Below the pieces are notes generated by a model. The model searched no databases, was not told where the DNA came from, and saw only the letters and a list, made by a program, of their open reading frames with translations. From Eledone cirrhosa (taxonomy: Eukaryota), in the NCBI GenBank assembly GCA_964016885.1, contig OZ024744.1:5580001-5644000 (forward strand): a stretch of 64,000 bases of DNA, given 5' to 3'. Shown in pieces: positions 1 through 64,000 of the stretch. Position 1 is the first letter of the stretch. Every line of letters starts with the position of its first letter. The position numbers were made by a program, and so were the translations under genes.

Positions 1-3000
1 TATCGGTTAATTTTCTCCCTCTCCTTCTCTTGCACTCTCGTGTCGAACGGGCAGGCCACATCCACAATCAGGCACGATCTTTTTTCTTTGTCCACAACCA
101 CCAGGTCAGGTCTATTGTGTTCCAGTTTTTTGTCCGTCTGTATCCTAAAATCCCACAGCACCTTCACCTGACTGTTCTCCATCACCGCCTCTGGCCTATG
201 CTCATACCATTTCTCAGAATGTGGTAGATTGTTTACTTTGCACAGGTGCCAGTGGATCACCCTGCCCATCACATCGTGTCTCCAGCCCTTATAGTGGGTC
301 TGGGCTAGGTGTTTACACTCGGACACGATGTGAGCCACAGTCTCCTCTCTCTCTCCACAGATCCTGCACAGTGGGCTAGCCTCCTCCTTGTAGATATGGT
401 GCTTCAACCACTTCGTTTTGAGGGCCTGCTCCTGCGCAGCCATTAGCATTCCTTCTGTAGCCTTTTTGAGGTCTCCTCTTCTCAACCAGTTCCATGTCTG
501 TGGATCTCTAAATTCAGTTTTCTCAAAGAAGGTACTATGAAGGGATTTTCCCTTAAGGCTGCTCTTCCTCCTTGATGTTATTTCCTCCTTGGATATCCCC
601 TGGCCTACTGTCCCCTCCTTCAGTACAGCTCTGAGCATTGGCTCCTTACTATAGGTCACGTATTTGTATAGGTTGTTTTTCTCCATCTGAACACAGTCCT
701 CTATGCTGATAAGACCTCTTCCACCCTCAGATCTCCTTAGGTAGAGTCTATCGACATCACTCCTCTTGTGGAACATGTTGTAGATAGTCAATAGCTTCCT
801 AGTCTTCCTATCCATTTCTTTTTGTTCAGCAACATTCCATCTCAGAATTCCCGCACTGTACCTAATAATAGACACAGCTCGGGAATTTACTGCGCTTATG
901 GCATTTCTGCTGTTCAGATGTGACTTCAATACGCTCCTTACTCACCGAATGTATTCAGTTCTTAACAATTCCTTCATTTTTTTGTTCTTTATGCCATCAG
1001 CCTCCAGAACGCCCAAATACTTGTATCCTTCCTCAGAGTCAATTTCCTTTATCATCTCACCTGTTGGTATCTGGATCCCGTTACTTCTGCTCAACCTACC
1101 CCTCCTCATCACAATGACTCCACATTTACCAATACCAAACTGCATACATATATCACTGCTGAAAATACGGACAGTGTCAACAAGCACATCCAACTCCTTC
1201 TCACTTTTCCCGAAGAGCTTAAGATCGTCCATGAAGAGGAGGTGATTGATGGTAAGCTCTCCCCTTCCCAACTTGTATCCTGCTCTCACTTTTCGCAGCA
1301 TAATGGTCAAGGGCATCAGGGCAAGGACAAACAACAGAGGGGACAGGCTATCTCCCTGGAAGATACCTCTCTTGATCTTCACGCTTCCCAAGGATACTCC
1401 AGTTGATGTCAACTCTGTCTCCCAGGACCCCATACTCCTGCCCAGCAACTGTCTGATGTTATCTGCCACCCTGAAGATCTCCAGGCTTTTGGTGATCCAG
1501 GAATGAGGCACCATGTCAAATGCCTTTCTGTAGTCTATCCATCCCATGGCAAGATCAGTGTGTCTCCTCCTGCAATTCCCCATTACCATCTTATCAATAA
1601 GCAACTGGTCCTTTGTACCACGTGACTTCTTTCGGCATCCTTTCTGTTCGTCCGGCAACAAGTTGTTTGTGTGGAGGTGATGGTAGATTTCCTCAGACAC
1701 AATGCTCGTCAACAGTTTCCACATTACGGGCAGACATGTGATAGGTCTATAGTTGGTAACATCATTACCCTTGATTCGGTCTTTCATTATCAGAACTGTA
1801 GTACCTTTTGTCAACCACTCTGGCACCTCACCCGACACCAAGCAGTCATTGAACATGGCCGTCAGCTTCGGGTGGAGGGATGTTAAATGTTTAATCCAAT
1901 ACCCCTGCACACCATCTGGGCCTGGTGATTTCCAGTTGGTTAGTTTTTTGGCTTGCCCCTTAAGAGTTTCAACTGTGATACTCAAATCAGTCTGTTGCTG
2001 TGCCTGCTCACCGATCTCCCTCTGTATTGTCTCAATCCACCCTGCCTGGGCATTGTGTCTAACATCCTGCTCCCATATTCCTCTCCAGAATGTTTTAGCT
2101 TGTTCCGCCCCAGGGATCAAGTCGTTGCCTCTTTCTTTCCCCTCAAGCTGTCCAAACAGCATCTTCTGGTTGTTGTCGAACATGCGGTTCTGTTTATACT
2201 GACTGACTCTGTTCTCGTATCGCCTGATTTTGGCACTCTTTGCTACAATGCGTTGCTTCAATTCCTCTATGATAATATTTAGCTTTTTACTCCTAGTTTT
2301 GTATTTTATTTCCAGTCTATTTTTAGTGCCTATGTTTTTTAGTGTCCCATTCAGTAGTGACTCAAGCTTTCCTATGTCATTTCTCATTTCCCCGATTTGC
2401 CCACTCAGTCGCTTCTTCCACCACGGCTCTGCTCTTTCTTGTCTGTTGTTTCCTCTCGCTTTTATACCAAGTAGTTTCCTCACCGTATTTGCTGTTGCTT
2501 TGAGGATATTGTTGCACTGGTGAAGACTCCTCGCCTCAAGGTATGGGATGACTTTGTTTACCTTAGCTGTTGTTTCTTTTAACTTTTTCCTGTCTAGAAA
2601 TCTTAGGTTCATAGGTCTCCCACTATCATTGTTCAACTCATCTACCACTAAATTTAGGATGTCAACCGAATCTTGTCCTAGCCCGTCAGCATTCATCTCC
2701 TCAGTGGCCGTATCTCTGTTCCAGGTATTATTTATCTCAGTATTCAGATCATTGTCTGCTTCGGGTGGTTCCTCCGTTCTCAGGACCTCCTCACCTTCAT
2801 TTCCCGCCGGCTCGCTTGTCTGGCATACTACACCCGCCATCTCCAAGCCATTCTCTCTGCTCAGTTCCTCCAGTTCCAGCTCGCTTATCCACCCATTAGT
2901 TCTTATTACCCGAGCCTGCCCGGCCAATTTTTGTTCATCTAATTTAAATAAACCAATCTCGTTCCAGATGTTATGCATCCGTCTCCTGTAGCCCCTCTCC

Positions 3001-3188
3001 TTGGGGTTACTTTTCAGGTAGCATTGCATAACAGTTCTATTCAATTCTTTCGTCCAGTTGGTTCTGGCCCCTTTCCTTCTTCTTCTTCCTCCAACATCAG
3101 CAGTATTTGGTTGACAGTCAGGTTCCTGCTGCTGAGCCAGGGGGCACCTGTTGGGTGAGAGTCTGTCACATGACGTTCTAGTCTCCAT
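1..3188 (-). pseudogene. RT-RLE ORF of unit 1, interrupted by one nonsense change (AGA>TGA at 942-944)
   Basis: ORF 942..3188 stops at RTEYIR*; downstream DNA stays near-identical to units 2-4 (ctcaccgaat vs ctctccgaat). Confidence 0.85.
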
Positions 3189-4255
3189 TTCACCGTTATT
3201 CGAACTGTTTATGTTCGATATTTAAACACTCTTATCGAGGATTGGCGAATGTATGTTTACATAGCCATCTGTGGATCCGCCATCCCACTTGGCCCTTGTG
3301 TGGCATTATCACCACGCTGTATACGGACACACATAAACAAACAAACACACGGGCAGAAAGGGCCCCAAAAATGAATAAGCATAAGTTTCATTGTAATGTA
3401 GTATTCGAATGTCTGACTTAGTTTTTGTTTTTTAAGTTTTACTTTTTCCCCCCTCTTCTCTGTCCGTCCGCCTGCTTCTCTCTTCATTCTTATTTTCTTT
3501 ACGTTTTTGGGGTTTCTTTTTTTGTTTTTGTTTTTCTCTGTTTGTTTTTCTCGTTTTTTGCTGTTGTTGCTGTGCTGCTTTTGTTGTTTGTTTTTTCTTT
3601 TTTCTTTTGAGTCTATCTATATATTTTGATGCCTTCCTCTTTGTTAGTAGTAGGAATTCTATAATGTGGAAGTGGCAGCCAGCAGAGACTGGCGGCGTTG
3701 GCGATACTGAGACAGTGGTGGTGGTGATGTCGATACCGAGGCAGTGGTGGCGGTGATGCGACCGTATTACTGTAGTGATGGTGCTGTAGCGGTGGCAGCA
3801 GCAGTGAAGGAGTCAAGGGGTGGTGGCGGCGGTGATGGGATAGTGGTGGTAATGATGGCCGTAGTGAGCGGTGGCGGTGAAGGTGAAAATGCTGTTGTGT
3901 TTAGTGTACACAGATGATGGGGTGGGTGGTGTATCTAGTTTCTGGTGTTGGTGAGTTTCGCTGTCCTATATAGTGTAGCCAGAGGAGAGGAGGGGGGGGG
4001 GGTTCTTCTTCTTCCATTTATAGCCATTTTATTTTTTTTTGGGATATACAGTGTACAATACAAAGTTGAATATTTGAATATTTGAGCCTTATAACAATAT
4101 ATTTTGGGTCCGAATTTTTTTGGGGCTCAAGCCGGGTGCTTTACGTAGCATTTGTACTAAGAGTTGTTATTTCACAAATGATTTAAATATGTTAAAAATT
4201 CAAAACTTACGGGAGCGATTTCATGACCTCCGTCACCTCGTGCGTCTTCTTCCCG
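1..4255 (-). mobile_element. R4/Dong-clade non-LTR retrotransposon, array unit 1 (3' end outside window)
   Basis: Single ORF with Myb-like N-terminus (WTKELN..CYLKSNP..GYRRRM), RT motifs NYRPITCL, WIDYRKAFD, GIFQGDSLSP, FMDD; ~1.07 kb leader ending at the next unit's (TAA)n tail. Confidence 0.9.
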
Positions 4256-4423
4256 TATTATTATTATTATTATTATTATTATTGTTATTGTTATTCCTTG
4301 AATCTCAGTCATTGATGTTGGTTAACTGGAAAGTCCGTTGGATTGAATATCAAGCCACTACCTGCAGCCTCAGATATTCAGGACGTATCGGAGGGTTCTT
4401 GCTGTTCCAAGCAAGCATGCCTT

Positions 4424-7400
4424 TTAAAGCGTTCCAAAAAGCGTGAAGGGGCCGATTTTCTTTAACCATCCCTGGAAACCTTTGGAGATAGTCCCCAGTG
4501 CGCCTATGACAATCGGGATCACTTTGACTTCATGGCAGTTCCAAATCCTTTTCACCTCCCACTTTAGGTCCTGGTATCGGTTAATTTTCTCCCTCTCCTT
4601 CTCTTGCACTCTCGTGTCGAACGGGCAGGCCACATCCACAATCAGGCACGATCTTTTTTCTTTGTCCATAACCACCAGGTCAGGTCTATTGTGTTCCAGT
4701 TTTTTGTCCGTCTGTATCCTAAAATCCCACAGCACCTTCACCTGACTGTTCTCCATCACCGCCTCTGGCCTATGCTCATACCATTTCTCAGAATGTGGTA
4801 GATTGTTTACTTTGCACAGGTGCCAGTGGATCACCCTGCCCATCACATCGTGTCTCCAGCCCTTATAGTGGGTCTGGGCTAGGTGTTTACACTCGGACAC
4901 AATGTGAGCCACAGTCTCCTCTCTCTCTCCACAGATCCTGCACAGTGGGCTAGCCTCCTCCTTATAGATATGGTGCTTCAACCACTTCGTTTTGAGGGCC
5001 TGCTCCTGCGCAGCCATTAGCATTCCTTCTGTAGCCTTTTTGAGGTCTCCTCTTCTCAACCAGTTCCATGTCTGTGGATCTCTAAATTCAGTTTTCTCAA
5101 AGAAGGTACTATGAAGGGATTTTCCCTTAAGGCTGCTCTTCCTCCTTGATGTTATTTCCTCCTTGGACATCCCCTGGCCTACTGTCCCCTCCTTCAGTAC
5201 AGTTCTGAGCATTGGCTCCTTACTATAGGTCACGTATTTGTATAGGTTGTTTTTCTCCATCTGAACACAGTCCTCTATGCTGATAAGACCTCTTCCACCC
5301 TCAGATCTCCTTAGGTAGAGTCTATCGACATCACTCCTCTTGTGGAACATGTTGTAGATAGTCAATAGCTTCCTAGTCTTCCTATCCATTTCTTTTTGTT
5401 CAGCAACATTCCATCTCAGAATTCCCGCACTGTACCTAATAATAGACACAGCTCGTGAATTTACTGCGCTTATGGCATTTCTGCTGTTCAGATGTGACTT
5501 CAATACGCTCCTTACTCTCCGAATGTATTCAGTTCTTAACAATTCCTTCATTTTTTTGTTCTTTATGCCATCAGCCTCCAGAACGCCCAAATACTTGTAT
5601 CCTTCCTCAGAGTCAATTTCCTTTATCATCTCACCTGTTGGTATCTGGATCCCGTTACTTCTGCTCAACCTACCCCTCTTCATCACAATGACTCCACATT
5701 TACCAATACCAAACTGCATACATATATAACTGCTGAAAATACGGACAGTGTCAACAAGCACATCCAACTCCTTCTCACTTTTCCCGAAGAGCTTAAGATC
5801 GTCCATGAAGAGGAGGTGATTGATGGTAAGCTCTCCCCTTCCCAACTTGTATCCTGCTCTCACTTTTCGCAGCATAATGGTCAAGGGCATCAGGGCAAGG
5901 ACAAACAACAGAGGGGACAGGCTATCTCCCTGGAAGATACCTCTCTTGATCTTCACGCTTCCCAAGGATACTCCAGTTGATGTCAACTCTGTCTCCCAGG
6001 ACCCCATACTCCTGCCCAGCAACTGTCTGATGTTATCTGCCACCCTGAAGACCTCCAGGCTTTTGGTGATCCAGGAATGAGGCACCATGTCAAATGCCTT
6101 TCTGTAGTCTATCCATCCCATGGCAAGATCAGTGTGTCTCCTCCTGCAATTCCCCATTACCATCTTATCAATAAGCAACTGGTCCTTTGTACCACGTGAC
6201 TTCTTTCGGCATCCTTTCTGTTCGTCCGGTAACAAGTTGTTTGTGTTTATGTGATGGTAGATTTCCTCAGACACAATGCTCGTCAACAGTTTCCACATTA
6301 CGGGCAGACATGTGATAGGTCTATAGTTGGTAACATCATTACCCTTGATTCGGTCTTTCATTATCAGAACTGTGGTACCTTTTGTCAACCACTCTGGCAC
6401 CTCACCCGACACCAAGCAGTCATTGAACATGGCCGTCAGCTTCGGGTGGAGGGATGTTAAATGTTTAATCCAATACCCCTGCACACCATCTGGGCCTGGT
6501 GATTTCCAGTTGGTTAGTTTTTTGGCTTGCCCCTTAAGAGTTTCAACTGTGATACTCAAATCAGTCTGTTGTTGTGCCTTCTCACCGATCTCCCTCTGTA
6601 CTGTCTCAATCCACCCTGCCTGGGCATTGTGTCTAACATCCTGCTCCCATATTCCTCTCCAGAATGTTTTAGCTTGTTCCGCCCCAGGGATCAAGTCGTT
6701 GCCTCTTTCTTTCCCCTCAAGCTGTCCAAACAGCATCTTCTGGTTGTTGTCGAACATGCGGTTCTGTTTATACTGACTGACTCTGTTCTCGTATCGCCTG
6801 ATTTTGGCACTCTTTGCTACAATGCGTTGCTTCAATTCCTCTATGATAATATTTAGCTTTTTACTCCTAGTTTTGTATTTTATTTCCAGTCTATTTTTAG
6901 TGCCTATGTTTTTTAGTGTCCCATTCAGTAGTGACTCAAGCTTTCCTATGTCATTTCTCATTTCCCCGATTTGCCCACTCAGTCGCTTCTTAAACCGCGG
7001 CTCTGCTCTTTCTTGTCTGTTGTTTCCTCTCGCTTTTATACCAAGTAGTTTCCTCACCGTATTTGCTGTTGCTTTGAGGATATTGTTGCACTGGTGAAGG
7101 CTTCTCGCCTCAAGGTATGGGATGACTTTGTTTACCTTAGCTGTTGTTTCTTTTAACTTTTTCCTGTCTACAAATCTTAGGTTCATAGGTCTCCCACTAT
7201 CATTGTTCAACTCATCTACCACTAAATTTAGGATGTCAACCGAATCTTGTCCTAGCCCGTCAGCATTCATCTCCTCAGTGGCCGTATCTCTGTTCCAGGT
7301 ATTATTTATCTCAGTATTCAGATCATTGTCTGCTTCGGGTGGTTCCTCCGTTCTCAGGACCTCCTCACCTTCATTTCCCGCCGGCTCGCTTGTCTGGCAT

Positions 7401-7762
7401 ACTACACCCGCCATCTCCAAGCCATTCTCTCTGCTCAGTTCCTCCAGTTCCAGCTCGCTTATCCACCCATTAGTTCTTATTACCCGAGCCTGCCCGGCCA
7501 ATTTTTGTTCATCTAATTTAAATAAACCAATCTCGTTCCAGATGTTATGCATCCGTCTCCTGTAGCCCCTCTCCTTGGGGTTACTTTTCAGGTAGCATTG
7601 CATAACAGTTCTATTCAATTCTTTCGTCCAGTTGGTTCTGGCCCCTTTCCTTCTTCTTCTTCCTCCAACATCAGCAGTATTTGGTTGACAGTCAGGTTCC
7701 TGCTGCTGAGCCAGGGGGCACCTGTTGGGTGAGAGTCTGTCACATGACGTTCTAGTCTCCAT
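4424..7762 (-). CDS. RT + CCHC zinc knuckle + restriction-like endonuclease (1112 aa; last 18 aa lost to CAA>TAA)
   Basis: FMDD; RLYLRRSEGGRGL; CRICGEREETVAHIVSEC; RHD; NRPDLVV..DVACP..EK..YQDL; IVIGALG; units 3/4 continue QKACLLGTARTLRYVLNI. Confidence 0.9.
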   Translation of the reverse strand: METRTSCDRLSPNRCPLAQQQEPDCQPNTADVGGRRRRKGARTNWTKELNRTVMQCYLKSNPKERGYRRRMHNIWNEIGLFKLDEQKLAGQARVIRTNGWISELELEELSRENGLEMAGVVCQTSEPAGNEGEEVLRTEEPPEADNDLNTEINNTWNRDTATEEMNADGLGQDSVDILNLVVDELNNDSGRPMNLRFVDRKKLKETTAKVNKVIPYLEARSLHQCNNILKATANTVRKLLGIKARGNNRQERAEPRFKKRLSGQIGEMRNDIGKLESLLNGTLKNIGTKNRLEIKYKTRSKKLNIIIEELKQRIVAKSAKIRRYENRVSQYKQNRMFDNNQKMLFGQLEGKERGNDLIPGAEQAKTFWRGIWEQDVRHNAQAGWIETVQREIGEKAQQQTDLSITVETLKGQAKKLTNWKSPGPDGVQGYWIKHLTSLHPKLTAMFNDCLVSGEVPEWLTKGTTVLIMKDRIKGNDVTNYRPITCLPVMWKLLTSIVSEEIYHHINTNNLLPDEQKGCRKKSRGTKDQLLIDKMVMGNCRRRHTDLAMGWIDYRKAFDMVPHSWITKSLEVFRVADNIRQLLGRSMGSWETELTSTGVSLGSVKIKRGIFQGDSLSPLLFVLALMPLTIMLRKVRAGYKLGRGELTINHLLFMDDLKLFGKSEKELDVLVDTVRIFSSYICMQFGIGKCGVIVMKRGRLSRSNGIQIPTGEMIKEIDSEEGYKYLGVLEADGIKNKKMKELLRTEYIRRVRSVLKSHLNSRNAISAVNSRAVSIIRYSAGILRWNVAEQKEMDRKTRKLLTIYNMFHKRSDVDRLYLRRSEGGRGLISIEDCVQMEKNNLYKYVTYSKEPMLRTVLKEGTVGQGMSKEEITSRRKSSLKGKSLHSTFFEKTEFRDPQTWNWLRRGDLKKATEGMLMAAQEQALKTKWLKHHIYKEEASPLCRICGEREETVAHIVSECKHLAQTHYKGWRHDVMGRVIHWHLCKVNNLPHSEKWYEHRPEAVMENSQVKVLWDFRIQTDKKLEHNRPDLVVMDKEKRSCLIVDVACPFDTRVQEKEREKINRYQDLKWEVKRIWNCHEVKVIPIVIGALGTISKGFQGWLKKIGPFTLFGTL

Positions 7763-8335
7763 TTCACCGTTATTCGAACTGTTTATGTTCGATATTTAAA
7801 CACTCTTATCGAGGATTGGCGAATGTATGTTTACATAGCCATCTGTGGATCCGCCATCCCACTTGGCCCTTGTGTGGCATTATCACCACGCTGTATACGG
7901 ACACACATAAACAAACAAACACACGGGCAGAAAGGGCCCCAAAAATGAATAAGCATAAGTTTCATTGTAATGTAGTATTCGAATGTCTGACTTAGTTTTT
8001 GTTTTTTAAGTTTTACTTTTTCCCCCCTCTTCTCTGTCCGTCCGCCTGCTTCTCTCTTCATTCTTATTTTCTTTACGTTTTTGGGGTTTCTTTTTTTGTT
8101 TTTGTTTTTCTCTGTTTGTTTTTCTCGTTTTTTGCTGTTGTTGCTGTGCTGCTTTTGTTGTTTGTTTTTTCTTTTTTCTTTTGAGTCTATCTATATATTT
8201 TGATGCCTTCCTCTTTGTTAGTAGTAGGAATTCTATAATGTGGAAGTGGCAGCCAGCAGAGACTGGCGGCGTTGGCGATACTGAGACAGTGGTGGTGGTG
8301 ATGTCGATACCGAGGCAGTGGTGGCGGTGATGCGA

Positions 8336-8986
8336 CCGTATTACTGTAGTGATGGTGCTGTAGCGGTGGCAGCAGCAGTGAAGGAGTCAAGGGGTGGTGG
8401 CGGCGGTGATGGGATAGTGGTGGTAATGATGGCCGTAGTGAGCGGTGGCGGTGAAGGTGAAAATGCTGTTGTGTTTAGTGTACACAGATGATGGGGTGGG
8501 TGGTGTATCTAGTTTCTGGTGTTGGTGAGTTTCGCTGTCCTATATAGTGTAGCCAGAGGAGAGGAGGGGTGGGGGGGTTCTTCTTCTTCCATTTATAGCC
8601 ATTTTATTTTTTTTTTGGATATACAGTGTACAATACAAAGTTGAATATTTGAATATTTGAGCCGTATTACTGTAGTGATGGTGCTGTAGCGGTGGCAGCA
8701 GCAGTGAAGGAGTCAAGGGGTGGTGGCGGCGGTGATGGGATAGTGGTGGTAATGATGGCCGTAGTGAGCGGTGGCGGTGAAGGTGAAAATGCTGTTGTGT
8801 TTAGTGTACACAGATGATGGGGTGGGTGGTGTATCTAGTTTCTGGTGTTGGTGCGTTTAGCTGTCCTATATAGTGTAGCCAGAGGAGAGGAGGGGGGGGG
8901 GTTCTTCTTCTTCCATTTATAGCCATTTTTTTTTTTTTTGGATATACAGTGTACAATACAAAGTTGAATATTTGAATATTTGAGCC
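8336..8986. repeat. ~326 bp direct tandem duplication within the unit 2 leader
   Basis: ccgtattactgtagtgatgg...tttgaatatttgag at 8336-8661 and again at 8662-8986; single copy in units 1 and 3. Confidence 0.9.
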
Positions 8987-9152
8987 TTATAACAATATAT
9001 TTTGGGTCCGAATTTTTTTGGGGCTCAAGCCGGGTGCTTTACGTAGCATTTGTACTAAGAGTTGTTATTTCACAAATGATTTAAATATGTTAAAAATTCA
9101 AAACTTACGGGAGCGATTTCATGACCTCCGTCACCTCGTGCGTCTTCTTCCC

Positions 9153-9153
<1 letters not shown>

Positions 9154-9187
<34 letters not shown>

Positions 9188-12100
9188 GTTATTGTTATTC
9201 CTTGAATCTCAGTCATTGATGTTGGTTAACTGGAAAGTCCGTTGGATTGAATATCAAGCCACTACCTGCAGCCTCAGATATTCAGGACGTATCGGAGGGT
9301 TCTTGCTGTTCCAAGCAAGCATGCCTTTTGAAGCGTTCCAAAAAGCGTGAAGGGGCCGATTTTCTTTAACCATCCCTGGAAACCTTTGGAGATAGTCCCC
9401 AGTGCGCCTATGACAATCGGGATCACTTTGACTTCATGGCAGTTCCAAATCCTTTTCACCTCCCACTTTAGGTCCTGGTATCGGTTAATTTTCTCCCTCT
9501 CCTTCTCTTGCACTCTCGTGTCGAACGGGCAGGCCACATCCACAATCAGGCACGATCTTTTTTCTTTGTCCATAACCACCAGGTCAGGTCTATTGTGTTC
9601 CAGTTTTTTGTCCGTCTGTATCCTAAAATCCCACAGCACCTTCACCTGACTGTTCTCCATCACCGCCTCTGGCCTATGCTCATACCATTTCTCAGAATGT
9701 GGTAGATTGTTTACTTTGCACAGGTGCCAGTGGATCACCCTGCCCATCACATCGTGTCTCCAGCCCTTATAGTGGGTCTGGGCTAGGTGTTTACACTCGG
9801 ACACAATGTGAGCCACAGTCTCCTCTCTCTCTCCACAGATCCTGCACAGTGGGCTAGCCTCCTCCTTGTAGATATGGTGCTTCAACCACTTCGTTTTGAG
9901 GGCCTGCTCCTGCGCAGCCATTAGCATTCCTTCTGTAGCCTTTTTGAGGTCTCCTCTTCTCAACCAGTTCCATGTCTGTGGATCTCTAAATTCAGTTTTC
10001 TCAAAGAAGGTACTATGAAGGGATTTTCCCTTAAGGCTGCTCTTCCTCCTTGATGTTATTTCCTCCTTGGACATCCCCTGGCCTACTGTCCCCTCCTTCA
10101 GTACAGTTCTGAGCATTGGCTCCTTACTATAGGTCACGTATTTGTATAGGTTGTTTTTCTCCATCTGAACACAGTCCTCTATGCTGATAAGACCTCTTCC
10201 ACCCTCAGATCTCCTTAGGTAGAGTCTATCGACATCACTCCTCTTGTGGAACATGTTGTAGATAGTCAATAGCTTCCTAGTCTTCCTATCCATTTCTTTT
10301 TGTTCAGCAACATTCCATCTCAGAATTCCCGCACTGTACCTAATAATAGACACAGCTCGGGAATTTACTGCGCTTATGGCATTTCTGCTGTTCAGATGTG
10401 ACTTCAATACGCTCCTTACTCTCCGAATGTATTCAGTTCTTAACAATTCCTTCATTTTTTTGTTCTTTATGCCATCAGCCTCCAGAACGCCCAAATACTT
10501 GTATCCTTCCTCAGAGTCAATTTCCTTTATCATCTCACCTGTTGGTATCTGGATCCCGTTACTTCTGCTCAACCTACCCCTCTTCATCACAATGACTCCA
10601 CATTTACCAATACCAAACTGCATACATATATAACTGCTGAAAATACGGACAGTGTCAACAAGCACATCCAACTCCTTCTCACTTTTCCCGAAGAGCTTAA
10701 GATCGTCCATGAAGAGGAGGTGATTGATGGTAAGCTCTCCCCTTCCCAACTTGTATCCTGCTCTCACTTTTCGCAGCATAATGGTCAAGGGCATCAGGGC
10801 AAGGACAAACAACAGAGGGGACAGGCTATCTCCCTGGAAGATACCTCTCTTGATCTTCACGCTTCCCAAGGATACTCCAGTTGATGTCAACTCTGTCTCC
10901 CAGGACCCCATACTCCTGCCCAGCAACTGTCTGATGTTATCTGCCACCCTGAAGACCTCCAGGCTTTTGGTGATCCAGGAATGAGGCACCATGTCAAATG
11001 CCTTTCTGTAGTCTATCCATCCCATGGCAAGATCAGTGTGTCTCCTCCTGCAATTCCCCATTACCATCTTATCAATAAGCAACTGGTCCTTTGTACCACA
11101 TGACTTCTTTCGGCATCCTTTCTGTTCGTCCGGTAACAAGTTGTTTGTGTGGAGGTGATGGTAGATTTCCTCAGACACAATGCTCGTCAACAGTTTCCAC
11201 ATTACGGGCAGACATGTGATAGGTCTATAGTTGGTAACATCATTACCCTTGATTCGGTCTTTCATTATCAGAACTGTGGTACCTTTTGTCAACCACTCTG
11301 GCACCTCACCCGACACCAAGCAGTCATTGAACATGGCCGTCAGCTTCGGGTGGAGGGATGTTAAATGTTTAATCCAATACCCCTGCACACCATCTGGGCC
11401 TGGTGATTTCCAGTTGGTTAGTTTTTTGGCTTGCCCCTTAAGAGTTTCAACTGTGATACTCAAATCAGTCTGTTGTTGTGCCTTCTCACCGATCTCCCTC
11501 TGTACTGTCTCAATCCACCCTGCCTGGGCATTGTGTCTAACATCCTGCTCCCATATTCCTCTCCAGAATGTTTTAGCTTGTTCCGCCCCAGGGATCAAGT
11601 CGTTGCCTCTTTCTTTCCCCTCAAGCTGTCCAAACAGCATCTTCTGGTTGTTGTCGAACATGCGGTTCTGTTTATACTGACTGACTCTGTTCTCGTATCG
11701 CCTGATTTTGGCACTCTTTGCTACAATGCGTTGCTTCAATTCCTCTATGATAATATTTAGCTTTTTACTCCTAGTTTTGTATTTTATTTCCAGTCTATTT
11801 TTAGTGCCTATGTTTTTTAGTGTCCCATTCAGTAGTGACTCAAGCTTTCCTATGTCATTTCTCATTTCCCCGATTTGCCCACTCAGTCGCTTCTTAAACC
11901 GCGGCTCTGCTCTTTCTTGTCTGTTGTTTCCTCTCGCTTTTATACCAAGTAGTTTCCTCACCGTATTTGCTGTTGCTTTGAGGATATTGTTGCACTGGTG
12001 AAGGCTCCTCGCCTCAAGGTACCACTAAATTTCGGATGTCAACCGAATCTTGTCCTAGCCCGTCAGCATTCACCTCCTCAGTGGCCGTATCTCTGTTCCA

Positions 12101-13648
12101 GGTATTATTTATCTCAGTATTCAGATCATTGTCTGCTTCGGGTGGTTCCTCCGTTCTCAGGACCTCTTCACCTTCATTTCCCACTGGCTCGCTTGTCGGG
12201 CATACTACACCCGCCATCTCCCAGCCATTCTCTCTGCTCAGTTCCTCCAGTTCCAGCTCGCTTATCCACCCATTCGTTGTTATTACCCGAGCCTGCCCGG
12301 CCAATTTTTGTTCATCTAATTTAAATAAACCAATCTCGTTCCAGATGTTTGCATCCGTCTCCTGTAGCCCCTCTCCTTGGGGTTACTTTTCAGGTAACAT
12401 TGCATAACAGTTCTATTCAATTCTTTCGTCCAGTTGGTCCTGGCCCCTTTCCTTCTTCTCCTTCCTCCAACATCAGCAGTATTTGGTTGACAGTCAGGTT
12501 CCTGCTGCTGAGCCAGGGGGCACCTGTTGGGTGAGAGTCTGTCACATGACGTTCTAGTCTCCATTTCACCGTTATTCGAACTGTTTATGTTCGATATTTA
12601 AACACTCTTATCGAGGATTGGCGAATGTATGGTTACATAACCATCTGTGGATCCGCCATTCCACTTGGCCCTTGTGTGGAATTATCACCACGCTGTATAC
12701 GAACACACATAAACAAACAAACACACAGGCAGAAAGGGCCCCAAAAATGAATAAGCATAAGTTTCATTGTAATGTAGTGTTCGAATGTCTGACTTAGTTT
12801 TTGTTTTTTAAGTTTTAGTTTCTCCCCCCTCTTCTCTGTCCGTCCGCCTGCTTCTCTCTTCATTCTTATTTTCTTTACGTTTTGGGGTTTTTTTTTTTGT
12901 TTTTGTTTTTCTCTGTTTGTTTTTCTCGTTTTTTGCTGTTGTTGCTGTGCTGCTTTGGTTTTGTTGTTTGTTTTTTCTTTTTTCTTTTTTCTTTTGAGTC
13001 TATCTATATATTTTGATGCCTTCCTCTTTTTTAGCAGTAAGGATTCTATAATGTGGAAGTGGCAGCCAGCTGGAAGAGGTGGGAGACTGGCGGCGGTAGC
13101 GATACTGAGACAGTGGTGGTGGTGATGTCGATACCGAGGCAGTGGTGGCGATGATGTGACCGTATTACTGTAGTGATGGTGCTGTAGCGGTGGTAGCAGT
13201 GAAGGAGTGAAGGGGTGGTGGCGGCGGTGATGGGATAATGGTGGTAATGATGGCCGTAGTGAGCGGTGGTGGTGAAAATGCCGTTATCTGGCTGTTGTGT
13301 TTAGTGGACACAGGTGATGGGGCGGGTGGTGTATCTAGTTTCTGGTGTTGGTGAGTTTGGCTGTTCTATATAGTGTAGACAGAGGAGAGGAGGGGGGGGG
13401 GGGGTTCTTCTTCCATTTATAGCCATTTTCTTTTTGGGATATACAGTGTACAATACAAAGTTGAATATTTGAATATTTGAACCTTATAACAATATATTTT
13501 GGGTCCGAATTTTTTGGGGCTCAAGCCGGGTGCTTTACGTAGCATTTGTACTAAGAGTTGTTATTTCACAAATGATTTAAATATGTTAAAAATTCAAAAC
13601 TTACGGGAGCGATTTCATGACCTCCGTCACCTCGTGCGTCTTCTTCCC
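9154..13648 (-). mobile_element. R4/Dong-clade retrotransposon, array unit 3 (~101 bp deletion at ~12022; diverged 5' part)
   Basis: ORF 9274..11961 intact from the pre-RT region to the C-terminus; N-terminal fragments 12014..12304 and 12316..12564 are frameshifted. Confidence 0.92.
9274..12564 (-). pseudogene. RT-RLE ORF of unit 3, disrupted N-terminally
   Basis: caaggta|ccactaaa junction removes ~101 bp relative to unit 2; a further frameshift near 12348. Confidence 0.85.
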
Positions 13649-13695
<47 letters not shown>

Positions 13696-16600
13696 GTTAT
13701 TGTTATTCCTTGAATCTCAGTCATTGATGTTGGTTAACTGGAAAGTCCGTTGGATTGAATATCAAGCCACTACCTGCAGCCTCAGATATTCAGGACGTAT
13801 CGGAGGGTTCTTGCCGTTCCAAGCAAGCATGCCTTTTGAAGCGTTCCAAAAAGCGTGAAGGGGCCGATTTTCTTTAACCATCCCTGGAAACCTTTGGAGA
13901 TAGTCCCCAGTGCGCCTATGACAATCGGGATCACTTTGACTTCATGGCAGTTCCAAATCCTTTTCACCTCCCACTTTAGGTCCTGGTATCGGTTAATTTT
14001 CTCCCTCTCCTTCTCTTGCACTCTCGTGTCGAACGGGCAGGCCACATCCACAATCAGGCACGATCTTTTTTCTTTGTCCACAACCACCAGGTCAGGTCTA
14101 TTGTGTTCCAGTTTTTTGTCCGTCTGTATCCTAAAATCCCACAGCACCTTCACCTGACTGTTCTCCATCACCGCCTCTGGCCTATGCTCATACCATTTCT
14201 CAGAATGTGGTAGATTGTTTACTTTGCACAGGTGCCAGTGGATCACCCTGCCCATCACATCGTGTCTCCAGCCCTTATAGTGGGTCTGGGCTAGGTGTTT
14301 ACACTCGGACACAATGTGAGCCACAGTCTCCTCTCTCTCTCCACAGATCCTGCACAGTGGGCTAGCCTCCTCCTTGTAGATATGGTGCTTCAACCACTTC
14401 GTTTTGAGGGCCTGCTCCTGCGCAGCCATTAGCATTCCTTCTGTAGCCTTTTTGAGGTCTCCTCTTCTCAACCAGTTCCATGTCTGTGGATCTCTAAATT
14501 CAGTTTTCTCAAAGAAGGTACTATGAAGGGATTTTCCCTTAAGGCTGCTCTTCCTCCTTGATGTTATTTCCTCCTTGGGTATCCCCTGGCCTACTGTCCC
14601 CTCCTTCAGTACAGCTCTGAGCATTGGCTCCTTACTATAGGTCACGTATTTGTATAGGTTGTTTTTCTCCATCTGAACACAGTCCTCTATGCTGATAAGA
14701 CCTCTTCCACCCTCAGATCTCCTTAGGTAGAGTCTATCGACATCACTCCTCTTGTGGAACATGTTGTAGATAGTCAATAGCTTCCTAGTCTTCCTATCCA
14801 TTTCTTTTTGTTCAGCAACATTCCATCTCAGAATTCCCGCACTGTACCTAATAATAGACACAGCTCGGGAATTTACTGCGCTTATGGCATTTCTGCTGTT
14901 CAGATGTGACTTCAATACGCTCCTTTCTCTCCGAATGTATTCAGTTCTTAACAATTCCTTCATTTTTTTGTTCTTTATGCCATCAGCCTCCAGAACGCCC
15001 AAATACTTGTATCCTTCCTCAGAGTCAATTTCCTTTATCATCTCACCTGTTGGTATCTGGATCCCGTTACTTCTGCTCAACCTACCCCTCCTCATCACAA
15101 TGACTCCACATTTACCAATACCAAACTGCATACATATATCACTGCTGAAAATACGGACAGTGTCAACAAGCACATCCAACTCCTTCTCACTTTTCCCGAA
15201 GAGCTTAAGATCGTCCATGAAGAGGAGGTGATTGATGGTAAGCTCTCCCCTTCCCAACTTGTATCCTGCTCTCACTTTTCGCAGCATAATGGTCAAGGGC
15301 ATCAGGGCAAGGACAAACAACAGAGGGGACAGGCTATCTCCCTGGAAGATACCTCTCTTGATCTTCACGCTTCCCAAGGATACTCCAGTTGATGTCAACT
15401 CTGTCTCCCAGGACCCCATACTCCTGCCCAGCAACTGTCTGATGTTATCTGCCACCCTGAAGATCTCCAGGCTTTTGGTGATCCAGGAATGAGGCACCAT
15501 GTCAAATGCCTTTCTGTAGTCTATCCATCCCATGGCAAGATCAGTGTGTCTCCTCCTGCAATTCCCCATTACCATCTTATCAATAAGCAACTGGTCCTTT
15601 GTACCACGTGACTTCTTTCGGCATCCTTTCTGTTCGTCCGGCAACAAGTTGTTTGTGTGGTGGTGATGGTAGATTTCCTCAGACACAATGCTCGTCAACA
15701 GTTTCCACATTACGGGCAGACATGTGATAGGTCTATAGTTGGTAACATCATTACCCTTGATTCGGTCTTTCATTATCAGAACTGTGGTACCTTTTGTCAA
15801 CCACTCTGGCACCTCACCCGACACCAAGCAGTCATTGAACATGGCCGTCAGCTTCGGGTGGAGGGATGTTAAATGTTTAATCCAATACCCCTGCACACCA
15901 TCTGGGCCTGGTGATTTCCAGTTGGTTAGTTTTTTGGCTTGCCCCTTAAGAGTTTCAACTGTGATACTCAAATCAGTCTGTTGCTGTGCCTGCTCACCGA
16001 TCTCCCTCTGTATTGTCTCAATCCACCCTGCCTGGGCATTGTGTCTAACATCCTGCTCCCATATTCCTCTCCAGAATGTTTTAGCTTGTTCCGCCCCAGG
16101 GATCAAGTCGTTGCCTCTTTCTTTCCCCTCAAGCTGTCCAAACAGCATCTTCTGGTTGTTGTCGAACATGCGGTTCTGTTTATACTGACTGACTCTGTTC
16201 TCGTATCGCCTGATTTTGGCACTCTTTGCTACAATGCGTTGCTTCAATTCCTCTATGATAATATTTAGCTTTTTACTCCTAGTTTTGTATTTTATTTCCA
16301 GTCTATTTTTAGTGCCTATGTTTTTTAGTGTCCCATTCAGTAGTGACTCAAGCTTTCCTATGTCATTTCTCATTTCCCCGATTTGCCCACTCAGTCGCTT
16401 CTTCCACCACGGCTCTGCTCTTTCTTGTCTGTTGTTTCCTCTCGCTTTTATACCAAGTAGTTTCCTCACCGTATTTGCTGTTGCTTTGAGGATATTGTTG
16501 CACTGGTGAAGACTCCTCGCCTCAAGGTATGGGATGACTTTGTTTACCTTAGCTGTTGTTTCTTTTAACTTTTTCCTGTCTAGAAATCTTAGGTTCATAG

Positions 16601-16895
16601 GTCTCCCACTATCATTGTTCAACTCATCTACCACTAAATTTAGGATGTCAACCGAATCTTGTCCTAGCCCGTCAGCATTCATCTCCTCAGTGGCCGTATC
16701 TCTGTTCCAGGTATTATTTATCTCAGTATTCAGATCATTGTCTGCTTCGGGTGGTTCCTCCGCTCTCAGGACCTCCTCACCTTCATTTCCCGCCGGCTCG
16801 CTTGTCTGGCATACTACACCCGCCATCTCCAAGCCATTCTCTCTGCTCAGTTCCTCCAGTTCCAGCTCGCTTATCCACCCATTAGTTCTTATTAC
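13649..16895 (-). mobile_element. R4/Dong-clade retrotransposon, 5'-truncated unit 4, flanked by TAA repeats on both sides
   Basis: Open frame from VIRTNGW to YVLNI* (13782); tail 13649-13707; (ATT)n begins at the truncation point. Confidence 0.92.
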
Positions 16896-16973
<78 letters not shown>

Positions 16974-17086
16974 CCCCCTCCTCCCCCTCCCTCTTCTTCT
17001 TCTTCTTCTTCTTCTTCTTCTTCTTCTTCTTCTTCTTCTTCTTCTTCTTCTTCTTCTTCTTCTTCTTCTTGTTCTTCTTCTTCTTC
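16896..17086. repeat. (ATT)n then (CTT)n microsatellites
   Basis: Visible directly: 16896-16973 and ~16992-17086. Confidence 0.95.
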
Positions 17087-17230
17087 GCCCACTTATTCCT
17101 GAGAGGGTCGTGAGGGCAGAGTCGTCCTCAAACACCCCTCTAGCGGATCTTGTCAGAAGCAACCGTCTCCAACAGATCTGGCTGTGATCTCTCAATTCGG
17201 AGAAGTAGGGACTCTACCTGGAGTGACTCT
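16992..17230 (-). mobile_element. Probable 3' fragment of an RTE-like LINE/SINE with (GAA)n tail
   Basis: Short unique segment (..SQICWRRLLL..) running into a (GAA)n tail on the minus strand. Confidence 0.4.
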
Positions 17231-17892
17231 CTTATTTCCGAGTTACGAACTCAATCAAATGAATATTTCGGTCACTCGTATTCGCGATCGTATTATTTTG
17301 GTAATTGTTTCTAGGTTGTCTCCCTTGATTTTGTTTTTTAAAAACCAGAATTAGTTGTTTAGTTTACCTATCAAGACCTCCAACTCCTATTTATTTTATA
17401 ACGAGCCTATTTATTTTATAACATATGGAGTTTCTTGTAATGTAATTTTTTGTCATGTATAATGTTTTTTAATGTCTAAAGAAAATTAATGCTACAACTT
17501 AAAATAAAATTTTACAGGAGATAGGTTAGCAAAATTTGATAAGTGGAGGGGTGGAATAAAAGCGGCATGGGGTGTGTAGAAAAAATCTGAAAAATTGATA
17601 AGCAGGGTGCGGGGGTGATTATTCGAGACTTGAGGGTAGGTGTTTACAAGCGCCTGGAAATTTTCCCTCGCTGAAGGATATCTTTTGTCCTATAACAGTT
17701 ACACAAGACTTGATTTCCTGTTGAGAGATATCGCTGGAGTTGGAAACATTTTGGTTCTAAATCACCTAAAATCGGCCATATTAGACAGAAATGTTTCTTA
17801 AATTCTTTACATTTATCTAAATAATTTCCACCATAATTTTCTTTTTTATATACGAAGCTTTGTTAAGCTATGTTCAAAACATTAATTTTACA

Positions 17893-17995
17893 ATGGTTTC
17901 TACTTTAGGTACAAGGTCAGTAATTTGGGAAGAAGGCAATGTCGATTATATCGACCAAGTTCTTTACTGATATTTTATTTTATCAACCCCGGAAT
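17893..17995 (-). mobile_element. Degraded 3' part of the SINE family seen at 59701
   Basis: gtttctactttaggtacaaggtcagtaatt...ttttatcaaccccgg matches the reverse complement of 59820-59890. Confidence 0.6.
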
Positions 17996-18029
17996 GATAA
18001 TTTTTGAAGATCTTGAAAATCACAGGCAT

Positions 18030-18301
18030 TGTCTAAGTCTCGTTTGTCTTGAGCCCGCAGGCTTATCAAACCGGCGTTTATCTCATGTTATGTGGCATTA
18101 AGCGAATGAGGTTACAAGACTCCACCCCTGGACAGGATTCTAGTCCATCTCAGAGATAGACTCATTTTCAGCTGAGTATACTGGAGCAACAGGAAATGAA
18201 GTGTTTTGTTCAAAAACAGAACACACAACCAGGTTCAGGAATCGAACCCATGACGTTATGTTCATAAATCCAACACACTTACCACTAGGCCATACACCTC
18301 C
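18030..18301 (-). mobile_element. tRNA-derived SINE (second family)
   Basis: Minus-strand A box TGGCCTAGTGG and B box GGTTCGATTCC followed by a non-tRNA body. Confidence 0.65.
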
Positions 18302-18639
18302 ACAGCCAGTGTCTTTTATTAGAAATAAGGTAATAAAAAAGTCAATATCTAGAACATGTCAAATAGGCAACATTTACAGTTATATTTTATTGAACATTGT
18401 TCAAATTCATCGTTATTCACTTTCTAGGAAAAATTAGGTCAGGGAAGCAAACTTTACGCCATTCTTTGAGCTAAAACACTAAAGATAGTTATGATAAATT
18501 CCTATTGGAAACGTGCGTGGCAAGTCTCATATAATTACTTTTATTGCTGTCCAGTGATCTTATCGCTGTCTGATAGACAATTATTTTGAAAAGATAGAAA
18601 ACATACAATCTCCGTTGTTGCTATTTCGAAAGTGGAATG

Positions 18640-18700
<61 letters not shown>

Positions 18701-18787
18701 AGAGTATACATGAGAAGAACATGTCTTTTCATTATAGGGTGTATCTTTTACTCCGTTGCTTCATTTGATATATATATATATATATGT

Positions 18788-18824
<37 letters not shown>

Positions 18825-18874
18825 GAAGGCGTCTGCAGTGCTGAGACCATTAATCACGGGAAGATGCAGGTATT

Positions 18875-18958
18875 GAGAGATGTAAAATCCTGACCGCGTT
18901 ACCAAGCGGTTTCGGATCCAGAAAGGCTTTGCGACGCGGTCAGGATTTACATTTCTCT
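18875..18958. repeat. Fold-back inverted repeat with the 3' half of a hammerhead-like motif
   Basis: gagagatgtaaaatcctgaccgcgt ... acgcggtcaggatttacatttctc; minus strand reads GAAA-ccgc-loop-gcgg-TC-agga. Confidence 0.55.
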
Positions 18959-19167
18959 CTCTTTTGAAACTATCATTCAAAAGATGATTTCTTTTGAAGG
19001 AAATAGTTCTAGACCTGTAGAAGCCATTCCTATATTAAACATGATATTTCCAATTCCAACGCTAAGACCCTCTTCCAACGTTAAGACCCTCTTTCTGCTA
19101 TTTCAACCGTTAACCTAATATATTCCTTCCATATACTGTACCGATTGTGTTGTTATTTTTGTTTATC

Positions 19168-19252
<85 letters not shown>

Positions 19253-19369
19253 CATATATGAATATATATATGTATATATATATATATCAAATTATAAATG
19301 CGAGGAAAGAATAGACAAAGAATTAGCTATTTTTTCTTCAAAGTCCCTACTGCAGTTTCATCGACTAGT

Positions 19370-22303
19370 GTAGCAGCACTGATGCACCAGAGAAGTGCAC
19401 CAACACCATGAGGCTGTCGAATCAAGGAGGCACCTCATTTCGTGGAGTTTCCTGACCTAACCGTTACAGAGTGAATATTTCTCTGGAAGGTAAATTGTCA
19501 CGTGGCATAGGTCACAGAAGGGAGGCAAAGGCCAGATATTTGGCAGGTACTACATTTGCTAGAAAAAAGACCCATTACCCGCCTATTTAACTCATATATA
19601 CATGGAATTCCCATGTGTCTGTGGAAAGATATTCTCCACTGAATGCAGCCTGAACACCCACCGTACGAAAAAAGGCCGTGAGAAGACTTTGTCGAATGAA
19701 CAGCAGTGCATTGCTCCAGCATATAACGTCGGAAAACCAAGGCCAGGAGTGAAACCACGGTGCAAAGAACAACCATGCTATTAATTCAGACAGGTTCTCG
19801 TTGCTAAGGGCTGTAAGCTTAACTTTAAACCTGCAAGTGCCAAAGAGGAATGGGAGACGTTGGACGGGAATATAGTCCAGAAATTGAATGTGCTCATGGA
19901 ACACAAATTAGCCACATTCGGAGACTTTGTTTGCTTAATCTGCAAAGATACCGATGGAGTAAGACAACTAACAAAAACACGGTCTCGGAGATCCAGACGT
20001 CAGTGAGAGATGGATAATATTCGGAGGAAAAAAAGTGTCCTCAAGAAACAGATGAAGGTTATCTCGGCCTCTGAACTCCAAAGGTTAGAAGAAGTCTGGA
20101 GAGATCTCAAAGCAAGACTGTGCTTTCAGCAAAGCAGCAACAGCTAGGAAGAAAAAGACACGCGATTGCTTCTTTAGAGACCCTTTCCAGTTCGCCAGGA
20201 AACTCTTCGAACAACTCACAATGGATAAAGAAGCTCTTGAACAGCATCTTAGAGCTACATACTCTGATCCACAGAGCAGCCTAGGGTCTGGTGGGGTTAG
20301 TTCTGCCAGAGGAATTTTCGATGACAGGTCACCAACACTGGGTTAAGTGAAGGTGGTTAAGAAAGCCAGGGCCAAATCATCGGAACACCATATCGGTTGT
20401 ACAAGAAATGCCACAGAGTCCTTGAGTGGCTCCACAAAATGATACGGTCATCATAGAAGAACTTATTAAGTAGAGACAAATAGATGAGAGCTGAGGGTAC
20501 ATACATCCCGAAAGAGCAAAATTCAAGCGACATCAGCCAATTCAGACTGATATCACTTCTGAACGTTGAAGGTAAGATTCTTTTCTCTGTTATGGCTGCA
20601 AAGCTAACTAGAATAAATACCTGAATATATCAGTCTAGAAGGGAGGCATCCATGGGGTGTCTGGTTGTGTAGAACATGTCTCAATGATTTGGGAGGCAAT
20701 CCAAAGAGTTAAAGTAGAAAAGAGAGATATTGATGTGGAGTGGCTTGATCTGGCTAGTACCTACATTTTGGTCCCACACAAGATGATACAACTAGCTCTC
20801 GAAATATATCATGTTTCAAAGAATATCTGGGAATTGCTAAAGAAGTATTTTCATGGGTTCTCTATGCAGTACTTCACCAAAGAGTATACAACAGTCTGGA
20901 TCAATTTGGATGTTGGCATAGCAATGGGCTGTGAAACCGTTCCTACACATTTTGTATTTGAAATGGCAGTCATCCTGAAGGTGGCAATAAACTGGTCAGC
21001 TCCAACAGTGCTGGGAGAGGGATTCCTCTAAAAGCCTTTATTGTCGACACTACAGTCCTTGCCACAAAGGAAGGTGAAACACGTAGGCTACTTGGACAGT
21101 TGGATGAGGTAGTTGCATCTGCCAAAACCCCCCCAAAATCTCTGAGCCTCTCTCTGCAGAAGGGGGAAATAATGGGACCGGTGGTATTCACAGTAGCCAA
21201 CCAAACAACCAAAATATCCCAAAAGTGGCTGAGGAACCAATAAAAAATCTCGGAGGATGGTATGACAACACTCACAAAGATGTGAAAAGGGAGCCAAAAC
21301 CTAGCACATGGCGGGAAAAGGTGTGCAGGTCATAGATCAATGTGGACTCTCTGGGAAATATAAGGTGTGGTGGTTGAAATTCATGTTGATACCAAAGCTT
21401 CTCTAGCTTCTATAGATATACGATATCAGCTCTAGTACGGTGGAGGCCATGTAGGCCCAAATCAACAAATACACGAGGTTTGACTGATGTTGCACTCTAC
21501 TGCCGCCAGACCAAGTTGATGCTACCCCTCAAAGCTACCGTTGAGGAGTATAAAATCAGAAAATCCAAGCTCTTGACCATGCTTGAGAACTTGGAAGACA
21601 AGGCTGTGAGGGCGATTCAGACAGAAAAGGGAAGGTCTAGGAGGCAGTAGATGCATCAAAAGAAAGCCTTAATATCAGAGATGTAATGGGACACACTCAG
21701 GTCAATAGGTAAGGACTGGACGTAACAAAAATTGAACGGTGGTCAGAAGTCAAGGGAAAGATGAGGAGAGATCTGATTTTACAGAAGCTGAAGAAAGAAG
21801 AGGATTCCAGAAGACACCGGAAGACAGTTCAGCAGAGCCAACAGGGCTAGTGAACGATATGGGTAGGGGCACTCTAGAAGTCTCTCGGTTGGAAGGACTT
21901 GTGGCATATGGCGCCTCTCAGAATCAGTTTCTCCTCAGATTTGTCTATGATCTCCTGAACACGTGAGGGCAAATCAGATAACGCTGAGCGCCCACTCTAC
22001 CAGGATAGACAGACAGTGGAACACGTTCTGAGCTCTTGTAGAGTAGCACTATCCCAGGGAAGACACACGTGGAGATACAATCAAGTGCTGAAGGAGGTCA
22101 AACATGTGATAAACACGGCAAAAGAAAAATCCGCACTACAAGAATATCCAACAACAGTTCATAAGACAGGATGCAGCAAGTCATGGCCAGGTAGACTTAC
22201 GGTATCGAGTGTTCTGGGTGATGTGGGTGGCCGGGGTGTACAGTAGACCTACCACGGTCAGCAAAACAAACAGAAATCACCAGAAAGAGTGTTTTGAGGC
22301 CGG

Positions 22304-22306
<3 letters not shown>
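19370..22306 (+). mobile_element. Decayed HERO/NeSL-type RLE non-LTR retrotransposon, cut at the RLE motif
   Basis: CVCGK..H zinc finger; FRLISLLNVEGKIFFSV; SGCVEHVSMIWEAIQ..WLDLA; EHVLSSCRVALSQGRHTWRYNQVL; ends LRPDI at a (TA)n tract; many stops. Confidence 0.7.
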
Positions 22307-22329
<23 letters not shown>

Positions 22330-22334
<5 letters not shown>

Positions 22335-25186
22335 GGGTATGACATTAAACTACATCCAGTGGCAAGGCTCCAGTTCGGGAGTTCAGGAGATGTGGGGAAT
22401 GTGGAGTTACCCCTTAGTTGTCTGACTCCCAGGTCTGCCCTGGCCCGGGGTGGTAGTACCTGTTAGGGCTCCATTTATGGGTTAAATAACTACCTTATTC
22501 GAGTGGCGCCGGTAAGGTATTGTCAGCCATTGAAAAGAAATATGGAGAGTCGATCTAACAGCAGTAGGGTTAGAGCCCCTAATTACACTGTCAAGGAGCA
22601 GCCTGGTCGTTATGACTCTGCTGGCTTAGAGCCACAGAGAGGGCCAGTGGATGATGGATCAGCTGTCTCTGAGACAAATATAAAGAATGCAGTTTTGTCC
22701 TGCAGAAGAGCCATCAAAATGGGCACTTTGAATGTGAGGACTATTCGGACGCTGGAGAAGAGAGAGGAGTTGGGACATCTGTTCGAGGAGAGTGGTATAC
22801 AGATACTTGCGATCCAAGAACACAGGATTCTACACGATGAGCCTGTGAGGAGTGTGATGATCGGGAAGAGGAGTCAGCTCATCACTACATCGGCAGTGAG
22901 GAACATGACCAATGCTGCAGTGGGAGGAGTGGGTTTTGTGTTCAGTGCAAAAACCAATCTGTTGGTGAGGGAAATAATGCCTATCTCCCCGCAAGTGTTG
23001 AGGGTGACCTTCAATGGAAACCCAAGACTGACAGTCATCTCAGCCTATAGTCCAACCGAGGGGGACAGTGATGTGAATGCGGAAGAGTTCCATGAGAAGG
23101 TGTGTAGAGCTGTCAACACCACTCAGGCACACAATATCCTGCTTGTTTTGGGGGACTTCAGTGCACATCTGAGTAAGGAGGGCAGTGAAGATCCTTGCTG
23201 GTACTTCCATAACAACACCAACCGAAATGGAAGACTACTGAGAGACACCCTGCTGGAGGCGAACTTGATGGCGACCAACCTAAGGTTTAGGAAGAATCTG
23301 GGGAAGATGTGGACCTACATCTCAGATATGCACCTGTCCAAGTCCCAGATTGATTTCATTCTGGTGAGGAAAAAGTGGCGGAATAGTGTTCTGAACACGG
23401 AACCCTACAGCTATTAGAGGAGGCACTGATAGAGAAGATCAGAAGTGTGGAGAGAGCGGTTGACGGATCTGGATGTAAGGAGAGCTGGATGATCATCAAC
23501 GAGATCACAGAGAGGAAGAGAAGGTGTTCGAGTCAGATCCAGGGAACGGGGCCCGAGGATAGGAAGAGGAAATGGCTAGACCATTTTAGGATCCTACTAG
23601 GAGAGCCACCCTCCACAGCCCAGAGCACTGGGGAGATCAGGCGGCTGTTTGAGGAACTGGATGTTGAGACAGAGCCCTTCACCAGAGAGGAGCTTCAGAG
23701 AGCCAAGAAGAGGATCAAGGAGGGCAAGGCTCATGGAGAAGATGGAGTGGCATCAGAGGTGATGAAGAGGTGTGATTTTGATGATATCATCCTGGGGTTC
23801 TGTAACGGGGTACTGGAGAAAGGAGTTGCCCCGAATCAGTGGAGGATCAGTAACATCGTCCCAGTGCCAAAGAAGGGAGATCTCTCTAACACCAACAACT
23901 ACCGGGGGATCTCACTGACGTCACTTGTGGCAAAGACCCTCAACAGGATGATTCTTAACAGGATCCAGCCTGAGAGGGAGAAGAAGCTCAGGGACAACCA
24001 GAACGGCTTCAGAGAGGGTAGATCAACCACCAGTCACATCCTGATGCTGAGGAGGATATTAGAGGGAGCTAGAGCAAAGTGCCTTCCTGCGGTCATGGTT
24101 TTCATTGACATTAGGAAGGCCTTTGATTCTGTGGACCGTTACTGCCTGATGAAGATCTTACAGGCTTATGGAATCCCCAAGAGGATAGTGGACCTGATAT
24201 CACTGCTCTACACCAACACCAAAGCCCAAGTCATTACACCTGATGGGATGACAGAGTTCTTTGAGATACTGGCTGGAGTGCTCCAGGGAGATACATTGGC
24301 TCCCTACCTTTTTATCATCGTAGTGGACTATTGTATGCGCCTTGCACTGGAGAAACACCAGGACACTGGCTTTACTGTAGCACCGGCTCAGAGCAGGAGG
24401 GTTAGGGCGAAAAAGGTATCGGATGCGGAATTTGCCGACGACATAGATTTGGTGACAAACACAGTGAAGGAGGCGAGGATTTGATGCGGGAGGTTGAGAC
24501 TGTGTCGATGAGTGTGGGGCTGAGAATGAATGAGACTAAAACAAAATATCTGGTAGAGAATGTTGAGAAGCCAGAGGGGATCACTAATGTAGGCGGGAGG
24601 CCGCTGGAATTGGTTGAGGACTTCCTGTATTTGGGAGCAAAGATTGGGAATACGGAGGATGATGTGGTTGAGAGGAAGAGCAAGGCCTGGGCGGCGTGCC
24701 ACAGCTTGAGATCGGTGTGGAAGTCGGACCTTCGTAGAGACCTGAAAATCCGCCTCTTCATTGCTGTAGTGGAGTCTGTGCTGCTGTATGGGTCTGAGAC
24801 TTGGACACTGACCAAGAAACTCACTCAGATGGTGGATGGGTGCTACACGAGAATGCTGAGGATGGCTCTGAACATTAATCAGTATACACTGAGGATGAAA
24901 AACTCAGAGCTGTATGGGAGCATCCCAAAAGTCAGCTCAAAAGTGACACAGAGGAGACTGAGGTTAGCTGGACATGCTCACCGACATCCAGAGTTGACAT
25001 TGCACTCAGTACTCCTTTGGGAGCCCCTACATGGACACACTAGAAGAGGAAGACCAAGGTTAACATATGTTGATGCCCTAAGGACAGACACTGGTCTGTT
25101 GGAGATGCAGGACATGGCAGCGATAATGAGGGACAGAGACCGCTGGAGAGAACTCGTCCATGGATCTCGGGAATTTTACCCGCCTT

Positions 25187-25188
<2 letters not shown>
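22330..25188 (+). mobile_element. RTE-group LINE (APE + RT) inserted in (TA)n
   Basis: GTLNVRT, IQEHR, LGDFSAH, QIDFIL (APE); NYRGISL, GVLQGDTLAP, FADD (RT); LAGHAHRH..RGRPRL; (TA)n at 22305-22329 and 25189-25231. Confidence 0.85.
22503..25188 (+). pseudogene. APE-RT ORF in three pieces (22503..23417, 23447..24484, 24481..25188)
   Basis: Apparent internal deletion near 23410 (APE SDH motif missing) and a frameshift after FADD. Confidence 0.8.
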
Positions 25189-25236
<48 letters not shown>

Positions 25237-25291
25237 GTGAGGTTTTTTTTACAAAATGAAAAATAACCGAGGTGTCCTACACGAGTGGAAG

Positions 25292-25490
25292 TATAAAGAA
25301 AAAGGGATGAAATCGAAAATGCAACTGAAGTCTTATTTTTTTTTAAAATATATATATTTATTTGGTTCCTTTACCGGTTTCGCAGTTCTTCTGCTTTTCA
25401 AAAGGTGAGTTGAGATGGAGGGTCTGTGGTTTTTCTCACATTTAAAAAAAAAATAAGACTTCAGTTGCATTTTCGATTTCATCCCTTTTT

Positions 25491-25497
<7 letters not shown>
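25292..25497. repeat. Fold-back inverted repeat (~55 bp arms), Penelope-type end next to (TA)n
   Basis: tataaagaaaaagggatgaaatcgaaaatgcaactgaagtcttatttt and its reverse complement at 25441-25497. Confidence 0.85.
25368..25405 (-). ncRNA. Minimal type I hammerhead ribozyme fold, U3-A8 variant
   Basis: cctt TTGAAAA gcag-aagaa-ctgc GAAA ccgg TA aagg. Confidence 0.6.
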
Positions 25498-25538
<41 letters not shown>

Positions 25539-25611
25539 GGTGTGGGATGCTTAAAGTGTCCGTATGTGGTAGGCCGTTTGAGCACTCGATGCTTTTACGG
25601 AGCAGAGTATA

Positions 25612-25912
25612 ATATCACATAAGAACCGGAGAATCAATGTCGCGACGAATAAAATGTATTAGACATATTACAATCGTTTCTCTGGCGACCAGTTCGAGGC
25701 ACGATCGATACAATGATCGAACCTGACTCTGAAATCGCAAGGTCCTCAGATACGTCTCGATTCTTCAAAGCAGAGTTCCCATTTGCAAATTCTGGTTTTC
25801 AGAGTCAGGTTCGATCATTGCATCGATCGTGCCTCAAACTGGTCGCCAGAGAAACGATTGTAATATGTCTAATAAATTTTATTCGTCGCAACACTGATTC
25901 TCCGGTTCTTAT

Positions 25913-25919
<7 letters not shown>
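25612..25919. repeat. Fold-back inverted repeat (~122 bp arms)
   Basis: atatcacataagaaccggagaatca...ctgactctgaaa vs tttcagagtcag...tgattctccggttcttatgtgatat, few mismatches; abuts (TA)n. Confidence 0.9.
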
Positions 25920-26650
<731 letters not shown>

Positions 26651-27691
26651 TAAAACGACTCCCATAGGAAGATGGAATGGATGAACCAAAGCCATACAGA
26701 CACCCCAAAACAACGATCAGGGGAGAAAAATGGTCGCGCATGCAATAGTATTAAAACTGCCCTAAAGGGCCATATGTTTAAATTTAACGAAAAGATCTAC
26801 TCCCAGAATGAGGGAGCAGTCACTGGCGTCAGCATAGCTGACATCGTCGTCAACCTATTTATGGTGTGGAGGGAGAGGAGACTCAGAGAACTAGAAGAGA
26901 ACTCCATAGCCCTCGTCATGTACTCTCGTTACATAGACGATATCAATATAGTAATCAGAACACCCCCACAAGAGAGTACCAATAAACCCAAATAAGAAAC
27001 TAACACAATGGCGAGCATCCAGCAGATAGCTAACTCCTTACACCTGAACATAACTGTAACTATCGACTACCCTTCCAAACACCCTAACAATAGAATACCA
27101 GTATTAGATACGGGACTCTGGTTAAACACTATAAACGAGAAAACCCAAATTCTCCACTCACACTATGCTAAACCCATGGCCTCCAAATACCTGATACTCA
27201 AAAACTCAGCAATGTCCAGTAGTGCTAAGTTTAATATCCTGATCGCAGACTTGGTACGAGTGATGAAGAATGTGTCCCGCATGTGTGACCCAACAGAAAT
27301 GGAAAGACACGTACAACACTTCATCAACCGCATGCAGTTCTCTGGCTACAACCAAAGAGACAGAGTCAGAGTATACAAAGAAGCCACAGAGAAATATAAG
27401 ATCGTCATAGAGATGGACATCAAAGGGATTTGTCTATTGTACAGGAGCAAATCATGGAATAGCATAGATAAATCTAAACATAAGATAGGGAAAGCCACTT
27501 CATGGTACGACAATCAGAGATACCAGAGTGGATGCAAGCCCTGGAGGGCTAAGCAATGTAGAAAGACCCTAAGATAGACCCATCTAAAGATTAAAGTGGT
27601 AGAAAAGCCAGGAACTACCACAAAACCCTTTATCAACAAAACATACCCCTTTAAGAAAGCCCGCTGTACTAATAAGAAATGTGTTATACCA

Positions 27692-28653
27692 TCTATATAT
27701 ATAAAACTGTGGTTGTCTGTCTGTCTATCGATTTTTGGCACACATCTCCTCTTAGAATCTCTCACGGAATTGCACCGAAATTGCTATACTTGTACATTGA
27801 GCCCTAGCGAAGACATCGGAAAAATAAATTTCAAATTGACCCACCCTATGTGACGAAATCGAATATAATGTATAGATTTTTGAGCGTAAGTTATCAGTTA
27901 TTTCCCTTTGTTCTGTTTACATTGAGCGTCTTACGTAAAAAATTACGCTGGCTTTCTCAGCGTTTCGAACAGTTGTCGAGCCAGCAAAATATTGACCTGC
28001 AAAATTCATCAGTTCGAACACTAAGCTTCCGTTTTGCTTCATTTCCATTTAAAAGCATTTTAAAACAATATTTTTACTTGAAAACAAGTCTATTTAAAGA
28101 CTACGTAAAACAAGCAAATATTTCGTCGTTAGGCGTGCAGACAGACAGTCGTGCAGACAGACAGTCGTGCAGAGAGGTGATATAGGCGTGCAGACAGACA
28201 GTCGTGCAGAGAGGTGATATAGGCGTGCAGACAGACAGTCGTGCAGAGAGGTGATATAGGCGTGCAGACAGATAGTCGTGCAGAGAGGTGATATAGGCGT
28301 GCAGACAGACAGTCGTGCAGAGAGGTGATATAGGCGTGCAGACAGACATAACTGATAATTTGGTTACGCTAATGTTTTTCTCTGCGTTGCAGTGTTTACA
28401 TTTTCGATCTTTGTTAATAAATAACCAGTGCAGTTTCTATCCCCAGCATCCTCTTTTGTTATAACATTCGGGTTATCGTTATGTTTTCTTAACTTCATAA
28501 GGCATATTGTTGATTGAGGGAATATTAATCAAAAACACCACATGCAAGTCTGCACAGTAGACACTACAGTTTTTAAGCCAAGAAAGAAACTTAACATTGT
28601 AACTTTAACACAGCTACTGAGCGACCCCGAGCAACGCCGGGCTTTACTGCTAG
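27692..28653 (+). mobile_element. Non-autonomous Helitron, family A copy 1
   Basis: A|TCTATATATATAAA start; CCCGAGCAACGCCGGG hairpin then CTAG|T; internal 37-bp minisatellite. Confidence 0.85.
28131..28348. repeat. 37-bp minisatellite AGGCGTGCAGACAGACAGTCGTGCAGAGAGGTGATAT (also 29449-29666)
   Basis: ~5-6 contiguous units with no spacers, inside both Helitron A copies. Confidence 0.9.
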
Positions 28654-28656
28654 TCA

Positions 28657-30816
28657 TCTATAAAAGGCAGATTGTTGTTGTTGTGTGTGTGTATGCATGT
28701 TCCATGTTTATACATTTGCACAATCTCAAACCGATTCGACTCAAAATCTGTAAGAATGTTGTAAATGGTCTAACTTAGGTCAACGATAATTACAGAAATC
28801 TATATATATAAAACTAAGGTTGTCTGTCTATCGATTTTGGCACACATCTCCTCTTAGAATCTCTCACGGAATTGCACCGAAATTGCTATACTTGTACATT
28901 GAGCCCTAGCGAAGACATCGGGAAAAAAATATTTCAAATTGACCCGCCCTATCTGACGAAATCGAATATAATGTATCGATTTTTGAGCGTAAGTGATCAG
29001 TTATTTCCCTTTGTTCTGTTTACATTCAGCGTAGCGTCTTACGTTCTCTTTACATTTTCTGCGTGCAAAAATTAAAAAAATGATTTCCCTTTGTTCTGTT
29101 TACATTCAGCGTAGCGTCTTACGTTCTGTTTACATTTTCTGCGTGCAAAAATTAAAAAAATTACGCTGGCAAAAATTAAAAAAATTACGCTGGCTTTCTC
29201 AGCGTTTAAAATGACATTAACACAATACACGAACAGTTGTCGAGCCAGCAAAATTTTGACCTGCAAAATTCATCAGTTCGAACACTAAGCTTCCGTTTTG
29301 CTTCATTTCCATTTAAAAGCCTTTTAAAACAATATTTTTACTTGAAAACAAGTCTATTTAAAGACTACGTAAAACAAGCAAATATTTCGTAAAAAAAAGC
29401 AAAAATTATATAAGTTAATTTAAAATATATGTATCTGTAAATTTCGTTAGGCGTGCAGACAGACAGTCGTGCAGACAGACAGTCGTGCAGAGAGGTGATA
29501 TAGGCGTGCAGACAGACAGTCGTGCAGAGAGGTGATATAGGCGTGCAGACAGACAGTCGTGCAGAGAGGTGATATAGGCATGCAGACAGACAGTCGTGCA
29601 GAGAGGTGATATAGGCGTGCAGACAGACAGTCGTGCAGAGAGGTGATATAGGCGTGCAGACAGACATAACTGATAATTTGGTTACGCTAATGTTTTTCTC
29701 TGCGTTGCAGTGTTTACATTTTCGATCTTTGTTAATAAATAACCAGTGCAGTTTCTATCCCCAGCATCCTCTTTTGTTATAACATTCGGGTTATCGTTAT
29801 GTTTTCTTAACTTCATAAGGCATATTGTTGGTTGAGGGAATATTAATCAAAAACACCACATGCAAGTCTGCACAGTAGACACTACAGTTTTTAAGCCAAA
29901 AAAGAAACTTAACATTGTAACTTTAACACAGCTACTGAGCGACCCCGAGCAACGCCGGGCTTTACTGCTAGTAATCGATAAAACTAAATACCTGACGCTT
30001 TACCCCTCTAATACAATCAGAATTACTCTCTCTACTCCCCTTAAAATTCGATAAAACTACATACATGCTTACAAACTTCCTTTAGGAACGCCGAAGAGAG
30101 AGAGAAGAGAGGGAGAGGGAGAGAAAGAGAACGTTTATTTTTGAGTGTGGAACAGTCAAACATTTATTTACTTCAATGACAAAGAGAACTTATTACATTT
30201 CATACGAAACAACAATTATTCAAAAGCAACAGATAAATTTATTTAACAACAAAAAACATAGCGATAAATCTTTTTTAAAACATCTATCAACGAACGTGGA
30301 AGAAAGAAGTATCAGTCCATTTACTATACACAATAATATCCTCTATGAGGTCACTAAACCTGCTAGAAACAGCAGCTAACTCTCCCCCATATCACACCCC
30401 TCCCTACTATCTTAAATTTAGAAAACATATATTCTACGAGGTCACTAAACCTGCTAGAAACAGCAGCTAACTCTCCCCCATATCACACCCCTCCCTACTG
30501 TCTTAAATTTAGAAAACACACATTAGACAACCATGTAGAACAACTCCATCGCAGCTCTGTTGTTTCTGCTGGCATCTTCTACGCGTGTGTTGCGCAAGTA
30601 CTGTGAAACAATAAATTTCAACACTTCTTTGCACAGAGATAATATCCATAGGCGAAACTACAATTGTCACTGCTGGTGCAGCTCCTGCTTCAGCAGTCGA
30701 GGTCTGCAATTTATTCACCCAGTGCCTGGCAGACAAAAAAGTGCTGCCATAAAATGGGTGGTGCAACCTAACTTTGTAACTTACTGACCCCGAGCAACGC
30801 CAGGCTTTAATGCTAG
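28657..30816 (+). mobile_element. Non-autonomous Helitron, family B (hosts copy A2; ~92 bp tandem duplication at ~30343-30520)
   Basis: A|TCTAT start; ends gaccccgagcaacgccaggctttaatgCTAG|T. Confidence 0.7.
28799..29971 (+). mobile_element. Non-autonomous Helitron, family A copy 2
   Basis: Near-identical to 27692-28653; TC start, hairpin + CTAG end, inserted between A and T with no TSD. Confidence 0.85.
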
Positions 30817-31372
30817 TGTGTAATAAATCCATAAATAAATTGTAAAACTAGAAATGTAATCAATAGCATAAGATGTACAGAGGGTTCTTTCAGAAACATG
30901 ACAACGACATACATAGGTGAGACAGCCCGTAGCATAGGTTAAAGAATAAACCAACACTGGAGGTGAACTAAACGTACAAAAAGATGGTTCAGTACTATAT
31001 GAACACACCAGACAAAGACATGATGGTAATATAGACAACATAGAAATTAAAATACTATCTAAACTTAGAAATAACTCAACAGGTAGACAAATCAGAGATA
31101 GAACTAAGAAGACCGAAGTTGAACAGAAAGAACGAATGGAATAACAACAACCTTACCCAAACAATACTGACTTAAGGGAACTATAAATAAATAAATATAT
31201 ACACAAGTACAGTAACAACAAACACATATAAACACACTCTAGTGAACAAAGATAGAATACAAAAACCAAAACATATACACTCACACACGAACACACACAC
31301 CAAACAGGAAACACACACACCAAACATTATACACACACGCAAACGCATACACAAACAGAGACAGAGACCTAA

Positions 31373-31427
<55 letters not shown>

Positions 31428-31845
31428 AATAAAAATGGCGTAGGCATTACAACACAAACGGAGGAAACATAATAGTACCACTGATGATGTCAGAAATGTG
31501 TGACGAAATAACTTTGATAGACTATATATATATATTTATATCTGTATTTTTAACCGTTGGTCAGTCAGTGATAAACATTGATTGCCAAATGAATTAACTG
31601 TGGAGATATAAAAGATGCAGAAGCGAAAACCAACCAAACAGTGAGTGTGTTCCGTTATTTCTGGCAATATTATAACAATATGACCCTCCCCAAGTATAAT
31701 AATTATATATATATATATATATATACACACACCCACACTCTCACACGCATATATATATTTATTAAAATAGCAGATTAAAGTCTAAGCAAAGAATCTCTGC
31801 TTTCACCCTTAACGAGCCCTCACATTGATTATTATTACTATATAA

Positions 31846-32015
31846 TTGGGAGCCCCTACATGGACACACTAGAAGAGGAAGACCAAGGTTAACATATGTT
31901 GATGCCCTAAGGACAGACACTGGTCTGTTGGAGATGCAGGATATGGCAGCGATAATGAGGGACAGAGACCGCTGGAGAGAACTCGTCCATGGATCTCGGG
32001 AATTTTACCCGCCTT

Positions 32016-32017
<2 letters not shown>
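31846..32017 (+). mobile_element. 5'-truncated 3' end of the RTE element at 22330-25188, with (TA)n tail
   Basis: Near-identical to 25017-25188. Confidence 0.9.
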
Positions 32018-32049
<32 letters not shown>

Positions 32050-32077
32050 GTAAGTGTGGGCTTTTCGAATATTAATA

Positions 32078-32188
32078 ATTGTTTCTACTTTGATACAAGG
32101 CCAGCAATTACCCAGTACATTACTGGTACTTTATTTTATCGGCCTCGTAAGGATGAAAGGCAAAGTTAACCTCGGCGGGATTTGAACT
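32078..32188 (-). mobile_element. SINE fragment (59701 family); further pieces at ~33780-33820 and 34518-34612
   Basis: Reverse complement of gttcaaatcccgccgagg...cctttcatccttacg...gtagaaacaatt. Confidence 0.75.
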
Positions 32189-32294
32189 ATTAATAATAAT
32201 ATTCGATTCGTTTGCAATTATGCAAACAGCTTCTTAAGACATGTCAGTAGAAGGACCTCGTCATTCTTGCTCTTGTGTTGGCATATAAATAGAA

Positions 32295-32338
32295 CTGTAG
32301 ACACTAATGTTTCTGGGTATCACCCTTCATCAGTACAG
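32295..32338 (-). ncRNA. Type I hammerhead ribozyme fold, next to an imperfect fold-back (32359-32515)
   Basis: ctgta CTGATGA a-gggt-gat-accc-a GAAA cattagtg TC tacag. Confidence 0.65.
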
Positions 32339-32523
32339 CTCACTGTTCACCTGCCAACTGTCAGAGCTAGTGAAAATATATATTTTCTGGAATATACAGT
32401 GACTGATCGGTCATTTATCGTTCGTATACAGGAAACTGACTGGCCAGTCTGCTGATATGCAAATCAGGCCGATCAGTATTTTAGAAAATATCATATATTT
32501 TCTCTAGTTCTGACATGTGGCAG

Positions 32524-32930
32524 GTGTGTGCCTGTGTCTGTGTGTGTGTGTGTCTGTGTGTCTGTGTGTCTGTGTCTGTGTGTGTCTGTGTGTCTGTGTG
32601 TCTGTGTGTCTGTGTGTCTGTGTGTGTGAGTGTCGTGTATTTGTGTATGTGAGAGCGTGTATGTGTGAGAGTGTGTGTGTGAGAGAGAGTGAGTGGTGGT
32701 ATGTTAGACAGTGTATGTGTGAGAGAGTGTGTTTTAGTGAGAGTTGTTAAGATTTGTCATTATTGTGAGGGGGCTTTAGGAGTTTTTAAATATAAGTATG
32801 CTGAGTTCATTACAAATCACATCCTGTGTTAAAAATTGTTAATAGAGCCTGTGTGTGTGAGTGTCTGTCTGTGTGCGTGTGAGTGTGTGTGTGTGTTTCT
32901 GTGTGTGTGTGAGAGTGTCAATGTGTGCGT
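32524..32930. repeat. (TG)/(TCTG)-rich microsatellite region
   Basis: Visible directly. Confidence 0.85.
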
Positions 32931-32944
32931 CTCTAGATTGACAA

Positions 32945-33775
32945 AACAGAATACAAATTTGTGCTCTGTGTAATCGACTACCTTGAATTGTGGACAACTT
33001 ATACTAGACTTATCTATTTCCCTACAAAATATCCTATATAGATATCATCTGGATGACCCGATGCGGTTTGTCCATGTCCACACTGGCACATTCGGGAAAT
33101 CCAGACAGTACCTGTCAGACAGTTGGAAGTTTTCTGAGCAGGCTCGCGTGGCTTTTACACCCTCTTCCTCTGTTAGTCTCATACAGTCCCAGCATCCAAG
33201 ATACCGTTCCAGTCGCCCACTAACACTAAAGAGTGGGACGTTCCTAGAAAGGTCTCAAGGCATCTGAAGATATCAGGCCGACCCACCCCTGTTGGGGCAT
33301 AGGCAGCCACTAGCCTGAAAGCATAGCCTTCGTTGCTGGTCATGTCCAGCACCACTAACTTACCTTCTGGATCCAGGAAGATGGTCCGTATCACGAGATC
33401 AAAGCCACTCCGAAATACAGCAACTCCTCCTCTACATCGGGGACGGATTAGAGAAGCGTACACCTCGTAGTCGCCGAAGATGGGTGCGAAATTTCGTGTG
33501 TTGGAAATTCAGGTCTCGCTGTTGGCCACCACATCTATGTTTAGTGAACTGAGGTCGTTGTGCAGGCGACCCTACTTCCATGACGATCCCAAGTCACGTG
33601 TATTTACACTGTCTATCTTGAAAGAAGCCATGTTGGATAACGAAGGGTGGGAAAGGCCACCTACCTTAGTCTTTTGGAAGAAAGACGGTTGCCCCCCCCC
33701 TGGTCAGATATGGGTTTGTTTGCAAGTATGTATCCATATATCCTTCTGGAGAGTGTCCTTCGGTCAGGCACCTTC
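32945..33775 (-). mobile_element. Tx1/L1 fragment (ORF1 end + APE domain)
   Basis: GGVAVFR..DPEGKLVVLD..AYAPTG..VGDWNGILD; homologous to 47600-48400. Confidence 0.85.
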
Positions 33776-34010
33776 AAATAATTGTTTCTACTTTTGACAC
33801 AAGGCCAGCAATTATCCCAGACACCTTCAAATAATAAAGGAAGAACATATTTGAAAATATAGTCTATAACATAGAAAAAATTGTCAACAGAAGAATGTCT
33901 ATGACGAGGTCTTAAGAGTCGAGGAGTACACCACTATGCATGTTTGTTGTGCAGGCTAAAAAGAGCAGACACTGTCCCTGATGTCAACCAAATAAGGAAG
34001 ACTAAATACA

Positions 34011-34360
34011 TCATGTATACATCGCTATTTCAGAGCACCAATCCTAATACCTAATTTTTGCTGGACCGGCAATCGCTCTGTGTAATCAGCTCCTGATTAT
34101 TACTGCAATTCTATAAGAATCCAGCTTCTATAATTGTCGGCGGAAGCAGGGCGTGCGTGGCTTTGATAAACGCCAGCAAGCGAGAAACAGCTGTCAGCCA
34201 TTCTCCCAGCCTCTGCTGAAAAGAAGTAAGTGACATAGTCACTATTTTAAAACTGATAGCATATGGTCTTCTAAATGTTTTTAGTTAAACATACGGTATA
34301 TTACCAAATATACTATACATACATTCATGTATACATCGCTATTTCAGAACACCAATACTA

Positions 34361-34362
<2 letters not shown>
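34011..34362 (+). mobile_element. ~314 bp monomer with terminal redundancy containing a hammerhead (retrozyme-like or Penelope pLTR)
   Basis: tcatgtatacatcgctatttcaga at 34011 and 34325; homologous to the 63559-64000 repeat in a different register. Confidence 0.65.
34158..34200 (+). ncRNA. Minimal type I hammerhead ribozyme fold, U3-A8 variant
   Basis: tggct TTGATAA a-cgc-cagcaa-gcg-a GAAA cagctg TC agcca; palindromic stem III. Confidence 0.7.
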
Positions 34363-34392
<30 letters not shown>

Positions 34393-35339
34393 ATGTATGT
34401 ATACGTGTGTGTATATTTATATGGGTGCGTGTTTGTGTATGTGTGTATGTTCAAAATAATACTTATGTGCTCTAAATAGCGATTTTCATGTAATCACTCA
34501 TTAAATAACGGAGATTAATAATTGTTTCTACTTTAGGCACAAGGCCAGCAATTACCCAGTGCATTACTGGTACTTTATTTTATCGACCCCGTAAGGATGA
34601 AAGGCAAAGTCAATTAATAATGTTACTCGGAGTTTTGTGACGACGTTAAATACTCAACTATCTGCCATGTTATATAAATCACAATATATAATATATACGA
34701 TTATATACTGTGAATATTTTATTTTGGGGGAGCGTCGCCTCTGATAAGATCAAATGAGGAGGTCTTGCTTTAATAAAAAGGTTAGGATGAATCATGTTTA
34801 CATAATGAGGAGCACGTGTTTGTTAAGCTAAATTTCTTCATAAACACAGGCCCATAACCTTCTTCAATATAGTTTTATTACAACCAGCCTTGCTGCGTTC
34901 ATCTACCATTTATGCAAATACTGTACATACAAGGCAATTGTTTATAACACTTTTGTGAATGTTATACCGTGTTGTTCACTCAACGATTAAATTCACTAGC
35001 ATATATAAAAGCTAACGTTAATATTATCTTTTGTTTTTTCAGCTAATTCCTTTTGAAATTTCTGTTTTGGTTTTTAACGCTAAATATTATGTTCAATAAT
35101 AGGAAATTCGGCAATAAAATTTTCTATTAAACTGTTCAGGTACTTGAAAGTGTAGGACTATTAATTCTCTGACTGATATTTTATCTGAATTATTCATAAT
35201 ATGATCTAATAAATAAAGTAACAAAAGCGTCTAGAAATAAGTAAGTCTTCTTTCAAAGATGTTTCTTAAATGCATCTTTCAGTTTCGGTTTTAAGGAAAT
35301 CACAACAATTGAACAAAGAAGTATTCCATTCTCCATGTC

Positions 35340-36046
35340 TTTCTTTCTATATTGTTTTATTGAACAACCACGGCAACGTTCTACAAATTATTCAAACTTT
35401 ATTCAATAATATTTCATCAATAGCTTAGCAAGAAGATGAAGATAAACAACCTTTATCTTGTTAACAGAAGAGGTGGAGTTCTATGAGCTTGAAGACCTGT
35501 TTCAACTATGTGCGACATTGTGAAAAAGCTAAAGTCACACGGGTGCCATTTTCGTGCAGAGGCAAACAGATGCAGCGAGAGTAGCAACAGGCATACCAGC
35601 ATGGTGGAATTCCAGAGAGGTCTCATCGTGAATGGCTATCTTATTTCTCTTATCATCGAAATGTCAAGGCAGCAACACAAAAAAGAATACAGAGGACATG
35701 CGCTTTCAGAAGTCATATATGTTACCTCATTTGAATGAGAAGACGACAGCTGCAATCAGACAAGGTATCCGTAGAAGGAACATGAATATATAACTACCAC
35801 ACTGGAGACCCTCATGTAGGAGACTGCGCCACAGACACTGACCTACAAACAGCGATATATGCATACTTCCTGTTTCACCAAAAACGTAGAAGTGTGCACG
35901 AGAGCGTATATTGTCTACAAGGACATATGTAAAAGATATAGCTTCTCCTACATCAGTAGCGTCCAGATGCTGCACATACAGATGAAAGAACAATGATGAC
36001 GAGATGTTCTTCTGTTAACAAACATCTTCACCATTGCCCACCCCTG
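35340..36046 (+). mobile_element. Possible decayed hAT DNA transposon 3' end
   Basis: Ends TTGCCCACCCCTG (CAGGGGTGGGCAA-type TIR); weak ERILST-like remnant; partner TIR not found. Confidence 0.3.
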
Positions 36047-36053
36047 TGTGTGT

Positions 36054-36133
<80 letters not shown>

Positions 36134-37137
36134 GTGTATGTGTGTGTGCGCGTGTGTATGCACGCGCACACATGTGTGTGTACGTATCTGTATGTATATA
36201 TGTCTTTGTATTTCTTAGCTGACAAAAATGAGTTTTACCTATTATTCAAAGGGGACATGTACCCAAATATATGACACCTGTGTGTGTTTCCCACACCGAA
36301 CATGAAAAAGTGTCTGTAGTTTGTCAGCTTGATTAAGCCTGGGATTTCGTTCAACCCTTTCCAAATCTCTTGGACTCAGCAGCTCCATTCCAGTTCCTGA
36401 CGAGTCCCATGAACACACAGTTTTTTGTTAATCAGAATAGCTGCTAGCAACCTTCATATGTTAGGTTCTATATACACTGCCATCACCTGATCCCCTAACT
36501 GGCCCCTAACTCTGCAACATGATAATATATACCTTGTTCTTTATAAGTGTAATAATGTGACTGCCTATCATGGATGAATATTAACTCTTTGAAACCAAAT
36601 TGCTTGCTGCAGGTGTTGAATGGATTCTGCTATCATACTTCTATGAAACTTCTCTCAACTAGTTTATCTGTTTTTCTAAACTTCTATATTTTACCCAGAT
36701 ACCTCTGCATTAATTCAATACATTTCCCACTATATTACATGCATTGTCACATATTAAACAATGTTTCTGTCTTCTCCTACAAGGCAGAGGGCTTTTTTCA
36801 CTAATTCTTTCTCCATGTTTAATTTTTCTTTTTTTTTTCCTTTGCAGCTTAAATGTACTTATTTGTGTTGTGGTATATTGCTATTGTGGTTTTTTTGTTC
36901 GGTGGATTTGACTGGCATTAAAATATTCTATCCCGTCATCGTGACAGGGCTGGGATAACTTACACCTGCTGCTGTTAAGGAAGCTGCTACGAAACAGTGA
37001 TGTTTGTGCTATTGTTTCTTATTTGTTGAATTGGTTGACTCTCAGCTCATTTAATGGCGAATGTTTTACTATTGTTGGCGATCTTACTGGATGTATTTCG
37101 TAATTGTTTCACTTGTTGCCGCAACTGCCCTCAGTAA

Positions 37138-37345
37138 AATCTAATGATCAGCTCCTTTCTTCTACCAGGAGTTGTCACTGACAGATGGTATCAGTAATGG
37201 AAAGACCAATAGAAACATTGTTTCCTTGGTCTGATCTAATAATCAGCTCCTTTCTTCTGCCAGGAGTTGTGACCAACAGATAGTATCAACAATAGAAGGA
37301 TCAATTGTCAAAGGACATTGTCCCCCTGGTCCGATCTCACAATCA
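37138..37345. repeat. Diverged ~95 bp tandem repeat, ~2.2 units
   Basis: atctaat.atcagctcctttcttct.ccaggagttgt occurs twice. Confidence 0.7.
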
Positions 37346-37645
37346 TCATCTTTCCTTTATTTTTGTCTATTAGAAATATTCATTCGAAAGAGGTTTATAA
37401 TCATACATTTTTATATTGTCAAAATCCACAAAATAACTGTAAATGTCTCTTTTACGTCTCTCTTTGGTTAATTTATATAAAGAAATGTCAGGTGAATCTT
37501 GAGATGAAAACAATAAAAAACAACTTTTTAAAATACATTTATTGCGTAGTTCATCTAATTTAGGACTTTGCCCTGGTCTTCTGATGGCATTTAATGGATT
37601 TTAAATTAGAATTTCGTGTTGTTTTATGGGATCCCCCTCTCTCTC

Positions 37646-37673
<28 letters not shown>

Positions 37674-37677
<4 letters not shown>

Positions 37678-37895
37678 AAAATTGATGAGCAGAACAAACA
37701 AACATTAAACCATCCTTTAAATAAATTAAAAAATAATTTAAATATCTACCTGTTCATAATGCTATTACCGGCGGTTTCCATCCACAATGCTATTACCGCC
37801 TGTAATAGCATTATGAACAGGTAGATATTTAAATTATTTTTAATTTATTTAAAGGATTGTTTAATGTTTGTTTGTTCTGCTCATCAATTTTTATA
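37674..37895. repeat. Fold-back inverted repeat (~95 bp arms) next to (TA)n
   Basis: tataaaaattgatgagcagaacaaac...taatgctattac and its reverse complement; minus strand has a GAAA-ccgccgg-TA remnant. Confidence 0.9.
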
Positions 37896-37993
37896 GTTCT
37901 GGTATCTCTAATTAGTACCATAGAACAACAATTATATTGTAGACACCCTATATATCTCAGTGTGTACTTAGTGCTCAATGAGATATTTACCTC

Positions 37994-38092
<99 letters not shown>

Positions 38093-38317
38093 TCTCGAGT
38101 AAAATCCTGTTGGGGTAATTTCTATATTCAACTATGATATATACAAATTATATATATATTATATGTATATACATTTGCACACACAAAACAGGTTTGTTCT
38201 TTAACTTCTTTTAATAATCATGATAATGGTAATGGTGATGGTGATGACGGTGGTGGTGATGATCACGATGATGATGGTGATGAAACTACTACTACTGCTA
38301 CTACTAATAATAATAAT

Positions 38318-38746
38318 GATTTCATTTATTGGCCACAAGGGCCGACATATAGGGGACAATACAAAAGACTGGGACAGTGGGGTTTTACAGAAAAATGGAG
38401 TAAACAATATGAATCACAATAACAAAGTAACAATAAAATTACAAGAAAAAATTCCCAGGGTTCGCTCAGGTACCCCACCAATCCTGAACGACCCGACGCT
38501 TCGAGAGCACCCTGGAAGGGCACCCCCTCTCCTCCTAAAATTTACCTACCTACAGCCGCATTACCAGAGTAGGCCCACTCACACGAGCCATTCTCACCAC
38601 ATTCACCCACCTTTCAGCAAATGAAATGAGAGAGAGGGAGAGAGAGAGAGAGGGAGAGAAATGAAACGAGAGAGAGGGAGAGAGGGAGAGAAATGAAACG
38701 AGAGAGAGAGAGAGAAATGAAACGAGAGAGAGAGAGAGAGAAATGA

Positions 38747-38800
<54 letters not shown>

Positions 38801-41800
38801 GAAACGAGACAGAGAGAGAGAGAAATGAAATGAGAGAGAGAGAGAGAGAAATGAAACGAGAGAGAGAGAGAAATGAAACGAGAGAGAGCACTTCTCTCTC
38901 CACCCTCACCTTCCTATCCAAGTGAAATTTGAAAAAGTTGATGAGGGATTGGCCGAAGAGAAAAGTGTCTGTCTTCAGTCCTTTCAACCTCGTCCACCAT
39001 ACAACCTCTTTCGCTACTGCCACCAGACAGAGGAAAATTGCCTGCCCTTCCTGGCCAAAAGAAGGCGGCGGGTCGATCTTCACTATGGACTCGGCCGATG
39101 GCCGGATCTATTCTACACGCGACAACAGCTGTTCAACATAACTCCACAAGTCAGTAATGCACGGACACTGGACGAGTGCGTGTAGAGCGGTTTCGTCGTT
39201 CTGTGTGCATCTCGGGCAGGTCCGTCTGACAGCACTTCCGTGCCTGTAGAGTTTATCTCGAACCGGCAGTGCCTCCCGGTAGCACTGCCAAGCGAGGGAT
39301 TTGTGGAAATTATCCATCGTCTGAGGCTCGAAAGTCCTCCGGAACAGACTGGTTAGTTCGACTTCGTGGACTCCCAGAGCGTCTCCGAGTGCGTCGTCAC
39401 ACTTGCCCACCACTAATCCTCTATAGAACTCGAGAGTGGAAAATTCCACTGACCGTATTGCCCGCCTGGTAGAGGGCAGTGAGTGCCTGGCAACATTCTA
39501 GATGCCGGTCACCCAGTCTTGGTCTCTTCTTGACCCAGGACTGCAACTCAGTCAAAGAAATGAACTTCGGAAAGGCCCGTCTAACAAACGGCGACAACAC
39601 CTGTTCACCGTTTAGGTAGAATATCTTGAGATGCCGCAGCCTCAGCTCGTATCTGCGCATCATTAGCCACGGCATGCCCAGCCCTCCACGTAGAGGGTGC
39701 TGGCAGCAGATGGACCGCTTCACCAGCGGAACCTGACGCCTCCACAAGAATTTGAAGAGGAGCCGCTCCAAGATGGCAGGGGACGACAGTCAGACGGTAG
39801 TAGATGGCGAACGCGATGTAGACGTTCGACATCTCCGCCCGACCTTTCAGTGATAGCTTCATCCCAGTCTATTTCTGGGTGAGACTGGCTACCCTGCTCG
39901 TCACCTCGTCCCAATTCTTATCCACTGGAGGTCTGGTCCGAACCAAACCACTAGCAACTTTACCGGTCCGTCCGTCCAGCGCCCCATGACGCTGTTGGAC
40001 GGCATGGACTTGCCTCCCCAGGGGTCGAGTTGCAAGCCCACTGACTTTTCTGGGTTAAGTTTTGCTCCCGTCAACCTTTCATATTCCTCCAATAAGTTGC
40101 CGACCACCTCGATTTCTGAGGTGTCCGACACCATCACGGTGATGTCGTCCGCATAAGCCGACACAGCCTTTCCACGTCCCGGTTCGAGCGGGATGCCCTG
40201 CAACGCTCCAGCTTCCGCAGTAAGTGCTCGAGAGTCAATACGTACAGAAGGGAGGAGAGAGGGCACCCTTGAAGGACCGATCGGGAGACATGAAACGGTT
40301 CCGAGAGGTGGCCATTAATTTTGACCACCGAGTAGGTGCCGCTGTGCATTGCAGCGAACCAGCTTCTGAAGACGGGGCCGAAGCCAGCCGCCTTGAGGAC
40401 AGCCTCCAGGTACCGATGGTCGACCCTATCGAATGCTTTCGATTGATCTAAATTGATCAGAGCCCCACCGAAGCCAGGTTTGCACCCAACCCTCTCTATG
40501 ATGTATCGCATGAGGTGGAGGTTGTCGTGTATGGACCTGGTTGGGATTGCGCAAGTTTGCGCCTCCCCAACCAAATCTCCGGCGTCAAGCTCCAACCTCT
40601 TCGCTAACACCCTGGCCAAAATCTTAAACTCTGTGTTGAGCAGAGTTATGGGCCTGAAATTGTCTAATGTGTCCCTCTTGTTCTCATCTTTCCTTAACAG
40701 CGTCACTACGCCCCGGCTCACAGAACTGGGAATACTCCCGTTTTGCTGCCAGTTGCAGTAGAGGGCTTCGAGGAGATTGGAGAACAAGTCTGGCATATTT
40801 ACGTAAAGCTCGTAGGGGAGACCATTCAAACCGGGTGACTTGCGCCTAATGCAACCGACAAGGGCATTCTGAATCTCGGCTGAAGTAATTGGCCTTTCGC
40901 AGCGCCCAGCGTCAGCCGTCGAGAGTTACGGCAAGCCATCGAGGTAGGGACTGAAGTCCGCCACCATCTCTGACCCACCACTTACCCCGAACAACCGAGC
41001 AAAATGTTGGCGAAAGGCCTCACACATCCTCTTGGAATCGCTCAGCTCGAGTCCGTCTCGGTCCGTCAAAGACCGAATCGTGGTTTTATTACCAAGCTGC
41101 ACCTCTGCCAGGCGGGCCCATCGAGCAGCTTTGGTTCCCTCGTTTCTCAGAGCACGCGCCTTAGCTCTGACAATGCAACCTTCATGTTTCGTATTGAAGA
41201 AATGGTCTAATGCCATTCTCGCCGCTAGCACATCAGTTGCAATGCCACTACCAATAGCCTCGTCTAACTTATCTACCAACTCCCCCTCCTTTCTATTTTT
41301 CTCTAACGCTACTTCTTTGCTAAACTCTATCGACATTACTCTAATCTCTCTTTTGAGAGCCCCCCACCATCTATTGTTGACGACTCCCCCTGTCAACTTT
41401 TTCTTAACTAAATTGTTGACCTGGTCCCTGTAAGCCTTACGTGCTGGAAATGACATATTTAGCTTCCAGTAACCAGGTCCTAACCTACGCGTCTTATCTA
41501 GGTCGACCATACAGATCACAAACTTGTGATCTGAATAGGCGACCGTTTTAAAACGTGGACAGCTTACACTATTTCTGTCTATTTTCCTAATGAATATCCT
41601 GTCTATATACGATCTAGATGACCCTATGCGGTTAGCCCAGGTCCATACTGGCGCATTAGGGAAATCTAGTCGGTACCTGTCAGACAGTTGAACTGGCAGA
41701 TCAGGTTCTTGAGGCTTTTGCACCCCTCGCTCCTATCGGATACTCCCACACAGTCCCAGCGTTCGTCTAAGATGCCGTTCCAGTCCCCCGCTAACAGTAA

Positions 41801-44570
41801 AGGGCGAGACGTACCCAGAAATGCTTCCAGGCGTCTAAAGAAGTCCGGCCTTCCTGCCCCAGTAGGGGCGTAGAAAGCCACCAGTCTAAAGGCACCACCT
41901 TCGCTAGGGGAGATTTGGTTATTTCGCAAATTACACAAATTATTTGATATAACTCGTTGTGTTTTCTCTGCGAGTACCGAGAGGAATACAACAGTTCACG
42001 TCCAGGACCACCAACTTCCTGTCCGGGTCCCGGAAGATCGACCTTACCTCGAGATCCAGGCCTTTCCTAAACAACACTGCCACCCCGCCTCCCATTCCCG
42101 GCCGGCTAACAGATGCAAAGATCTGATAGTCGTCGAAAATGGGGGCTAGTGCGCGCGTGTCGGAAATCCTGGTCTCGCTGACGGCAATTACATCCATTTC
42201 TATAGACCTGAGGTCGTTGTGCAGGTGACCCTGCTTCCAGGACGATCCCAGGCCTCGAACATTTAAACTTCCTGCTCTTAATACGGCCATGATGGCAGGT
42301 TAAAAGAGAGAGAGATGAAAGGTTTACTTACCTTCCGGGCTCTTGTGAAGGTCGGGTGGTTCCACCTCCATAGTTTGTGGGGTTTCTTTTGGGACCTCCT
42401 TTAACAGTCTTGAAGTTGGTTTTACGTTCGGGGTTCCCACGTCTCGAGGAAAGCTGTTTCGTATTTCTTTGAATATGTCGAGCGACATTCGCACCAGAAC
42501 CAAATCTTCCAGCACGCGAAATGTGCTTGATTTAAAAATGTCCCCCTCTTTTTGTATATTTTCACTTCGTGCTACGAGGGCCATCAGTTCCTTGTTGGCC
42601 CTCTTGACGATCACAAAGTTTTGTATGTTTTGTTGGTGTGATTTTATTTGTTTACGTGGCTGTGGTGGTGATGGTTTTGGTGGTGTTGTTTCGGTTGTGT
42701 CTGTGTTTGTTGTGAGTGCGGTGTCTGTGGTTTCAGATGTTTGTGTGTATATTTATCTTGCGTCTGTTTCGGTTGTTTGCGTTTGGCGGATTCTGGTGAT
42801 GGTGATGGTGGTGTTGATGTTGGTGTTATTGGAGAGATGTTTGCGTGGGTGGTGTCTGCATTTTCTATTGGGGGTGATTTTGTCCTTTGTTGAGTTTTTT
42901 CTTCTTTTTGTGTTTCCTTTTTTGTATTTTGGGGGATTTTGGTTTTCCCTCATCTTCACTACTGGTAGATGAGGGGTCTGTGTCTGTAAGTGTGTCTGTA
43001 TGTATGTTTAAGGTTGTATTGGTGTGTGTAATTTGTTTGGGGGGAGGAGGAATTTGACAACTTTCCTCGTTTCCCCCCTGGGTAGTCAATGTTGGTGGTG
43101 GTATTTCTATTAGTGTTGTTGTTGGTGGTTTTGCCGGTGCTGGTGATGGTTGTGGTCCTCGTCCCGGCGTCGGCAGCAGTGGAGCCCTTCGACCCCTTGC
43201 ATCTTTCAGCAGTTGAGGGCAGAAGGCTCGCAAATGGGTTTTTTCCCCACAAACAAAACAATGCGGCCTTTTGCCCTCGGTCATAATGTGAATGACCGTC
43301 CCATTCTGAAGGCGGATGTTGTCTGGGATTGTCCTCACATTCTCGGGCCTGATCTGGAGAAGGATCTCCAGGTCAACCCCGGACCAGTCCTCTCTGGCCG
43401 TTCTGGTCACTTCTATAGGGACTTATCTGACCCTCCACAATCACACATCCTAGAAGCCACCACATGTCAAGTGCTGGTGGGATTCTGGGAATGCGGAGAC
43501 GGGCCGTTCTTTTTCCCATGTGGGAGGGGCACATTATGACCTTGCTGGTTTTGCAAGGAGTCATAGCGTGTTTCATAGCGAGGGCTTCTGACTTGAACAA
43601 CACCGAAATGGTGCCGTACTGTCTCCTCCTCTCTATGTACTGGGTGTCTTCTCTGATGCACCTCAGCGCGACTTCGACATCTGCTTGTGGAATTAAAGCT
43701 GCCCTTTTGGTTTGTACTGAGATGCATCTATAATGCACCGTTTTGCGCTCCACTGCCTCAATAGCTTCTACCGGGACAGTTAAGTTGGCCCAAGTTTGCT
43801 CTTGCTTGATGAGCTTCCAGGCCTGGGCCAACTTTTCATCTTTGTTTGAGAGGTTCATGTTAAAGCATGGCCTCTTTTTTGTTGCTGCCGCAGCAAAAGT
43901 GATGTTCTTGTCGTTGATCTTGTTGGTGTTGGAGGTGTTGTTGTTGTTGTTGTCGTTGTTCTTGTTGGTGTTGGAGGTGTTGTTGTTGTTGTCGTTGTTC
44001 TTGTTGGTGTTGTTGTTATCACTGTCGCTGTTATCATTGTTGTCTTTGTTGCTGCCGTTGTTCTCGGTGCAGTTGGTATTGTTGATGTTGATGTTGTCGC
44101 TATTTGTTTTCATGTTAGTGGTGTTGATATTGTTGTTGTATTTGTTTTGTTTTTTTTTGTTATCTGTATTTTCGTTGTCACTGTTTAGGTCATTTTTTTT
44201 CAAATTAGAGTTCTCAGTGTTGTTATCATTGCTGTCTTTGTTTACCTTGTTTGTGGTGGTGTTTGTGTTATCAATTTGTGTTAATTTCGCCGTAGCGCTC
44301 CTCTCAACTTCTACGTCGTTGTCGCACGACAGCAGACATATCGCTGGGGAGCGTGGATCAACCATGTTTTTTTTTTTTTCGATAATTTTTTTAAATGTAA
44401 AAGCGTTCAAATATTTGGGCCAAAAGGCCCAAATATTATTATTTCCCCTTCGCAGGGCAAAGTCCAAGGGCTTATATCCATCACACAACAACGAAGAATT
44501 CAATAAATAAGTGTTGACAGGTAAATAAATAAACTTACGAGACCGAGTAAAAAGACGTCCGTTCAGACTC
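38318..44570 (-). mobile_element. Full-length but decayed Tx1-clade (L1 group) retrotransposon #1 between AAT repeats
   Basis: ORF1 from ATG 44365 with Asn-rich N-terminus and CFVCGEKTHLRAFC knuckle; ORF2 from 42290 with APE (SET, GDWN, SDH, GYWKLN), RT (FRPITLLN, DQSKAFDRVDH, YADD), CPRC..H..C; 3' end AATAAAtGAAATC-(ATT)n. Confidence 0.9.
38619..38889. repeat. AAATGAAAC(GA)n minisatellite inside the Tx1 #1 ORF2 C-terminus
   Basis: ~9 variable units interrupting VEREVLS...FAERWV. Confidence 0.85.

Positions 44571-44630
<60 letters not shown>
44571..44630. repeat. (AAT)20 microsatellite between Tx1 #1 5' end and Tx1 #2 3' end
   Basis: Visible directly. Confidence 0.95.
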
Positions 44631-44632
<2 letters not shown>

Positions 44633-44874
44633 TTTCTTTATTAACCACAAGGGTTTACATAAAGTAGACATTAAGGACAGTGCAGGACAATGCAGGACGG
44701 TACAAATGGGCATTTCTGCGTGTAAAAAAAACAGAGGATGTAAAAAAATATCAAAGAAAAATTCCCCAATAGGGGGGAGACTTCCGAGGGACATTTGTGG
44801 AGAAAGCCCATTAAAAGACCACAGTGGCCCTGATCACCAGGGCAAGTGCCCTCTCCCAGTTTTCCACCTTTAAT

Positions 44875-47800
44875 TTACAGACACATACTCAGAGTAGGCA
44901 CATTCACTCGGGCCATTCTTGCCTCTCTCACCCATCTTTCAACAAAATGCTGGGAAGAGAGCACTTCCCTCTCTACCCTGATTTTCCTTTTCAAATGAAA
45001 TTTGAAAAAGTTAATCAGGGCATCACCGAAGAGGTAAGTGCTCGTCTTCAGCCCTTTCAAACGTGTCCACCATACTATCTCTTTCGCCATGGCTACCAGA
45101 CAGATAAAAACTGCCTGCCCTTCCCGGCTAAAGGAAGGGGGCGGGGCAATCCTCACGATGGACTCACCTGATAGCCGGATCCATCCTACACGCGACAGCA
45201 GGTGTTCGACATAAACCCACAAGACAGCAATGATCGGACACTGGACGAGTGCGTGCAGGACGGTTTCGTCGTCCTGCGCACATCTCGGACATGCCCGGTT
45301 GAAGGCACCTCCATGCCTGTAGAGTTTATCCCGAACTGGCAAAGCTCCTCGGTAGCACTGCCAGGCCAGAGATTTCTGGAAGTAGTCCATAGGCCCCGGC
45401 CCGAAAGTCCGTCCGAAGAGATTGGCTAGTTGATTTTCGTCGACGCCTAGAGTTTCTCCAAGTACGTCGACGCTCTTCCCCTCCACTAATCCTCTATAGA
45501 ACGCCGAGGTGGAGTTTCCACCGATCACATTGCCCGATTGGTCGAGGGCTGTGAGCGCCTGAAGACATTCCAGTCTCCAAGCGCTCCCTCTCGGTCTTCG
45601 CTTGATCCAGGACTACAGCTCCACCAAGGAGACGAGCTGGGGAAAGACGTGTCTAGCAAACGGCGACGACACCTGATCACCGTCGAGGAAGAGGTGGAGA
45701 TGTCGCAGCCTGAGCGCGTGTCTGGGCATCATCAGCCACGGCATGCCCAGCCCTCCGCGTAGCGGGTGTTGACAGCAGATGGACCGCCTAACCATCGGAG
45801 CGCGTCCCTTCCACAAAAAGCGAAAGAGCAAACGCTCCAGCGCAGTCAGGCGGGGCTTAGGACAAGGTACGACGGTCAGGCGGTAGTAGATGACGGACGC
45901 GATGTACGCGTTATCCACCTCCGCTCGACCTTTCAGGGATAACTTCCTCTCGGCCCATTTCTGGGTGAGAGAAGCCACCCTGCTCGTCACCTCGTCCCAG
46001 TTTTTGTCCGTCTGGAGGTCCGGACCGAACCAGACACCTAGCAATTTAACCGGTCCGTCCGTCCAGCGCCCGACGACGCTGTTGGACGGCATGGACGTGC
46101 CTCTCCAGGTGCCGCGCTGCAGGCCCACTGACTTTTCCTGGTTGATCATTGCTCCTGTCACCGCTTCGTATTCTCTTAGTGTAGTGCCGATCGCCTCGAT
46201 GCATTTGGCGTTCGACACCACTACGGTTACATCGTCCGCATATGCTGATACGGATCTTCCGCATCCTAGTTCGCGCGGAACCCCCTCAACGTCTCCAGTT
46301 TGTGCAGTAATGGCTCGAGAGTCAATACGTACAAGAGGGACGAGAGGGGACATCCTTGGCGGACCGAGCACATGATGTTGAACGGTTCCGAAAGGTGACC
46401 GTTCACTCTCACCACAGAGCAGATGTCACTGTGCATGGCAGCGATCCAGCCTCTGAAGACGGGCCCAAAGCCAGCCGCCCTCAGGACTGCTGCTAGGTAA
46501 CGATGGTCGACCCTATCGAAAGCTTTCGACTGATCTAAATTTATCAAAGACCCACCCGTGCCAGGTTTCATAGCTACCCTCTCTACGATGTATCGCATGA
46601 GGTGGAGGTTGTCGTGGATGGATCTGTCGGGAATGGCGCATGTCTGCGCCTCTCCCACCAGACCACCAACGACAAGCGCCAACCTCTTTGCTAGCACCGT
46701 GGCCAAAATCTTGAACTCTGTGTTTAGCAGAGTTATGGGCCTAAAATTATCAATGTTATCCCCCTTGTTCGGATCCTTTCTCAGCAGCGCCACCGCTCCT
46801 CGGCTCACAGAGCTGGGAATTTTCCCGTTCTGTTGCCAGTTGCAGTAGACGTCCGCGAAGAGGCCTCCGAACAAGTCTGGCATTTGTACGTAAATTTCAT
46901 AGGGCAGACCATCCAAACCAGGCGATTTACCCCTTGTGCAGCCAGTCATTGCCTCCCTTACTTCAGCGGCTGTTATCGGCTTTTCGCAACACTCCGCCTC
47001 AGTGGCCGAGAGCCGCGGCAGCCCGTCGAGGTAGACAGTAAAGTCCATCTCTCGATCCGGCCCGCCGCTGCCCCCGAACAGTTGAGCGAAGTGTCGCTGA
47101 AAAGCTTCACACATTTGCCCGGGATCGAGTAGCATGCGCCCGTCGTGGTTCACCAAAGACCGAATCGTGACTTTGTTGCCACGACGCTCCTCCGTCACTC
47201 GGGACCATTGAACGGCTTTCGTCCCCTCGTGTCTGAGAGCACGCACCCTAGCTCTGACAACGCAGCCTTCGTCGTTTGCATTGAAGAATTGGTCAAGGGC
47301 CAATTTCGCCGCAAGTACGTCGATCGCGATGCCTTTGCAAAGCCCCTCGTCTAATTTTCTAACTAATTCTCCCTCTGCTCTATTTTTCTCTATTGCTAAA
47401 GCCTTACTAAACCTAATGGACTCTATTCTAATTGCTCTTTTCAGAGCAAACCACCACTTGTTGTTGACGATGTCCCCCGTCAACGCCCGCTTAACTAGTT
47501 CGTTAATCCGGTCTCTGTAGGCCTTGCGCGCTGGTAAGGACGCGTTTAGCTTCCAGTAGCCGAGTCCTCGTCTATGAAGCCTATCTAAGTCAAGCACACA
47601 GATCACGAATTTGTGGTCCGTGTAGCTGACTATCTTGAATTGTGGACAGCCTATGCTAGACCTATCTATTTCCCTACAAAATACTCTATCTAGATCTGAT
47701 CTGGATGACCCTATGCGATTTGTCCAAGTCCACATCGGTACATTCGGGAAATCCAATCGGTACCTGTCAGATAGTTCAAAACGCCTGAGCAGGTTGGTGA

Positions 47801-48293
47801 GACTCTTGCAGCCTCCTCTCCTATCCACTAATCCCACACAGTCCCAGCGTGCATCTAAGATCCCGTTCCAGTCGCCCACTAACACTAAAGAGTGGGACGT
47901 TCCAAGAAAGGTCTCCAGACGCCGGAAGAAATCAGGCCGCCCTGCTCCTGTCAGGGCATAGACGGCCACTAACCTGAAAGCTTGCCCGTCTCCGCTGGTC
48001 ACGTCCAGCACCACCAACTTACCTTCTGGGTCCAGGAAGATGGCCCGTATGGCAAGATCCAAACCTCTCCGAAAAAGCACAGCAACTCCTCCCCCCGATA
48101 CCGGACGGCTGGGAGATGCGTACACATCGTAGCCGCCGAAGATCGGTGCGAAAGCCTGTGCTTCGGAGATTCTGGTCTCGCTGATGGCCACTACATCTAT
48201 GTTTAGTGACCTGAGGTCGTTGAGCAGGTGGCCCTGCTTCCATGACGACCCCAAGCCACGCGCATTTATGCTGCCTATTCTGAGTGAGGTCAT
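44875..48293 (-). pseudogene. Tx1 #2 ORF2 (APE + RT + C-terminal zinc finger); frameshift near 46290, stop at 45613
   Basis: ORFs 46266..48293, 45613..46371, 44875..45528; IGSINARGL, VGDWN, KSPGLDGLPYE, VRQGCPLS, AYADD, CPRC. Confidence 0.88.
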
Positions 48294-48327
48294 GTTGTAA
48301 AGGAGTGGAAAAGATGGGAAAGACCAC

Positions 48328-50262
48328 TTACCTTACTTCTCGTAGGGGAAGGACGGCTTTTCCATCCTTTTCACTGCTTGTGGCCTCCTCAGGAAGGATG
48401 TCCTTATAAATCCTCCTGGAGAGTGCTTGTCGGAAGTCTCCGATGTCTTTGGGGAATTTTTGTTTTAGTGTCATGTACGTTTTCTGTGTGATGCGAGTGA
48501 TTTGTATGTGTGGAGGTGGTGTGAATTTCGGGGTTGTTGTGTAGTCTTTTTCTGTGATGCTGGTGTTGTGTTGGATGTAGTGTAATAATTGGTTGTTGTT
48601 CAAATTTAATGCTGTGTAGTGTGTATCGTTTTGGTTGCTTTGTTTTGTTTGCGTTTGTTGTGGGCTTGTTTCTGTTTCGCATTTTGGTGACTTTTGTGGT
48701 GTAGGTGATGGTGGTGTTGGGGTTAATGATGGTGATGGTGTTGGTGTTTGGGGTGATGGGGTTGGTGATGCTGGTGTGGATGGTGGCATATCTGTCCTAA
48801 ATTTTTTGTTTGTTAATTTATTTGTTTCCCTCTGTATTTTGTTTTTGGAGGGGGAAGGAAGAGAATCTTTTCTTTTCTGGTTTCTTTTTTTCTTTTTTCC
48901 TGATACCGTTTCCCACTCCTCGTCGTCACAATCTGTCTCCAGTTGTGATAGGCCGGGGAGTGAAAAATCCTCCACAGGCGTTAGTTTTGGTTGTGGCGTG
49001 GTGGATGGTGTAGGCGCTGGTGCTATTTCTGAAGCGTTGGGTGGTGGTGGTGGTGTTGGTTTTGCTGGTGGTGGTGGTGTTGGTTTTGCTACTGTTGCTG
49101 GGGTTGTTGATGTTATAGTTGCTTCTGTTGTTGCTGCTACAGTTGTTGCTGCCATCTCTGCTACTGGTGGTGTTGATGGTTGAGTCACTGGTGTGGGTAG
49201 GGGAGGTGGCCTCAACCGTTTAGCCTGAGGGCAGAAAGCCCTTAGGTGGGTTCCTTCACCACAAACGACACACCTAGGCCTTCTGCCCTCGACAATTACG
49301 GTGAGGTGGCTGCCGTCAGTGAGGTCTATTACCTTTGGGATCTCCTCAATGCTTTTTTGGTCCGCTTGGATCAGGAGCTCCATCCCAGATCCGGACCAGT
49401 TCTCCTGCCTTTCTTTTGCTATTGCTATTATATTTGTGTTGGCTTCGATGCCGGCGAGGACGGCCGCTATTAGCCAGGGAATTTCGATGGCCGGTGGAAC
49501 GTGGGTCACCCTGATCTTTACGAGTCTCTGGCCACAATAGCTTGGGACGAGTGTGAAGTCGTCACTTCTTAATGGGGCCATGGAGTGTTCTCTAGCCTCC
49601 TCTGGTGTTTCAAAGAACACGTCCACGGTTCCATACTTCTGCCCATGTCTGATGTGGGTTTTTCTTGCCCACACATGTCCCAAAGCTTTTTGGATTTGGG
49701 ACTCGGATGCCCGTTCCACTCGGCGCGATTTTACATTAATTGTTCGATACGACACGGTGCATAGGCGCCGATGCTCCATTTTATTAGGTGGGGGGGGGGC
49801 TGACCCTGTACCCATCTAAAGTTACCTGGATCGCTTCGCACGTTTTTGCTACTCTGGCAAAACTCAGGGTAGTTTTCTTAATTTCATTGTTGCTGTTGTT
49901 GTTATCGTTATTTTTGCTATTGTTAATTTTAGTTTCAGTTGTGGTGGTGGTGGCGTCAGTGGTGTTCGGTGTGGAAGAGTTCATTTTAGTTGAATTCATT
50001 TAGATATCACGAGTTAATTTATTTTTTTCTTTTGTTTCTGTTGTCGCTGTGGTGTAGTGGTGTGGTGGTTGTTGCGGTGGTGGTGGTAGCGGCTTTAACA
50101 CCTGCAGTCATTGGTAATGGCGGGAAATTAATGTCTGCCTGAGACATTTAAAATATTGGTACTGCTTACATTTACAGTGTTGGCAAACGTAGCAATATTT
50201 ACAATGGTGGTGTCGGTGTGAGGTGTTAGTTTGTGAGGAAGGAGTGACTCTGAGTCGTCCAT
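48328..50262 (-). pseudogene. Tx1 #2 ORF1 (zinc knuckle, Pro/Thr-rich), N-terminus frameshifted
   Basis: 495 aa ORF 48328..49815, upstream piece 49784..49999, and an ATG at 50262 after an A-rich tract. Confidence 0.75.
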
Positions 50263-50477
50263 GATTTTTCAAAGAAAAATTTTTGTTTGATAATTATAAA
50301 AAGTTTAAATTTGGGGCTCAAGGCCCCAATATTTTTGAGTGTCCTTTTCAGAAATCAATGTATGTGCACTTATATACAGTTAACAATAAAACGTTTCCAT
50401 AAATGGCAATTTTAAACAACTGAAAATAACAAACCTTTGCGGAGCTCACGATGATACGATTTACTACGTAGGTCGCC

Positions 50478-50513
<36 letters not shown>

Positions 50514-50530
50514 TAATAATAATAATAATA

Positions 50531-53500
50531 GTGGCGGTATCACTAGACAAGGGAGAGGCTAGCAAAAGATATAAATAGATTGACTTAGTGACTCGGCCAC
50601 CGGCCAAACGTCAACGAATATGGCACTGCTGGCTCCCCCTTCCCCACCAACAATAGAAAAAGCCCCAGCACCACCACCGACATAGCAAACAACAATAACA
50701 GGCAACTTCAGCAAAAAGTATATTATATTATTAATAATTTCATTCTTAAGCCACGCAATGCTCACATTAAGGAACCACTCATGATAATAACAATTTAAAT
50801 AAACAACAAAAAAGAAAACCCCGTGACCAAGAAATGCCGGGATGGCGGTCGGCGGGGAATAGCCGTGTCTCTAGGGGAGGACGACCCCTCTAGTCTTGGT
50901 TGACACTCGTCCTAGAAGTGGTAACACGAAATGATTACCCCTTGGCGGATAAGGATAAAACGCGACAAAATAAAGTAAATGTCAAATGATAAAATCTCAT
51001 ACAGGATCGGCCGTCACCCGGGTCAAAAAGGGCCGCGTCCCTCAGAGAGGAATCAGACTGGGGTCGAAAAATCAGCTAATGGTTCAAACCTTCCCATCAC
51101 ATCGGAGCTAGAGACCTCCCATAACCCTACTGTTGACCCTCCATGCTCACCAACCAAGAAATCCAAAGAAAAAGAGAGAAAAATGGTCAAGGGAAGATAA
51201 TAAAGAAGTCCTTGAGGCTTTCTACACTGCCATGTACTACCCATCAAATACATCGAATACAGAACAGACATATATCAACTGGAAAAAGAAACATCCCGAA
51301 AACAGAGGCTATAATGACAGTAACAAACTAGCCAATATACGAAGAAATATTGTAAGAAAAAAGTTACTAACTGATATAGAAATTGATCAGATCAAGCTAT
51401 TAGCACAAAGTCAGCGAAGGGAAAATGAAACATGTGTCATTGAAAACGAGGTAAATTGTAACACTTCGAATCCCAGGGTTGGGGCTGAATCATTGACAAT
51501 AGAACAAATTAAAGAAAGGATCGAAAAAGTGGAGGGAGTGCATGCTCAAGATGAAACTCAAAATGAAAACAATGAGATCGTAAATGATAAAGAAATGAAT
51601 GAGAATGAACTTGCCAACTTGAAGGATAAAATTATGATCGAATGGATGAAAATGAAAGAATCTGACATGGGGGAACGAGACACCCTCCCTAAGATCCAGA
51701 ACTCCAAACAGAACCAAAAGATAATACACAAGACTAACATAATTATCAAAAACATTATCATCACAAACAAACTAAACATTACTGATTTAAATCATCTCTA
51801 TTATGCATCGGCTAAAGTCACCACTCACTTATGTGGAGTGAAAATGAAAAAACAAAGGAATTCCCACAAGAAATCTACTTGGCAAGAGAACATCAATCGC
51901 CGAATAAACCTTCTCCGATTTGACATAGAAATTTTAACAAACTATAAAGTAGGTGAACATGTTAAACAAACTAAACTTAGAAAATTGAAAAGAAAGTACA
52001 ATATAAAATCAACAAGTGACATAGACATGCTGATAGAAATAATCAAGCAAAAAGTGTCGGCCAAAGCTGCTCGTATAAGGCGCTTTGAAAGACGATCTAG
52101 ATTCTATAAGGACAATAATATGTTCAAAAACAACCAAAGAAACTTCTACAGAAAAATTGGTAAGTCAACAATAACGGCTAAATCAATACCACCCAAGGAG
52201 GAAGTGCAAGCATTCTGGGAAAAGATTTGGGCCGAAGAAAAAGTTCATAACATACATGCCCCATGGATAGACAGACAAATGAAAGATACAGCTCACCTTC
52301 AGGAACAAACATGGGAAAATATAACAGTTGAACAGTTGCGTTTGGCTCAAAGAAAAACCAGCAAATGGAAATCCCCAGGAAAAGACAAAATACCAAATTT
52401 TTGGATAAATGCCTTCACAGAGTCTCATGAGCTGTTAGCCCAACTTTACAATGAAATAGTTAAGAAGCCAGAAAAGATACCATCATGGCTAGTTAACGGC
52501 ATTACATTCCTGCTTCCGAAGAATGATGAGACAAACAATTCCAAAAATTATAGACCGATAACTTGCTTGACCATAATGTATAAAATTTTAACATCAGTCC
52601 TAACTGAATATACATATATGTCCACCTGATAACAAATGATCTATTTCCCATTGAGCAGAAAGGGTGTAAACGAGGCTCATATGGCTGTAAGGATCAGCTT
52701 TTGGTTAACAAAATGATACTGGAAGATTGTCATAATAGACACAAAAATCTATCAATTGCGTGGATAGATTATAAAAAAGCATTCGATAGTTTGCCACAGT
52801 TGGATTGAAAAATGTTTAGAGATTTTCAAAATATCTCCCGTTGTCAGGAGGTTCCTGTCTTTCAGTATGAAGACATGGAAAACTCCTTTTGAATAGTGAA
52901 ACAAAATCACTGGAAGCTGGAGAAGTTAATATTAATTGTGGAATTTTTCAGGGTGACTCTTTATCACCGCTTTTATTCTGCATCGCACTTATACCATTAA
53001 GTAAAATGCTCAATGAAACAAAACATGGATATAAAGTCTATGACAAAACCATTAATCACTTGTTCTACATGGATGACCTGAAACTATTTGCAAAAAATGA
53101 TGAACAATTGCAAGGGCTATTATCCACTGTGGAGCAGTTCAGTGATGACATTAAAATGGAGTTTGGACTAGATAAATGCGACAAAGCAACGTTCACCAGA
53201 GGAAAGCTGCTGAAAAGTTCAGACATTAATCATGATCGGGGGAATGTGATAAGAGAACTTGATCAAGAGGAAACTTACAGATATCTAGGTGTTTGTGAAG
53301 GAGACGGAATCAATCACTCGACAATGAGGGAAAGGAATGTTACCGCAGAGTAAGAGCAATCTTAAGAACGGAATTGAATGCAAGGAATAGGATCGATGCC
53401 ATAAACAGGCTTGCCATACCAGTAGTAACCTACAGTTACAATGTCATCAACTGGTCAAGCACAGAGATCCGTAGGCTCGATACAAAAATTCGAAAATTCT

Positions 53501-54771
53501 TAACCATGCACAGAATGCATCACTCTAAGGCAGATACAGATAGAATATATCTCCCTAGGAAAGAAGGAGGACGTGGGTCAATCCAGTTAGATATTGCATT
53601 GAAAACTGCAACAATTGGATTATCTACATATCTAAGGGAATCACATGATTGGATGATCAAACTCGTTTTGAAACACGAAAGCATCAAAAGATCATACTCC
53701 ATTACAAAAGATGCATAAAGATACAGTAATGGACTACACATTTCAGAAGTTACATTTACTGCTGAAATGGAAAACACAGAAAAAGCAAAGCAGGTAAAAG
53801 TAACTGCAAATAAAGAACTGCTACAGAAACTGGCTAAGAAATGGCAAGAAAAGCCTCTGTATGGAAAATACCCAGAACGAGCTAACTATCCTGATGTTGA
53901 CAAAACTTTAACCCATCAGTGGTTGGCATCCTCTGGACTGAAATCGGAGACTGAAGGACTGATTATATCAGCACAAGATCAGTGTCTGCCAACAAAAAAA
54001 TTACCAAGCCAACATAATAAAAAATGGATGCAGCCCATTATGCCGTGTATGTAAAAAACAACCAGAGATCATTGACCATATAATTTCAATGTGCAGTCCT
54101 ATAGCTCCAACCGAATACCTAAACAGGCATGACAGAGCTGCACAATACATACATTGGATAATGTGTAAGCATTTTGACCTGCCCCATCAAAAGAATTGGT
54201 GGGAGCATCAACCACCTCCCATACTTGAAAAAGATCACATCTCAATCTTGTGGAACTTTAGCATCCAAACAAACCGAAAAATAGATGCAAATAGACCTGA
54301 TAGAATACTGAAGGACTTTAAAAAGAGGGTATGCCTGCTAATTGATATGTCCGTTCCAATAGACAAGTATGTATCTATAAAAACATTTGAAAAATTGAGC
54401 AAGTATAAGGACCTGGAGATAGAAATTTGAAAAATGTGGAAATTGAGAACTAAAACAATACCAGTGGTTGTAGGCGCTCTAGGAATGATACCTAAGGGGT
54501 CTAATGATTACTTATCGCAAATCCCAGGAAACCCGCAAAAGATAGTACTAATGGGAACTGCCCATATACTAAGGAAGTTTCTGTCAATATAAGTTCATCA
54601 CAAGTCTAAACACCTAAAGATGCATGTGTGAGTATGTATGTTCTTTCTTGAACATGGCGGACCTTGTTGTCTCTTGAGGTCACTGGTTGTGACTTGGTGA
54701 TAACTCGTATGAACATAAAGCAAGATAAATGCAGCTGTAATAATAATAATAATAAGAAGAATAGTAATAAT
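50531..54771 (+). mobile_element. Second R4/Dong family element, full-length but decayed, flanked by TAA repeats
   Basis: KWSREDNK, KSPGKDKIPNFW, NYRPITCL, GIFQGDSLSP, FYMDD, RIYLPRKEGGRG, ETEGLIISAQDQ, RHD, NRPD, KLSKYKDLEIE; tail taataataat at 54738. Confidence 0.88.
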
Positions 54772-55867
54772 GATTTCTTTATTGGCCACAAGGGCTGACA
54801 TCAAGAAAAACATTACAGACGGTACAAGACGGTACAGGACGGTACGATGTGGGTTTTGTGCGTTTAAAGATTTTTATTATTTATATAAGAAAAGAAAAAA
54901 AGACATAGAAACATATATATATATAAATAATAAAAATGAAAATTGAAACAATGAACAAAAACCCCAATAGGGGGAAATCTCCGAGGGTTACTCGTGGCAA
55001 AAACCACACAAAAGACCACGGCAAGCGCCTTCTCTCAATGTTTCCATTTCTCAAACTACAGGCGTATATTCAGAGGGGTCCCGTTCACTTGGACCATTCT
55101 CGCTACATTCACCCACCTTTCAACAAACTTGCTAGAAGGCAGCACTTGCCTCTCCACCATGATTTTCCTCTTCAAGTGAAACTTGAAAAAGTTAATTAGG
55201 GATTCGCCGAAGAGGAAAGTGTCTCTCTTTAACCCTTTCAACATTGTCCACCACACAATCTCTTTAGCCATGGCCACCAGGCAGATGAAAACCGCCTGCC
55301 CTTCCTCCTCGAAGGAAGACGGCGAGACCATCTGCACAATGGACTCAGTCGACAACAGGATCAGTCCCACACGTAACAGCAACTGTTCGACATAGCTCCA
55401 CAAATCAGCAATGTTCGGGCACTGAACGAGTGCGTGCGCGACGGTTTAGTCGCTCTGCGCGCATCTCGGACAGGCTCGGCTGACGGCACTTCCGTGCCTG
55501 TAGATTTTATCTCGAACCGGCAGCGCTTCCCGGTAGCACTGCCAGGCCAGGGAAGTTTGAAAGTTACCATAGGCGCTGAGCTGAAAGTTCTCTGGAAGAG
55601 AGCAAACAGCTGATCTTCTTCGACGCCCAGGATCTCTCCGAGAACGTCGTCGCTATTCCTCTCCACTAGTCCTCTATAGAACGCCGATACTGGGGCCCAG
55701 CTGGCAGAGGGTGGTGTGTGCCTGGAGACATTCCAGTTTCCAAGCTCTATCCCTTGGTCTTTTCCTAACCCAGGACTGCAGCTCCGTCAAGGAGACGAGC
55801 TGTGGGAAAACGTGCCTGGCGAACGGCGACCACACCTGTTCCCCGTCAAGGAAGCACCAGAGATGTC
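54772..55867 (-). mobile_element. 5'-truncated Tx1 element #3
   Basis: Same 3' end (ccttgtggccAATAAAGAAATC-ATT) and C-terminus (LINFFKFHLKRK..FVERWV) as Tx1 #1/#2. Confidence 0.88.
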
Positions 55868-58330
55868 TTCTCCCTGTCCCATATTATATTATCTGGTCTG
55901 TTATGCCTGCATTTCATTGGGGTTTTAACTGGAACATTCCACCAGTACTCTTTCATATTATGTATATGTATGTCTTCCACATTGCTGTAGCTTTTAATGT
56001 GTTTATTATCGGTGCTATCTTTTTTACGGTTTGCATTGTACAGTGTTTTGGCCACTACATCATGCCTTATAGGTAGATAGTACCGCGATGATATCTTTCG
56101 ACAGCTGCTGATGACATTGATGATATCTTCGATGTTAGTTCTGCAGAGTCTGCACTTGTTATCACATCTAGGTGTTTTGCCTGCATGCCTATCTCTTTTG
56201 TGAATCAGGTATTTCGTGTTAATTTCCTGTTCTTGGATTGCAAAAGCGTATCCTTCAAAGTGAGAGCCAATATAGCGGTTTTTGGTCCAAGATAGACTAC
56301 TTTCCTTATCTATATTACTCTCACTCTGGAGCTTCCTGGCAACATATCCATGCATGATTTTTTGCTGATAAGTATGCAGTTTTTCATCCATGGATTCACT
56401 GCGATACTGCTGAGCGACTTCCCTGGGTGTGAGTTTTTGATTATCACACAGGAATATCTCTCAAGGAGTTCCTTCCCAACTTTCATGTTCTCATCTGTTT
56501 CATGCAGATTGACTTGAGCGAGAGACGAGCTCCTACGCTTCAAGGTTCGTAGATGTTGTCGGAGAGATATGATGCGACATTGAAATGTTGTCTGGACTGA
56601 TGTTAGGCCTCTGCTTCCCTGCCTACGTTTCAAGTAAAGGCGGTCTATGTCACTGTTGATGTGGAAGTTTCCGGTGTTGTTTAGTATTTTTCGAGTTCCA
56701 ATATCAACTGCTCGGATTTCGTCTATCGTCCAATTGAGTATTCTAAACGTTGGTGTTAGGACAGGCACAGCAAACACATTGTGAGCCACTGTTTTGTTTT
56801 GAGCAGAGAGTTCCGATGACCAAATCTTTCTTAATCGGGTGTGGTAATCCCTGGTTACGCGTTCTTTATTACAGATACCATTATAGGATATGTTCTCATC
56901 TATCCCCAGGTATCTGTAGCAGTCCTCATCAGATATCGGTGAAACAGTTAGGCCATTGATACAAATGTTGCTAGATTGGGTTGTAGTTTTTCCCCGCTTT
57001 ACAGTCATGTTTGAGCATTTATCTTGGTTGAATTTTTTCTTTTCACCCCATATTTTGCTCCAAAAGGAATCTATGTCTTTATGGGATGGGGCCTCAGTGA
57101 CACTTATTATTTTGCCCATCATATCTCTATAGACTGACGTTTGGTTTCGTCTGAATCTTTTATTACGCACTTTTCTCTCATCTATCTTCTTCAGGTATCG
57201 GCGTTTTTCGCTAACAGCTCTCAATTCTTGTTTGAGGGTGATCAGCTTATATTGAAGAGTTCTGGTTCTACTGTTACCAAACATCGTCTCTATTTTATGT
57301 TTCACTCTTTGTTGGTGAGGAGTGAGGTTTTTTGTGTTTGTTTGCATGTAAGGAGCATTGTCACATATCCTATGTTTTTTCGTAGGTCAGCACTCTTTTT
57401 TTCTATTTTAGTTATATATGATGGTATTTTTGGTGGTGTTCTGTTCTTATTAATATCTCTGTTATCACCAAGATAATGCTTCACTGTCGTTGCTAAGGCA
57501 TATAAACAGGCGTTGATTTGCCAAAATGTTGGGGTTTTTATCCGTCGTAAATAATCATCCCCTATTTCGTCAATAACACGTAATATTTCATTATTTGTTT
57601 TTTTATTAAACATTGTCGTTTTAATACGTTCAGCAAGAGAGATATTTATACATGAATTAATTTCTCTCTGGAAGATTTCGTTGAGGGAAAATTTCAATTG
57701 TTTATACTTTTGATTATTATCATTGTCGATAGTATTTTCCACAACAGTCGAGGTAGACTCGGATGGTACACGTGGTGTCAAATTTCTTCGATTATTATTA
57801 TTATCGATAGTGTTTTCCCCAGCATTCGAGGTAGACTTAATGGTACAAGTGGTGTCAAGTTTCTTACAGGCATAGTTGTTTCAAGGCGCTGTTCGACCTG
57901 GCTGCTAGGAAGTCTAGTAGCATGGCGACCTGTAGCACGTGTTGTTGATAACATGTTTGTTGTGGGGGACTTACAATTAATAATATGTATCTTATTTTTA
58001 CGTTCAACAAACGTCGCTTGTGGGCGTAATTGTTTCGCTGTGAAATAATTTAGCTCTGGGTGTATTTCGTCCCAGTGTATCTTCATTCTATTCATATAGC
58101 CAATGGAGGGATTGTTTTTTGCCATTTTATAACAATTAAATAACTCATTATTAAGTTCGCAACTCCAAGAGAAATGCGATTTATAATTTCGGTTTCTTCT
58201 GTAGCTACAACTTAATAAAGTTTGTTTATCTTCCTTGTTATTTGTCTTCGGTACTTCCTTAATTATGTTGTTGATGTTGTGTTCAGCCATGCTGTTTGTA
58301 GCAAATCCTTTTAAAATGAATTATGTATTT
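55868..58330 (-). mobile_element. Third R4-clade family element lacking the RT core and 3' end, fused to Tx1 #3
   Basis: GYMNRMK..W N-terminus; FWSKIW joined directly to DKC..YRYLG; RLYLKR; EGYAFAIQEQEI; CRLC..RHD; HNRPD then Tx1 sequence; ~72 bp tandem duplication at 57715-57865. Confidence 0.75.
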
Positions 58331-58585
58331 AGTCGGATATCTCTACGAATTCGAATAAAAAAAAGGTGTCTTCAGAAGATATAGTTAGAAGAATATCCAG
58401 TTATTCAACATGACTGCAGTTGTGGCATTACTGTCGGAGATAGTATTCATCTTAAATTTAATAAATAGTCTCCCACGCCCAAATATGCAACTGATCGCAT
58501 TGACTGTATGTATGTATGTATGTATGTATGTATGTATGTATGTATGTATGTATGTATGTATGTATGTATGTATGTATGTATGTAT

Positions 58586-58752
58586 GAGCCCAGCACTATG
58601 TGTCAATAATTGTCACAAGTGTAGTGTTTGTACCAGAGTTTTCAAGTCGCTGGCTGGACTAAAAAGTCACACTCGTTCAGCGCATCGGTAGGGGTTCTCC
58701 TACATGGATATAAAGTAGTGGCCGTACTCGAAAACGAGTTGGCAGCCACCAT
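58586..58752 (+). mobile_element. 3' tip of an RTE/BovB-like LINE embedded in (TATG)n
   Basis: CSVCTRVFKSLAGLKSHTRSAH* C2H2 finger; 3' end ctcgaaaacgagttggcagccacc-(atgt)n; TATG arrays on both sides. Confidence 0.65.
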
Positions 58753-59700
58753 GTATGTATGTATGTATGTATGTATGTATGTATGTATGTATGTATGTAT
58801 GTATGTATGTATGTATGTATGTATGCGTGTGTTTGCATGATTCTATGTATGTATATGTATACACCCAAACCTTTCATTACCATTGCTTCTTTTTCTTGTC
58901 GATTCTGTTGTTCTTGTAACTGTTGTAAAAGTTGACGTTGTCCTTATTTTCATTTTCTTTGATTTCTTTCGTTTTTCATTTATCTCCCTGGGGAATTGGT
59001 TGACAAGCTTCTTTTATTTATTTTCTTCGTTTTCTTTATTCAAATGCATTCAGACTGGCTGTCTCAGAGACGTAAAGATATGGCTTATAAAATTTACCTA
59101 AGTAAATAGCCTAGCGCCCCCAAATCTTCAACCCCCCACGCCCCCTTGCTCCAAAGTGCCCCCCCCCCCCTGGAGTTCCGAAACGCCCCCGGGGGGTATA
59201 TGCCCCCCGTTGAGAACCTTTGCTCTACATTGTTATTGCCTCTAATGAGGCACTCTGCAACTCAAAATTTGCTACACTTTACTCCTGCTTAGATTGTCAC
59301 ATACATGTGTCACTTGTACGCAATACCATTAATTCACACCAACATAAAGTGAATCCATGGTTTTGGGAACATCTGTCAATATGAAGAGGATAACGTTCTA
59401 AAAAAAAACCCAATTATGTCACTACATACATCTGTTACATAATGTTGTACCTTGTACTCTCTAACATACACTTAAGACTTTCAACATTGATACACATATT
59501 GGAACATCTGATGAAACCTAAGAAATAACACATGAATAAATTGTTTCACACACATTAAATTCCATATATAGAGCCAGAAAATACATCAATCCCACTCAAT
59601 TTCTAACACTCTACAAGGTTCAACTTAAACCAACATTATACTACAGCTCAATTCTCCACAACAATGCTACTGCTACACACAATCATTATTAAGCAAATCA

Positions 59701-59890
59701 AGGGCGGTGAATTCGCAGTATCGGTAGAGGGTTGGACGCCATGCTTTCTAGCATAGTTACGTCCCTTTACAGTCTGAGTTCAAATCCCGCCGAGGTTAAT
59801 TTTGCCTTTCATCCTTACGGGGTCGATAAAATAAAGTACCAGTAATGTACTGGGTAATTGCTGGCCTTGTGCCTAAAGTAGAAACAATTA
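59701..59890 (+). mobile_element. tRNA-derived SINE (octopus-type) with 16-bp TSD
   Basis: B box GAGTTCAAATCC; body gcctttcatccttacggggtcgataaaataaagtacc; ATTATTAAGCAAATCA at 59685-59700 and 59887-59902. Confidence 0.8.
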
Positions 59891-60582
59891 TTAAGCAAAT
59901 CAGAAAGTACATTCATAGACTTGCCGTCTGTTATTCTTCTTTCTGTTTACATCACTAGTATAATGATCTGTTGTTCTGCTCTAGATATTTGCATAACTTT
60001 TTCACCTCATGCGTATTCATCGTATCCTAGCCAACTCTCATATTTTTTCTTCATAATATTGTTCTTTCCCCATAATGTCTCCTGTCCAGAACAATGCCCA
60101 CCTAGTTTTATATCCCGGCTCATGTTTTTAACAATGATTTACAGATGTTCAACTTGAACATCAAACGAGAAATTCAGACGAGAGTGTCATGTGGGAATTT
60201 CTCTTTGATTTTGACAATTTTTTAAGGAAAAAAAAATGTGAGAATCTGATCCTCAACTTTTTTTTACTGTTTAATGAATTTGAAATATTGATAGTTTCCA
60301 TTATTAATATTATAAACATAGAAAGAGAAATGCGACACATTAGAGTTGCAAGTAACTCTTCCTTTGATATCTGTAGCTCATCCAGCCGGAAAACTGTAGT
60401 CGTCTACATTCTTCTATCGAAAGCCTGTAATGTATGTATGTATGTATGTATGTATGTATGTATGTATGTATGTATGTATGTATGTATGTATGTTTATATG
60501 CAGATGTATGTATGTATGTTTATATGCAGATGTATGTATGTATGTTTATATGCAGATGTATGTATGTATGTTTATATGCAGA

Positions 60583-61735
60583 TGTTTATATGCAGATGAT
60601 TGTGATCTCTTTGCACACTCCCAGAGTGACATGCAACACCTTATGGATTCTTTTTCCAATGTGTGCAGTGCTTTGGGACTGACAATCAGTCTGAAGAAGA
60701 CTGTACCAGCCTGCTCCTGATAAAGTTTTTCAATGAACCCTCCATATATGGTCAAAAGCTTAAGGCTGCTGACTCATTTGTGTATTTGGGGAGTACTCTG
60801 AGTGTGGCCCGCTCTCTGGATGCAGAAGCTGGTCTACGTGTTAGTAGGGCAAGGGAGTAATTTGGAAGGCTCAACGACCGTCTTTGGTGCAGGCGAGGAA
60901 TCACAATGAGGACCAAGGTGAGAGTGTATGCTGCATGTGTACTGTCAGCTTTGCTGTATGCGTGTGAGACATGAGTTGCCTACAAATGGAATATCCACAG
61001 ACTGGAACGGTTTCACCAGCAGTGTCCCAGAAAGATGCTCGGTATCAAGTGGCAGATGCATGTGAGTGATGTTGAGGTCTTTGAGAGAAGTGAGTGTCTG
61101 AGTATTGAGAGTATCATCCACCAACGGCGTTTGCGATGAACCGGACACTTCTGCAGAATGGAGGATGATCGAATCCCAAAACAACTCTTGTATGGCGAGC
61201 TTTGTAAAGGTAAGAGACCACCTCACAAGCCAAAGCTCCGATTCAAGGATTGTGTAAAGGACTCATTGAAAAAAACTGGTTTGATGATGGCTGACTGGGA
61301 GATAGTGGTTATTGAAAGAGAAACTTGGCGTGGACTGGTGAATGATGGGTCCATAACTTTGAGGACAGGCGCATAGAGTACGAGAAGATCAAACGGGATG
61401 TGTGTGCGTAAGCAATACCTTGGTGTATCTCTTGAAACGATCGGTGTCTCCATTGAATTGAAGTGCCCTGAATGAGGAAAGATTTGCTTGAGAAAATCTG
61501 GTCTCAGGAACCACAGTCGCAGCCATGTTCAAAGAGAACCAGTGAACTATGATCTCCACGGTGTTGTGAGGGTTCACAGGCAGCCTGATGCAGGACCTCA
61601 AGCCAGGGAGATCCATAGTCGTCAGTGTTTGAAGGAGTGAAAGTCTCTAGCAGGCTTGAAAAGCCATATCCGAGCGTCACACATCTGAATCTGACAAGCG
61701 ATTGCAATACTCTTGCAGAGTTTGCAGCCATCATG
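60583..61735 (+). mobile_element. 5'-truncated RTE/BovB-like LINE after (TATG)n
   Basis: LYADDCDL, LGLTISLKKT, FVYLGSTLS, RIPKQLLYGEL..KLRFKDCVK; 3' end gagtttgcagccatc-atgta, similar to ~58735. Confidence 0.85.
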
Positions 61736-61766
61736 TATATATGTGTGCGTATATATATATATATAT

Positions 61767-62028
61767 ATATTAAAATATAAATATTAATAAAATAGATGTT
61801 CTTTTGATCAATTACATTTTATTATACATATTTCGGATGTACAACAGTACGTCCTCATCAGACAGAATATAATGATACATGACATACCCTAAGATGTTAA
61901 ATGGTTAAGATTTAATCAAGGTAGATATTTTGTCTAATGAGGACGTACTGTTGTACATCCGAAATATGTATAATAAAATGTAATTGATCAAAAGAACATC
62001 TATTTTATTAATATTTATATTTTAATAT
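61767..62028. repeat. Fold-back inverted repeat (~103 bp arms) with a hammerhead fold in each arm
   Basis: Minus 61816-61868: CTGATGA ggacgtac..gtacatcc GAAA tatgta TA; plus copy 61927-61979 has CTAATGA. Confidence 0.85.
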
Positions 62029-62135
62029 TAATAACTCCGGAAAATTATTTTTTACGTAGAGTGCTTCCAATCTACTGTAAAACTGGCCCGCGTGTCTATT
62101 TGCCATGAAGGTAGATGTGCAGTGTTCAGTCTCGC

Positions 62136-62233
62136 ATTTTGCTGACTGATTATCCATGTGGACTGTTATACTACACATATAGGTGGTGACACATATAGGT
62201 GGTGAAACGAAGCTAGGTTCGTATCAGCAAAAT
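62136..62233 (+). ncRNA. Hammerhead-like fold with 10-bp stem I and non-canonical core CTGATTA
   Basis: attttgctga CTGATTA tcca...tggt GAAA cgaa-gctagg-ttcg TA tcagcaaaat. Confidence 0.5.
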
Positions 62234-62619
62234 ATAGTTATAAGGTTTGTGATTTAAAACTCCAATCCAGAGATTTGATTCTGATCTGGTTTTTTTCTAT
62301 TTAATTGCTTACCTGTAGATATTGTTCCCTGTACAGTAACGGTAAAATCACTTGTAATAATTCCTTACACACTTCTCACTGTGTAACACATTTCTCTTTG
62401 TGTAATATATACTTGCATTTGAGCTCGGAAGGAAATTCTCTATTCTTCTTTGAGCTAATAATACTATTATTATTATTATTACAGTGAACAGCGGAATACT
62501 CTTATCTCCGCTTTTTGTATATATATGTATATAGTAATAATAATAAATTATAAGACTAAAATCCAAAGAGGACTCGATAAGAATAAATATATATCAAATA
62601 TATAAGAACCGTAGAGCAA

Positions 62620-62773
62620 ATATTTATTAAAATAACAGATTAAAGTTTAAGCAAAGAATCGCTGCTTTCACCCTTAACGGGATCTTCTGATCTTTGTTAG
62701 TTTCAGAAGATCCCGTTAAGGGTGAAAGCAGCGATTCTTTGCTTAAACTTTAATCTGTTATTTTAATAAATAT
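62620..62773. repeat. Fold-back inverted repeat (~71 bp arms) with hammerhead-like fold 62699-62749; related single arm at ~31755-31815
   Basis: agttt CAGAAGA tccc-gttaa-gggt GAAA gca..tgc TT aaact. Confidence 0.8.
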
Positions 62774-62870
62774 ATATATATATATATATATAACGAAGGA
62801 AATGTGGTAAGGAACCAGGTGGACCATAACGCACCAAAGTACTCAATACTTGGGGTAGTAGAGTGGGTAA

Positions 62871-62912
<42 letters not shown>

Positions 62913-63310
62913 ATTAAATAAATGGAAACTATATTTATAAAACCATATTTATTTCATTATATATATTTCAGGGATATCATATTAACAATATGCTATGCCT
63001 TCCTCAGACAAAATACAATATAAACAGTTTTATAGATAAATAGATTCGACATACCGTAACAACATCGACTTGTATTTGAAAAGGTTGATTTGGTAGTGAA
63101 AAAATTGTACACAGAGAGAAAGAAAGAGAGAAAAAAGGAAAGAAAGACAGAACACGAAGAAAAAGAAGAAAAAGAAAAAGAAAAAGAAAAAGAAAAAGAA
63201 AAAGAAAAAGAAAAAGAAAAAGAAAAAGAAAAAGAAGAAATGCATGGAACAAAATAGAGAGATGGAAAGATAGATAAAGAGAAGAACTTCATGTAAAGAA
63301 ACAGAGATAT

Positions 63311-63550
63311 ATAGAGAGAGGAAATAGAGATAGATACATATATATAGAAAACTAGGTAGTGGGACGTCTGTTGAATAACGTATCAATGATACATTTATTT
63401 ATTTATTTATTTATTTAGCTCTAGTATTAATGTAAGAGCTAAATAAATAAATAAATAAATAAATGTATCATTGATACGTTATTCAACAGACGTCCCACTA
63501 CCTAGTTTTCTATATATATGTATCTATCTCTATTTCCTCTCTCTCTCTAT
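63311..63550. repeat. Fold-back inverted repeat (~110 bp arms)
   Basis: gagaggaaatagagatagatac...tttagctc vs gagctaaa...gtatctatctctatttcctctc. Confidence 0.9.
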
Positions 63551-63558
63551 ATATATAG

Positions 63559-64000
63559 GTACCAATCAGTACGAAACATAGCTCTGTCAGCTTCATCTCT
63601 TCTGTTTGCTAAAAAATGTAAAGTAAGTGAGACTGTCACTACTCTCAAACAATAGCATAACGTAAAGGAAATGCTTTTAATTAAGCATACGGTGTATTGC
63701 AAAATACACTATATATACATTCACATATATATAGCTATTTCAGAGCGCCAATTCTAATTTTCAATTTCTACTTGACCGGCAACCGCACTGTATAATCAGT
63801 TCCTGATTATTACTAGAAATTCTATAAGAATCAAACATTCATAATTTTCAGCAAACAGGTGGAGTACTTGGTTTTGATAAGTACCAATCAGTACGAAACA
63901 TAGCCCTGTCAGCTTTATCTCCCCTGTTTCCTGAAAATTTAAAGTAAGTGAGACTGTCACTACTCTAAAACAGTAGCATAAGGTAAATGAAATGCTGCTA
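63559..64000 (+). mobile_element. ~322 bp tandem repeat with hammerhead (63870-63914), running off the window
   Basis: gtaccaatcagtacgaaacatagc at 63559 and 63881; ggtt TTGATAA gtac-caatca-gtac GAAA ca-tagccc-tg TC agct. Confidence 0.7.

Follow-up and report, generated by a model that had tools for sequence, protein, structure and literature searches.

A TAA-targeting RLE retrotransposon family of Eledone cirrhosa with a probably Tx1-derived 5' head

The 64,000-nucleotide stretch of Eledone cirrhosa DNA analyzed here (the window) begins with a TAA-targeting RT-RLE element whose first ~230 nt form a head homologous to Tx1 5' UTRs; on balance, we consider it probable that this head was captured and that it acts as an internal polymerase II promoter, an activity that we infer. 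What is new here is that the head is common to a second RLE family; the first-pass annotation had proposed a captured leader but missed both this sharing and an intron within the head. Background on the field is available in PMC4640811 and PMC3774820, the latter describing, in the part concerned, the transcription of RLE elements outside rDNA as poorly understood. Dong elements (R4 clade) are presented in the relevant sections of PMC3812793 as TAA-targeting RLE retrotransposons, and those of PMC13282606 report recent Dong-R4 activity in Octopus vulgaris.

A dispersed RLE family and its leader

Positions 1-16888 hold four minus-strand RT-RLE units in tandem, with (TAA)n between them:

1..3221, minus strand: RT-RLE ORF of unit 1, continuing past the window edge, with the stop at 942-944
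4256..4295, minus strand: (TAA)n target/tail separating unit 2 from unit 1
4296..9152, minus strand: unit 2, full length, with a 1123-aa open frame at 4424-7795 and a 326-bp duplication at 8336-8990
9200..13648, minus strand: unit 3, with a ~100-bp deletion near 12020
13708..16888, minus strand: unit 4, 5'-truncated and leaderless

The 1123-aa frame of unit 2 lacks an APE; alongside its RT it has a CCHC knuckle and a motif of the RLE type. RVT_1 was the sole strong match in a Pfam search of the units, the closest PDB matches of the unit 2 protein were R2 proteins, and none of the 120 listed homologues carried an informative name. We take the CCHC at residue 952 and the RPD..D..P at residue 1037 to be a knuckle and a PD-(D/E)xK-like nuclease, respectively. 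Because the ORF runs RT-CCHC-RLE without APE and insertion is into (TAA)n, the units fit the Dong type of the R4 clade, as judged from ORF layout and TAA target. Classification of the units as Tx1/L1-group elements overall was rejected, given the missing APE and the lack of ORF1 homology.

An identical 13-mer, each time preceded by a (TAA)n run, starts units 1-3 at 4254, 9152, and 13648 (minus strand), bearing out the earlier claim of one shared start position. The stretch common to all three ahead of the ORF is likewise present, although at ~1.03 kb (4254-3222) it is slightly longer than the ~0.9 kb first given. The unit 3 leader had been called more diverged; this applies to the leader beyond the head (95.6% identity to unit 1), whereas the head itself is 99.1% identical and the ORF body 99.3%. 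The tandem 326-bp duplication in the unit 2 leader, which spans the A-tract and the ATG, is common in the young family (19/30 loci). Long (GAA)n runs (16974-17086; L012, L160, L176, L178, L247, L250) lie directly 5' of many Dong starts and echo the GAAGAAGA start of the head, with RT slippage as a possible origin.

A search of the 3.0-Gb genome with the leader (query 3990-4255) yielded 1333 candidates, 40 of which were scored. In all 30 fetched loci, distributed over 9 contigs and including two of the window's own units, the match started at the first leader bases and the leader was joined to an RT-RLE ORF. All 28 inspected 5' flanks were TAA-type runs; the other two loci lacked the exact motif. 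Members of this dispersed family thus have the leader as their genuine 5' end, and the junction of leader and ORF at 30/30 loci on 9 contigs excludes a local duplication, so that the earlier proposal of leader and Dong unit transposing together at unlinked TAA sites stands and its stated counter-case, a junction existing at this locus only, does not hold. Tx1 elements occupy the same microsatellite on the opposite strand, after (ATT)n; the leader therefore has the Dong orientation and is not a separate Tx1 insertion.

An older family-1 subfamily comprised 865 candidates, and 27/30 of its loci ran into a family-1 ORF, mostly at 70-90% amino acid identity. Such older subfamilies bear related heads, which supports a leader-ORF fusion far older than this array, as had been suggested. 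Contigs of another organism matched parts of the older leader and of the ORF at ~90-97% identity, none bridging head and ORF, and a second set from another organism held one near-identical contig at low depth; all other-organism contigs were left out of the evidence.

Similarity of the head to Tx1 5' UTRs

The following features bear on the comparison between the unit 1 leader and the window's Tx1 elements:

4020..4254, minus strand: Tx1-homologous head of unit 1, from the 5' end to the first ATG
3935..4027, minus strand: 30-codon upstream frame from the head ATG, at the position of the Tx1 ORF1 start
3684..4019, minus strand: ACC-rich low-complexity leader, common to swapped family-2 copies to about 3684
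3222..3683, minus strand: family-1-specific remainder of the leader (A-rich tract and proximal UTR), with no Tx1 homology and no Rfam ribozyme
44360..44570, minus strand: 5' UTR of Tx1 #1, after (ATT)n, with an ATG opening a 330-codon frame
50255..50477, minus strand: 5' UTR of Tx1 #2, following (ATT)n and facing a family-2 copy head-to-head

The neighboring elements carry Exo_endo_phos, RVT_1, and zf-RVT domains, a separate ORF1, and (ATT)n 5' flanks, and they are assigned to the Tx1 clade on their domains and target specificity. The first ~230 nt of the leader are colinear with 5' UTRs of Tx1 families that target (ATT)n. In local alignments, the first 235 nt scored z 6.8 against Tx1 #1 and 3.8 against Tx1 #2, with 0/500 shuffles reaching either score, compared with z 1.65 for a control RLE 5' UTR in the same test. 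The earlier claim that the leader resembles Tx1 5' ends, which an absence of any similarity to Tx1/L1 5' ends was to have overturned, is therefore upheld above chance, albeit for the first ~230 nt and not for the remainder of the 0.9 kb. The shared words fared unevenly: CGTAAGTTT is common to Tx1 #1 and CTTGAGCCCCAAA to Tx1 #2, but the CTTGAGCCCCAAA match falls off the global-alignment diagonal and is thus not a homologous position.

Pattern searches yielded further Tx1-type heads, with Tx1 ORF1 and/or ORF2 downstream in 11 of 20 fetched. Most Tx1 heads were located via the GTAAGT motif, and for this reason the later tests were limited to the sequence following it. Against 22 dereplicated Tx1-type heads, with 20-nt local shuffles as background, the post-motif similarity was z 7.8 for unit 1, 11.4 for the old subfamily, and 4.5 for family 2, while four control UTRs gave z -0.9 to 0.7 and 0/600 decoys (AT-rich genomic windows) equaled the unit 1 score. 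A Tx1-only profile recovered 34/34 old Dong heads at E<=1e-3 and no reversed decoys at E<=20. The same profile gave weak scores to the young heads, unit 1 included, with 3 of about 80 reaching E<=1, a count from overlapping loci in which heads recur more than once. A profile of the old heads matched units 1-3 at E 2e-9 to 4e-8 and none of the window's Tx1 heads at E<0.8. The old head and a Tx1 head align nearly gap-free over ~185 nt at ~63%, reaching through the ATG. Identity between Tx1 heads and the Dong head is ~60-65%, with the nearest Tx1 at ~63%, and no donor Tx1 family with a near-identical head was found: a search for the Dong-type head after (ATT)n gave four matches (control 3), all Dong-linked, which contradicts the expectation that the same leader also heads bona fide Tx1 copies.

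Beyond the head, the resemblance ends. The A-tract and the ATG (4027) do follow, as described, and the ATG frame is 30 codons long. Pro/Thr-rich and Lys-rich frames are also present; however, their likeness to Tx1 ORF1 is compositional only (z at most 1.4 in 22/22 pairs), and nothing above composition was found past the head ATG. An ORF1 remnant in the leader was consequently rejected on these scores, with one 48-nt blastn match (E 8e-4) and none by tblastx. No Rfam ribozyme family was detected in the leader, whose folding z values were -0.4 and +1.0, and an R2-like read-through element with a self-cleaving ribozyme was disfavored because no described family of this kind was detected at the 5' end, although an undescribed ribozyme may be present.

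Two further observations concern the Tx1 elements themselves. Their 5' UTRs contain a palindrome just 5' of the A-tract (44400-44440, 50305-50340), only the right half of which is kept in Dong heads. Several Tx1 families insert specifically after (ATT)n (44571-44630, 50478-50530; L007, L020, L152), giving head-to-head Tx1/Dong pairs.

Head exchange between RLE families and an intron in the head

Two other RLE families are represented in the window, and the head carries a predicted exon-intron structure:

50531..54500 (end approximate), plus strand: 5'-truncated copy of RLE family 2, full-length copies of which bear the same head
58290..58506, minus strand: 5' UTR of RLE family 3, used as a control, at (TACA)n sites and with no Tx1-like head
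4211..4254, minus strand: predicted first exon, 44 nt, with the junction seen in spliced genomic relatives
4205..4210, minus strand: GTAAGT 5' splice donor, common to many Tx1 heads
4031..4210, minus strand: intron position in unit 1, with the acceptor AG absent
13430..13604, minus strand: putative intron of unit 3, 175 nt, with GT and AG present and its use suggested by relatives

Family 2 (4038 candidates) has 35-37% protein identity to family 1. The shared head starts 16 of 28 oriented family-2 loci, 12 at 73-76% to unit 1 and four at 86-87% over 571 nt (leader positions 1-571 of unit 1); three of these four were fetched in full, and each contained a family-2 ORF. L237-L239 pair a head of family-1 type with a family-2 ORF. 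The reverse arrangement is seen in L113, whose family-1 ORF is preceded by a leader of family-2 type (91% over 707 nt) that passes into the tail of the old family-1 leader. Monophyly of the family-2 heads was rejected (p-AU 1e-4) in a test with eight rows, one having been dropped; the head tree omits D2_L129 because its motif did not match. Mixed tandem arrays of the families occur at L237, L239, and L132. These comparisons indicate that the head has been exchanged in both directions between families 1 and 2. The exchange claim rests on identities because the RT tree did not show the two families to be non-sisters: the tree constrained to sisterhood scored higher (p-AU 0.63). Since the heads are 74-87% alike while the proteins are 35-37% identical, the sharing appears to be recent. 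In family-2 loci (L123 and others), a G+C-rich proximal UTR lies ~400 nt 5' of the ORF; it is 97-98% conserved, with possible stems and no Rfam match.

Family 3 is distant, at 25-34% amino acid identity on pieces; its own ~215-nt UTR was present in 28/30 loci, and no Tx1-like head was found in the 30. This family (58290-58586; L182-L211), distantly related to the Dong units, numbers 5183 candidates with 5' ends after (TACA)n.

The donor GTAAGT is kept in 61/67 Dong heads, whereas the acceptor AG is absent in 46/46 contexts of young family-1 copies, which had been selected for their similarity to unit 1. At 25 genomic places the motif is not followed by G; 21 show point or small changes and four lack ~170 nt from GT onward. 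A direct junction search returned the same four copies (control 1), against 1963 unspliced exact matches. The four represent three events: L249 and L250, on separate contigs and in different subfamily variants, each show an exact GT-to-AG junction without microhomology, and the tandem pair L247/L248 has the exact donor with a deletion ending 5 nt before the AG. All four lie in family-2-type leaders, and three show a family-2 ORF start in the fetched stretch. Judged from these genomic copies, the head seems to hold a rarely spliced intron, and such copies imply a polymerase II RNA containing the head. Spliced copies were absent among eight Tx1 family-A variants, all of which lack GTAAGT and are unspliced; the donor is therefore not universal in Tx1.

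Origin of the head and its possible role

The preferred direction of transfer would be from Tx1 to Dong: in Tx1, the head ATG is the start of a long ORF1 (330 codons in Tx1 #1), but the frame it begins in Dong is short and dead (30 codons in unit 1, <=27 in 15/18 old heads); together with the headless family 3, these short frames favor that direction. Capture could have occurred by 5' transduction after a sense Dong insertion into the AAT/AAC-rich start of a Tx1 element; alternatively, the Dong RT could have jumped templates. The Tx1 promoter was most likely captured once and then retained, rearranged, and traded between co-targeting RLE lineages. The later swaps between families 1 and 2 may reflect recombination within mixed tandem arrays at (TAA)n sites used by both, or template switching there. 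Transcription would begin at the head, with unspliced RNA propagating and spliced copies being near dead ends.

The strongest competing explanation, which we regard as unlikely, accepts a Tx1 origin but makes the head a passenger, or an aid to RNA stability, U1 binding, or translation, with Dong relying on read-through or another promoter. Instability of the leader past the head (the 326-bp duplication and the mosaics) and degeneration of the Tx1 palindrome in Dong would suit such a passenger; yet dispersed copies keep one start position, four subfamily types retain the head and swap it as a block, no Rfam ribozyme is present to cut a precise end from a read-through transcript, and the spliced copies imply polymerase II RNA with the head. 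Less probable still is a third source, for example a non-autonomous element or the first exon/intron of a host gene, that gave the head to Tx1 and Dong separately. The exon-intron-ATG layout does resemble a gene 5' end, a near-identical Tx1 donor was not found, and the head tree, in which Dong heads form one branch against 13 Tx1 heads, is unrooted and gives no direction. Against this, the head is present in many divergent Tx1 families, fused to their ORF1 start, and the similarity continues through the ATG.

Transfer from Dong to Tx1 is very improbable in our assessment. Two very distant RLE families bear the head, and old and young Dong heads differ by about 0.5 changes per site, as much as some Tx1 heads do, which would favor it; but the contrast between head and protein identities points to recent sharing among RLE families, the uORF that starts at the head ATG is dead in Dong, and family 3 is headless. 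Compositional chance or convergence, or a junction created by local duplication, is largely refuted: the sequence is AT-rich and young heads score weakly after bias correction, but the local-shuffle and decoy controls, the near gap-free colinear alignment over ~185 nt, and, for duplication, the 1333 candidates genome-wide all speak against it.

The proposed capture of a Tx1 promoter by Dong has partial parallels. As in the Dong elements of PMC3812793, a single RT-CCHC-RLE ORF, a (TAA)n target and tail, and tandem arrays are present; unlike the elements covered in the sections consulted from PMC3812793 and PMC13282606, those here have a leader of ~1 kb that includes an intron and a head homologous to Tx1. 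The octopus Dong and Tx1 families given in the pertinent parts of PMC13282606 and PMC9115989 include no such chimera, and no prior report of a Tx1-derived leader on Dong/R4 came up in the openly searchable literature. The closest precedents are R2/R1 hybrid SIDEs and L1 5' UTR recruitment. In the Drosophila SIDEs (PMC3414825), a 5' module of one LINE clade is likewise joined to another at a shared target locus, template jump or recombination being proposed; SIDEs, however, are not autonomous, and what they acquire is a ribozyme (RLE to APE), whereas in the present case the acquired part seems to be the 5' UTR of an APE clade and the recipient an autonomous RLE element. Mouse L1 also shows 5' UTR replacement and exchange among co-existing families (PMC3600994), but there it stays within L1, whereas here it would span the APE/RLE divide and involve RLE families with 35-37% protein identity. 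Human L1 SpIREs (PMC5860796) are integrated copies, few in number, from which part of the 5' UTR has been spliced out; their donor site is conserved because it lies inside a promoter element. By that definition, integrated copies without the exact GT-AG intron, L249 and L250 qualify, although the present case involves an RLE element and a borrowed head that is a candidate promoter. L1 chimeras and promoter co-option are treated in bioRxiv 10.1101/2025.02.02.635956.

More tentatively, and short of what we would call probable, a portable L1/Tx1 promoter-exon-intron cassette may have made read-through RLE elements self-transcribing and, traded among distant lineages sharing a microsatellite, may help to explain their thousands of copies. 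Here, an autonomous, high-copy family seems to have captured a promoter across the deepest LINE split, and the case suggests that a shared target site lets distant lineages exchange 5' modules. It supplies a short, defined fragment and may be of interest to developers of RLE-based insertion tools.

Elsewhere in the window, positions 22467-25188 (plus strand) hold an APE-RT element, presumably RTE-like, with (AT)n runs on its flanks. At L114:6224-6314, an (AT)n loop is enclosed by a perfect inverted repeat of ~40 bp.
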